Assembly: GCA_051362555.1 (NCBI GenBank)
Contig: CM120646.1
Coordinates: 10,478,001 to 10,542,000 of the forward strand
Reading direction: 5' to 3'
DNA length: 64,000 nucleotides
Source: Lingula anatina
Lineage: Eukaryota > Animalia > Brachiopoda
Made by a program: the position numbers and the translations under genes
Shown here: positions 1 through 64,000 of the stretch, one piece after another
Numbering within the stretch: position 1 is the first letter of the stretch
How the letters are laid out: each line of letters starts with the position of its first letter
Notes under the pieces: generated by a model
What the model was told of the DNA's origin: nothing
Seen by the model: only the letters and a program-made list of their open reading frames with translations
The model's database searches: none

Positions 1-377
1 AAAATATAATTCTCCATATCAGTGGATTAGGATGAAAGTAAAATGTGTAACAAGCATTTGACTGAGTTCCCATACCTAGATCATTCTAACAGGATCAATC
101 CAACTCCAAGGGGTTTCTCACTAATTTGCTTTCAGCTTAAGTGGCTTAGGACTCTGGCATGCCAGTTTCAGTAGGCATGACAGACAGCTAAGCCACTTAC
201 ATTGATTGCAATTTAGCGAAAATTCCCTTGGAGATAGATCGATCCACAGTTAGCGTGATAGGGTCTGGAAATAGTCCCTAAGGCTTCAGGCTGATAAGAG
301 TTAAACTTTGGAAATGCCAGAATGAGATAAAGTGAAAATTTCACAAACATAAAAAATTGCTTAAACTCAATTTAAAA

Positions 378-424
<47 letters not shown>

Positions 425-3400
425 AATAGAGCTGTTTTTCTAATTTGGGCTGTATGTCAATCCTAAGAATCATTCTTGTATAGAAAATGTTACAAAGTAA
501 CAGTACAGGGCTCCTGGTGGATGGGAGTGATAAGTCACATATTGAAAATGCCAGTTTGAAAAATGAAAAATTAAAAAAGAAAAACTTACAAAAATATTCC
601 ACTAAAGCTGCCATTCAGTCTAGCTGCATTACCATGATATGAATCATCCAACTTGAGTTTAAACAGTGTAAACAACTCACAGAAATATAATATATTTTGT
701 TTTACCACAAAAAGGGCAGTCATAGCTATTATTCTGATATCTGAACTTGTCATCAGACCATGTGACCTCCATAGATGGCTATACTTTGTAATAATTTCTT
801 AAGAGATTATAACAAAAAAAAAAAAAAAAAAAAAAAAAAAAACACTTTTAAGAAAAAAAATTAATTATTTGCCAAAAAGAACAGTTATTATCCCTTTAAC
901 TGCAAAGTCAAGTTGCAAATATTGCACAACAGGTATTATCAATAAAAGTGAACTGTTACATGCCCTTGGGAGTTATAAGTCCCACATTGAAAATGCCAGT
1001 ATGTGAAGGATAAAAATCTCACAAAATGTACAACAGAATAACATGGTCAATAAGATTACAGTTTCAGGACCATATGTCAGAGTTCAAATTCACATAATGA
1101 AAATCCGAATATGTGAAAAATGATGACAGTGCATAAAATAATATATATCACACAATGTTTAAAGACATAAAAACCAACACAACTGCTAATGTGGAAAAAC
1201 AGAAAATACACAGTGCTTCTGGTAGATGGGAGTTGAAAGTGACATCTTGAAGATGCTAGTGTTTGAAAAATAATTAAAAGAAAATGTAATAAATAAATAA
1301 ATAAAGCTACTATTCATACTTTTGATCTAGCTGTATAATTACTGACATGATATGAATAACCCTATTGAGTTTGAGAATTTAATAATGCACTGTTATTCAT
1401 CTTTAGCATTAATGTAAGCCTTATACAAAGTTTTTCTTTTGTAAAATTATTTTCAATATTAAATAACATTTACCTGCATAATAATCATCAATTACTAATT
1501 ATGTGACACAGTTAAGAGAGCTAAACCTATGGGACTTTACAATGAAATCTCAACGTGTGTTTATGTAATCTCATTTAATGGCCACTTGAAAATAAATTAA
1601 GCAAAGTACTTTATAACCCTAAAATTACTTGAAAATTAATTAAGCAAATTAGTTTATAACCCTGCTGGCTATCCATATACATTTATTGCACCATATAGCA
1701 CTCTGTAGAACTGCATTGCTTCCAAAACAGAAAACAATCACACTGGTTTTCCAACACAAGCTGCACTTCAGTCTTATTAAACTTTTCAGTAAGTTTGAGT
1801 ATCATAAGTAATATGGTTTTCTCTTAATCGCTATCCTGGCAGTAGTGTCCAAAATAGGGTTTTCTTGAACTTTCATGCAATATAACATAATACTTAACAG
1901 CATAATGACCATCAATTAAAAAAAAAGTATCATGGATATTCAGAAAATGTGATATGGGAAGGTCTTCAAGGCCATGGAAGTTCAGAGTCACACTTTCAAA
2001 ATGCCAAAATGTAAACAAGAGATAACTGTACTGAAATGATTTTCTTTCCATTTTCAACACCTTTTTTACATAAAATAATCAATTTACTGTCATTTTTAAA
2101 TGATCAACTAGGAAAATTGTTAACACAGGAAAAATATCAATAGAACAATTTTAAATGTCCGATTTGCTCCATTCTGAGATTCTGAACATAGTGAACGATT
2201 GAATCTGACAAACTGCAATGATGAGTTCCTTTCCATTTTTGATACTTTATTACACAATGCACGATAACAGGTTTACTGTCATTTTTATACAGTCATTTTT
2301 ATATAATCAACTAACAATATTGTTAAGAAGCAGAAAATGTCAAAACAACACATTTACATATCTAATTAGTTCCATAATGAGACAGTTAACATGCCTAAGA
2401 ATTAAATCTGTAAAAAAACCACTTATATACAAAAAGGCTAATAACTTCATCAAAACTTAACTGATCAAGCTTATTTTCAAACTTGATCTGTATATTAGTC
2501 AGACTGATCACTCCTGTGAGTTGCAAGACAAAAGGCTGATTGGTTTTCCTTAAAATGCGTTATCAGTGTTGCATATATGCTGAATAAGGGAAAAAAACAG
2601 CATAACTTTTGTAAAAATAGTCCAATCATGCCAATTTTCGAACTTGATCTGCGTATTATAAATATTCATCAGTTCTGTAAGTTTCAATCCAAAAGGAAAA
2701 TCATTTTAACATTTATCTTGTTATCTGTGTTATAAAAATGCTGAAAAAAAAAAGAATAACTTCCATAAAAATTGCCCAATCATGCTGATTTTCGAACTTG
2801 ACCTGCATATTATGAATTTTCATCAGTTTTGTAAGTTTCAAGCCAAAAGGTAAAATGGTTTTCCACCTATCGTGTTATCGGTGCTGCATATATGCTGAAA
2901 AAAGTGAAAAAAACATCATAACTTCCCTAAAAATGGCCTGATCATGCTGATTTTCGAACTTGACCTGTATATTATGAATATTCATCAGTTCTGTAAGTTT
3001 CAAGCCAAAAAGTAAAACAGTATTTCACCTATTGTGTTATCGGTGTTGCATATATGCTGAAAATAGTGAAAAAACAGCATAACTTCCCTAAAAATGACCC
3101 AATCATGCTGATTTTCGAACTTGACCTGCGTATTATGAATATTCATCAGTTCTGTAAGTTTCAAGCCAAAAGGTAAAATGGTTTTACATTTATCTTGTTA
3201 TCTGTGTTATAAATATGCTGAAAAAAGTGAAAAAACAACATAACTTCCATCAAAATGGCCTGATCATGCTGATTTTTGAACTTGACCTGCGTATTATGAA
3301 AATTCATCAGTTCTGTAAGTTTCAAGCCAAAAGGTAAAACGGTTTTTCACTTATCGTGTTATCGGTGAAAGTGCACGGCGACGACGACAGACGCAGGTGA

Positions 3401-3440
3401 TGGCTATATGTACAGACACATCTGTGTCTGTACATAAAAA
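1..3440 (+). mobile_element. Family A non-autonomous Helentron/HINE-like element (5' end outside the window) with 161-bp tandem array
   Basis: Body resembles the copies at 21063-25165 and 38492-42733. Tandem units at about 2570-3365, a GACGAC microsatellite, and the 3' hairpin TGTACAGACAC-atct-GTGTCTGTACA followed by TAAAAA. Confidence 0.75.
60..278. mobile_element. Family C PIF/Harbinger-type MITE (diverged)
   Basis: Similar to 8526-8773; interrupts the family A sequence AAGCAT|AAGGCTTCAGG. Confidence 0.6.
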
Positions 3441-4493
3441 GACAATCTTTTAAAAAAAATTCTACAACAGTTAAGAAATACCCAATGTGCCGGGTATCTG
3501 GTTTACCCCAGCAGCAGAAATAAAAACAACAAATAGGATCATACTTTCATAACACCTTGAAAAGGTTCTGTACAAGATTTGCTTATCAATAACATTAATA
3601 TATAAAACTCAATCACAAGGTAACAATTTGTTCAAAACTAGATTTTTACCAACTTTCAAACCAACTTTCTACTTAGATGTTTGCAGAAAATTGACCCGTT
3701 TGTTCTTCAACGTTACAATCAAATTATTTTCATTTTCTCACTGAATATCTTTTTCCATTCATAATTTTTCCATAATCCCAACTTGTCATCTACATGTGAG
3801 AATACTTGTAAGCCATTTTCTAAATAGAAGTATTCATGCTTCTTTCTTTTTGAATTTTATTTCTCTCTTCCTCTTTTCAGCTGGAGAATCTACAAAAAAT
3901 TCATTTCTAGAATCCCAAAGTTTTTGAATAAGAGTGCAAGTCCTTTGAAGGTATTCCTTTTTGACAATCTCTCACGGAGATTTCTCCGTTATATTCCATG
4001 TAATATATAAAGGACTCGACATTTTATAAATATTAAGATGAATAAGTCAACAACCTGTAGATGAGGTGATCGAACATCAAGACATTATGCACTGTGTGGA
4101 AATGAATCAATTTTCAAATCAGTAGCTGTGTACATGTGTGTGCACATGCATCAAAAAAGGTATTAAAAGACAAAATTCCAAATGTTCATTTCACAGTTAC
4201 CAGTTTCACCTAATATAAAGTGAGTGCAGCCAGATGTGGAAGCAAACGGTACTTGTGTTAATCACTGCCATGGTTACACAGATGTCTCACAACAGACGTC
4301 CGTTCAAAAATTATATATATCCTCATTCCAACATTTGTTACCAACATGAATTCTGTGAGATCTTTTGATCTTTTGAAGAACATGTCTGATCAAAGCTCAC
4401 AAAAGTTACTGTACCCTATCTTAATTTCTCCCATCATAGGTCCAAATTTGGCTATAGTTCCTTTTTCTTTTTCACTCATCTTTTTCCATCAAA

Positions 4494-7400
4494 CTATTCA
4501 GCAGCACTGGCTGCTTTCTTCTTTACAGGTGTATCTTTGTCTAGTGTACCAAACTGAAATGTGGTTTTGACTTGAAGAACATCTGACTTTTTCTGTTCAT
4601 TTTGCTTTTGTTTAACATCTGTGGATGCTCCTAATTTCTGGGCAGTTACTGCAGGTTCTTCCTTACCAGGGTCTTCTGTCAAATTCCCTAGCGGCAAATC
4701 ACTAAGGGGAATTACAGTAATGCTGGGCACTTTTTCACCATCGGTAATGGCATCTGTCCTTCTTGCAAGCTTTTTCTTACCCTGAAAATGAAGCAATTTC
4801 AAGGTCAGTACTGATGGACCAAGTCTGCTTGTATCTATACCGTTACTTGCACTGTTCTCCTGTAGTCACTGTACCCATTACCTATTACATAAACATTTTA
4901 TATCATGTGAACAGGAACCTAGACACGTTTAAAGGGGCTGTTGTTTAATGAAAGACAAGTCACCAAAGCTGTCAAATGTACAGACAAAAAACATTCACAA
5001 GATTACAAAGAGCAGACTTTCCCCCTTCAGAAAGTACATGCATCTGTACATAATAATTTCAAGAAAAATCATCTAATCAAACTGGTTTTCCTCGTGTTAG
5101 AAAAATGTCAAACATTGTTTATGAGGTCTTCTTCAATTTTGATGCAAAATAATGATGTGTCTGTACATAAAAATGGACAACCCTTAAATCAAGATCACCT
5201 GTGGCAGTCTCTTCTTTTGTTGTGTCCTCAAAGGATTCTTAGTCTTCAAAAGTGCTTCCAGTCCCCAAGGTTCCATTGAATTATCAAAAGGTTTCTCAAG
5301 CACTCTCAGGGCATGTTCACATGACATTCTAAAGAATTTGAGGTAATCCATCTTGTTTTTATTTCTACATAGATTATTGCCATAGAGAGTGCAGCTTATG
5401 CCCGGCTTAATGCTGGGAGGTGCGAGTTTAACAGTTTGCCCCAGATCTATAGATAGACCTTGGCGAAGAAAATTAAACTTGTGATAATGCTGGAAAAACT
5501 CCAACAACAGATCTCCTAAAAAGAAAAAAAAGAAAGAAATCAGTTAAAGCAATGTAATAACAAGGCGTCAAGATTTTTTTGTGTTGCAATCAGCTAAAAA
5601 AAAAAAAAAAAAAAAAAAATTTATGTAAAGTTTCATATGGCAGTGTTGAAATATATATCATCCCATCTGGTAATATGACCAATTTTTTTTTCGTGACAGC
5701 AATCTTACAGTTGAACTGCAGCTTACTTTCTCACTTACACGAGAAGCAGAAATGCTAATGAAGGTCACTTCACACTGTCAATGCTTTTTGCTTATCATTT
5801 AATTTCTACTTAGACTACACTGCCATGCCTATTACAAAGTGAAAAAAATCTTCACCCTGCATTAGATATTGTTAATAAGTTGTAATATCTCTAGGAAGTC
5901 TTCTGTAATTAAAATAGATTAATACTTGCCTGTGGTGTTGCTGTTCTGTGATACAAATAATGAAGACTGATTTCTTTCATCTAAAATAAAAACAAAACCT
6001 AAGCAGCCCAGCTTTTAATATTGAATAGACACCAAACAGCCAAAAAGGGTTTGGCAGTTATAAGGTGAACAAATGTGTTAGCAATGAAAATGAAATGGAC
6101 ATACAGTGATCAAGAGAATATATACAGATACAGAAAAATGGAAATTTCTTCCTGAACATAACATAAAGATATTGGGTGTGACTTTTAGTACTACAACTAA
6201 AGTTGTACGTAATCCAGGGAAACTATGATACAGTATTTCAAATATGTGAAAATAATGTAAAATCATGGTCATTAAGAACCATAACTTTTTGTCTCCTCCA
6301 TCTTAGCTTACCACAAACCTTCAAAGTCTAATTCATACCAAGAAGTAAGGCAACGCAGTTTATGGGTTGTTCCAGATTTGGGCAAACAAGGCCACTTTTG
6401 TAATATAATTACACTATCCTAATTATTTAAACAATGAAAGAAATTGTTGGCTGTATTAAATCATATGACCTTACGGAAAAAAAATATGTCAAATATTCAA
6501 TAAGACGTTACTCTTAAAGCAGGACAGAAGTGGAAACATTTTTTTATGTAGTCCGATAGTGTATTTTCTTAAATACAACTTGCTGAAAGCACGACTTCAA
6601 TATGTACACTAGTGACCTATTTATAACGCATTGAATGCACAGGTTCTCACCTGTGAAAACCACTCGTTTGGAGGAAGGCTGGAAATAGCCGACATCGAGG
6701 CCACTCCGAGGTGACAGTCGAACTTAAAATAAATTGCTTATTCTTCCCAAACTTTTTATTGCTAGCACCACTGTCGTTATTTGGTTTCATTCAGAACCTT
6801 TTTTTTTTATTCTTCAAAATGCCCCCCCCCCCCCCCCCCCCCCGCGTTACAGGCGTGACGAATCAGTCAGCGAGGGCAAGTCTGCTTAATTAGCACAAAT
6901 TGTATGTCTATAACCACTATTATTGTGATCGGGGATAAAGAAATGACAGGTACGTTATGTTTCCAGATCAGATCTTCAACTAATTGTTTCTTCCTCACTG
7001 ACGAGAACTATTGAAAGGACAACAATTGACAAAGGGACGAGGCAGGCAACATCTATTTCACGATGTGGTCGAACAATCGGAACAAGAAAAAAATTCTGTC
7101 GCATGATTTTGAAGTATGGACTAAATGTTTGAGCCCAGAAAAATTAATTTTATACTATAATTTTTTTTGGTCGGATTGACTGGACCCGTCGAAATGCTTG
7201 GCACATTACCGTACATTTTGTATTTTGTAGATTTAATGAAACACTTATTCTCATTCACTTTCCATTACAATTAAGCAGTTTTTTTATAATGGGTGCTGTT
7301 ATGTGATGCTCTGTATCATTAACATGTTCTTTCAGAATTGAAGGAAATGAGACTGCAAATGGCAACATTTTATAACAAATTTTACTAATGTGTAAATGTT

Positions 7401-10400
7401 GTTTATTAGAACAAGAATTGTTTTCCTGATTATATATTTTTAAATATATATAGGCCTTTTTTCTGGGTAACCCCTTTTCATCAAGGGTTGTAATTTTATT
7501 ATCTTTTCTATATACTAAACATGATTTAAAATCTGCCAAGGCTTGTTTTTATTTGTCTTTTATGAAAACATAAAAATATATCACATGTATGTCTCAAGGT
7601 AAAAAGGTCCACTTTTTTTGGAAATAGACCCCCACCCTTGAAATTGCTGGCTATGGACCTGATAAATGTAATCCGATCATGCCGATTATCAAACCTGCCT
7701 CTTTTCTAAACAAAGTCACTCACTAAATTTTAAGTAAAACAAAATATGGTTTGGCAGTTATGAGGCAAACGTCATATGTCAGACAGTGACAAAGTAAAAA
7801 GACAGGCCACTCAGAATACATATAGACACCTACAGTGTCTGTGTATAAAATGGGAAATAACAAATGAATATGTTTAATTTTCTACAAATGTCTCCTTACG
7901 ACAAATTTATTAAAAAATAGCATTTCACTGAACAGATTTAAATGTAAACAAACAAACAAACAAAAACAAAACTTACTGTGCAATGAGTCAGCATATTCAG
8001 CAGAAGGCAATATACTGGGTGTCCTTGTTTGTAGAAAACTCACAACCAGAGCTGTGACCATAAAGTTTGTCATTGTGGGGTTTGGTTGAGGATACCTTAC
8101 AATTTTTAGTTGCTGTGCAACCTCTTTGATTGCTAAAACAAGGGGTTTCACCCGTACATCCAGTCCAGCAAACGTGTGTAACAGTTTGGATATATGTTTG
8201 CCATTGCTGTAATGAAGGAGTTTAGTATTATAGTTTTCTTCAGATGATCATTTATGCAAATTAGCTTCAATATCTTACGTTGGAAAACTAACAATTATCT
8301 TAAGCACTGCTGCAGCTGAAGGACACCAAAACATTTACACAAGAGTGGGAAGTAACAAAGTCTGAGATAAAAAAGTGGCTTGCAGAGGTAAGTAGCCCCC
8401 CCCCCCCCCCCACATCCCCCTCCAAGAAAGAGATCTTGTGGCTAAGGCCGAATGATCTAGTTGTTACCCATCCCCAAATAAGGAGTTGAACCATCACCAA
8501 AAATTACAGTAACAACATACGGTTAGACTGGGTTCCCATCCCTAGGTCAATCCATTTGGATTGGTCCAACTCTCTGTAGAGTCTCAGTAAACTGCCATCA
8601 ACTTAACCGGCTTAAATGTCTGTCACTCCTACCGAATCAGCTAGAGGGTAAAGATAATTACACCCTAACAGTTTTACTAGGTGTGACAGACATTTAAGCT
8701 GGTTAAGTTGATAGCAATTTAGTGAGACTCCCCAGGGAGATAGATCGATCCATATATCTGCAGGAATGGTCCCTTACCTTTGGGCTTTTTGTCCACAGAG
8801 GTCTATGTCAAGGTTCAACACATTGTGTCTCAGCTTCAAAAGTGGAATACTTGCACCCAACACAAATTGAACTGCCTGTTTGAAAAAATGTATAATAGAA
8901 AATGGAGATTAAAGGGTTTGCGACTGACCGTTAGAATTATCGTCAGAAAACATGCCCAACTAAGTATATCTTTTAATAATCAAAATAAACAAATTAGAAT
9001 TCGCTAGGTCTTGGAGTTTATGAGCTAAGTGATCATGTGGTCCAATAACAACATACAAGCCACCAGAGGAGAGAGCCTGCTTGCTTAGCTGTCAGTCTTT
9101 AGTATTCTATATAGCATACACAAAACAAAGGCAAATACTAATTTGCTGACTAGCCCGGCCGATAGGAGGAGAGAGTCAGTTTTATTTCTTTGAATTGGAA
9201 TTCAATAACAAATAATATAATACATTTGTTGTAATATTTATTTGTGCTGTGTTGTGCGATAGAAAGGATATACCCTTTAAGTATCAAACACAAATATGAC
9301 AAATTGAATGTAATTAATCTTCTACCAATAACTTAACTTTGGACTCCATTATTATTATTATCATTCAATACTGAATAAATTGTACATAAAACAGATCTCC
9401 TTAAGAATAACATACCGCCCAGTAAAAACCATAGATAAAACTGTGCATGCAAAACAGTAAAGTCACTATGGAAAACTTTGTCTGTAGCCACGATGCTAAC
9501 TTGTACAAATCATCGCCCTATAAAATATAGATGCATGATATTCAAGGCTCTACAGTGACAGACCTCACTCTGAATTCACAAACCCATATACATTTTTATA
9601 AATTAAAATTTTAGTGTGTCCTGACTGCTATAAGTTGTTGACCTAGAACTGAAGTGCTACTATAAAGTACACCTAATAGTCATACCTGTGACTACGATTC
9701 AGCACTGTCACATGCTTGTGACGTAATGCAAAGACAATCATTTTTCACTATATGCTGTCCCGTGAAAAATATCCAAAAAGAGCTGCCATGATCTACAGGT
9801 ACCTGTAAAATTACTTTTCAAACTCTGATAACAATTCATAGCCATTCACCTCTCTTACCTGTGGGGTCTATATCCTTACAAAGCCAGGTGCCGGTCTATT
9901 CAATTTTTTAACTGGCATTTAATTACGGTTACCCCCACTAGCTACCATTATGTATACTGCAGTTGAATAACTTGAGTGTATTTTAATCATTCGATATAAA
10001 GTCCATGGTTTTTGGCATTATGTTTTGCAAAAATTTTTGCTTAAATTGCAATACTTGGGTTTCAAAATTAATTATAAATGTTTTATAATAATATTATTAA
10101 ATATTTCAGTTGAAATACCCTTTAAAAACAAATAAATACATTCTCAAAACAAACAACACTTTATTTCGCATTACAAATTAGGATTACAAACCATTTTATT
10201 ACAACTGTTCCCATTCTTTTATTTCTTTCATATTATCACTCTTTTTTGAGTTATTCCTCAACCACCGAAGTAATGCCTGGGCATGTGCATGCTTCAAGAC
10301 ACCCTGGGAGCTATCTTTGTCATGTACATTTGCAGCCATGTTTAAACTCATTTGTTTAAATATCAATTTTAAATGTCATTTTAAAATACCAATGACATAA

Positions 10401-13400
10401 CCTCATAAAATAAAAGAGATATATTGAAAAAATATTAGTCTACCTAGAATCTGACAGGTTGAGTTACCTGTTACTACCTGGCATGGGAAGTGTGGTGTTG
10501 TGTAATTAACAAGTTTAATTGTTAATGAGCTCTTGGTCAAGTACCAGGCATTTAATTTGCAATAAGAAGCTTGTCAACTGATAACAGTTAATTTGAAAGA
10601 CTGTCAGCTTTTGATGTGATCTAAACCACATGAGGCAACCATACACCCCATTTCCATAGATTAGATCGACCTACTTTAGATAGACCTAACTCCCTGGGGG
10701 TTCACGCTAAACAGCGGTCAGCCGGGCGGACACGAAAGTTAATTACCCCCTTACAGCTTGTAGTAGGCGGGACGGACATTTAAGTCGGATTATCTGAATG
10801 TAATCTAGTGAGACTCCCCGCGGGGATAGATCGATCTTAAATCTATGGGAATAGAGCCATAGTCTCATCACATCTATTGTCAGTAAGTTAGTAAGAAAGT
10901 CACGTAAGACTGTAAATGACTAAGTAAGAAAATCATCAACAAATGCCAAATCCTTTACTGCATTTTTTTTTTTTTTTTGTGAATCCCACCGCAACACACT
11001 GGGGCATAACGAAAACTGCCCAAATCCGTTCAACATAACCTTCCCTAAACTATCCAACCCAAGATAACGAGCAGTACTGTTGGCTAGGAACACAAATCAG
11101 CATCGTTATCAGTAGTGTTGTTTTTCAAAAGCATTGCTGGCCATCAGAAACTACCGTAGTGTTGTTTCTCGAAAATGATCCTGGCGCTCAAAATGGGAGT
11201 GGACAGAGGGAGAGACAACCAGCAATTAGCTTCTACCCTGGCCAGATAACCTTCAGTGTGGAAGCCGATCTTTGTCTATGGCGCACGTACAGGTAGTCTT
11301 CATCGGCGATAAGTGTCTTCTGCGATCAGGTTCGTTGCCTTTACCGTTGAAGTCGGGTAGAGCTTTACGCGCGAGTGCATTGTTACGTTGCACTAGTACT
11401 CCTGTCAATTGTATCCTATCAATGGGCATTATAACTATAGCGAGTATAACTCATGGTCACCTTTGGTGACAACTGTGGACAAAAATAAAGGAGCCCGGAT
11501 GTGGAGGTTTTTGGACACACCCACTGAGATAGGAAGGAGAAGAGAGACATGTAGGCATGGAGAGCAAGGAGCTAGGATAGATGGACTACGTCTTAACTGA
11601 TCGTGGATGTATAGTACTATACATGGAGGTAAAGGAAAGTGAGTGACTGTACGTGCACTAGTATACAAGTTGATGGAAAATATGGAAGCTGAAAAAAACG
11701 AGTGATTGTACATGCATCAGTACACAAGTTGACGGAAAACAGAGAGGGAACTATGATTGACAAAAGATAAGTAACGTTGAGAAAAAGCACTGACTATTAC
11801 GAACAATGCAAGGAAGGTACGTAGGCCTACACAAATGAACAATGACAATGAAATGGAAGTGCGTGGAATGATTCTCTTATCCTGTGAACACTAACTTTGT
11901 TTGAACATTATAAAGCCCATATTAGTTAAGTTATTTAGTTCAATGTTATTGTATGTTAAGTTAGGTTTTAGTTCAATTAGTAAAATATTATCATTTTAAT
12001 TTGAGGTGTTTGTTTTCATTCGTATTTATGTTTATGCTTTATTTTTTTGTTACTAAAGAACTCAATATAGGACGTAACAGCATCTTCACCTCGCCATGCT
12101 CCGGGCGGTGTCTTCAACGAATACGTAGCCTTCACCGCAGATGCTGGCCTCGGCATTATGGCCTCTCTCCACCATGCAGGGAGGTTACTAATACTGCAAA
12201 TCGGTATATAGGGAGCACATGTAGCCTCAACCATGGCAGCCAAACTGTGTATTACGGCCTCTCACCATTGTGCGCTGCGACCAAGATGACCACTGATTGT
12301 TGTTTACAATCGCTCAGGCAACCAAATCTTGACCTGCAGCTGTCTGACAACACAAGTGATTTCCTGGCACATAGTTGCGCCAATGTGCACATTTGAAAAG
12401 TGTATACGTTTTGTCATTTAAACCAAACAAACACGCGAGTGAAAGGTAATCTAGATGAAACCAAAAAGGCAATTTTCATATTTGTTAGCAATCCCAGCAA
12501 GACAGAAAGGCCATTTTCATATTTGTTCATTAATGAAAGATCGTCAATGGGAGATCGTGGACGATCTGAGCAAGACAAGAAAGAAAAAATGGTAATCTTT
12601 ATTGCAGCTCTTACATTGCTTCTTTTGTTCTTTTGCTGAAGTCCCTACTGTTGACAATGCTATTGTGCGCCTCAGCAAAACTACTGATCAGTATCTCACA
12701 CCAAGTACTCCAGTAAAGAAATAATAGCTCGACAGCGCAACTCTTAATTGATTCTCCTGTTATTTTAATGGATGGTGATGATGATGTTTAGCATCCTAAT
12801 GTAACTGCACTGATCCTTATCTTGCACCTTGCACCGCACACGTAGTACTCAGGTAAAGGTATGCTAGGGCAACACTGGTGACTGTTAGATCTTAATTAGT
12901 TGAAAAAAACGCCTGATGGCGGATTTTAAGGTGTGAGAAATTCACAAGATAATGCAAAATTGCTTGTTGGTCGAAATTCATGGTCCATAAAAAACTCCAG
13001 ACAGCCGATTTTAAGATCATTTGAAATTTATAAGCCTTTCAAAATTCATGGAACATTACCCTATTCCACACGAAGTTCATGGTCCATAAAAAAACTCCAG
13101 AAGGCCAATTTTAAGATCGTTCGAAATTTTAGAGCCATTCAAATTCATGGAACATTACCCTATTCCATATTAACAGTGATTTGCAGGAGTAAAATTGTGA
13201 AGCCTTCAAGTCTGAAAACATCTGGCTGAAAAATATAATTGTCATACATACCTTAAGGTGTGAGGACCATGCTGGCAAAAGTTTTCCAATTATGGCTAAT
13301 TCAGAAGGCATGTCGATCAAGGCCCTATTTTGGGGTAAGACGGTTGATGACAGCTGCAATCACATCAATTAATCAATCAATATTTGCAAATTATTTCTGA

Positions 13401-16400
13401 ATCACTTTGGAAGCCAGAATCATTCTTTTCTGCAGAAAGAGATCAAGATAGGAGCTAAGGGACTTATATTTAACAGGACTACTGTTTAATTTTTCAGAGC
13501 ATCTAAATTTTTCATAGCTGCAATGCAGGCCTAATGAAAATAATAAAGACGTAAATAAATACATGTATGGTGGCCTTGTGGCTACTTAGGGCAAGAGCAT
13601 ATATGACCTGTTTAGTGTAATGTCAGTCATACACATACCTTAACTTAAGTGTTTTAATTAGTTACATTACGGTATAATTATGCTTATTTGCATTATGGTT
13701 AAGGCACCAGTAATATCCTAAGACTGGGTTCCCATGCTTAGATCAATCCATCTGGATCGATCCAACTCCCTGGGGAGTCTCACTAAATTGCTGTCAACTA
13801 ACCAGCTTAAATATCTGTAACATCTACCGAATCAGCTAGAGGGTAAAGATAACTAGATAACAGTCTTGTGCTTAACAAGCTCTTTAAATGCAATCAACAA
13901 AAGTTCTCAAAATATGTAAAAATAAAAAAAAACATAACTAGAGGATCAGAGAGGCGATACCGCCTCCGAATATTGTACCACCAGCTGGAGCAAGCGCATT
14001 TGTATAGACCCCCACATATACAAAATAAGGGACACAGCCACCAGTCTTGTGCTTGACAAGCTGTAAAAATGCAATCAACAAGAATTTTCAAAATATGCAA
14101 AAAATACATATAACTAAAAATGGTACAATCAAATTTAAGTTCATCGTAAGGTAGGTCAAAGGTCAATTTCAAGGTCACAGTAAATTGCCAGTATATGACT
14201 TCCTATTTAAGTTCAATAGTAACTATGGACCTATCTCTGCCAGGTTTGGAGTTAAAAGAGAAAGAAACTAGAGGATCAGAGAGGCGATACCGCCTCCGGA
14301 TATTGTACCACCAGCTGGAGTAAGCGCATTCGTATGGACCCCCCCCCCTCCAAAAAGGGACACCATCACCAGTCTTGTGCTTGACAAGCTCTATAAAATG
14401 CAATCAACAGGAGTTCTCAAAATATACAAAAAAATATAATTAAAAAAAAAGGTCAGTATATGACTTTCTATTCAACTTCAATAGTAACTATGGACCTATC
14501 TCTGCCAGTTTTGGAGATATAAGGGACTAAATGATATAATTTTGCAGTTACCATAATGTGCCATAAATTTCCTACAGAAAAAATTAATCAAAATAAAGAA
14601 AAGGTCATTTCAAAATTCTTGAAATGGGAGGTGCTCTGAAGTTCCAGATGTTCTAATTTGATGAAATAATGTCATTTTTGACCACAAGTTGCCTGCTTTG
14701 CCAAGCCTTATGTTTTATTTTTCTGGAGTTCAAAATTAATTATCCATTACCGTACTGCACATTTTGCTTTCACCACCAATATGTACTTTTTGATACAGCG
14801 TAAATTTGGAGATGAAAGGGAAGCAAAATTTGCAAAGTTCAGTTCATGGTGAAAAGTAGGTCAAAGGTCAATTTCAAGGTCACATTCAGATTGCCAGTAT
14901 GACTTCCTATTCAATACAACAGTAACTATGGACCTATCTCTGCCAGTTTTGGAGATAAAAGGGAAGCAAAATTTGCAAAGTTCAGTTCATGGTGAAAAGT
15001 AGGTCAATTTCAAGGTCACAGTAAGATTGCCAGTATATGACTTCCTATTCAACTTCAATAGTAACTATGGACCTATCTCTGCCAGTTTTGGAGATAAAAG
15101 GGAAGCAAAATTTGCAAAGTTCATGTGATGAAAAGTAGGTCAAAGGTCAATTTCAAGGTCACAGTAAGATTGCCAGTATATGACTTCCTATTCAAGTTCA
15201 ATAGTAATTATGGACCTATCTCTGCCAGTTTTGGAGATAAAAGGGAACCAAAATTTGCAAAGTTCAGTTCATGGTGAAAAGTAGGTCAAAGGTCAATTTC
15301 AAGGTCACATTTAGATTGCCAGTATATGACTTCCTATTCAACTTCAATAGTAACTATGGACCTATCTCTGCCAGTTTTGGAGATAAAAGGGAAGCAAAAT
15401 TTGCAAAGTTCAGTTCATGGTGAAAAGTAGGTCAAAGGTCAATTTCAAGGTCACAGTAAGATTGCCAGTATATGACTTCCTATTCAACTTCAATAGTAAC
15501 TATGGACCTATCTCTGCCAGTTTTGGAGATATAAGGGACTAAATGATATAATTTTGCAGTTACCATAATGTGCCATAAATTTCCTACAGAAAAAATTAAT
15601 CAAAATAAAGAAAAGGTCATTTCAAAATTCTTGAAATGGGAGGTGCTCTGAAGTTCCAGAAGTTCAAATTTGATGAAATAATGTCATTTTTGACCACAAG
15701 TTGTCTGCTTTGCCAAGCCTTATGTTTTATTTTTCCAGAGTTCAAAATTTATTATCCTTTACCGTACTGCACATTTTGCTTTCACCACCAATATGTACTT
15801 TCTGATACAGCATAACTTGAAAACCGTACGGAATACAAAAAACGGAGACCACCTCCAGTGTTGGGCTTTACATGCTCTACAAAATGCAAAAAAGAATGGG
15901 TCTCTAGCATTAACAGTTCCCGAATTAGAGACAGTTTTCAGTTTCGCCATCTTATGGCCGCTACTCCGGTGAAAATGCACTGATTGACCCCAAATTCACG
16001 GAGATGAAGGATGACCTGAAGGGTAACACTTTCCAATAATATTATTGGTTAAGTCTGTGTGGTGTCTGAATAACAGGGCAAATAATTTTTTTTTCGTAAA
16101 AAAATTCATTTTTTTGAAAATTTTGGCCCGTTTGACCTTGAAATAAAGGTCAAAGGTCAAATCCAATGGCATATTTGAAATCTACACATAAGACTTTTGG
16201 AAAGCCGTCTGTAGAAATTTTTCCCATAATTCCTTCCGTAGGGTAGATAATTAGCATTTAATTTTGCCATTTTTAGACAAGGGTGCATTGCAATGAGTGC
16301 CACACCTAGACCCCAATACCGACAAAGCCCAAATTTTATGTGGAACGAGTTGAGATTATAGGTGACCTAAATCCAAGAGATGGGTACGGGGGCCCTTACT

Positions 16401-19400
16401 GTCTAGGAGGAGAAGCGGTAACGGTAGCCGTCCGGCGGAGCCGGCGGAACGATCCGGACGGGACTAAAACCATGTGTACCGCCAGCGCTAACGCTGGTGG
16501 TACAATTAACTAAAAATGGTCCAATCATGCAGATTTTGGAATTAACCTGTATTTTCCTAACATTGATCACTCCTGTGATTTTCTTGACAATAGACCTATT
16601 GGTTTTCCTTGAAATGTGTTATCATTGTTGAATCTGTAGTATGCTGACAAAAAAAGAAACCTTGGGGCAACACTATGGGCATATCTCTGCTAGTTTTGAA
16701 GATATGAGGGGCGAGAAAATATGCAAGTTCAGTTCTTGGTGAAAAAGTAGGTCAAAGGTCAATTTCAAGGTCACAGTATATGACTTCCTATTCAAGTTCA
16801 ATGGTAACCATCGGAATTTCTTTGTCAATTTTGGAGGGGTAAACATGCAAGGTGCAGTTCATCATAAAAAGTAGGTCAAAGCTCAATTTCAAGGTCATAG
16901 TTAGATTGCCAGTATATGACTTCCTATTCAAGTTCAACAGTAACTTTGGACATATGGACATAAGCATATATATATATATATATGCAGACAACTATAGTAA
17001 CTTTGGGCATATCTCTGCCAGTTTTCCAGATATAAAGGATACAAAATTTGCAAAGTTCAGTTCAAGGTGAAAATTAGGTCAAAGGTCAATTTCAGGGTCA
17101 TAGTTAGATTTGCAAGTATATGACTTCCTATTCAAGTTCAATAGTAAAAGTGATCGTATCTTTGCCAGATTTGGAGATATAAAGATCAGAAAAATTGCAA
17201 AGTGCAGTTCATGCTTCTCCCATGAAAATGCACCGATTGACCCCAAACTCTCAAAGATGAAAGGAGTCCCTGACTGTAACCCCTCACCATAACATGAGAG
17301 CTTAGGTCTGTGTAGTTTCTGAAAATTGGTACAAACAAATATTTTTTTGCAGAAAAGTCCCATTTTTAGAAAATTTTGGCCCATTTGACCTTGAAATAAA
17401 GATCAAAAGTCAAATCTCAGGGTATATTTGGAATCTCCACATATGGCTTTCGGACAGACTTCTGTAGTAATTTTTCCCATAATTCCTTCGGTTTGGGAGA
17501 TATTTAGCATTGAATTTTCCAAAATTTTGACAAGGGTGCGTTTCAAACGAGTGTCACACCCAGGCCAAAGCACCGACTGAGACAAAAATACCAGGGGATT
17601 CAAGTTGAGATTATATGTGACCTAAATCCAAGAGATGGGGACACAGGTCCTTGCGGTCTAGGAGGAGAAGCAGTAATGGCGACTTGTATTCCACGACACC
17701 CTGCGGAGCCAACGGAGCCGGCAGAGCACACGGAGCTGGCGGAGCTCACAGAGCCGTACGAGACGGGTCGGGACTAAAACCATGAGTACCGTCAGGGTAA
17801 CGCTGGTGGTACTAATTACCCCCAAACAGCTTTACTAGGCTTGACAGACATTTAAGTTGATCAAGTTGACAGCAATTTAGTAAGACTCCCCAGGAAGATA
17901 TATCGATCCAAATTTCTGTGGGAATGGTCCCTTATAGTTGAGTTTTTTAAAGTGGGGTTTTTGAATCCCTATAACTCCTATTATACATATCTAGTGGGTA
18001 ACAATTTAGTGTATGTCCTTGAGCATTTTGAGAAAAAAAATCTTGTGGTTGAAAGCCAAAAATGTTATGGAAAATGACATCCATCCTGGATTTTCTCAAA
18101 ATGCCAAAGATACATCACAGTAAATTTTTTTTTTCAAGACAACCAATATCAAAATGAACCAAATCAATAACAAACAAGGAAAAATATTTTCACTAGAATT
18201 ACAGTCTGGTCTAATTAGCAATCCAAGAATTAAATACTGCACATTACACTTACATCATCACCACTTCCGTTTTTAAGGTCAACCAAATATAGGTCCAGGT
18301 CAGAGCTGTAGGCACTGGACAGTCCACACATTGTGGATCCAAATGGCTGTACAGCCAGGTGTGGAAAGAACTTCTCTAACAAGTGTTGTATCTGGCCTCT
18401 CACAAAGCACCTTTTCAATATGTCAGTGTCCTGAACCTTCAAGGAGTTGTAAAGTAAATCTATCTGCCCTGTGATCTGGAAGAGGTGGGATCAGAATCAA
18501 GCTTAAACATGTCTACACTGAAAACAATGTTGAGACTGACGATGTCAGCATTAATTTATGTAATATGACTGACCATCCAATGTGCTCAATAAGACACCAA
18601 AGAGTTCTTTGTGAATACGTGTATATTTCACCACACATAATTGAAACTTGATAAGTTTTAGAACAGCACATCTGCCACAACGGCCTGAAAGATCAATTAT
18701 TGGGATTCTAATTTCTGTTTATACATTTAAGACTTTTCTTGTGGTTAAAGTTGAGGATTCAGACATGCTCCATAACACAATGGCCTGTTCATTCACACGC
18801 TCAGGGCTACATGTGCTAATGTGCATGTATTATTAGTGCATGTCTCACTTTGCAATGACCTTTAGGTTCAAATAAAATCTCACTGAAGCCTCTCTCTCTC
18901 TTCTCATCTTTCAAACTTATCTCTTTTTTCCAAGTTGGCTTATAACATATATATTTGTTCACATACCCCATCTTTGGCAAAATGTAAGTCATTATAGACT
19001 TTCTCCATAGGTTTCTTCTTTTGTGGTCTTAGTTCTTCATGCACTTCTCCCACTGGCAACCCACTAAGATATTTTTCAGGTAGGAAAATTTGTTGTCTAA
19101 ATTGACAAAAAAAAGGTAAAATCAGTATTTCTAGACCTACAGTCCCTTTACACAATATACAATCACAAACAAACACACTCACACCATATTTACCTAGACA
19201 CTAAAGAATCACTGGTGATACCGCCTCAGGGTATTGTGCAATTGTACCACCAGCTGGAAAAGTTCATTAGTGGTAAAAAGTAGGTCAAAGGTCAATTTCA
19301 AGGTCACAGTTAGGTTGCCAGCATATGACTTCCTATTCAAATTCAATAGTAACTATTAATAGTTATTTCACATTTCATTTTCAGTTCTAAATATTGCGAT

Positions 19401-22400
19401 GTTGTACTCTTTGATATACCACAACTCGTAAACCATACGAAAAAAAAAAAGGAAACCACTTCCAATGCAAGAAACAAAAGGTCTCTAGCACTTATGGTTC
19501 CAGAATTAGAAAGAGTTTTCATTTTCGGCATTAAATGACTGCTTTTCCCATGATAATGCACCAATTGACCCCAAACTCAAGAAGATGAAAGACGAAGATC
19601 CGAAGTATGACTCCTGCCCATGATATTATAGGTTAGGTCTGTGTAATTTCTGGAAATTTTTGGAAAAAAAATCCCATTTTTGGAAAATTTTGGCCTGTAT
19701 GATCTTGAAATAAAGGTCAAATCTAAGGGCATATTTGAAATCTCCACATATGACTTTCGGTCAGCCATCTAAAGTAACTTTTCACATAATTCCTTCGGTT
19801 TGGGAGATATGAAGCATCAAATTTTGCAAATTTTGGACAAGGGTCCAACGGCCACACCTAGATCTGTGCACTGACAGAGCCCAAAATTTACATGGAACAA
19901 GATGAGATTATGTGTGAACTTAATCCAAGAGATGGGTACACAGGCCCTTGTAGTCTAGGAGGAGAAACGAACATGGTGAAATGGCGGCAGATACGGCGGA
20001 GCCAGCAGACAAGACAGGTTGGTACTAAAACCAGCGTCATGCTGGTGGTATAATAAATGGATATGACAATCTAATAAATGATTTTCATGTTTTAATTAAA
20101 TGAATGTGGCACACCTAATGCCTTTATGTATTGAATCAGTTAACTATGGTAGGCTCACAGTGTACCTTTGCATTCACGTACAGCAAAACGTGATATTTTT
20201 CTTTACATTTTTTGTCCACCTATTAAGTCACCTCCTAATATAACATTAAAAATACAACATATCAGTGTGATAATAAACCTTGAGAATGTTGCCTAGCATG
20301 TGGTTTTTCCAGTTACTCACTTTGGTATCTATGTAATTGTTTATTTAATAATAACATATGAACCATATCAGTTAAATTCACGTGTCACAAATCTAAAAAA
20401 ATATCAGTATTTTCTGATCAGTAACAGGGTGTCTGGCAGCCATTCTGGAAATTTTAGGAATTTTTTTAGGAATTTTCAAGAAAAATAAGGATTTTTTAGC
20501 AATCAAAAAGTGCTATAATGGGTGTATTTGACTTATGAATTAGGTTCGAGGTGATTTTAAGAACAAAATGTGATGCATACAGGTCTCTTCTTAAACTAGA
20601 GGATCAGAGAGGCGATACCGCCTTCAGGTATTGTACTACCAGCTGGAGAAAGCGCATTTGTATGGAAAACCAAACAAGGCAGCAAAGCTGTCAAATGTAC
20701 AGACAAAAAACAGAAAATAAAGATGCAAAAAAAGGTCATTTTGTCAATTTTGATGCAATAATAAATAATGCTTAAAATAGCACTGTCAGTCAACACTGAA
20801 TTTTAATCATGCACAACAGGTAACATGGTCAATAACAGGAGCGGACCCTGAGATATTTTCTGACAGTATTCCAAAGTATCTATGTTGATCCCTCCTCCAT
20901 TTTGATGGTCTTCCAACAGAAAAAAATAGATACCAATCAATATAAACTTAATAACCTGTCTTCAAGAAGACCCAGAAAATGGTCTCAATCCACCCCTTCA
21001 ATAAGATTACAGTTTCAGGACCATGAGAGACTATAGTCACATGATGAAAGTCTCAATATTTGAACAAGGCAGCAAAGCTGTCAAATGTACAGACAAAAAA
21101 CAGAAAATAAAGATGCAAAAAAGGTCATTTTGTCAATTTTGATGCAATAATAAATAATGCTTATAATAGCACTGTCAGTCAACACTGAATTTTAATCTTG
21201 CACAACAGGTAACATGGTCAATAACAGGAGCGGACCCAGAGATATTTTCTGACAGTATTACAAAGTATCTATGTTGATCCATCCTCCATTTTGATGGTGT
21301 TCCAACAGAAAAAAATAGATACCAGTCAATATAAACTAATAACCTGACTGTCTTCCGGAAGACCCAGAAGATGGTCTCAATCCACCCCTTCAATAAGATT
21401 ACAGTTTCAGGACCATGAGAGTTCAAATTCACATTATGAAAGTCTCAATATTTGAAAAATGATGACAGTGCATAAAATAATATTACATAATGTTTAAAGA
21501 CATAAAAAACAATATAACTGCTTATGTAGAAATACAGAAAATGTGCAGAGCCCCAGGCAGATGACAGCCTGCCTGGGGCTAAAAGTCACAAATGCAAGTG
21601 TTTGAGAAAAAATTATAAAGGAAAACAACAAAACTAGAAAAGCACTTTGAGAGTGCAGACCTCTGCCAAGGCAGCAATTGTTGATTATTAGTGATAATTG
21701 ATTGATTATTGATCCGGACCACCACCAAAAATTAATCATTGTCCTCTTTGGTCCACTTCCGACAGTTCCTGAAAATTTCTGCAAAATCAGTCCATAACTT
21801 TTTGTGTTATGTGGATGACAGACAAACAGGGGTGAAAATATAACCTCCTTGGCAGAGCTTGAGGTAAATATAATTCCAATGAAGCTGCTATTCAAACTTT
21901 TAATCTTCCAGTTTGATATATATATATATATTTAAAACTTATTTGCAATATTAAACAAAATTTACCTGCATAATTATCACTGCTTCCTTATTATTAATCT
22001 AGCAGAGAGCTTTACCTTTGGGAGTTTACAGGGAAATATCAACAAGTGTGCTTTACGTAATCTCATTTAATGGCCTATTAAAGCAAATGACTTTATAACT
22101 CTGAAATTAATCTAGTGATACCCAAGGGTAATTTACAGACTGACCCACTCAAAGGTCTTCAGGCCCATAAGTCACACCTTAAGAAAAGCACAAAACCATA
22201 ATGCCCAAAATAGGAGACTACCAATCCTGATGCAATAATACATTATGTTTAACTGCACAGTCAACATCAACTTATGCACAACAGGTAACACAGACGAAAG
22301 TAAAAGCATAAGGCTTCAGGCCCATCAGAGTTCAAGTTTATACTTAGAAAGTGCCAGAATGAGAAAAATGAAAATTTCACAAAAAATGCATAAATACAAT

Positions 22401-25400
22401 AAACATGATAATCCAATAGAGCTGGTTTTCTCATGAGCTGAAGGCCAATCCTAAAAATCGTACTTGTAAGTTTAAAATTATAATAAGTAGCACAGTTTTC
22501 TTTTCATAATGTTTGCAGTAGCAGTGCAAAAAGATTGTCAATTTTGATGTAACAATACATAATAAATTACAGAATAATTATCACCAATTTTTGTTTATTG
22601 ACTATAAATAGGATGGACATGTAGAAAATATGATTACCATTTGGCTTCATGTCCATGGGAGCTCCGAGTCCCACAATGAATATGCCAAAAAAGATAATGA
22701 ATATAACACTAAAATGTATAACTTCCAGAAAAAGAAGCCAATTAGACTGCTTTTCTAACTCAGGCTGCATTTTAGTCCTGTGTTTCTTTTTTGAAAATTT
22801 GACAGTCATAAGTAACACGGTTTTTCCATAATGGTCATCAAGGCAGCAGCACCAAAAATTGTGTTTTCTTCTATTTTGATGCAACATTACATAATGCTTA
22901 ACAGCATAATGACCATCGATTTTTAATAATAAAATATAAGTGTCATGGATTTTCACAAAATGTGACTAGCACGGGTCTTCAAGCCCGTGGAGGTTCTAAG
23001 TCGCACCTTGGAAATGCCAATATGTGAAAAATTAAATTTTCACAAAAAAATGTTTAATTGCCAGAAAAATTTACCAAACAGACTGCATTGCATACTGAAG
23101 CTGTATTTTAGACCCATGTTTCTTTCCTGTAAGTTTGAGAACAGTAATTGACATGATTTTTGTTAAATGGTCATCATGGGAGCAGTGCCCAAAATAGGGG
23201 TTTCTTCAAATTTTGATGCAACATTACATAATGTTTAACAGCATAATGACCATCAATTTTTAATTATAAAATATTAGTATCACGGATATTCAGGAAATGT
23301 GACAAGCAAAGGTCTTCAGGATCATGGAACTTCAAAGTCACACCTTGAAAATGCCAATAAGTGAAAAATTAAATTTTCACAAAAAACTGTTTAATTGCCA
23401 GAAAAATTTACCAAACAGACTGCATTGCCTACTGGAGCTGTATTTTAGTCCCATGTTTCTTTCCTGTAAGTTTGAGAACAGTAAGTGACATGATTTTCCT
23501 TAAATGGTCATCATGGGAGCAGTGCCCAAAATAGGGGTTTCTTCAAATTTTCATGCAATATTACATAATGTTTTACAGCATAATGACCATCAATTTTTAA
23601 TTATAAAATATTAGTATCATGGTTATTCAGAAAATGTGACTAGCAAAAGCCTTCAGGCCCATGGAACTTCAAAGTCACATATTGAAAATGCCAAAATGTA
23701 AACAATACAGCACTGTTCTGAAATGGGTTTATTTCCATTTTTAACACTTTTTAAACATAAAACAAAATAAACAGTTTACTGCCATTTTTATATGACCAAT
23801 GAAGAAAATTGATGAGATGGGAAAAGTATCAATAGAACAGTGTTAAATGCCCAACTTCCTCCATTCTGAGATTCTGAACATAGTGGATGAATGCATCTGA
23901 CAAACTGCAATGATATGAGTTTATTTCCATTTTTGACACTTTATTACACAATACATGATAACAAGTTTACCATCATTTTTACAAAATCAACTAACAATGT
24001 TGTAAAGATGCAGGAAATGCCAAACAAACACATTTACGTATCTTATTAGTTCAATAATGAGACTGTTAACATGCCTAAGAATTGAATGTGAGGAAATGTG
24101 AAAAAACAGCATTACCTTTTAAAATAATGGACTGATTATGCTGATTTTCAAACTCAACCTGCGTTTTAGTAAGATTGGCCCCTCCTGTGAGTATAATGAC
24201 AATTGGCCAATCTGTTTTTCTTATATTGTGTTATCAGTGTTGCATATATACTGAAAAAAGTGAAAAAAAACAGCATAAATTCCCTATAAGTGACCCGATC
24301 GTGCTGATTTTCGAACTTGACCTGCGTATTATGAATATTTATCAGTTCTGTAAGTTTCAAGCCAAAGGGTAAAACAGCTCTTCATTTATTGTGTTATCAG
24401 TGTTGCAAAAATGCTGAAAAAAAGTGAAAAAATAGCCTAAATTCACTAAAAATTACCCAATCATGCTGATTTTCGAACTTGACCTGCGTATTATGAATAT
24501 TCATCAGTTCTATAGGTTTCAAGCCAAAAGGTCAAATGGTTTTCCATTTATGGTGTTATCGGTGCTGCATATATGCTGAAAAAAGAGAAAAAATAGCCTA
24601 AATTCACTAAAAATGACCCAATCACGCTGATTTTCGAACTTGACCTGCGTATTATGTATATTCATCAGTTCTGTAAGTTTCAAGCCAAAAGGTAAAATGG
24701 TTTTCCACTTATCGTGTTATCGGTGCTGCATATATGCTGAAAAAAGTGAAAAAACAGCATAAATTCCCTATAAGTGACCCGATCATGCTGATTTTCGAAC
24801 TCGACCAGCGTTTTATGAATATTCATCAGTACTGTAGGTTTCAAGCCAAAAGGTACAATGGTTTTCCACTTATCGTGTTATCGGTGCTGCATATATGTTG
24901 AAAAAAGTGAAAAAACAGCATAAATTCCCTAAGAGTGACCCGATCATGCTGATTTTCGAACTTGACCTGCGTATTATGAATATTAATCAGTTCTGCTAGT
25001 TTCAAATCAAAAGGCAAAATGGTTTTCCACTTATCGTGTTATCGGTAAAAGTGCACGGCGACGGCGACGACGGCGACGACGGCGACGGCGGCGACGGCGG
25101 CGACGGCGACGACAGACGCAGATGATGGCTATATGTACAGACACATCTGTGTCTGTACATAAAAATGATGACAGTGCATAAAATAATTTTATATAATGTT
25201 TAAAGACATAAAAAACAATACAATTGCTTATGTGGAAATACAGAAAATGTGCAGAGCCTCGAGCGGATGAGAGTTAAAAGTCACAAATGCAAGTGTTTGA
25301 GAAAAATTGTAAAGGAAAACATAACAAAACTAGAAAACCACCGAGAGTGCAGACCTCTGCCAAGGCAGCAATTGTTAATTATTGTTGATTATTGATTGAT

Positions 25401-25600
25401 TGATTATTGAGCCAGACCACCACTAAAAACTAATCATTGTCCTCTTTGGCCCAATTCTGACAGTTCCTGAAAATTTCAGCAAAATCAGTCCATAACTTTT
25501 TGAGTTATGTTGATGACAGACAAACAGGGGTGAAAATATAACCTCCTAGGCAGAGCCTGAGGTAAATATAATTTCAATGAAGCTGCTATTCAAACTTTTA

Positions 25601-25649
<49 letters not shown>

Positions 25650-28600
25650 ACCTGCATAATTATCACTGCTTCCTTATTATTAATCTAGCAGAGAGCTTAA
25701 CTTTTGGGAGTTTACAAGGAAATATCAACAAGTGTGCTTTATGTAATCTCCTTTAATGGCCTATCAATTAGGCAAATGACTTTATAACTCAGAAATTAGC
25801 TAAGTGATACCCAAGGGATATTAACAGACTGACCCTCTCAAAGGTCTTTCAGGCCCATAAGTCACATCTTAAGAAAAGCACAAAACAATAATGCACAAAA
25901 TAGGAGACTACCAATTCTGATGCAATAATACATTATGTTAATTTACTGCACAGTCAACATCAAATTTTAATTATGCACAACAGGTAACAACGACAAAAGT
26001 AAAAGCATAAGGCTTCAGGCCCATCAGAGTTCAAGTTTATACTTAGAAAGTGCCAGAATGAGAAAAATGAAAATTTCACACAAAATTGCATAAATTCAAT
26101 AATAAATGATAACCCAATTGACCTGGCTTTCTAATTTGAACTGCATGCCAATCCTAAAAATCATACTTGTAAGTTAAAAATAATAATAAGTAACACAGTT
26201 TTCTTTTCATAATGTTTGCAGTAGCAATGCAAAAATATTGTTGTCAATTTTGATGTAACATTACATAATAAATTATAGAATAATTATCACCAATCTTTGA
26301 TTATTGACAATAAATAGCATGGACATGTAGAAAATTTGATTACCATTCGGCTTCATGTCCATGGGAGCTCCGAGTCCCACAATGAATATGCCAAAAAGAT
26401 AATGAATATTTCACTCAAATGTATAACTTCCAGAAAAAGAAGCCAATTAGACTGCTTTTCCAACTCATTCTGCATTTTAGTCCTGTGTTTCTTTTTTAAA
26501 GGTTTGACAGTCATAATACGGTTTTCCCATAATGCTCATCATAGCAGTAGCACCAAAAATTGTGTTTTCTTCTATTTTGATGCAATATTACATAATGCTT
26601 AACAGCATAATGACCATCAATTTTTAATAATAGAATATTAGTAACATGGACATTCAGAAAACGTGACAAGCAAAGGTCTTCAGGATCATGGAACTTCAAA
26701 GTCACACCTTGAAAATGCCAATAAGTGAAAAATTAAATTTTCACAAAAAACTGTTTAACTGCCAGAAAAAATTACCAAACAGACTGCATTGCCAACTGAA
26801 GCTGTATTTTAGACCCATGTTTCTTTCCTGTAAGTTTGAGAACGGTAATTGACATGATTTTTGTTAAATGGTCATTATGAGAGCAGTGCCCAAAATAGGG
26901 GTTTCTTCAAATTTTGATGCAATATTACATAATGTTTAACAGCATAATGACCATCAATTTTTAATAATGGAATATTAGTCACATGAACATTCAGAAAACG
27001 TGACTAGCAAAGGTCTTCAGGCTCATGGAACTTCAAAGTCACACCTTGAAAATGCCAATATGTGAAAAATTAAATTTTCACAAAAAAACTGTTTAACTGC
27101 CAGAAAAAAATTACCAAACAGACTGCATTGCCAACTGAAGCTGTATTTTAGCCCCATGTTTCTTTCCTGTAAGTTTGAAAACAGTAAGTGACATGGCTTT
27201 TCTTAAATGGTCATCATGGGAGCAGTGCCCAAAATAGGGGTTTCTTCAAATTTTGATGCAATATTACATAATGTTTAACAGCATAATGACCATCAATTTT
27301 TAATTATAAAATATTAGTATCATGGATATTCAGAAAATGTCATTAGCAAAGGTCTGCAGGCTCATGAAACTTCAAAGTCACATCTTAAAAATGCCAAAAT
27401 GTAAACAAGACAGCACTGTTCTGAAATGGGTTTATTTCCATTTTTAACATTTTTTTAACATAAAACAAAATAAACAGTTTGTTGCCATTTTTATATGACC
27501 AACTAAGAAAATTGATGAGATGGGAAAAATATCAATAGAACAGTGTTTTATGTCCAATTTCCTCCATTCTGAGATTCTGAACATAGTGGATGATTGAATC
27601 TGACAAACTGCAATGATGAGTTTATTACCATTTCTGACACTTTATTACACAATACACGATAACAAGTTTACCATCATTTTTACACAATCAATTAACAATG
27701 TTGTAAAGATGCAGGAAATATCAAACAAACACTTTTACGTATCTTATTAGTTAAATAATGAGACTGTTAACATGCCTAATAATTGAATCTGAGGAAATGT
27801 GAAAAAACAGCATAACTTCTAAAATAAAGGCCCGATCATGATGATATTCGAACTTGACCTGCGTATTATGAATATCCATCAGTTCTGTTAGTTTCAAGCC
27901 AAAAGGTAAAATTTTTTTTCACTTATCATGATATCGGTGTTGCATAAATGCTGAGAAAAGTGAAAAAACAGCGTAACTTCCCTAAAAATGACCCGATCAT
28001 GCTGATTTTCGAACTTGACCTGCGGATTATGAATATTCATCAGTTTTGTAAGTTTCAAGCCAAAAAGTAAAATGGTTTTCCACTTATCGTGTTATCGGTG
28101 CTGCATATATGCTGAAAAAAGTGAAAAAACAGCATAACTTCCCTAAAAATGGCCAGATCATGCTGATTTTCGAACTTGACCTGCGAATTAGGAATATTCA
28201 CCAGTTCTGTAAGTTTCAAGCCAAAAGCAAAAACAGTGTTCCACTTATCGTGTTATCGGTAAAAGTGCACGACGGCGACGACGGTGCCGACGGCGACGAC
28301 GGCGACGACAGACGCAGATGATGGCTATATGTACAGACACATCTGTGTCTGTACATAAAAAGGACCCCCCCCCCAAATGTTGTGCTTGGCAAGGTCTACA
28401 AAATGCAATAAACAAGATTTTCAATTTTTTTGCTGAAATTAACATTTAAAACAAAATCATGGGGAAAAGTGTGGTTCATGGCAAAAAGTAGGTCTAAGGT
28501 CAATTTCAATATCATAGTTAGGGTCTATTCCCACAACTTTAGATCGATCTATCACCGCGGGGAGTCTCACTAGATTACTGTCAGATAATCCCCCTTAAGT

Positions 28601-31600
28601 GTCCGTCCCTGCCTACTACAAGCTGTAAGGGTTAATTAACTTTCGTGTCCGCCCGGCTGACAGCTATTTAGCGTGAACCCCCAGGGAGTTAGGGCGATCT
28701 AAAGTAGGTCGATCTAATCTATGGAAATGGGGTGTTAGATTGCAAGTATATGACTTCTTATTCAAGCTCAATAATGGGCATATCTCGGCCAGTTTTGAAG
28801 ATACAAGTGACTAAAATGGGTGTATCTTTACTAATTTTGGAGTTGCAGTAATGCACCATGAATTCTATACAGAAGAAATTAATTGAAATAAAGAACAGAT
28901 CATTTTGGTCGAAGTTCATGAAATGGGAGGTGATCAGAAATTCCAAATGTTCAAATTTCATGAAATTCTGTCATTTTATGACTGGAAGTTGTCTGTCCCT
29001 AGCTTAGCCTTATTTTTTTATATTCCCCGACATTCAAAATTACATGGCAAATTACCGTATTTCATATTTTATTTTCACTACCATATTGTACTTTTTGATA
29101 AAGCACAACTCTATACCATATGGAAAACAAAACACGGACATCTCCTCCAGTGTTGACAAGCTATACAAAATGCAAAAAAAACAAAAGGTCTCTAGCATTT
29201 ATGGTTCCAGAATTAGCTCTAGAGAGTTCTTAGTTTCGGCATCTAATGGCCGCTACACCCGTGAAAATGCACCAATTGACCCCAAACTCACGAATATGAA
29301 AGATGACCCTAAGGGTAACACATGCCAATAATATTATGGGGAAGGTCTGTGTATTTTCTGAAAATCGGCAGAAATAAACATTTTTTTTTTTTACAAAAAA
29401 TTCCCATTTTTAGAAAATTTTGGCCTATTTGACCTTGAATAAAAGGTCAAATCCAAGGGCACATTTGAAATCTTTACGCCTACACTGGTGGTGCATTTAT
29501 ATGGAAAAGTTGTACTCATATTCAGCTGGAATTTTTCACACTTAACTAACAAATACCATATTTCAGCACTTGGTGTTAAATGACATTGTGGCTGTTAATA
29601 CTTCACTACTATCCATGATGAAAATGAGGAGAGGTACCTTTTAAATTTCAGGACAACAAAAAGAATCCATCTCCATTATATCACCATTTTACATGAAAAT
29701 AGAAGAAAATTCTAAATGTAACTTATGATGGCAATGCATGATGGATATGAATCCCAATTATTGGGCTATAAACTTGCATTTATACATATTTTCTCATTAA
29801 AATCTCAACATTCTTCAAAATTCACGACATATTTTAAAATATCTTAGGAATTTTAGGAATTAAAAGGAATTTGAAGAAAATATAGGAATTTTATGAACCA
29901 AGTTAAAACTTTAGGAACACCAGACACCCTGCAGTAATGACACTGTTTAATTCTCCTTATACATGTACAATGTTTAGCATGAGTTCCGATTCATACATTT
30001 CTTCTTGTTTATTTGTGACTCTACCAATGTTATCTGCCTTGCTGGCAGGTTGCTAGACAGAGGTTAACTATTACTAATTATAATTAGATCATTTTTCAAA
30101 CTAAGGCTGCAGTATCAATTCAGACAATGGTTTTCAACAGATCATCTGGTATTCCAGAACCATTTAGAGTGCAAAGGTCACTGTAGTAGTAACTCTTACT
30201 TATGTTATGTAAACACTTACTTATGTATCGATGTCAATTGAATATTATGTTGCTTGGGAGATAAACTGTAATGCCTCTCCACAGTCTCATCTTTTTGAAA
30301 GTGCGTCTTTATGTTTGCTTGGAAAATAAGCCAGTAATGTCTCTCCACAGTCTCATCTTTGACCCCATTCCCATAGATTTTAGATCAATCGATTCCTGTG
30401 GGGTGTCTCACTAGATTACTGTCAGCTTAGCCGGCTTAAGTGTCTGTCCCGCCTACTGAAAGCTGTAAGGGGGTAATTAACTATGGTGCGCGCTCGGCTG
30501 ACTGCAATTTAGTGTGAACCCCAGGGAGTTAGGTCAATCTAAATCTTAATCTCTGGATCAATCTAAATCTCTGGGAATGCACCCTTTATAACAAGAGCGC
30601 CCTTTCACATGTGACTGAGAATCCTATCTTAAGTATGTTACTAATCTTACTTGGGTTTACAAGTGTTGTCAAGGTGTTTGTTTCCTGTACGAGATGGAGG
30701 CACAAGACTACACCTCCCAGAAACCAATGAAGAGTACAAGTGATTCTATGTTACTCGTTTTTATTTACATCAGTTAAGGATGGTAAATTGGGTTATTGTT
30801 AAAACATACATTGTCAAACTCACATTAACAGGATTACCTTGATATAGGCATTTTGGCAGGGTGCAGCGCTGTCTCCTGGAACGAGTGCACTGCTTCATCT
30901 TGTTGGAACACAACCAAAGCATACTGACTGTCCTTTTATGAAAAGAAAAAAAATAATAATAGAAGTTACTAGAGGATCAGAGAGGCAGTACTGCCTCCGG
31001 GTATTGTACCACCAGCTGGAGTAAGCGCATTCGTAAGGAATAGCAAAAATAGGGACATCACCTCCAGTGTTGTGCTTGACAAGCTCTACAAAATGCAGTA
31101 AACAAATGTTCTCAATTTTTTTGTTGAAAATAACCATTTAAAACAAAATCATGGGTAAAATGTTTTATTCCAAATTTGTGAAGTGCGGTTCATGCCGAAA
31201 AGTAGGTCAAAGGTCAATTTCAAGATCACAGTTATATTGCCAGTATATGACTGCCTATTCAAGTTCAATAGTAACTATGGGCATATCACGCTAGGTTTGG
31301 GGATATAATGGATACGGTAAAGTCTTGAAAATTTCGACGTTCTTGATAATTTCATCGAGAGGCGATTTTCCGCCGACGTAATTTTTTTTCTCTTTGAAAA
31401 TTTCGTCGAACCTGAAAATGAGCCTATCGATAATATTTGAAAAGCTCGTCACCTAATATGGCCGCGTTGTAAAGCTCAAACATGTAGTTAATGCATCAGT
31501 TGATTCAAGACAATAATACGCTCAGGATATCATTGACGATAACACTCTCAATGGGAGATAGGAACAATAGTGCGCCCATGCAAGCGGCTACTCACGAGAA

Positions 31601-34600
31601 TCGTTCGCGTAATATCCTCAGGACTTTGTTGGCGTAAGATCATCAGAGGGGGATCGTTTGCGATCCTAGCTAGACGAAAAGGAAATTTTCATATCTTCAT
31701 CGGGAGATTGTTAAGCAATAAGCAATAATAAAATGTACTTTTCATATTAGTTCAAGGAACTTAGTTTGCGGAAGATCGTCAGCGGGAGATCATTATTTTA
31801 ACCCCCCCCCCTCTCCCCCGCTCACGGCACTTGGAAAAGTTGGACTCCCTGTAAATTTTTAAGGAAGTTACAGATGGTAGTTTTAGAAGGCCTGACACTC
31901 AATTCTGGGAAAAGCCCTGCATGCGACAAACATTGCCAAGTGTGTAATTTTTTTTATATGTCGCGTCAAGTTTATGATGCAAGGTTGCAATTAGGCTTAT
32001 CTTGATCCTTCTCCTATATCAGGAGGTATGTCGTAGTCTACGTTGCCGTCTGGTGGTACGGATAGCAAGAAAGGTCGTTGCCATATTGGATACAAAGACA
32101 AACGACAGACAACGGTAACTAAGCAACCTTTCTATTTCATTCATTACACATGCGTACGATGAAACTCTCGAGTTAGCGACTGGTCTCACCAGTCGCTAAA
32201 TATCCATAGTAACGACACAATAAAGAGCGAGAGAACTAGCGATAGCTTCGTGAAACGGCACTCATAACTAGCGAGAGGCTAACTACCGATCTATAACTAA
32301 CTACTGCTTCGTGAAACCGGCCCATAGGCTTTTCACTGCCAGTTTTGGAGATAAAAGGGATGGACACCTTGCAAAGTTCAGTTCCTGGTGAAAAGTAGGT
32401 CAAAGGTCAATTTTAAGGTTGGATTGCCAGTATATATCTTCCTATTCAAGTTCATTAGTAACTATGGAAGTATCTCTCTCAGTTTTGGAGATATAAGTAG
32501 GCCAAAGGTCAATTTCAAGGTCACATTTAGATTACCGGTATTTGACTTCCTATCCAACCTCAATAGTAACTAAGGGCCAGTTTTGAAGATATAAGGGACT
32601 TAAATGTTGCAAAGTTCAGTTCATGATGAAAATTAGGTCAAAGATCAATTTCAAGGTCAAGGTTAGATTATCAGTATATGACTTCCTATTCAAGTTCAAT
32701 AGTAACAATGGGGGTATCTCTGCCAGTTTTGGAGATATAAGGGACGGAAAATTTGCAAAGTTCAGTTCACAGTGAATAGCAGGTCAAAAGCCAATATCAA
32801 GGTCACAGTTAGGTTGCCAGTATACGACTTCCTATTCAAGTTCAATAGTAACTATGGGCCTATCTCTGCTAATTTTAGAATATTTCACATTTTATTTTCA
32901 CCAATGAATATTGCAACATCATACATTTTGATACAGCACAACTCCTAAACCATATTGAAAACAAAAAACGGACACCACCCCCAGTATTGCACTTGAAAAA
33001 TTCTACAAAATGCAAAAATTCAGAGGTCTACAGCATTTACGGTTCAAGAATTAGGGAGAGTTTTCAGTTTTGGTATCTAATGGCTGCTTCTCCAGTGAAA
33101 ATGCACTGACTGACCCCAAAAATGAAAGGAGTCCCTAATTGTAAACTTCCCCCCCCCCTCCCCCCCCCCCCCCCCCCCCCCCCCCCCGTAATATGAGAGC
33201 CTCGGTCTGTGTAGTTTCTGAAAATTGGCACAAACAAATTTTTTTTTTTTTTTTTGCAAAAAATTCCCATTTTTTCGAAAATTTTGGCCTGTTTGACCTT
33301 GAAATAAAGGTCAAAGGTCAAATCCAAGGGCATATTTGGAATCTTCACATATGACTTTCGGTCAGACTTCTATAGTAATTTTTCCCATAATTCCCTCGGT
33401 TTGGGAGATATTTGGCATTGAATTTTCAAAAATTTTGACAAGGGTGCGTTTCAACGAGCATCACGCCCAGGCAAATGCACCGACTGAGATAAAAAAACCA
33501 GGGGCTTTAAGTTGAGATTATATGTGACCTAAATCCAAGAGATGGGGACACGAGTTCTTGTTGTCTAAGAGGAGAAACAGTAACGGTGACTTGTATCCAG
33601 CCAGCAGAGCAAACGGAGCTGCACGAGACGGATCGGGACTAAAACCATGAGTATCGCCAGCGTAAACACTGGTGGTACTAATAATAATACTGCAAGAACT
33701 CTCAATGAGAGAAATGGACATCTTTTTATGTATTATCATTTTTGCATTCCAAAATAAAATAAAAGGGCACTCTTTTAGATTAGAAGTTTTTTTGTTTTTT
33801 TTTTTTACCTTTTTATTAATGGGGATATAATGGGCCAGTTCCCCAAATGTCTGTAGATGGTAATAGAGCTTAGAATGTGTTTCTTTATCCAAATTAAAAG
33901 AAAATAGAAGGCTTCTGCGTGCAATTTCATCCCACTGTCCAAGTTGTCCTTCATAATCAAGGCCTGTGGTACCAATTTCTGGCTTGACATCTGAAAGTTC
34001 CAAATAAAGGATTTATTAAACACTTAATCCCAATCTGTACTCATTGTGAATAAAGCACCCCAGTTTTTCAACCATCCCTTCACTTCCTTTTCAGGTACTG
34101 GGCCATTACTGTTGAGTCAGTGATCAGTTTTCTGTACAAATGTTAGTTCTAGATGCTAGTGCTAGAGATGGAAAAATCTGCTTAACACTTAATTTGCAGG
34201 TGTATAAATATACCAATTTTTAAAATTAGTTTTTCATTTAACTTTTCAATGTCTTTGACATATGAAATAACAGCAAATGTTCACCCCAGCTAACTGCACA
34301 GAAATTCATCCATAAGCACTCCTAATTACAGAAACTGTATGTGATATATACTGTTGTGCTAACACATGTATGCTGGGAAAACTGGTTGAATATTCAATTT
34401 TTTTTCATTTTTTTAACCCAACAATTAACCATCAAACTTTCAAATATTTTCAATATATTCTTCATAAATTATACTAAAAGTATATATGTTAAAATGATCA
34501 CCAAATATCAAATAAATAGCTTTTTTAGGGGGGGAGTCATTGGGTGGTAAAATACACATTTTTAATTTTCTTATTTTCTCATGAAAATTTTTCACCTGCA

Positions 34601-37600
34601 AACTAACAAAAAGTGCCAATGTATCCTCCATTATGTATACTACAAAGTCACACACTCAAATGAAATAAAATTTATAAAGCTTTGTGTGATGGGAATCAAA
34701 ATTTCATGGGGGTAGTCATATTTACCTCCGCCAATGCAAGGAGGTTATGTTTTCACCCCTGTCTGTCTGTCTGTTTGTCATCAACATACCTCAAAAAGTA
34801 ATGGATGTATTTCGATGGAATTTTCAGGGTAGGTCAGAAATGGGTTAACTTGGTGGTGATCTGGATCAATAATCATTCAATAATAAAAAATCAAAAAACT
34901 AAGTTATGGACCGATTTTGATGAAATTTTCAGGAACTGTCAGAAGTGGGCCAAGGAACAGATGAGGAACATTATGAAATTTCGACTGGGGAAGTCAGATT
35001 TTCATGTTACACCAGACTGGTATATGCACCAAGTATATGTTGTCAGGCTTCTGCAACATAGTTATTACATGTACTACATTAAAATTACAAGGAGGGTAAT
35101 GGCAGTAGGAAAAAGTACATGCAGCATAGGTCCCATATCATTCAAAAATGACAGGAAAAAGAAAAAGTTATACAACTGATATGTTATTGTACAATATGAC
35201 ACTAACCACGCTTTTGCATTGGAATTCTGATCAATTTAAACCACTGCAAAGTAACAAAAGTATTTTTATTTACAGCAATTTCTAGCAATTCTGATATCAT
35301 ATTTTGTTATAATGTTCTCGATTAGTGCTTACTACTTCAATGAATCTCTCTGCCTATGTTTTATCTTGTCTCCTTGGTATAGTACAGTTTACATGTTACC
35401 AGCTTCTGCTGGAAGCAAAAAAGGTCAAATATCCAGGTCACATAGTTCAAATGCCTCCTAATACATTCTTGCTGCATCGGATTGAAGTGTTTCCCTTATA
35501 TTCAAACAACATTAAGGCTTTTGAATAAAACAGAAAGGGCAGGTGGTCAGAAAAGTTAGTGTCTAGCCCTGTGGCTACGCTGTTTCTTTTACAGTATTTG
35601 GCATGCATTTCTTTCAAACGTTAGCACAACTGTTTAAAGTACACATGAAATACTGTATCAGGAAATGTTAACGACTAAATTTTCGGAATTACCGAGCGAC
35701 CCATGCAGGCCTTGGTTTTCAATACTTGTCAATAGAGTTTTGAATGAGCATTACGTACATTTCATGTCAAAACATAGAACAATTTCCAAATGATAACCAA
35801 AACTCATTTATCTAAATAGCAGAGACACTGCTCGAAGTGACCAAATAATTTCATAATGAAAAGATTTTGAAAATCAACAAGGCAGCAAAGCTGTCAAATG
35901 TACAGACAAAAAGCAGGAAATAACAAAAAAAGGCTACTGTCAATTCTGATGCAAAAGTACATTTTGTTAAACTGCAAATTCAACATCAAATTTTAATTAT
36001 GCTCAACAGGTAAAATACATCTGTGTCTGTACATAAAAACGGCATTTCTTTAAAATAATGGCCCGATTATGCTGATTTTTGAACTCAACCTGCGATTAAG
36101 CAGGAATGACCACTCCTGTGAGTTTAATGACAATTGGCCTAAAGTGAAAAAAAAAAGCATAACTACTAAAATAGTGGCCCGATCATGCCGATTTTTGAAC
36201 TTGACCTGTGTTTTAGTAAGATCAATTACTCTGCATTTTAGTCCTGTATTTCTTTTTTGAAAGTTTGACAATCATAAGTAACATGGTTTTCCCATAATGG
36301 TCATCTTGGCAGCAGCACCCAAAATTGTGTTTTCTTCTATTCTGATGCAATATTACATAATGGTTAACAGCAAAATGACCGTTAATTTTTAATAATAAAA
36401 TACATGTATCATGGATTTTCAGAAAATGTGACTAGCATGGGACTAGCAAGCCCGTGGAACATGCTGATTTTCGAACTTGACCTGTGTTATAGTAAGATCA
36501 ATTACTCCTGTGATTTTCATGACAACAGGCCTATCGGTTTTCCTTAAAATGTGTTTACAGTGTTGCATATATGCTGAAAAGTGAAAAAACAGCATAACTT
36601 CTACAATAATGGCCCGATCATGCTGATTTTTTAACTTGACCTGCGTTTTATGAATATTCATCAGCTCTGTAAATATACAGCCAAAAAGTAAAACTGCCTT
36701 CCACTTATCATGTTTACAATGAAAGTGCACGGTACCGGCAACGACGGCGACGACAGACGCAGGTGATGGCAATATGTACAGACACATCTGTACATATTTA
36801 CTGTACTGTTTGAGAACAGTAAGTGACATGGTTTTTCTTAAATGGTCATCATGGGAGCAGTGCCCAAAATAGTTTTTTTTTTCAAATTTTGATGCAATAT
36901 TACATAATGTTTAACAGCATAATGACCATCAATTTTTAATAATAAAATATTAGTATCATGGATATTCAGAAAATGTGACTAGCAAAGGTCTTCAGGCCCA
37001 TGGAACTTCAAAGTCACAACTTGAAAATGCCAGAATGTAAACAAGACAGCACTGTTCTGAAATGTTTTTTTTCCATTTTTAACACTTTTTTTAACATAAA
37101 ACAAAATTAACAGGTTACTGCCATTTTTATACGATCAACTAAGAAAATTGATGAGATGGGAAAAATATCAATACAACAGTGTTAAATGTCCAATTTCCTC
37201 CATTCTGAGATTCTGAACATAGTGAATGATTGAATCTGACAAACTGCAATGATATGAGTTTATTTCCATTTTGGAAACTTTATTACACAATACACGATAA
37301 CAAGTTTACCATCATTTTTACATAATCAACTAACAATGTTGTAAAGATGCAGGAAATGTCAAACAAACACTTTTACGTATCTTATTAGTTCATTAATGAG
37401 ACTGTTGACATGCCTAACAGTTGAATCTGAGGAAATTTGAAAAAACAGCATAACTTCTAAAATAATGGCCCGATTATGCTGATTTTCAAAACTCAACCTG
37501 CGTTTTAGTAAGATTGACCACTCCTGTGAGTTAAATGACAATTGGCCTATCTGTTTTTCTTATATTGTGTTTACAGTGTTGTATATATGCTGAAAAATGA

Positions 37601-38198
37601 AAAAACAGCATAACTACTAAAATAGTGGCCCGATCATGCCGATTTTCGAACTTGACCTGCGTTTTAGTAAGATTGATTACTCCTGTGAGTTTCATGACAA
37701 CAGGCCTAACGGTTTTCCTTAAAATGTGTTTACAAGGTTGCATATATGCTGAAAAGTGAAAAAACAGCATAACTTCTACAATAATGGCCCGATCATGCTG
37801 GTTTTCGAACTTGACCTGCGTTTTATGAATATTCATCAGCTCTGTAAATATTAAGCCAAAAAGTAAAACTGCCCTCCACTTATCGTGTTTACAAGGAAAG
37901 TGCACGGCGCCGGCATCGGCATCGGCGACGGCGACGGCGACGACAGACGCAGGTGATGGCAATATGTACAGACACATCTGTGTCTGTACATAAAAATGAA
38001 TATTAGTGTGGGTTACTGCAAATTTGCAGGAATCAAATTGCTCAAACCTGCATCTTCTTCTAGTTTTGGTACTGAATCCAGTACAGAAGAAGTCGCCTCT
38101 ATTCTGGGACCTTCATTTAAGAATCGGCGAAAGTTTATTGTCCACAACTTTGGAGACCGAATGATGGCTGACCGCATTATCGATACCATGTTCACCAT
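4494..38198 (-). CDS. Divergent mitochondrial poly(A) polymerase (MTPAP)/TUT1-family nucleotidyltransferase-like protein, possibly catalytically impaired; about 13 exons
   Basis: Exons 38198-38048, 33990-33809, 30932-30838, 19096-18967, 18475-18254, 13353-13252, 10477-10444 (tentative), 8315-8279 (tentative), 8206-7977, 6722-6651 (tentative), 5980-5930, 5515-5199, 4781-4494. Motifs ARRSLL...LQTFG, YALVVF, VQPFGS...DLDLYL, LDVRVKPLV, TNFMVTALVVSFLQTRTPSILP, SQNSNTTGDLLLEFF and PWGLEALL occur in the same order as in MTPAP. Confidence 0.75.
4954..5173 (+). mobile_element. Miniature family A derivative (termini only)
   Basis: 5' AAAGCTGTCAAATGTACAGAC and 3' TGTGTCTGTACATAAAAA lie about 220 bp apart. 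Confidence 0.5.
8526..8773. mobile_element. Family C PIF/Harbinger-type MITE
   Basis: Long imperfect fold-back structure flanked by TTA on both sides. Confidence 0.7.
10644..10858. mobile_element. Family C MITE
   Basis: CCCATTTCCATAGATTAGATCGA...TCGATCTTAAATCTATGGGAATAG inverted ends; ATA on both flanks. Confidence 0.7.
12960..13168. repeat. Short tandem duplication with about 104-bp period and AAATTCATGG subunits
   Basis: TCATGGTCCATAAAAA...TTTTAAGATC...AAATTCATGGAACATTACCCTATTCCA occurs twice. Confidence 0.6.
13722..17931. mobile_element. Family C MITE split into 13722-13852 and 17816-17931 by the family B cluster
   Basis: The two halves join at GATAA|TTAC to reconstruct the 8526-8773 sequence. 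Confidence 0.75.
13853..17815 (+). mobile_element. Cluster of family B Helentron/HINE-like elements with 146-bp tandem array
   Basis: 5' AACTAGAGGATCAGAGAGGCGATACCGCCTC...GTACCACCAGC at 13936 and 14266; array at about 14810-15530; CGGA-rich tract; 3' hairpins GTACCGCCAGCG...CGCTGGTGGTAC ending near 16503 and 17812. Confidence 0.8.
19200..20053 (+). mobile_element. Family B short copy
   Basis: GATACCGCCTC...GTACCACCAGC head, one array unit, and ACCAGCG...GCTGGTGGTA tail. Confidence 0.7.
20673..28361 (+). mobile_element. Family A outer copy, interrupted by a second full family A copy
   Basis: Starts AACAAGGCAGCAAAGCTGTCAAATGTACAGAC, breaks after TCTCAATATTTGAA (about 21062), resumes at AAATGATGACAG (about 25165) and ends with the hairpin plus AAAAAA at 28361. 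Confidence 0.8.
21063..25165 (+). mobile_element. Family A full-length copy (about 4.1 kb)
   Basis: Both termini present; internal longer duplications, a 161-bp array at about 24230-25045, (GACGGC)n and the 3' hairpin. Confidence 0.85.
28521..28734. mobile_element. Family C MITE inserted in family B
   Basis: Reverse complement of 10644-10858; TTA duplication within the B unit CATAGTTAGATTGC. Confidence 0.75.
30361..30584. mobile_element. Family C MITE
   Basis: Same fold-back sequence; TTT on both flanks. Confidence 0.65.
30968..33681 (+). mobile_element. Family B copy interrupted by a 1-kb CpG-rich insert
   Basis: ACTAGAGGATCAGAGAGGC head, array units either side of 31313-32323, and a CTGGTGGTACTAA end. 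Confidence 0.75.
35876..37995 (+). mobile_element. Rearranged mosaic of family A copies
   Basis: One 5' terminus at 35876 and three 3'-type ends (about 36038, 36796 and 37995). Confidence 0.75.
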
Positions 38199-38491
38199 GT
38201 TCGGTCAGTGAATTTGCCATGCGGATGAACCAAAGATGCTATAGGTGGCAGTACACGCCAAGACAGACCAGTGCCACAGTTGGACTCCTCTTTTTCCCTG
38301 TCTTTACCGTCGATTTTCTCTCCCCCTCGCCCACGTTCACCTAGCACCTTGATTGATTAATGACCCTTAACACCACAGAAAACACCACACTAGATTTTGA
38401 TTTTTAATCTCACAGGTATCTTTTCTCCGATATTTTGTAACAGACTAAAAGCGACACCTGTGATCAGAGCTGTGTATATCGTTCTTGGTGT

Positions 38492-41400
38492 TTTTTATGT
38501 ACAGACACAGACGTGTCTGTACATATATATTGCCATCATCTGCGTCTGTCGTCGCCGTCGCTGTCGCCGTCGCCGTTGGCGTGCACTTTAACCGTAAACA
38601 CGATAAGTGAAAAACCGTTTTACCTTTTGGCTGGAAAGTTACAGAACTGATGAATATTCATAATACGCTGGTCAAGTTCGAAAATCAGCATGATCGGGCT
38701 ATTTTTAGGGAAGTTATGCTGTTTTTTCAATTTTTTCAGCATATATGCAACACCGTAAATACGATAAGTGGAAAACCGTTTTACTTTTTGGCTTGAAAGT
38801 TACAGAACTGATGAATATTCATAATATGCTGGTCAAGTTCGAAAATCAGCATGATGGGGCTATTTTAAGGGAAGTTATGCTGTTTTTTCAATTTTTTCAG
38901 CATATATGCAACACCGTAAATACGATAAGTGGAAAACCGTTTTACTTTTTGGCTTGAAAGTTACAGAACTGATGAATATTCATAATATGCTGGTCAAGTT
39001 CGAAAATCAGCATGATGGGGCTATTTTAAGGGAAGTTATGCTGTTTTTTCAATTTTTTCAGCATATATGCAACACCGTAAACACGATAAGTGGAAAACCG
39101 TTGTACTTTTTGGCTTGAAAGTTACAGAACTGATGAATATTCATAATACGCTGGTCAAGTTCGAAAATCAGCATGATCGGGCTATTTTAAGGGAAGTTAT
39201 GCTGTTTTTCAATTTTTTCAGCATATATGCAACACCGTAAACACAATAAGTGGAAAACCGTTTTACTTTTTGGCTTGAAAGTTACAGAAATGATGAATAT
39301 TCATAATACGCTGGTCAAGTTCGAAAATCAGCATAATCGGGGTATATTTAGGGAAGTTATGCTGTTTTTTCAATTTTTTCAGCATATATGCAACACCATA
39401 AACACGATTAGTGAAAAACCCTTTTACCTTTTGGCTTGAAAGTTACAGAACTGATGAATATTCATAATATGTCGGTCAAGTTCGAAAATCAGCATGATAG
39501 AGCCACTTTTATGTAAGTTATGCTGTTTTTTTATTTTTTTCAGCATATATATGCAACACTGATAACACAATATAAGAAAAACAGATATGCCAATTGTCAT
39601 TGTACTCACAGGAGTGGTCAATCTTACTAAAACATAGGTTGAGTATGAAAATCAGCATAATCGGGCCATTATTTTATAAGTTATGCTTTTTTTCACATTT
39701 CCTCAGATTCAATTCTTAGGTATGTTAATAGTCTCATTATTGAACTAATAAGATACGTAAAAGTGTTTGTTTGACATTACCTGCATCTTTACAACATTGT
39801 CAGTTGATTATGTAAAAATGATGGTAAATTTGTTATCGTGTATTGTGTAATGAAGTATCAAAAATGGAAATAAACACATATCATTGCAGTTTGTCAGATT
39901 CAATCATCCACTATGTTCAGAATCTTAGAATGGAGGAAATTGGACATTTAACACTGTTCTATTGGTATATTTCCCATCTCATCAATTTTCTTAGTTGGTC
40001 ATTTAAAAATGGCAGTAAATTGTTAATTTTGTTTTATGTTAAAAAAGTGTTAAAAATGGAAATGAACCCATTTCAGAAAAGTGCTGTCTTGTTTACATTT
40101 TGGCATTTTCAAGATGTGACTTTGAAGTTCCATGGTCCTGAAGACCTTTGCTAGTCACATTTTCTGAATATCCATGATACTAATAATTTATTATTAAAAA
40201 TTGATGGTCATTATGCTGTTAAACATTATGTAATATTGCATCAAAATTTGAAGAAACCCCTATTTTGTGCACTGCTCCTATGATGACCATTTAAGGAAAA
40301 TCATGTCACTTACTGTTCTCAAACTTACAGGAAAGAAACATGGGCCTAAAATACAGCTTCAGTAGGCAATGCAGTCTGTTTGGTAAATTTTTCTGGCAAT
40401 TTAACAGTTTTTTGTGAAAATTTAATTTTTCACATATTGGCATTTTCAAAGTGCGACTTAGAACCTCCACGGGCTTGAAGACCCATGCTAGTCACATTTT
40501 CTGAAAATCCATGACACATATATTTTATTATTAAAAATTGATGGTCATTATGCCGTTAAGCATTATGTAATGTTGCATCAAAATAGAAGAAAACACAATT
40601 TTTGGTGCTTCTGCCATGATGACCATTATGGGAAAACCATGTTACTTATGATTGTCAAACTTTCAAAAAAGAAACACAGGACTAAAATGCAGCCTGAGTT
40701 GGAAAAGCAGTTTAATTTGCTTCTTTTTCTGAAAGTTATACTTTTTAGTGAAATATTCATTTTTGGCATATTCACTGTGGGACTCGGAGCTCCCATGGAC
40801 ATGAAGTCGAATGGTAATCAAATTTTCTACATGTCCATGCTATTTATTGTCAATAATCAAAAATTGGTGCTAATTATTCTATAATTTATTATGTAATGTT
40901 ACATCAAAATTGACAAAAATCTTTTTGTACTGCTTCTGCAAACATTATGAAAAGAAAACTGTGTTACTTATTATTATGTTTAACTTACAAGTATGATTTT
41001 TAGGATTGGCATGCAGTTCAAATTAGAAAGCCAGCTCAATTGGGTTATCATTTATTATTGAATTTATGCAATTTTGTGTGAAATTATCATTTTTCTCATT
41101 CTGGCACTTTCAAAGTATAAACTTGAACTCTGATGGGCCTGAAGCCTTATGCTTTTACTTTCGTCGGTGTTACCTGTTCTGCATAATTAAAATTTGATAT
41201 TGACTGTGCGCAGTTAAACATAATGTATTATTGCATCAGAATTGGTAGTCTCCTATTTTGTACATTATTGTTTTGTGCTTTTCTTAAGATGTGACTTATG
41301 GGCCTGAAAGACCTTTGAGAGGGTCAGTCTGTAAATTTCCCTTGGGTATCACTTAGCTAATTTCAGAGTTATAAAGTGATTTGCCTAATTTAAAGGCCAT

Positions 41401-41530
41401 AAAATGAGATAACATAAAGCACACTTGTTGATATTTCCCTGTAAACTCCCAAAGGTTAAGCTCTCTGCTAGATTTATGATAAGGAAGCGGTGATAATTAT
41501 GCAGGTAAATTTTGTTTAATAGCGCAAATA

Positions 41531-41600
<70 letters not shown>

Positions 41601-42152
41601 AAACTCAAAGATTAAAAGTTTGAATAGCAGCTTCATTGGAATTATATTTACCTCTGCCAAGGAGGTTATATTTTCACCCCTGTTTGTCTGTCATCAACAT
41701 AACTCAAAAAGTTATGGAACGATTTTGCTGAAATTTTCAGGAACTGTCAGAAGTGGGCCAAAGAGGACAATAATCAATAATAATCAACAATTGCTGCCTT
41801 GGCAGAGGTCTGCACTCTCGGAGTGCTTTTCTGGTTTTGTTATGTTTTCCTTTATAATTTGTGATTTTTAACTCTCATCCGTGTAAGGCTCTGCACACTT
41901 TCTGTATTTTATATAGGTTAAGCTCTCTTAACTGGGTCACATATTTAGGAATTGGTGATAATTATGCAGGTAAATGTTGTTTAATATTGCAAATAAGTTT
42001 ACAAAAGAAAAAATTTGTGTAATGCCAACATTAATGCTATAGATGAATAACAGCGCCTTATTTTCCTCAAACACATTGGGGTTATTCATATCATGTAATA
42101 CAGCAAGATTTTGATTGAATAGCAGCTTTATTGGAATTTTTTTATTGTTTTT

Positions 42153-42184
<32 letters not shown>

Positions 42185-42733
42185 TTTCTTTTAATTTCTT
42201 TTCCTAAACACTGGCATTTATAACTCCCATCCACCTGAAGGTCTTTAGATTTTCTATATTTCCACATAAGCAGTTGCATAGGTTTTTATGTCTTTAAACA
42301 TTATGTATTAATATTATTTTATGCACTGTCAACATTTTTCAAATATTGGGATTTTCATTATCTGAATTTGAACTCTCATGGTCCAGAAACTGTAATCTTA
42401 TTGCAGGGGTGGATTGAGGCCGTCTTCTGGGTCTTTCAGATGACGGTCAGATTTTAAAGTTTACATTGACTGGTATCAATTTTTTTCTGTTGGAAGACCA
42501 TCAAAAGTGGAGGATGGATCAACAAAGATACTTTGGATTACTGTCAGAAAATATCTCTGGATCTGCTCCTGTTATTGAGCATGTTATCTGTTGTGCATGA
42601 TTAAAAATCAGTGTTAACTGACTGTGCTATTATAAGCATTATTTATTATTGAATCAAAATTGACAAAATGACCTATTTTGCATCTTTATTTTCTGTTTTT
42701 TGTCTGTACATTTGACAGCTTTGCTGCCTTGTT
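38492..42733 (-). mobile_element. Family A full-length copy (about 4.2 kb), inverted
   Basis: Reverse complement of 21063-25165 along its length. About six 161-bp units at about 38590-39560; the near-identical ORFs at 38745 and 38906 are 161 bp apart. Confidence 0.85.
41535..41597. repeat. (TA)n microsatellite
   Basis: Read directly; homologous shorter tracts at about 21917-21930 and 25607-25646 in other family A copies. Confidence 0.95.
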
Positions 42734-42740
42734 TTTTTTT

Positions 42741-42958
42741 ACCTCTGCCAAGGAGGTTATGTTTTCACCCCTGTTTGTCTGTCTGTTTGTTTGTTTGTCA
42801 TCAACATAACTCAAAAAGTTATGGGCCGATTTTGATCATTAACTGTCAGAAGTGGGCCAAGGAAGAGATGATTAGTTTTTGGTGGTGATCAATAATCAAT
42901 AATAATCAAAAATCGCTGCCTTGGCGGAGGTCTGCGCTCTCGGAGTGCTTTTCTAGTT
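42741..42958 (-). mobile_element. Family D short HINE-like element
   Basis: AACTAGAAAAGCACTCCGAGAG...CCGCCAAGG head, (GTCT/GTTT)n tract and ACCTCCTTGGCAGAGGT tail. Other copies at about 21631-21868, 25328-25566, 41648-41836 and 34722-34960. Confidence 0.7.
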
Positions 42959-43469
42959 TAAAGTTATATATCAATCAATGAAGGCAGAGTGCTTTGATAT
43001 CAACTTATAATAACCCTTTGACAACTTAATTAACTGTAAAAAAATCGAAGAGAATACCATTAATGTTATTCTCAAGAGTTCATTCAGTACAATTCAATGG
43101 AAGTACAAATAAGAAATAGAGAGGTTTTGGAGGGCAATACTAATTTAAAAAAAAAACATCCATATACCTGAAACATGTTGCAGGTATGTTTTATAAATCT
43201 TGTGTAGTTTTTTGGTAATGAAATTCAAATGCCAAAACACAGAGTAGTAAACATGCCTATAATTCTGTAAAACTCTAAAAGTAATATTTCTTTCTTTATA
43301 TAATTCTAATGATCAAATATTTACTGTCTAAATGCTCTGTATTACAGACATCAGGCATGAAAAACTAAGGCACACAGCATCTTAAATGGTTAACTCTACC
43401 ATTTTCATCAATGGTCCAAAATAGGAAAAAATAACAATGCATAAATGTCCTTAAATATCATGCTGGTTA

Positions 43470-46400
43470 TCATGAATAATACTTCTGAATTCCCTTTGAT
43501 ATATATGAACTGAAGAAACTGAAAGAGTGACTTGCTACATCTGTTTGTGCTCTCAAAACAACGTGGACAGCAGTCTGACTACTACATGCCTGTTTGTCAT
43601 CATCCATCAACAGCACATCAATAGTAAATGGCTTAATCTTTTCGCCTCTGTCCCTTTCATGTTCTATAACATCCTGGGTGACCTTGATCTCTAGGTCAAG
43701 GTCATCTTTATGACCAGCATGTAAAAGATTTTTGCGTACTGCTTTGCGACGCAGCCACACAGCATGCTGTATGGAGCATTGTAAATGCATGAACAAGTTG
43801 TTTGGTTTTTTAGGAGAACTTGTTATTCTACTATCAGGAGATTGCTCTCTTATAGCACTATGCTGAGGAAAAAGGTCTCTTTCCTCTGGCTTTAGACTAG
43901 TCTTTAACTGACTCTTCACTAGCTCTGAATCAAATTTCTTTGGGTTTAAGTTCTTTAAACAGTCCTCTGCTGAGACTTTGTTGCCATCAATGGAATTATT
44001 TTCAGTCACCTTAATACTTTCAGACTGAAATACTTCCCTTTCCAGCTGAGAATAATCATCGAAATTGTTTTCCGCACATGCCTCATTCTGTAAAACTTCA
44101 CAATCTGTGTTCAGATTTGCATCACTTTTTGTTTTCTTTAAAATCTGATGATCAGAGAGGTATTCAGAACCACTGTTTTGTCTCTTTGGTGTTCCACTCC
44201 CACTACCAATAGCGGCCCCAATGGCATGACCCTCAGTTGGAAAAAGGGACAACGGTTCATTAACTAAATTTTCAACGGCAGTCTTCTCAATTTTGCCAGA
44301 TTGATCTTTATCATCTGCATCTTTTTGTTTCTTCGTAACATCATTCAAATGAAACTCCTCCATTTCAGTCACTTTATCAGTGTCATCCACAATTTTATTG
44401 GGTTTACTGTCCACTGCACTGAAAGAAAGTTCCGTCCTTTCAGTGACATCAGGTGTTTTTTTCTGCCATCTACTTCTGCCATCTACTTCGTCTTCTTCAC
44501 CAGGTGGCAGTACAGAATTTTGCTCGCTGCCTTTTTGTGAAATATTGTCTTTGAATAACAGAGTTGGGATGAGTAAACATTCTGCAAGGAGTTTATAAAT
44601 AAACTGACAAATCTCCTGCTGCCATGCATGTTTGAAATCAGGGGTTTCATTGAGTCGAAGTAAACATTTTTGGGAAAGGTGTGCAGGACAGAGAACAATT
44701 TCGAAGGAAGTTTCCAGGCAACTTTTCATATGTTTTCTTGTCCCATGCTTTGAAGGATGTTTGTTTTCAGCCAGTTTTAATTTTGAGATAAGATGATCAC
44801 TCTGATTGGGTGGAACAGAAGTGAACTGTGCTGGTATCTCATTAGATAAAAACATAACTAATCCCTGAAGTGAAAACTCATGGTCTGGGTTGTCCCTTAG
44901 AAAATCAGCCATCTTGGCTGCTGTCTGGAATTCTGAAATGATTCTTTCTTTCATCTTTTCGTTGATGTTAAATGCTGGGTTATGATTCAAGACAAAAGGA
45001 TCCTGAATAGCAACTGTTTCCACCTAGGGGAGAAAGAAATAAATGTTTGTTATGCCTTCAAGTCTTTTCAAATGTCAACGTTGCTGTGATATTGATACTT
45101 GAAGTGTACATTTTAAGTCAACTTATTATCATCAATTTTTGATGCTTAATATTTTAAAGGGATAAAAACACAGGTCAAGATAGCATATAGCAAAGTTTAC
45201 CTTATAACCTTCCATCTTAGCTGGCATTGTATCTGGGTTGAGGACAGTCACCAAATTCATGGTCTTGCCCGTTCTGGGGCAGATGATGCTTGTACTGAAG
45301 TCAAACTTGGCATAGAACTGATAGAAACCAAGCAAGAGCTCACCTGAAGAAAGGAAAGATATAATAAGTAATAAATATTAAATAAAGGTTAATATTCATC
45401 TGCTGCCTTAATATATTTGACTTATCAAATATTACAGTTAGGATATTTTTCATATGTACTGAACAAGGATATTTCAATCTATGGGAGAATGTGTGTGTGC
45501 ATGTGTGTGTGTGGGCGTGTGCATGAGTGCACAAAAAAAGAAAAAAAAACTTACCAACTGTCATTGTGTTAGCAGTACAAGGTATGCATGACTTATCTTC
45601 TACAAATGAGCAGTCCCAGCCCTCAATGACAACTTTCTCTTCTGGACCTGAAAAGGGCAATAATCATTTCAATCACTTTGGTCACATGATCACAATGACA
45701 TGACTTAAATTTTCAATATCTCATTATTTTTCAGTTAAAATTTCCATCTCACCAGAAACAGATAATCAGTTTCTACACACTTCTTTCGGCATGTATAAAA
45801 GTAGTTACTGTTGTAGCAATATTTTATTCAACAGCAACAAATCAAAAACTACATTAAAATAATCAATCACATGAAACCCACCACAATAATCGGCCAACTG
45901 CTGAATACTGGGAAGGATAGGCTTCTCTAAGTTCTGGAGGTAGAAAACTACAAGCAAACACAGTGCATAATTGTTCAGCTTGGTTCCTGATTGGATGTTG
46001 CCTGCAATGTCTCTGCACTTGGCCCAGTAACGTATAGCATAAACCAGAGGAGATAACCTCACATCCAGCTCTGTGCAGAGTCTGAGGAACTTGGTGTTTC
46101 TGAGAGCTAATCTGAAAGAGGAACACATTGGCCACATAAATAAAGTTAAAAGGTTAGGAAAGTAACCAAAGCTATTGAAAAAGAAAAAAAGTGCCCTTTT
46201 TTAAGACATTATCTGCAATCAATACTAAAAATTGCTTTTCTGACAGTTTATTTTTATTGACAAATTAAGAGAGGTAACAATTTTGTCTTATTTATATGCA
46301 TAAAATTTTTTCCAGTTGATAAACATCAGAGCTGTTGTGAGCCAACTCAGCAAAAAAGTGTCCTTTTTTATCTTCAATCAATACCAATAATTGCCTTTCA

Positions 46401-49400
46401 ATCTTTTAATATACTTGTTCACTGTATATATACTTGAGTGGTACCAATACATATTTGTTGTTACTGTCACTGAAAGTGAGACTAACAGTAATTATTGTAG
46501 TACACTAACCTGTTACTGACAGATACATCACATTTAATCCCCGAGGACCTGAAGGTAAATCTACACACTGGACACCTCTGACTGGGAACAAATACTACAT
46601 TCTGGCATTCTGGGATATGTCTCTGGATTGTTCTGCTGATTGCCTTAACCTGGTCAAAGCTTGTCATTTCTCTCAATTCCTCACGCGTATAAACTTTGAT
46701 TTGGCGCCTGTCTCTGGTGTCTAAATTACTAGGGCTCTGAAGCGTAAAGTGATGAGTGTCATTTTCATTTTATTTGATGTAAAAAAAAAATGTTCATCCA
46801 TAAAGGATCAATTTCTTTGCAACCTGAATATTAGCTGACCTTTTTAATTCCAATCTATTACACGTTAGTTCTCACTTCTGACTAAAACATTTTTCAACAG
46901 ATATTACATGTGGATTAAACATAATCATTCAAATTAAACTCTCACTTCCGACTCGGATAAAAATCTTTCACTTTTAAGGTCATCTTCATCTATGTGAAGG
47001 TCAAGAAAGATGTCCATGTCGCACCCCTTGACACCAAACTTGTTCACAGAGGATCCAAACTGGTGTATGGTACAGCCTATCAAAAATAAATAAACAATCA
47101 AATACATTTTAAAACAAGAGATAACTGAACTGAAATGAGTTTATTTCCATTGTCAACGCTTTTTACATAAAACAAAGTAACCCATTTACTTTCATTTTTA
47201 TATGATCAACTAAGAAAATTGTTGAGATGGAAAAATAACAATAGAACAATTTTACATTGTCCAATTTGTTCCATTATGAGATTCTGAACATAGTGAATGT
47301 CTAAATTTGACAAACTGCAATGACATGAGCTTATTTCCACTTTTGACACTTTATAACACAATACACGATAACAGATTCACCATCATTATTATATAATCAA
47401 CTTACAATATTGTTAAAATGCAGAAAAGGTCAAAAGAACTTTTATGTATCTAATTAGTTCAATAATGACACTGTAAACATGCCTAAGAATTGAATCTGAG
47501 GAAAAAACACTAATATACAAAAAAGGCATAACTTCATCAAAACTAAACCGATCAAGCTTATTTTCAAACTTGATCTGTATATTAGTCCTATGCCCTACAA
47601 GTTTTAAAGTAAAATATTACACGGTTTTCATGTTATCTGTATAATGGTGGATAAAATATGCTGAAAAGTGAAAAAAACAGCATAACTTTTGTAAAAATGG
47701 CCCAATCAAGCTGATCTTTGTACTCAACCCGTTTTTAAGTAAGACTGATCATTCCTGTGAGTTTCAAGACAATAGGCCAATCATTTTTTAATGTGTCATC
47801 AAAGCTGCATATATTTTGAAAAAAGCAAGAAAAAACAGCATAACTTTTTTAAAAATTGCCTGATCATGCCGATTTTTTAACTCAACCTGTATTTTTTGAA
47901 TGTGCATCAGTTCTGTACGTTCAAAGCCAAAAGATAAAATGGTTTTCCACTTATCGTGTTATCAATTAAAGTGCATGACACATCATGAAAATAATGAACC
48001 AAATATATGTACAGACATATCATAAAAATAATGAACCAAATACTTTTTTGTTAATGTATATTTGAAATATTGTAAATATAATTTTTAAAATGGATTTTAA
48101 GAAAAAATGACACAGGTAAAAGAGCTGCAGTGAATATGCTATGGCATACTAAATTACAATTTTACTTTACTCCACAAACATTTATCTAATAATTTGTCGC
48201 ATGAAATGCAAACTCAAACTGCTTTTGAGACAAGATACGTTACATCCTGTTGTAAATTTCAACAATAATTTCAATTTCCCCATGATAAAAGATTATTCAT
48301 ACCAAGTCAAAAAAGCCAAATTCCATCCTATCCCGAAAATCTCTTCAAATTCCATTCATAACTCTTTAAGTTGGGCAACTCAGACTGGTGACAAAGAGAA
48401 AAACAGACAGACAATAATAATAACCAAAAGATAGTCAACTGAGGGTTAAGAGATAACCTTCATGACTGTGGTAATTCTCTCACAAAGCACACAATAAGCT
48501 TGCAATGATCACATGAGTTCAGGGCCCCCTGTTTACCTGGGAAGAAAACTGCCAGCTGTTTCTGCAGTGACTGACACAGCTGCTGTCTCTGCTGGTCATC
48601 CTCTTGGGTCAGCTGGAGAAGGGACATCAGCCTGACCATCTGGCCATCAAGCTGAAACACATAGAGATACTGGGTTCAGGGATGAGACAGCCATTTACTG
48701 AAAAAGTCTGAAAATATGGCATAGGGTCCGAGGGGACCCACATCAATCTCTAAAATTATATTTTGGCTCCCAAAAGAAATGGAATGCGGTGATTGTTGGA
48801 AAAATCTTACTACTGACTTACTGCAATCGAATACACCAGTGCTGCAGTGATTGAGTACAATATATTACGGATACTGAAAATGCAATACAATAGTCTAAGG
48901 ATAGAACATGCATATAGAGAGAGACAGCAATGCCCCATCTAACATATTATGGTAACCGTTGCCTTTTTTGCATAGAATAGCTTACAAGAAACAAGACAAC
49001 TCTGGAGCAAAACAGTGACTTAGTTCAAGTGATACTGTGATAGTAAACCTATCAGCACAGTGTCTGACATTGTCTGCATCATAGTGACATTGTCTGCATC
49101 ATAAATATGTATTGAAAAAAAGCTTTACGTACTAGTAAGTGTTTAAATAAGGTGTCACTTGTAAAAGTTGAAAAAGTGAAACCAAAAACATCCCCTTACA
49201 GATTGTATTTTCCTCAATTCCTCTAGCACTGTTTTTCTGTCAACCACAGGAACTTCAGAATCTTTGTTTTGAGTTTTCTTTGTTGTGTCATGTCTATTTC
49301 CCAATCGTGCCGGCTTGAAATTGTCCATTTTGACTTCCCTGGGCTTGACCACCAACTTGTGGTCACCGGGTAGCCTGTGGTCAGACTGACCAAGCACCTG

Positions 49401-51426
49401 CTGGGCTGCATCCTTACAGTCAAATTCAATGATGGCATACAAAGACTGAAAATCAATATGGTTGTTTAACTTTAAGTGTTACCAATATCACTCTTGTTTC
49501 ACTGCTTGGGCAGTGTTGAATAGCAGTGCTTTTTTAATTTAATTAAAAGCATGTGACGTTATACAGAGACTGTTATAATATCAATTTTGATATTTGATCA
49601 CTGATTTTAAGCTGACAATATTTATTCATTATATATTAAGCAAAATAACTTTAAAAACTACACATATTTTAAAGCAATAATAACTCTTCCTTTGAGATTC
49701 AAAAATCCGCATGAAATACATTGTAAACAACGCATGGAAATATATTCTATTGTATTTTACCACTAAAACGGCCGTTATTGTAGGAAAACTAAAATCTGTG
49801 CTTGTCAATATGGCTTTCGATCCCTTTTTTCCGCTCGACAAGTGCATTCGTTGCTAATGACGTAATGGTGTCACGCGGATTCTCGCGTTCATTCGAGACC
49901 AAAATAACATGGCGGGAAACCCTCAGACGTAAGTTGCGAGTTTTTGTACAGTGCGTCGGATAACGAAAAGCCCAGAATGGCACACATTGTGGATATAAAA
50001 GCGTTTTTAACAAAAAAGACGAATATATCTCATGAATCTTATATAGTGTTGTTGTTGTCTGCTTTTCCCGCGGTTTTAAGTAGGTCACCAGTGACTTTGC
50101 AATGTCAGAGAGAGCTCCGTCAGTTAAAATCTCTTAAGAGATTTTAACAAAAAACCGTACGTTTAGGAAAAAAACCCTGGATTAACTTTGAATGCAGGAA
50201 TGGGGTCGTTGGCCATTGGTAAGTACGGGAAAATTGCCGTTTACTCCAGGAAAATCCAATTTTTGGCCAAAACGAAGAGTTATTATGACTTTAATATCTA
50301 ATACACAGACTTAACAAAAATCATTTTGGGTTATAATGGTTTAATGACATGAAAAATTTTTTATCTCAGAGGGATCATCTACTGTACTTTTAGAGTAAGA
50401 CACTACCTTAACTTTGTCCATCACAACTTTCTTTATATTTCCAAATTTCTGGAAGTGTTCCTTCAATTGAGCTGCGCTGAGTTTAGTGTTCCCATGGACA
50501 CCCCTCACAAATACACTGCAACTGGCCTTCTCTGCCGCCTTGTTCTTCATCTGTAAGAGACGCTGATGACGCTTGCCCTGGATGTGCCTAGCCATACTGC
50601 CATCTGAGACAAAAAACATTTCTCGTGTAGCATTTTATCCACATCACATATAAATTGAAATCACCAAACTGAATATATGTGCTTTACTGTTTCACTCATG
50701 CCAAAATTATTTTAAAAGACTAAATTGATTTTAACCTTCTTTTTTTTAACTCATTTTTAACAATGTTATGGTAAAACAATGTGGTAGAATAAAGCCATTT
50801 TTAGATTCATGAACTGATCAAGGTGGCATTTACTCATACTATATATATCTTTTGTCTAAAACTGCTTTCTGTATTCACTCATATACAGAACATGTCAGTT
50901 GCCAAGCATCTACTACACAAGTCCTATGCACCATGAAAGGTATAAACTGAGGGATGTTATTGCCCCCTTCAAGGCTTCAGTACTGTACATGGGCTTCCAG
51001 CCAACAGTTTCAAGGGGGGGGGGTCTTTTCTGAAGAAGTGGACCTTACAGTTTACAACCCTTATTTGATCTTAACTGAGAAATTGAGCAGGACCTTAGTC
51101 CTAGATCAAATTTTAATCAGAGAGGACGTTTTAAAAGCAATAGGAGTCTGGACGGTACCTTCTAACCTCTAAAAAACCCCTCCACCCCACTCTCCGCCCT
51201 TGTACGAGCCTGGTACATCCTCCGATCACTACCAGCATGAAGTAAAAATCGTTTTTGATGGATAAAATAACTGATTTTTGACGGATACTACAAACTGAAC
51301 AGAAATGTTGCTACCTCAATGTTTTTAGCACTTAAGATAAGTTCTTAAAATGGCAAAAAAATACTAACCAGACTGATCTCTTCCAACACACACGACAGCA
51401 TCGCAAACATCGCAATGAACCTCCAT
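43470..51426 (-). CDS. TUT1: Terminal uridylyltransferase 1 / speckle-targeted PIP5K1A-regulated poly(A) polymerase (Star-PAP); 10 exons
   Basis: Exons 51426-51369, 50603-50407, 49445-49200, 48651-48537, 47076-46946, 46736-46510, 46111-45882, 45647-45555, 45343-45201, 45023-43470. Matrin-type Zn finger (CDVC...HIQGKRH), RRM (SVFVRG, YAIIEF), NTase ([22 protein letters not shown]), PAP-associated [10 protein letters not shown] and a KA1-like C-terminus ([12 protein letters not shown]). Confidence 0.92.
47112..48020 (+). mobile_element. Older, 5'-truncated family A copy in a TUT1 intron
   Basis: Similar to 2015-2700 and ends in a degenerate ATGTACAGACA. Confidence 0.65.
49673..50290. mobile_element. 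Kolobok-like non-autonomous DNA transposon in TUT1 intron 2
   Basis: TTAA on both flanks; imperfect TIR AGCAATAATAACTCTTCC versus reverse complement AGTCATAATAACTCTTCG; CpG-richer interior. Confidence 0.7.
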
Positions 51427-53528
51427 CGGTAGTAGCAAACGCTTCCGTTCATTCTCAAATGGGTCTTCCTATATGAAACTAGCTGGATGCAAAAGACATA
51501 CTATGTCAGGTTTCAATATGGCCGCTCAATGCCATTATAGACCAGACATTTGCTGTCATCTCGGGTCGGAGGGTTGATTTAAAAAAAGGCCTAATTGAGC
51601 ATAATAAACAGTATGTACCAGGTGCTGTAACCCTTGAGTACAGTTTGGTTAAATGATTTTGAATAGCTGGTTTTGAATGTATTCAATTCAGAAACACGAG
51701 GTAAAATATGTTAGGTCATTTCTTAAAACCTATCTGCAGCCTAAAGATGTATTACATTTTACCATTATCTCGTGCATAGATGAAATTGATTCATCACTGT
51801 ATTTTACATTTTATCAGAACTGTAAATTAAATCTTGTTGAGCCAGTTATCTAATGTACATGTAAAGCCAGCAAATAATATTATTTTATCATTCTCTCTCC
51901 AAGCTGTTGGGTTTTCCCCTTAGTGTAATGTTTAACACAGTATCATTCTTATTAATCATAATTGTGTCTTTTTAGAAAGAATAAAAAAACAGCAATACTT
52001 TGAAAAAATTTATTACAAATAAAGTGTACATCAACTTTATTCTACAAAAAATATCCAAATAAGTTTATTTCAATAAGTTACATAATTATTTTTCTAATTT
52101 TGTATCTATTCAAAATTCAACATGGAATTGCTGCAAATATAAAGCATAGCAATCATTCACAACAAAGTCTGTGTGTGCAAGGGATTGACTGGTATTTCTG
52201 AAACCTCAATACTAAGAATTCAAGACATGATGATGTCCCTTATTTTGAAATACTTTTAGATACCTGATATGTCTACACACAGATGGAAAAAGTCTATTAC
52301 AGAATATAATTCACAAAAAAATTATAAAGAAAAAAGGCAAAATAAAAACAAACCTTCACAATAACGACTTGGAAACCCTGGATGTCAAACAAATTTATCC
52401 ATATAAACTCATTTATTTCTTTTTTGTTATTGTAACCTTCTACTCTTGGGACAAAAATTTTGCATTACTACATCATTACTGGAAAACTACATTATAAAAC
52501 AATAAATAATGTTTCAGAATAAACTGGATCCACAGAAAAAAAAATTCTGGACATATGCAACAGTTAACTGTTTTATCACAACACAGTGTACAGTATAATT
52601 CACACTTCATGAAATTCAAAATGAAGTCACTTTTCTAGCATTCTTTCTAAATTTATATCTGATCAAAAGTCAAGATTGTCAAATATTTGTCTTTTGTTAT
52701 CAAATATTTTGTTAGCCAGCTAACAATTTAAGTATGTAATTATTATAAAAATCATAAATTTGCATTATTTAATAAAGATATTTCTGAGACAGCTCTAGAC
52801 ATCATCTCATAGTGTTTACTATGAATATCATCAACTGGACTGAAATATTGACCACACTTTCATTTTGGTGATAAATCCTAATATAAAATTTTGTTTAAAA
52901 AAACAGAGAAAAGAAGATTTCAAGAATAAAAAAGATATCCCTTTCCTATTGCACAGATCCAGTAAATATAGTAAGTAGAAAGCAAAAAGTAAAAGTTGCA
53001 GTTACATCAGAGCTTGCATTTCTAGTGTGCAAGCTATAATAGACATAATCAGCCTGGTATAAGGTCATTTGCTCTATAAATAGATTTATACACTTACAAT
53101 GAAAAAATAAGAACATTATATTAAATAAAAACTTAGTCTAGTAAAATAGTTACTTCAGTAATATATCTATACCTTCACAGAATGATATTATAAAAAAAAC
53201 AGTATATCTTAATAATATATATTTTAAGCATCTACATGTACATGTACTATATGTGCACATAGCTCCCTTCACCCACATGGAATAATTACAACAACAAAAA
53301 CTTTGCTATCATTTATAAAAAACATATTTTAAAATATTTTTTTACATATTATATCTCATAATTTCTTCAAAGTAAAAGCAATACATGTATTTTACCTTCT
53401 CCGATGAAAAAAAAAATTCATAATTCAGACTGCACAAAAGCATTTACTATGTGCAAAGTATCTAATCCAGTCATTTTTCCTTCACTCCTTTTAAAATGTA
53501 ATGTTATATTATTCAGCTTGTCTTGGTT

Positions 53529-53690
53529 TTATTTTCTTGCAGCACCCTCTTCGTTCACAAGGGCCAAGATAAGCTGACGGTAGTCTCCTGAGATGTCATC
53601 CTACAAAAAAAAAAATAGTTTTCTATTTTTCTACAAACAAATGGTATTTTTTTATCAGACTAAAAGCTTTTTTGAGTTAAAGAGATAGAC

Positions 53691-53741
<51 letters not shown>

Positions 53742-56700
53742 AAGATAGATATAGATAAAGATAATAAAAATATCTCATTAAATGATAAAGTATCATTGTG
53801 TACCATACATAATGATTTAATTTAACAAAAACTGGCCATTAAAGAAAATTATTATTTATATTTTTTCTACTCACAGCAATCCATTTCCCAAGTGACTGGT
53901 TGTACATTGCCATGAAAGCTTCCTTAATCTGGACCATGTCCACCTCACAGCGAGTGACCACTATGCGGACCAAGGCATCATCATCTGTGCCCAGACCTTT
54001 CATTGCTTTGTGGAGCTTCAGCGCAAACATGGCTGGCTTGTTCTTGATGCTTTTGACTGTGGACAAATAAGAAATATTATCCTAATTTTCATTAAAATAA
54101 AGTGATTCATAAATGAGACTTTTTTTAAACAAAAAATAAGGTTATTACTTGGAGGACATATCAAAGGACATCAGTCCCCCTTCTTTATATTGAATAAAAA
54201 AAAAAGAAAACATAAATCAATCTCAAATTTTCATCACACTTTAATGTATATTGAACATTAGACCCTGATATAACAAAAAAAGAAAAAAACACTAGAAATT
54301 TCAACATTTTTCTTCAATTGCCTTCAATGTCCTAGTAAAAACTTGAGAAAATCACGATCTATATCACCATCTTTAAGTTCATATTTATTGTTTGAAATTG
54401 TTGACACCCTCATAATGGAGATGAAACTGGTGAATTATTGAGCTAAATCTATAATCAGAAACTGAGAACTCAAGAACAAGTCAAATAGATTGTAATTTTC
54501 TCAACATTCTGGATAAGGCATATCATACCTTGATGTCTAAAGAAAATTGTTGAAAAAAAAAATGCAAGGGTCTAACACACTGTACCTGTATACCTTTAAC
54601 TTAAAGGTAATATATCAAATTGATACAAAATCTAGCAATTAACCATTACCATGTAATAACAATTTCATGGAATGCCTATATGAAGCTTGATGAAGATTCA
54701 TTTCATAACATAATCAGTAATAAAATAAAAGGCCCCATACCAACTGTCAGCATGCCATTTTTGATATCTCCTGACATTTCACTGCTGATTGATGCCTCAA
54801 TGTCCTTCCCAGCCAATGTTTCATACTCCTCAAATACAGCACGGAGGTGTGCGAAACTGCGTGATACAATGATGACATTAAATCTGGATTCATCCGTGCC
54901 CCATTTCTTTTCTCCTGCTTGATATAATTCCTATTAAAAGTAAAATTCTCAAGTAAATTACCCAATCATTTAAACTTTTAATCATTTAAAATTAATTCAA
55001 TCTTACATTCAGGCTTATAGTTAGTCTCTCATCAACCTACATGTTAACATTTTCTGTTATGTTTCTATTGATAATTATATAACAAGTACCTGTGCATCCT
55101 GCTGGGCTTGAGTCCTGTCAAATGTTGAACTCTCATCTCTGTTCCCTTGTAGCAGTGATACCAGTAGACGCTTGAAATGGCCAGATGTGTCATCCATTAT
55201 GGCCTTCTCCAACTCCTTGTTGAACACTTACAAAATATTAGGAATAAAGGCAGTTAAATAATAATAACCTGCTAGTATGAGTATATTGCTATTGCATTTT
55301 GCTATGAATTTAGGATAGACCTTCAAATTGTATCGATAACAAATTTTATAATAAATAAAGATCCACTCTCTCTGTCATAGCATCTTTTCTTCTCTGTATG
55401 TACTATTTCCTCAATTTAAGCATTTTTTTTTGGGGGGGGGGTGCATTTCTTTTTCTTATAATTCAGTTCAAGATATTTTAGATGTTTTACAACTAATGAT
55501 TTCTCTTTCATCATAAGATGTGTAAAGTCATCAAAAAAAAAAAGGGGAGATCACCCTGAGTTTCACTGGAAACTTAACTGAAGTTTGCTTAAATCAGCAT
55601 GCCTCTGCAGCGATCAGTGAAAATGTATCTCAGGGCGAAGAAGGTGTATCCAAAGGATGAAAATAACCACACTTTGCAACATATCATCTCATACTCACAT
55701 CTCTTGTAGGCCTCTTTGATGGCTGCAATCTGTGCATTGGTCCTGGTACAAATAATCTCTATAAGGCAGTCATCATCTGTGCCCAAGCCCTGTAAAAATA
55801 ATGCACATTGTATATAAATCAACAAAAAAACACAAACTAATTCTGATGAAGGACTGTAAAAAGTATGATTTCCCCTCCCAGTCCCCCAGGTCACCATTAA
55901 GTGTAAAAGTACTAATTAATGAAAAAGGTACTTCATGAAAATATGCCTTATGTTACTTGCTATCCACCCCATCCCCCACTTTTTTAATCCTTGAAACAAA
56001 CCCTGACACATATGACCTCTAAAACACACGGTAACATGGGTGTACACAGAAAACACTCACTTTCACTGCTCTCTGGAGTTCATATGCATCATAATCAGCC
56101 GGGGCCAAACATAGAGCATGAATGGCCTTGTAGAAATTGCCGCTCAGCTCTCCTTTGAATTCGCTGATCAAGTCCTGGAAAGTTGAGATAAAATATGCTC
56201 ACTCCATGTATACATCATACTTTGTTTTGAACTTTAAAATTTCTACCCATTGAACTAAGGAGGAATCAAGTTAGCATGCATATGTTGTACCAGTAAGTTT
56301 ACTAATCATCTTTGAAGTTTTAGCATTTATCATTTAATTCAATGGGGAGAGAGGTTCTTTTGCTGAAGAAGTGGACCTTTTTATTGCATAGTGAGAAATC
56401 ACAAAAAATCAAGATTTAATTTAGATGCAGAGGAGAATTTTCCTTGGCCAAAAGGATGGTTATTTTAAGCTGCCCCTCCCCCCCCCCTTCCCCCACCTAC
56501 AGGCCTTGCCTACCTTCCCAAACATGGTCTTGAACTGTCTGACAATATCCTGGCGCTGAGTGCTGGTCCTGTACCCCATCACCTGGATGATGGCTTTCTC
56601 ATCTGTGCCTGAAACACCATTTAATTATAATGATTATCATGATATTTATATTATAAATGAAGTGTAAACAAGGGCTTATTCAAATATAAATCCCATAATA

Positions 56701-57428
56701 TTATCTGATTAATTATCTTTTACTTCAGACAACCCTCCTCCCCAGCCCCATATGTCAGCGTTTATTAGAAAGAAAGTCCACTCACATGTTTCTTTAAGAA
56801 AAAATACTTCTGAATGGTAAATTAGATACATTATGCTAAAAGTGAAATCAAGAATGAAAGGGCTATTTTGGCTAATAAAAGGAACAAAATGGGTTCAAAA
56901 GTATCTATATCCAGTAAATTGTCAGCCAAACATAGAAAAGGTTGCTAAGTGTATAAGATTTATAAGTAAGACATTTCAGGAAATTGAACTAAATTTAGTG
57001 TTTTATTTTCTCTCTCCAGTGCTATCATCTGCTGCTTATTGTGCTCTACACCCTTACCTAGTCCTTTCATAGCTTTCCTGAGCACTTCACAGTCCTGCTG
57101 AACATTGAAACCTTCATATGGCTTCAGAGTGCCCTCTTGCTACAAAAACAAATATATAGAAACAATAATAATTTTAACTTATGTGCTAAAATATAATATA
57201 GTTACATATTATATACCATACATAAATTTGGATCCACTTTTCTCTTATATTGGCATTTCTTAGGCCAGTTGGCTCTATCTTACTTCTGACATATTTCAGC
57301 ACGCCATAAGATTACGATATTGACCATTGTTAACTTTTTTGGGAAAGGTGACATACATATTATGCTTCCCTCTTCCACTACAATACATCTATATTCTGAA
57401 CTTCTATATATATCACAATTTGCGCGGG

Positions 57429-57466
<38 letters not shown>

Positions 57467-60400
57467 TGTTTGTGACAACACAACACAATTGTCTGAATAT
57501 AGTGCTTATATCAATGTGTTTGCTGAGCAGGAAATCAACAGTGTCAGATACTATGAGAGTTGTACCTCATACTCCTCTGTCTCAAAATAAGGCTCTGGAC
57601 CTTTAGGCTCAGGTTCTGCCTCAGGTTCTGGCTTGGGTTTAAGCTTCATTGGGGGTGGTGCTCCTTCTCCTTTCTTACTGGCCCACTTAGTTGCTGCAGC
57701 TACTGTCTTGGCAGCCTCTGCCGGTTTCTTGGCAGGAGCAGTTTTCTGAGGTGGAGGTTTCTGAGGCTGTTGGGTTTTTGGCTGTTGGGTTTTTGGAACT
57801 GGAGCCGTTTTCTTTTTCTTTGGAACACCATATTTCGCTAAGCTTACTGTCAGAATGTAGCTGTCATCATCTTCTTCAAAGTCTGCGCCTATCACCTATA
57901 TGTACAAAGAGGAAAAGGGTATTTAGCACTAATTATTTGCCTTATCCCTCAGAAATGTACAATTTTCACCTGAAAGTGCACCTGGAAATTTGACATTCAA
58001 CTTAAATGAGATATTACACATTACCTGTCATTTATGACTGACACATTAAATTGTTGCATGAACTTACCAACTGATATTTAAAAAAATACACAAAGCATTG
58101 AACCTAACTCTCACATTCAATTTTGGTAATATATTTGGCCACTTCAGTAACCTTGTAATAGGGGAAAACTGTAATTAACAAAGAAATCACCATTTTCATC
58201 CCTAAAAGGCTATCCAGTCACTTTTTTAGTTTAAACAATACAACAATTAACGAAAACCATGACCAAAACAGTTTTCTTAAGAGCAATCAATGTCATTAAA
58301 ATGTAGAAATAAAACACAAAGAGGTCCATACCCTGCCCATCTTAGGTTCTGCTATAGTTTCCTTGAAATCTGGATTGTTTTTGGCTAATTCTAGGAGATG
58401 GGCATAAATATGCTCAATCTGCTCACGCCAGTTTCCTGGAATAAGTAAAATATCAATACATATAAAATATCTTACAGATTTTCTTTAGTGGACATGATAG
58501 ACTTATCCATTGATATGCTAAATATTATTAGATAAATGCAAAAAGGTATCTTATAACATGTCTCTGTGAAATAATATAATTTGTTACAGTGTATTAATTA
58601 AAACGTACAAAATTTGAAATATTTATCGTTAGACTAGCTCTTTCTCACACACACACGTATGCACACACACATGTGCACACACACACACACACACACTTAC
58701 ACACACACACACACACACACACAACCACACAGTCACACTAACCATTTCCTGGGCTGCAAGGATTAGCATCAGGCACTGTCTTCACAGGGTACTCAATGGC
58801 TGGCTTTGGAGGGGTGGTCTGCAATGCCTGCCTCACTTCTGCTACTGTCTTCTGACGAGTTTCATCCAATTTCTGGGTTAACATCTCAGCTACCATAGGA
58901 CCACGGTTTGGATACAAATTCTGGAAAAAGATTTTAAAGATGTTATCAACAAGATTGATAACTGTATTTTTGGTGTATGCAGGAAGTTGAAAGCAAATGT
59001 GGGAAGGGGGGAGGAGGGCAGGCTGCAATCCAATTATCTATTATATCAAAATTGTGGACTGTTAAATCTTTGCTCCCCCCCCCCCCCAAAAAAAAAAATA
59101 AATAAATGTATATTTCTGGAAATAATTTGACTATCATAAAGTTCTGTTTAAAAATTAACTCAAAATAATAATAATAATTATTATTATAATCATACTAATA
59201 ATAATATACATAAAAAATAAAAAGCTGAGAGTCAAACTATCTCTAATTTCTATACTTACCCCCATCATCTGATTGGTGTAGTAGCCGTACTGGTTCCCAG
59301 TGGATGAGGCCCAGGGGGGTGGTGAGGGGTTGGGTCCTGGCACCCAGGGCCGTGGATTGGCTGCAATATTGGAGGCCTGGTCTGGGGGCACTCCCCATAC
59401 ATTGACCTGCGTTCCGGAGTAGTTGACTGGGTTGAATGGGCCGTCCATGTCTGGCGGGGCTGTATAGAAAAACAGGACTTATGTAACACAAACAAAAAAG
59501 AAATAAATTGACTGAGTGAGGCACTTAATTCAAGATTTCTGATATATAACTTGAATACTTCATAAGCTCTGGTGTTAGTATGTACCTGACACTGGTCTCA
59601 TGTCTCCATTTTCCCATGCTTTTCTTGGAGTGGTTGGCTTTTTATCCTTCTTTTCCTTGTCCTTCTTGTCTTTTTTATCTTTTTTCTGAAAATTCATGAT
59701 CATATGAAATCATTATATATTATAAATTTTTTAAACAAACAAAAAATTACAGCTGAAACATCTTTTAATTATAATAAGCAATACGGCAGGCTGATATACA
59801 GTAAATTTTGTTTTGACTGAAAATATTATTCATAAAAAAAATAGATTGGTTCAGGCTGTATAATTCAAATTTAAGTCAACATAAAAATAAATATTGCCAT
59901 AGTCACTGTCTGTAGTTTCTAGGAATCACCATAAGTATCAGTTTATTCTTTACCCTCTTTAAAGATAAAAATAAATGTCAATAAACATGTATAATATACC
60001 CTTCTTGTTTCCTTTTTGTCAAGATACAAAAAGATTGCATTATTGCTAGCTAAATGAAAAACTAAACCTTCTAGACTAAGTTATACCTTTTTCTTTGGTA
60101 CAGATCTCTCAGTATCTGTTGTCCTATTTGTAAATCTGGAAGTGTCGGTGCTGGTACTGATAATGGTGCTGCTGTCATCAAAATCGCTGTAATCAGATGA
60201 GTCAAAGTCGTCCACTTGGAATGTCTTGGTTACTACTGCACTTTCATGAAGTCCATCCCTGAGAACAAGAAAACAACATTTTTTCATTTCTTCAAAATAG
60301 AATTTCTGTAACAAATCAGCCTTTACAGTTTGGAAAACACACCCAGAAAATGGCTCTGGTGTTAGGGGGCACTTTCTTTTTACCCCAATTGCAAATAAAT

Positions 60401-61536
60401 GCACAGTAAATGGCTAGTGTTGTCTGCGTCAAAGGTTGCATAATTTCATTCAACATAAACCAGAAGTGGTCTAGAAATACTTCAATCACCTGTATTATAA
60501 CAAAAATAAATGACTAATGTTTTAAGGCCAAATGTCAGTTTACTATACAGTAGTGAACCACTACAGATTTATCCTGAATTTAAGAAGAGTAAGACTAAAA
60601 TTTTGGTATTAAAAGTGAAAACAAAATTTGTCTAAAATTCTTTTTTAAAACTGGTCTTTTGGCTTAATAAATAATAATAAAAGCTGCATTTAGAAAAGTC
60701 CAAACAAAATCTGTGTAGTAATAATCCTCCCCACACCCCCCATCCCCCCCACACCCCCCCAAAAAAAAAAAAAAAAAAACACTTGACAACAATTCATACT
60801 TGTGTTATCTCTCTGTCAAACAGTCTACACTTTGATAGTGGTCCAGCTTATAAATGTATTAGGAAGTACCTGTATGTCTGTGTGTTTTCTGTTGAATGGA
60901 AGGGAAAGGGGGGCACAAGACTAGTACCACATGAATTTATATATTTTGGTTTTACCATTGGTTAAATTACTATTCGTACTAATCAGTTCAAAATATATTA
61001 ATTCATCTTGGCAAATAAACAATTTTCTTTTTTCTTCCTTTCTTTTTAAACATTCCTTTCATCTTGTCATTTTATTATTCACAAAACAGTGGTAAGCATA
61101 AGTACTAAGACACAGCTACAAATCAAGTAATGAGTTTTTCTATGCAATATGCATTCAGAATACAAATTGGACCTACCTAGCAATGGCTATGACTTTCAAA
61201 AGTCTCTTTCCTGGTTTGAGAGTAAATGGTCCCCTGTACTTGAATGTTTGTCCCACCGATGACTTCCTCTGAAATGGGTCTGGACGGCTGCCATCTGTTG
61301 TGAAATAAAGTTTGCAACCAGAGGTGGCTGAAAAGAAAGAAAGAAAACCCTTGGTAATGATATTTTGAAAGATCATTATCTGGTTTGTAACAACAGGTGT
61401 AGCACTAAAATAAGTTTAAAGAACTCATAGAAATGACATTATGAAAGATTTATAATTCCAAGTGCCAATTCTGAAAGACTATACATATCAGACTATACAT
61501 ATCAGACTATACATAGTCATTATGACTATTAGGTGT

Positions 61537-61621
<85 letters not shown>

Positions 61622-61735
61622 ACAGCAATTAAGCTCTATACAAGTTGCAATATCTATATGGTTGCTTGGTTTCCCTGGAATGGGGTCCCTCAGTGGGATG
61701 ATGGATGGAATCCCTATAGCACCTGCACTTGGCAT
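53529..61735 (-). CDS. Annexin with DZANK1-like N-terminal half (Ig/Fn3-associated domain, DZANK1 central conserved block, Pro/Lys linker, four annexin repeats); 16 coding exons
   Basis: Phase-compatible GT-AG exons: 61735-61624, 61327-61177, 60258-60087, 59685-59586, 59459-59260, 58920-58743, 58435-58332, 57895-57566, 57139-57058, 56608-56514, 56174-56061, 55789-55699, 55226-55090, 54930-54741, 54056-53875, 53600-53529 (TAA). Annexin motifs: [42 protein letters not shown] and [19 protein letters not shown]1-like motifs: [35 protein letters not shown] and [18 protein letters not shown]...IAEPKMG. Confidence 0.88.
53683..53757. repeat. (GATA)n microsatellite
   Basis: Read directly; last annexin intron. 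Confidence 0.95.
58646..58737. repeat. Imperfect (CA)n microsatellite
   Basis: Read directly; abuts the donor at 58742. Confidence 0.9.
61542..61617. repeat. (GT)n microsatellite
   Basis: Read directly; starts right after the donor of the first coding exon. Confidence 0.95.
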
Positions 61736-62502
61736 CTTGACTGATAAACACGTTTGTTACCTGGACATGGCAATACCTAGGGGAAAATGTTGAAAATTAA
61801 TTGGAAAACTTATGTGATGACAGTGCATTAAAGGAACAGTATTCACTGGCAGGTCCTAGATATTAAAGGAAGAATGTGCCGTGTAGAATCGAAAATGGTG
61901 AGTATTCAGTAAGTAAGTATTCAAGTTTACTGGCATGAAAATTCATGCCTCAGCACTCCTGTTTAACCAGTTAATATAGCCATGAACAGCAGTACATGTA
62001 CTCTCTTGTTTTGCTGTTTATCTTGTATATCCAAATATACACTCAAGCCAAATACTACAATTGTAGCATGCCATACATATTCATGTGTTAGCACTCCTAT
62101 ATAAGTTCTTTGATTTGTACTTACCCTTGTGTTTTATAATGTATTTATAATTTTGCTAGATGTCAAACAGGATTCTCTCAAAGTTGCTTATACTACATTC
62201 CTAACAGAAGGGGCTTCAATACGCAAAAGATGTCATATTACTGGATCTATCAGAAAATGTGTAGAGAGAAAGAAGATCTGAATTAATATATGAATTACAT
62301 TTAAGTGGGCAACGCACTGTATGACAGCTGCATACGAAACCATTGTCTGATTTACATCTAGAGACAGATCTAAAAGGAGACGGAACAACCCCTCAGGAAG
62401 AAAATCATCCCTAAGGTAGCACATTTCAAGTTTTTCAATCATTACTGGGAAGGAAGACCTGGGCTCAGACAGATAAATGATCTTTTCCATCATTGCTACC
62501 CC

Positions 62503-63011
62503 TTGCCTCGGGTTTCAGCCTTACATGCTACACAGGTAAGGCCTCATAACACCCTGTGTTAGAAACTCTCATGACTATTTCACTTATAAATGGAACCAAT
62601 AAGCGCAAACACTACTGCATAGCTGGAATAAAAAGAATAAAACAATATCATTCTGGTTCGTGAACCAATACAACATGCTGGGGTAGCGCTAACACTCGCC
62701 AATTTAGCCAAATGCTAAAACTGATTTAAATTGGCTAAAGAAAAAGGGCCTGATTTGACTTGTTTTAGTCAAATTATAACCATTTTTATTACAAATTGAC
62801 AAAAAAGTGGTGATTTGGCTAAGCCAAAAAAATTGCTAGCGCTACCCCAGAACATGAATTTACTTGTGAGTGATATGCTTCAAACTGTGACAGAGGACAC
62901 ACAGTTAACCCAGGATGTAGATATTTGTAGCCACAAGAGTTTGTAACACATGGTGTTATGAGGCCTTAATCACCTGCATAGCATGTACTTTAAGGCCAAA
63001 AAGTGAGGCAA
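62503..63011. mobile_element. Fold-back element with about 70-bp imperfect TIRs containing a nested MITE (62674-62856)
   Basis: TTGCCTC...AAGGCCTCATAACACC.TGTGTTA.AAACTC is inverted at both ends; inner TIR CTGGGGTAGCGCTA / TAGCGCTACCCCAG. Confidence 0.65.
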
Positions 63012-63384
63012 TCCTCACCCTCGTTGTCTGGTAATCTTAGACACAACAAGTGTTCGTAATCTAAATAAGGAAAAACGTCATTACTTGTTTTCTCATTTGT
63101 CCTGCACGTGTGCAAAAAGTTACTCTGTGCTTGCTGAAATAATAGAAATGAGCCTTTTTTTACAGGTACCGGTAAATTACCGTGTGCTTGGCGCGTGGGA
63201 TTAAAATACTACATTGTAGCACTAGCAGGACAAGAGAAAAGTTTAGTATGTTCAAATGTCACGTTTTTGAAAATAAATTGGGGAACACTTAATCAGTTAG
63301 ACTCAAAATAGTATCTTTTAAGACGTGCAAGTGTAATTCTTCACAAAAACCTAATAATTTTCGTTTCATTTAACAAATTCTTAC

Positions 63385-63526
63385 CTGTTTACGTTTTGTT
63401 TGGGACGGTCACCACGTATAATTCGGGACTTCTGTTGTGAAGAACTACAGGAACCTGCATGACGTCACATCCTATCGGTCGCCATCGTTGAGAAAGGCAA
63501 GAAAGACTTAAATCACACAAGTAAGT
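63385..63526. promoter_or_regulatory. Probable promoter and non-coding first exon of the annexin gene, possibly bidirectional
   Basis: Minus-strand donor CAG|GTAAG near 63384, local CpG enrichment, palindromic CRE TGACGTCA at 63460-63467, and plus-strand donor CAA|GTAAGT at 63521. Confidence 0.4.
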
Positions 63527-64000
63527 ACATCTGTCATCATCGTATCTGTTTCATTGCCAGGATTGATTTCAACGTAACAGTTATGTCGATAGAAGACATG
63601 TGATTGTATTTTTCGAAGTTTTCATACAAGATTAGGGTGTTTTATGTGTAAAAAATGTCTCCAAATTGAAGGCATGACATCTAAACATGCAGGTACATGT
63701 TTACTAATAGTTTTGAGCGGCAACTTGAGCTTTAATCACGAAGAGCCCATGATACGTATTTGCCTTGGCATTCCTTTAAGCTTAAAGCTGTAGTTATTTT
63801 ATGATTGGTGTTTTAATACTGATTTTACGCTAGATCACATAACATATCTAATATAAAGTATTCACTGTGTCTACTTACTGAATTGGTGAGTGATCGCTGT
63901 CTATTGTTATGCTCTTTGATAGAATTGTAGATGGATCGTCAATCTAGACACGTCCGGTACGGAGTGCAGAATATTAGACAATGATCTGTGACCGTTGTGA

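Follow-up and report, generated by a model that had tools for sequence, protein, structure and literature searches.

A DZANK1-like/annexin fusion gene in Lingula anatina and its relatives across Bilateria

Introduction

DZANK1 is located at the ciliary base and on microtubules (PMC4617706), and in the bovine transition zone a DZANK1 dimer with an LC8 dimer has been assigned to the A-tubule (bioRxiv 10.64898/2026.06.11.731632). The placement of DZANK1 on transition-zone microtubules is recent.

In annexins, the type II calcium site includes an acidic cap about 40 residues after its loop. The loop that defines this site has the form GxGT (PMC3795353). Annexins given no further name are shared markers of the ciliary bands of oyster, flatworm and sea urchin larvae (PMC10396302).

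Here we describe a gene of Lingula anatina in which a DZANK1-like half is joined to an annexin core. Our literature searches found no description of such a fusion, which may be listed in a 2017 Biological Chemistry review on atypical annexin architectures. It is not mentioned in the available parts of a paper on parasite annexins (PMC3795353), or in those of a paper on spiralian motif genes (PMC7441323) and four of its supplement files.

Results

Gene model and transcription

The window (the whole stretch of 64,000 nucleotides that was analysed) carries the Lingula DZANK1-like/annexin gene on its minus strand, from 61735 to 53529, in 16 exons. All 15 introns are GT-AG, and the coding length of 2310 nt corresponds to 769 aa plus a stop. 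The first-pass annotation had assembled these exons into a single ORF; the frame is indeed open throughout, with 0 internal stops, and 768 of 769 residues are identical to RefSeq XP_013384296.1 (Lingula anatina "annexin A11"). The exons, with the evidence for each in brackets, are as follows:

61624..61735, minus strand: exon 1 (coding part), aa 1-37 with the start Met; opening strands of the DZANK1-type Ig-like domain (N-terminus conserved in homologues)
61177..61327, minus strand: exon 2, aa 38-88; core of the Ig-like (Fn3_assoc / CHB_HEX_C_1) domain (Pfam E 2.7e-7 for the exon alone; DZANK1 match)
60087..60258, minus strand: exon 3, aa 88-145; final Ig strand, then an acidic Ser/Thr-rich disordered linker (gene model, AlphaFold model)
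59586..59685, minus strand: exon 4, aa 146-179; disordered Lys/Asp-rich segment and conserved "AW" motif (gene model, homologues, AlphaFold model)
59260..59459, minus strand: exon 5, aa 179-245; a nearly invariant N[YH]xGTQ[VIM]N motif peculiar to the protostome-type fusion (motif count; pLDDT <50)
58743..58920, minus strand: exon 6, aa 246-305; a short helix, 271-277, roughly where DZANK1 has its TQT motif, and SPG, the start of the second DZANK1 domain (alignment, model; 9 loose-ended reads to exon 7)
58332..58435, minus strand: exon 7, aa 305-339; two helices of the second DZANK1 domain, without a Pfam family (DZANK1 450-529, i-E 1.3e-14; pLDDT >90; RNA)
57566..57895, minus strand: exon 8, aa 340-449; beta-hairpin ending the second DZANK1 domain, Pro/Lys-rich linker, conserved "PYF.TE" junction motif (both flanking joints in RNA)
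57058..57139, minus strand: exon 9, aa 450-477; start of annexin repeat 1 (gene model, RNA, PDB match)
56514..56608, minus strand: exon 10, aa 477-508; annexin repeat 1 (RNA, Pfam)
56061..56174, minus strand: exon 11, aa 509-546; annexin repeats 1-2 (RNA, Pfam)
55699..55789, minus strand: exon 12, aa 547-577; annexin repeat 2 (RNA, Pfam)
55090..55226, minus strand: exon 13, aa 577-622; annexin repeat 2 and linker, with a weak acceptor confirmed by 9 reads (RNA, Pfam)
54741..54930, minus strand: exon 14, aa 623-686; annexin repeat 3 (RNA, Pfam)
53875..54056, minus strand: exon 15, aa 686-746; annexin repeat 4 (RNA, Pfam)
53529..53600, minus strand: exon 16 (coding part), aa 747-769 and stop TAA (gene model, RNA)

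RNA evidence came from same-species raw reads: of nine listed runs, four were used, with about 6-25% of each aligned to window positions 52000-58600. Joints were seen for all 9 introns from exon 7 through exon 16. The two that bridge the halves, which the first-pass annotation had singled out as the place to look for transcripts, were found in three of the four runs each, 58332>57895 with 10 reads and 57566>57139 with 12. At the exon 6-7 joint, 9 loose-ended reads in run X1 carry the letters of exon 6; for the joints among exons 1-6, support comes from the agreeing RefSeq model and from homologues that are collinear. The DZANK1-like half and the annexin are confirmed to be one real, spliced and expressed gene.

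That a truncated DZANK1 and an ordinary neighbouring annexin were merely joined by prediction, or by rare read-through, is extremely improbable. The span from exon 7 to exon 9 is not seen in any one read or pair, run X4 has no reads at either bridging joint, and RNA joints cover exons 6-16 only, all of which would suit such an artefact. Against it, the bridging joints of run X1 (3 and 5 reads) lie within the range of the joints inside the annexin (1-17), and exon 9, the first annexin exon, has neither a Met start nor another listed upstream partner; among reads on 52000-58600, no alternative exon spliced onto it reached the listing threshold of at least 3 reads. The artefact is already largely refuted by the relatives described below, since the same architecture occurs in many phyla and on transcript-sized contigs.

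A DZANK1-derived head

Two DZANK1 blocks had been read, in order, in the N-terminal half, and a profile comparison had been proposed for it. The profile of this half, run against PDB sequences, matched human DZANK1 (PDB 11XU, 11xu_G1, 752 aa) at E 3.8e-49, over DZANK1 stretches 2-145 (Ig-like, i-E 6.4e-31) and 450-529 (alpha/beta, i-E 1.3e-14); the only other row returned had E 0.43. Pfam places Fn3_assoc at aa 33-101 (E 4.4e-10), and the Atlas structure matches are DZANK1 clusters, with TM 0.88 for aa 1-110 and 0.52 for aa 293-366. The second domain (about 465-535 in DZANK1, before the ankyrins) is an unnamed alpha/beta domain that aligns across 100 sequences. In the AlphaFold model the Ig domain, the annexin core and aa 301-360 all have pLDDT of about 95. 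The first-pass annotation was also right that zinc ribbons are absent and that an annexin stands where DZANK1 has its ankyrins: sequence scan and Pfam found no CxxC and no double zinc ribbon (DZR, PF12773) in the 769-aa protein, and Pfam found four annexin repeats and no ankyrin family at E up to 0.1.

An early fold made from a 9-sequence alignment had a mean pLDDT of 48. Foldseek with this fold gave only Ig-like folds and no match at E up to 0.001, and 11XU was not among the rows listed from a structure library that ends in April 2026. A wide structural search returned annexin and Ig folds only, with the second domain barely covered; an Atlas feature search with that domain gave no usable match, and a homodimer prediction for aa 292-366, made without an alignment, scored 0.06.

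The linkers distinguish the forms of the protein. The N[YH]xGTQ[VIM]N motif is present in 42 of 44 protostome-type proteins, against 0 of 120 ambulacrarian or DZANK1 proteins. Conversely, a TQT-type motif some 40 residues ahead of SPG occurs in 109/109 listed DZANK1 proteins and in 0/44 protostome-type fusions, and is kept in the ambulacrarian form (11/11). Zinc ribbons are missing from all 55 fusion proteins by CxxC count. The Pro/Lys-rich linker that precedes the annexin is about 75 residues long, with 18 K+R and 19 P within aa 364-440.

The annexin core

Pfam PF00191 finds four annexin repeats (E 2e-94), and the AlphaFold core superposes on annexin VI with Z 39.4 and rmsd 1.8 over 316 residues. 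Calcium-site motifs lie in 4/4 repeats, GLGT at 475, 547 and 706 and WGT near 632, and an acidic cap follows each of them. The best four-repeat PDB matches are 6TU2 (360 bits), then 1AEI and annexin A7 (346). By its repeats, predicted fold and putative calcium sites, the core can be assigned to the annexin family.

Spread of the architecture

Among lophotrochozoans, where the first-pass annotation had suggested looking, the DZANK1-head/annexin architecture occurs in annelids, molluscs, nemerteans and flatworms; it is also present in Priapulus, and these proteins have 4-11 annexin repeats and no ankyrins. Most mollusc relatives and Owenia have eight repeats; Lingula, nemerteans and Macrostomum have four. 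An ankyrin-keeping form occurs in all five echinoderm classes and one hemichordate. Orthologues are, for example, UniRef100_A0A8W8NM74 in oyster, Mlig011209 in Macrostomum and LOC129283083 in Lytechinus. The architecture was present in 36 of the 37 matches of one homologue search, in 8 of 68 representatives scanned (among them Macrostomum, Schistosoma, Echinostoma, Paragonimus, Anoplocephala, Priapulus and Asterias), and in at least 11 ambulacrarian proteins, all with ankyrins (11 of the 120 matches listed, of 217). In relatives the ORFs nearly fill their contigs, with 1106 aa encoded on 3572 nt and 1110 aa on 38 contigs of no more than 4276 nt, and so probably stem from single mRNAs. The fusion is ancient and not a one-off. 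No Lingula DZANK1 is among the 120 matches listed of 217, which does not imply its absence from the genome.

The spread is bilaterian-wide, broader than was visible from the Lingula sequence. As anticipated, automatic labels name plain annexins, "annexin A11" for Lingula in RefSeq and "annexin A6-like" for mollusc relatives; other relatives are labelled DZANK1-like.

Evolutionary history

A first tree used 49 rows of the 100-sequence alignment, from which 12 (long branches or near-duplicates) were dropped for the later tree and the AU tests. In the unrooted head tree of 170 columns, zinc-ribbon DZANK1 proteins are separated from both fusion groups by a starred branch (99/96). Protostome and ambulacrarian fusions form two separate starred groups, with an unfused zinc-less Glandiceps protein nearby; the branch that unites the two without this Glandiceps paralogue reaches only 86/74. 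AU tests, for groups named after the trees had been seen, rejected a union of protostome fusions with annelid and mollusc DZANK1 (p 0.001) and one of vertebrate DZANK1 with the ambulacrarian fusions and the Glandiceps paralogue (p 0.005). The separate starred branch and the AU result of p 0.001, on 170 unrooted columns, speak against orthology with vertebrate, annelid and mollusc DZANK1, and the earlier view of a paralogue rather than DZANK1 itself stands.

The position of the fusion heads apart from true DZANK1 fits a single duplication plus fusion in early bilaterians. The DZANK1 duplication would predate the protostome-deuterostome split; in one copy the zinc ribbons would then have been lost and an annexin tail added, as still seen in echinoderms and the hemichordate, and the protostome line would afterwards have lost the ankyrins and the TQT motif. 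Of the domain swap proposed earlier, the annexin in the ankyrin position is upheld, but a direct swap looks unlikely because ambulacrarians keep both; the annexin appears to have been appended and the ankyrins lost later.

Two origins of a real fusion, once in protostomes and once in ambulacrarians, are unlikely and would be compatible with either function considered below. The forms do differ in ankyrins, TQT motif and linker motifs, and the two starred groups with the unfused Glandiceps protein near both would suit separate events. The two AU rejections argue against them, as do the annexin cores: those of Lingula and Asterias share 392-393 bits, against 360 and 341 for their best four-repeat PDB annexins, although vertebrate and Hydra annexins are weak proxies for invertebrate annexin outgroups and some protostome cores score lower against Asterias (322-344 bits).

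Discussion

We tentatively favour a function as a calcium-switched tether between microtubules of the ciliary base and a neighbouring membrane, which the product may well be. The two DZANK1-derived domains would dock on microtubules, as DZANK1 does on transition-zone doublets, and the 75-residue Pro/Lys linker would supply reach. When calcium rises, the annexin core would attach to acidic lipids in the ciliary or periciliary membrane, and eight-repeat relatives could bridge two membrane patches. The available text of the preprint (bioRxiv 10.64898/2026.06.11.731632) does not give the DZANK1 residues that touch tubulin, so docking may fall to other domains than those retained. In the parts of PMC10396302 and PMC4300403 available, the ciliary-band annexins are not tied to the Lingula gene. 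A scan for the RFX X-box consensus gave 14 matches against 12.7 expected, none of them upstream of the gene.

There is a real, if smaller, chance that the protein is a non-ciliary cytoplasmic annexin whose head was co-opted for interaction or oligomerisation in general and which acts in vesicle traffic, cortex anchoring or membrane repair. DZANK1 is also found on cytoplasmic microtubules (PMC4617706). The loss of zinc ribbons, ankyrins and TQT motif, the new conserved protostome-specific motif absent from DZANK1, and low-depth transcripts in 4/4 runs (tissue unspecified) would all fit this role; the strong conservation of both DZANK1 domains, in the same order across phyla, argues against it. 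So does the company it keeps, as the named carriers of the fusion are animals rich in motile cilia.

A dynein-linked cargo adaptor, whose head engages NINL and LC8 while the annexin grips vesicles bound for the ciliary base, is considerably less probable. In its favour, DZANK1 binds NINL and DYNLL1/2 (PMC4617706), and the TQT-type motif is kept in the ambulacrarian form. The conserved GTQ[VI]N motif, in a disordered stretch, looks like an LC8 anchor, and a GTQI peptide (ICE1) is among those that bind LC8 (PMC6607443). However, many anchor-bearing peptides do not bind LC8, a TQV peptide included (PMC6607443), and LC8 is a general hub, so dynein transport would not follow from binding it. In DZANK1, NINL binds the zinc-finger region 244-317 (PMC4617706), which the fusions lack. 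The two mapped or likely partner sites of DZANK1, these zinc fingers and the TQT-type motif, are gone from the protostome form, and the link to NINL- and dynein-dependent transport that the first-pass annotation had drawn is weakened.

Taken further, the tether reading would make the second DZANK1 gene of early bilaterians, once fused to an annexin, a calcium-gated link from transition-zone doublets to the ciliary membrane, kept in spiralians, priapulids and ambulacrarians and lost in vertebrates. This larger account is speculative and somewhat unlikely as a whole; if correct, it would give molecular access to what calcium sets off at the base of motile cilia in invertebrates, for instance arrest, shedding and resealing. 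Under the misleading labels annexin A11, annexin A6-like and DZANK1-like, an old and widespread family of animal genes has lain hidden. This natural fusion points to which DZANK1 domains form a reusable module and suggests a calcium-regulated microtubule-membrane link. The echinoderm form is a living intermediate for the domain history, and Macrostomum, oyster or sea urchin larvae are systems in which the reading can be tested.

Comparison with known systems

Like DZANK1 (human Q9NVP4, 752 aa; PDB 11XU chain G1), the Lingula protein has an Ig-like Fn3_assoc domain and an alpha/beta domain in the same order; unlike it, the protein lacks the double zinc ribbons, TQT-type motif and ankyrins and has the Pro/Lys linker and annexin core instead. 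With annexins A7/A11 and Hydra annexin XII (B12) it shares four repeats with type II calcium-site motifs. The tail of annexin A7/A11 is of low complexity; the 449-residue Lingula head instead holds two folded DZANK1 domains. Vertebrate annexin A6 resembles most mollusc relatives and Owenia in its eight repeats, and the "annexin A6-like" label of relatives probably reflects repeat number. The four repeats of Lingula, nemerteans and Macrostomum set them apart from annexin A6, with the Lingula protein outside its eight-repeat definition, and the DZANK1 head sets all fusions apart. The ambulacrarian DZANK1-like/ankyrin/annexin proteins (such as Asterias rubens XP_033629438.1) are database predictions for which we found no paper. 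They share the Ig domain, the second DZANK1 domain, the absence of zinc ribbons and a C-terminal four-repeat annexin, but differ in having ankyrins and the TQT-type motif and in the absence of N[YH]xGTQ.

Gene structure and transcripts

Assembled by coordinates, the fusion gene runs on the minus strand from an ATG at 61735 to a TAA at 53529 in 16 exons. Every intron is GT-AG and the 769-residue frame has no internal stop, so that one ORF spans both halves as the first-pass annotation had read it. RefSeq XP_013384296.1 (Lingula anatina; P0039) equals the window protein except at residue 740, and its name, 'annexin A11', is the kind of label that had been foreseen. A second RefSeq model, P0001 (LOC106160214, 731 aa), has the same sequence up to residue 622 and misses exon 14. 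P0001 and P0039 are near-identical copies on separate scaffolds (721 kb and 168 kb) of the Lingula RefSeq set, possibly a haplotype duplicate, possibly the product of a recent duplication. Upstream of the start codon, the following was read by eye:

61757-61768, minus strand: upstream ORF of three codons, in frame with the start codon
about 61777: candidate acceptor just outside this ORF
near 63385: end of a candidate non-coding first exon

Four of the nine listed same-species RNA runs were mapped on 52000-58600, which covers exons 7-16. RNA joints were seen for each of the nine introns between exons 7 and 16. The two joints bridging the DZANK1-like half and the annexin, singled out beforehand for an RNA check, both carry spliced reads in three of the four runs (58332>57895, 10 reads; 57566>57139, 12 reads), with joints scored one by one. 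Run X4 has zero reads on either. In run X1, nine reads continue from exon 7 into exon 6, and the bridging counts (3 and 5) lie inside the intra-annexin range (1-17), so that, at low depth, nothing points to an annexin-only transcript being dominant. Relatives have complete ORFs of 792-1159 aa on 3.1-5.2 kb contigs; since these are too short for introns, the ORFs are presumably single mRNAs. Reads of run X7 differ more from the window than those of other runs (60 of 150 at 90-95% identity), which suggests another population or a cryptic species under the same label.

RNA signal on the strand of the fusion gene runs well beyond the stop codon (52000-53500) and may be a long 3' UTR or the beginning of the next gene. 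Elsewhere in the window lie:

43470-50634, minus strand: exons encoding a non-canonical poly(A)/uridylyl polymerase, directly downstream of the fusion gene on the same strand
4494-8247, minus strand: exons encoding a second nucleotidyltransferase-like protein
21494-22965, 36443-38112, 40492-41871: interspersed repeat families

The polymerase gene matches PF22600 on 46485-46769 (E 3.5e-8), has by eye a zinc-finger-like and an RRM-like exon, and resembles TUT1/Star-PAP. The second gene, with PAP_assoc below the curated cut-off (E 0.0013), is possibly its paralogue. Among the repeats are near-identical ORF-like pairs (22567/40492, 21494/41509, 36443/37531) and one 14-mer occurring four times.

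Domain anatomy

Pfam places Fn3_assoc at residues 33-101, followed by four annexin repeats. An AlphaFold2 model built on a 100-sequence alignment contains three confident units connected by disordered segments:

aa 1-105: Ig-like sandwich
aa 301-360: helix-helix-hairpin domain
aa 450-765: annexin core

All sequence and fold tests identify the Lingula protein as an annexin. Its modelled core aligns with annexin VI (Z 39.4, rmsd 1.8 over 316 residues), and every repeat has a calcium loop and acidic cap. For the N-terminal half, whose comparison with DZANK1 had been proposed, a profile of nine such halves gave a single significant match among PDB sequences, human DZANK1 (11xu_G1, E 3.8e-49; stretches 2-145 and 450-529). 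DZANK1 clusters also rank first for both N-terminal domains in an Atlas structure search. These matches confirm the DZANK1 motifs named in the first-pass annotation, and the two Lingula domains are clearly homologous to DZANK1. No CxxC occurs in the 769 residues, in line with the earlier reading that zinc ribbons are absent.

Distribution and origin of the fusion

A search with aa 1-345 gave 37 matches, of which 36 combine Fn3_assoc with annexin, the exception being a partial Lottia model. Beyond the brachiopod, the suggested search of other lophotrochozoans recovered the same architecture in annelids (Owenia, Paralvinella), nemerteans (Lineus, Tubulanus) and molluscs (chiton, gastropod, bivalve, cephalopod). 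Most matches have eight annexin repeats, against four in Lingula and the nemerteans. A profile search over 1.84 billion representatives, with Pfam run on 68 of the 150 listed, found annexin in 8 of those scanned and added Macrostomum, trematodes, a cestode, Priapulus and Asterias. Repeat number varies, with 11 Pfam annexin stretches in Priapulus (P0076) and 6 in Paralvinella (P0028), and the Echinostoma model (P0077) has a long Pro/Gly-rich insert ahead of the annexin core.

The Asterias protein carries the Ig and second domains, ankyrins and annexin, without zinc ribbons. As query, it returned the same architecture in 11 of the best 120 of 217 matches (starfish, brittle star, sea cucumbers, sea urchins, crinoids and the hemichordate Glandiceps); the remaining 109, almost all vertebrate, are DZANK1 proteins that lack annexin. 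No chordate or non-bilaterian fusion was seen among the matches that were listed and named, and the fusion was likely lost in vertebrates. P0083 (Glandiceps), P0090 (Batillaria) and P0196 are DZANK1-like with ankyrins and lack zinc ribbons and annexin. Glandiceps has an unfused zinc-less protein alongside its fused gene, and this protein falls outside the DZANK1 group in the tree; P0090, possibly a faulty gene model, clusters with true DZANK1.

An unrooted tree was built on the two shared domains, using 170 columns and 37 rows (12 of 49 dropped). It has three separate starred branches: protostome fusions (100/100), ambulacrarian fusions (99/97), and zinc-ribbon DZANK1 of vertebrates and an annelid, grouped with a mollusc protein (99/96). 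AU tests, with groups named after the trees had been seen, rejected descent of the protostome fusion from the DZANK1 of protostomes (p 0.001) and of the ambulacrarian one from DZANK1 of the vertebrate type (p 0.005). The separate branch and the former test bear out the proposal of a paralogue. The Lingula protein is not DZANK1 itself: it lacks the zinc ribbons, the TQT motif and the ankyrins, and the orthology test fails as well.

These sequences are most simply explained by a single duplication that preceded the protostome-deuterostome split, after which zinc ribbons would have been lost and an annexin tail gained, with ankyrins dropped later in protostomes. Two independent fusions are conceivable because the tree is unrooted and the branch uniting only the fusions has 86/74; we consider this unlikely.

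Partners and proposed function

DZANK1 is reported at the ciliary base and microtubules, with DYNLL1/2 as binding partners and NINL bound via its zinc fingers (PMC4617706). Work on bovine airway cilia assigns one dimer each of DZANK1 and LC8 to the transition-zone doublet, on its outer A-tubule (bioRxiv 10.64898/2026.06.11.731632). CxxC is absent from all 55 fusion proteins checked, so the NINL-dependent transport link suggested in the first-pass annotation is unlikely. Some 40 residues ahead of the second domain, a TQT-type motif, probably the LC8 site of DZANK1 by the TQT anchor rule (PMC6607443), occurs in 109/109 DZANK1 and 11/11 ambulacrarian fusions and in none of 44 protostome-type fusions. 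Peculiar to the latter is a near-invariant N[YH]xGTQ[VIM]N motif (42/44), possibly a replacement LC8 site; a GTQI peptide binds LC8, yet many anchors do not (PMC6607443), which makes this role a lead only.

We tentatively propose a calcium-switched tether between microtubules at the ciliary base and membrane. The DZANK1-derived domains would grip the microtubules, the Pro/Lys linker would reach outward, and a calcium rise would cause the annexin to bind membrane. Annexins left unnamed in the reports mark ciliary bands of oyster, flatworm and sea urchin larvae (PMC10396302) and the apical organ of Nematostella and sea urchin (PMC4300403), which is circumstantial support from annexins that may be products of other genes. 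The main rival, in which the head was repurposed in an annexin acting outside cilia, seems to us the less probable reading.

Relation to known proteins

We found no description of a DZANK1-like/annexin fusion in the literature searched, which covered few subscription journals, and an earlier published mention is quite possible. Automatic Pfam records already contain the architecture implicitly, with annexin A11, annexin A6-like or DZANK1-like as the label. The fusion is a real and ancient variant, apparently uncharacterised, that unites two known kinds of protein.
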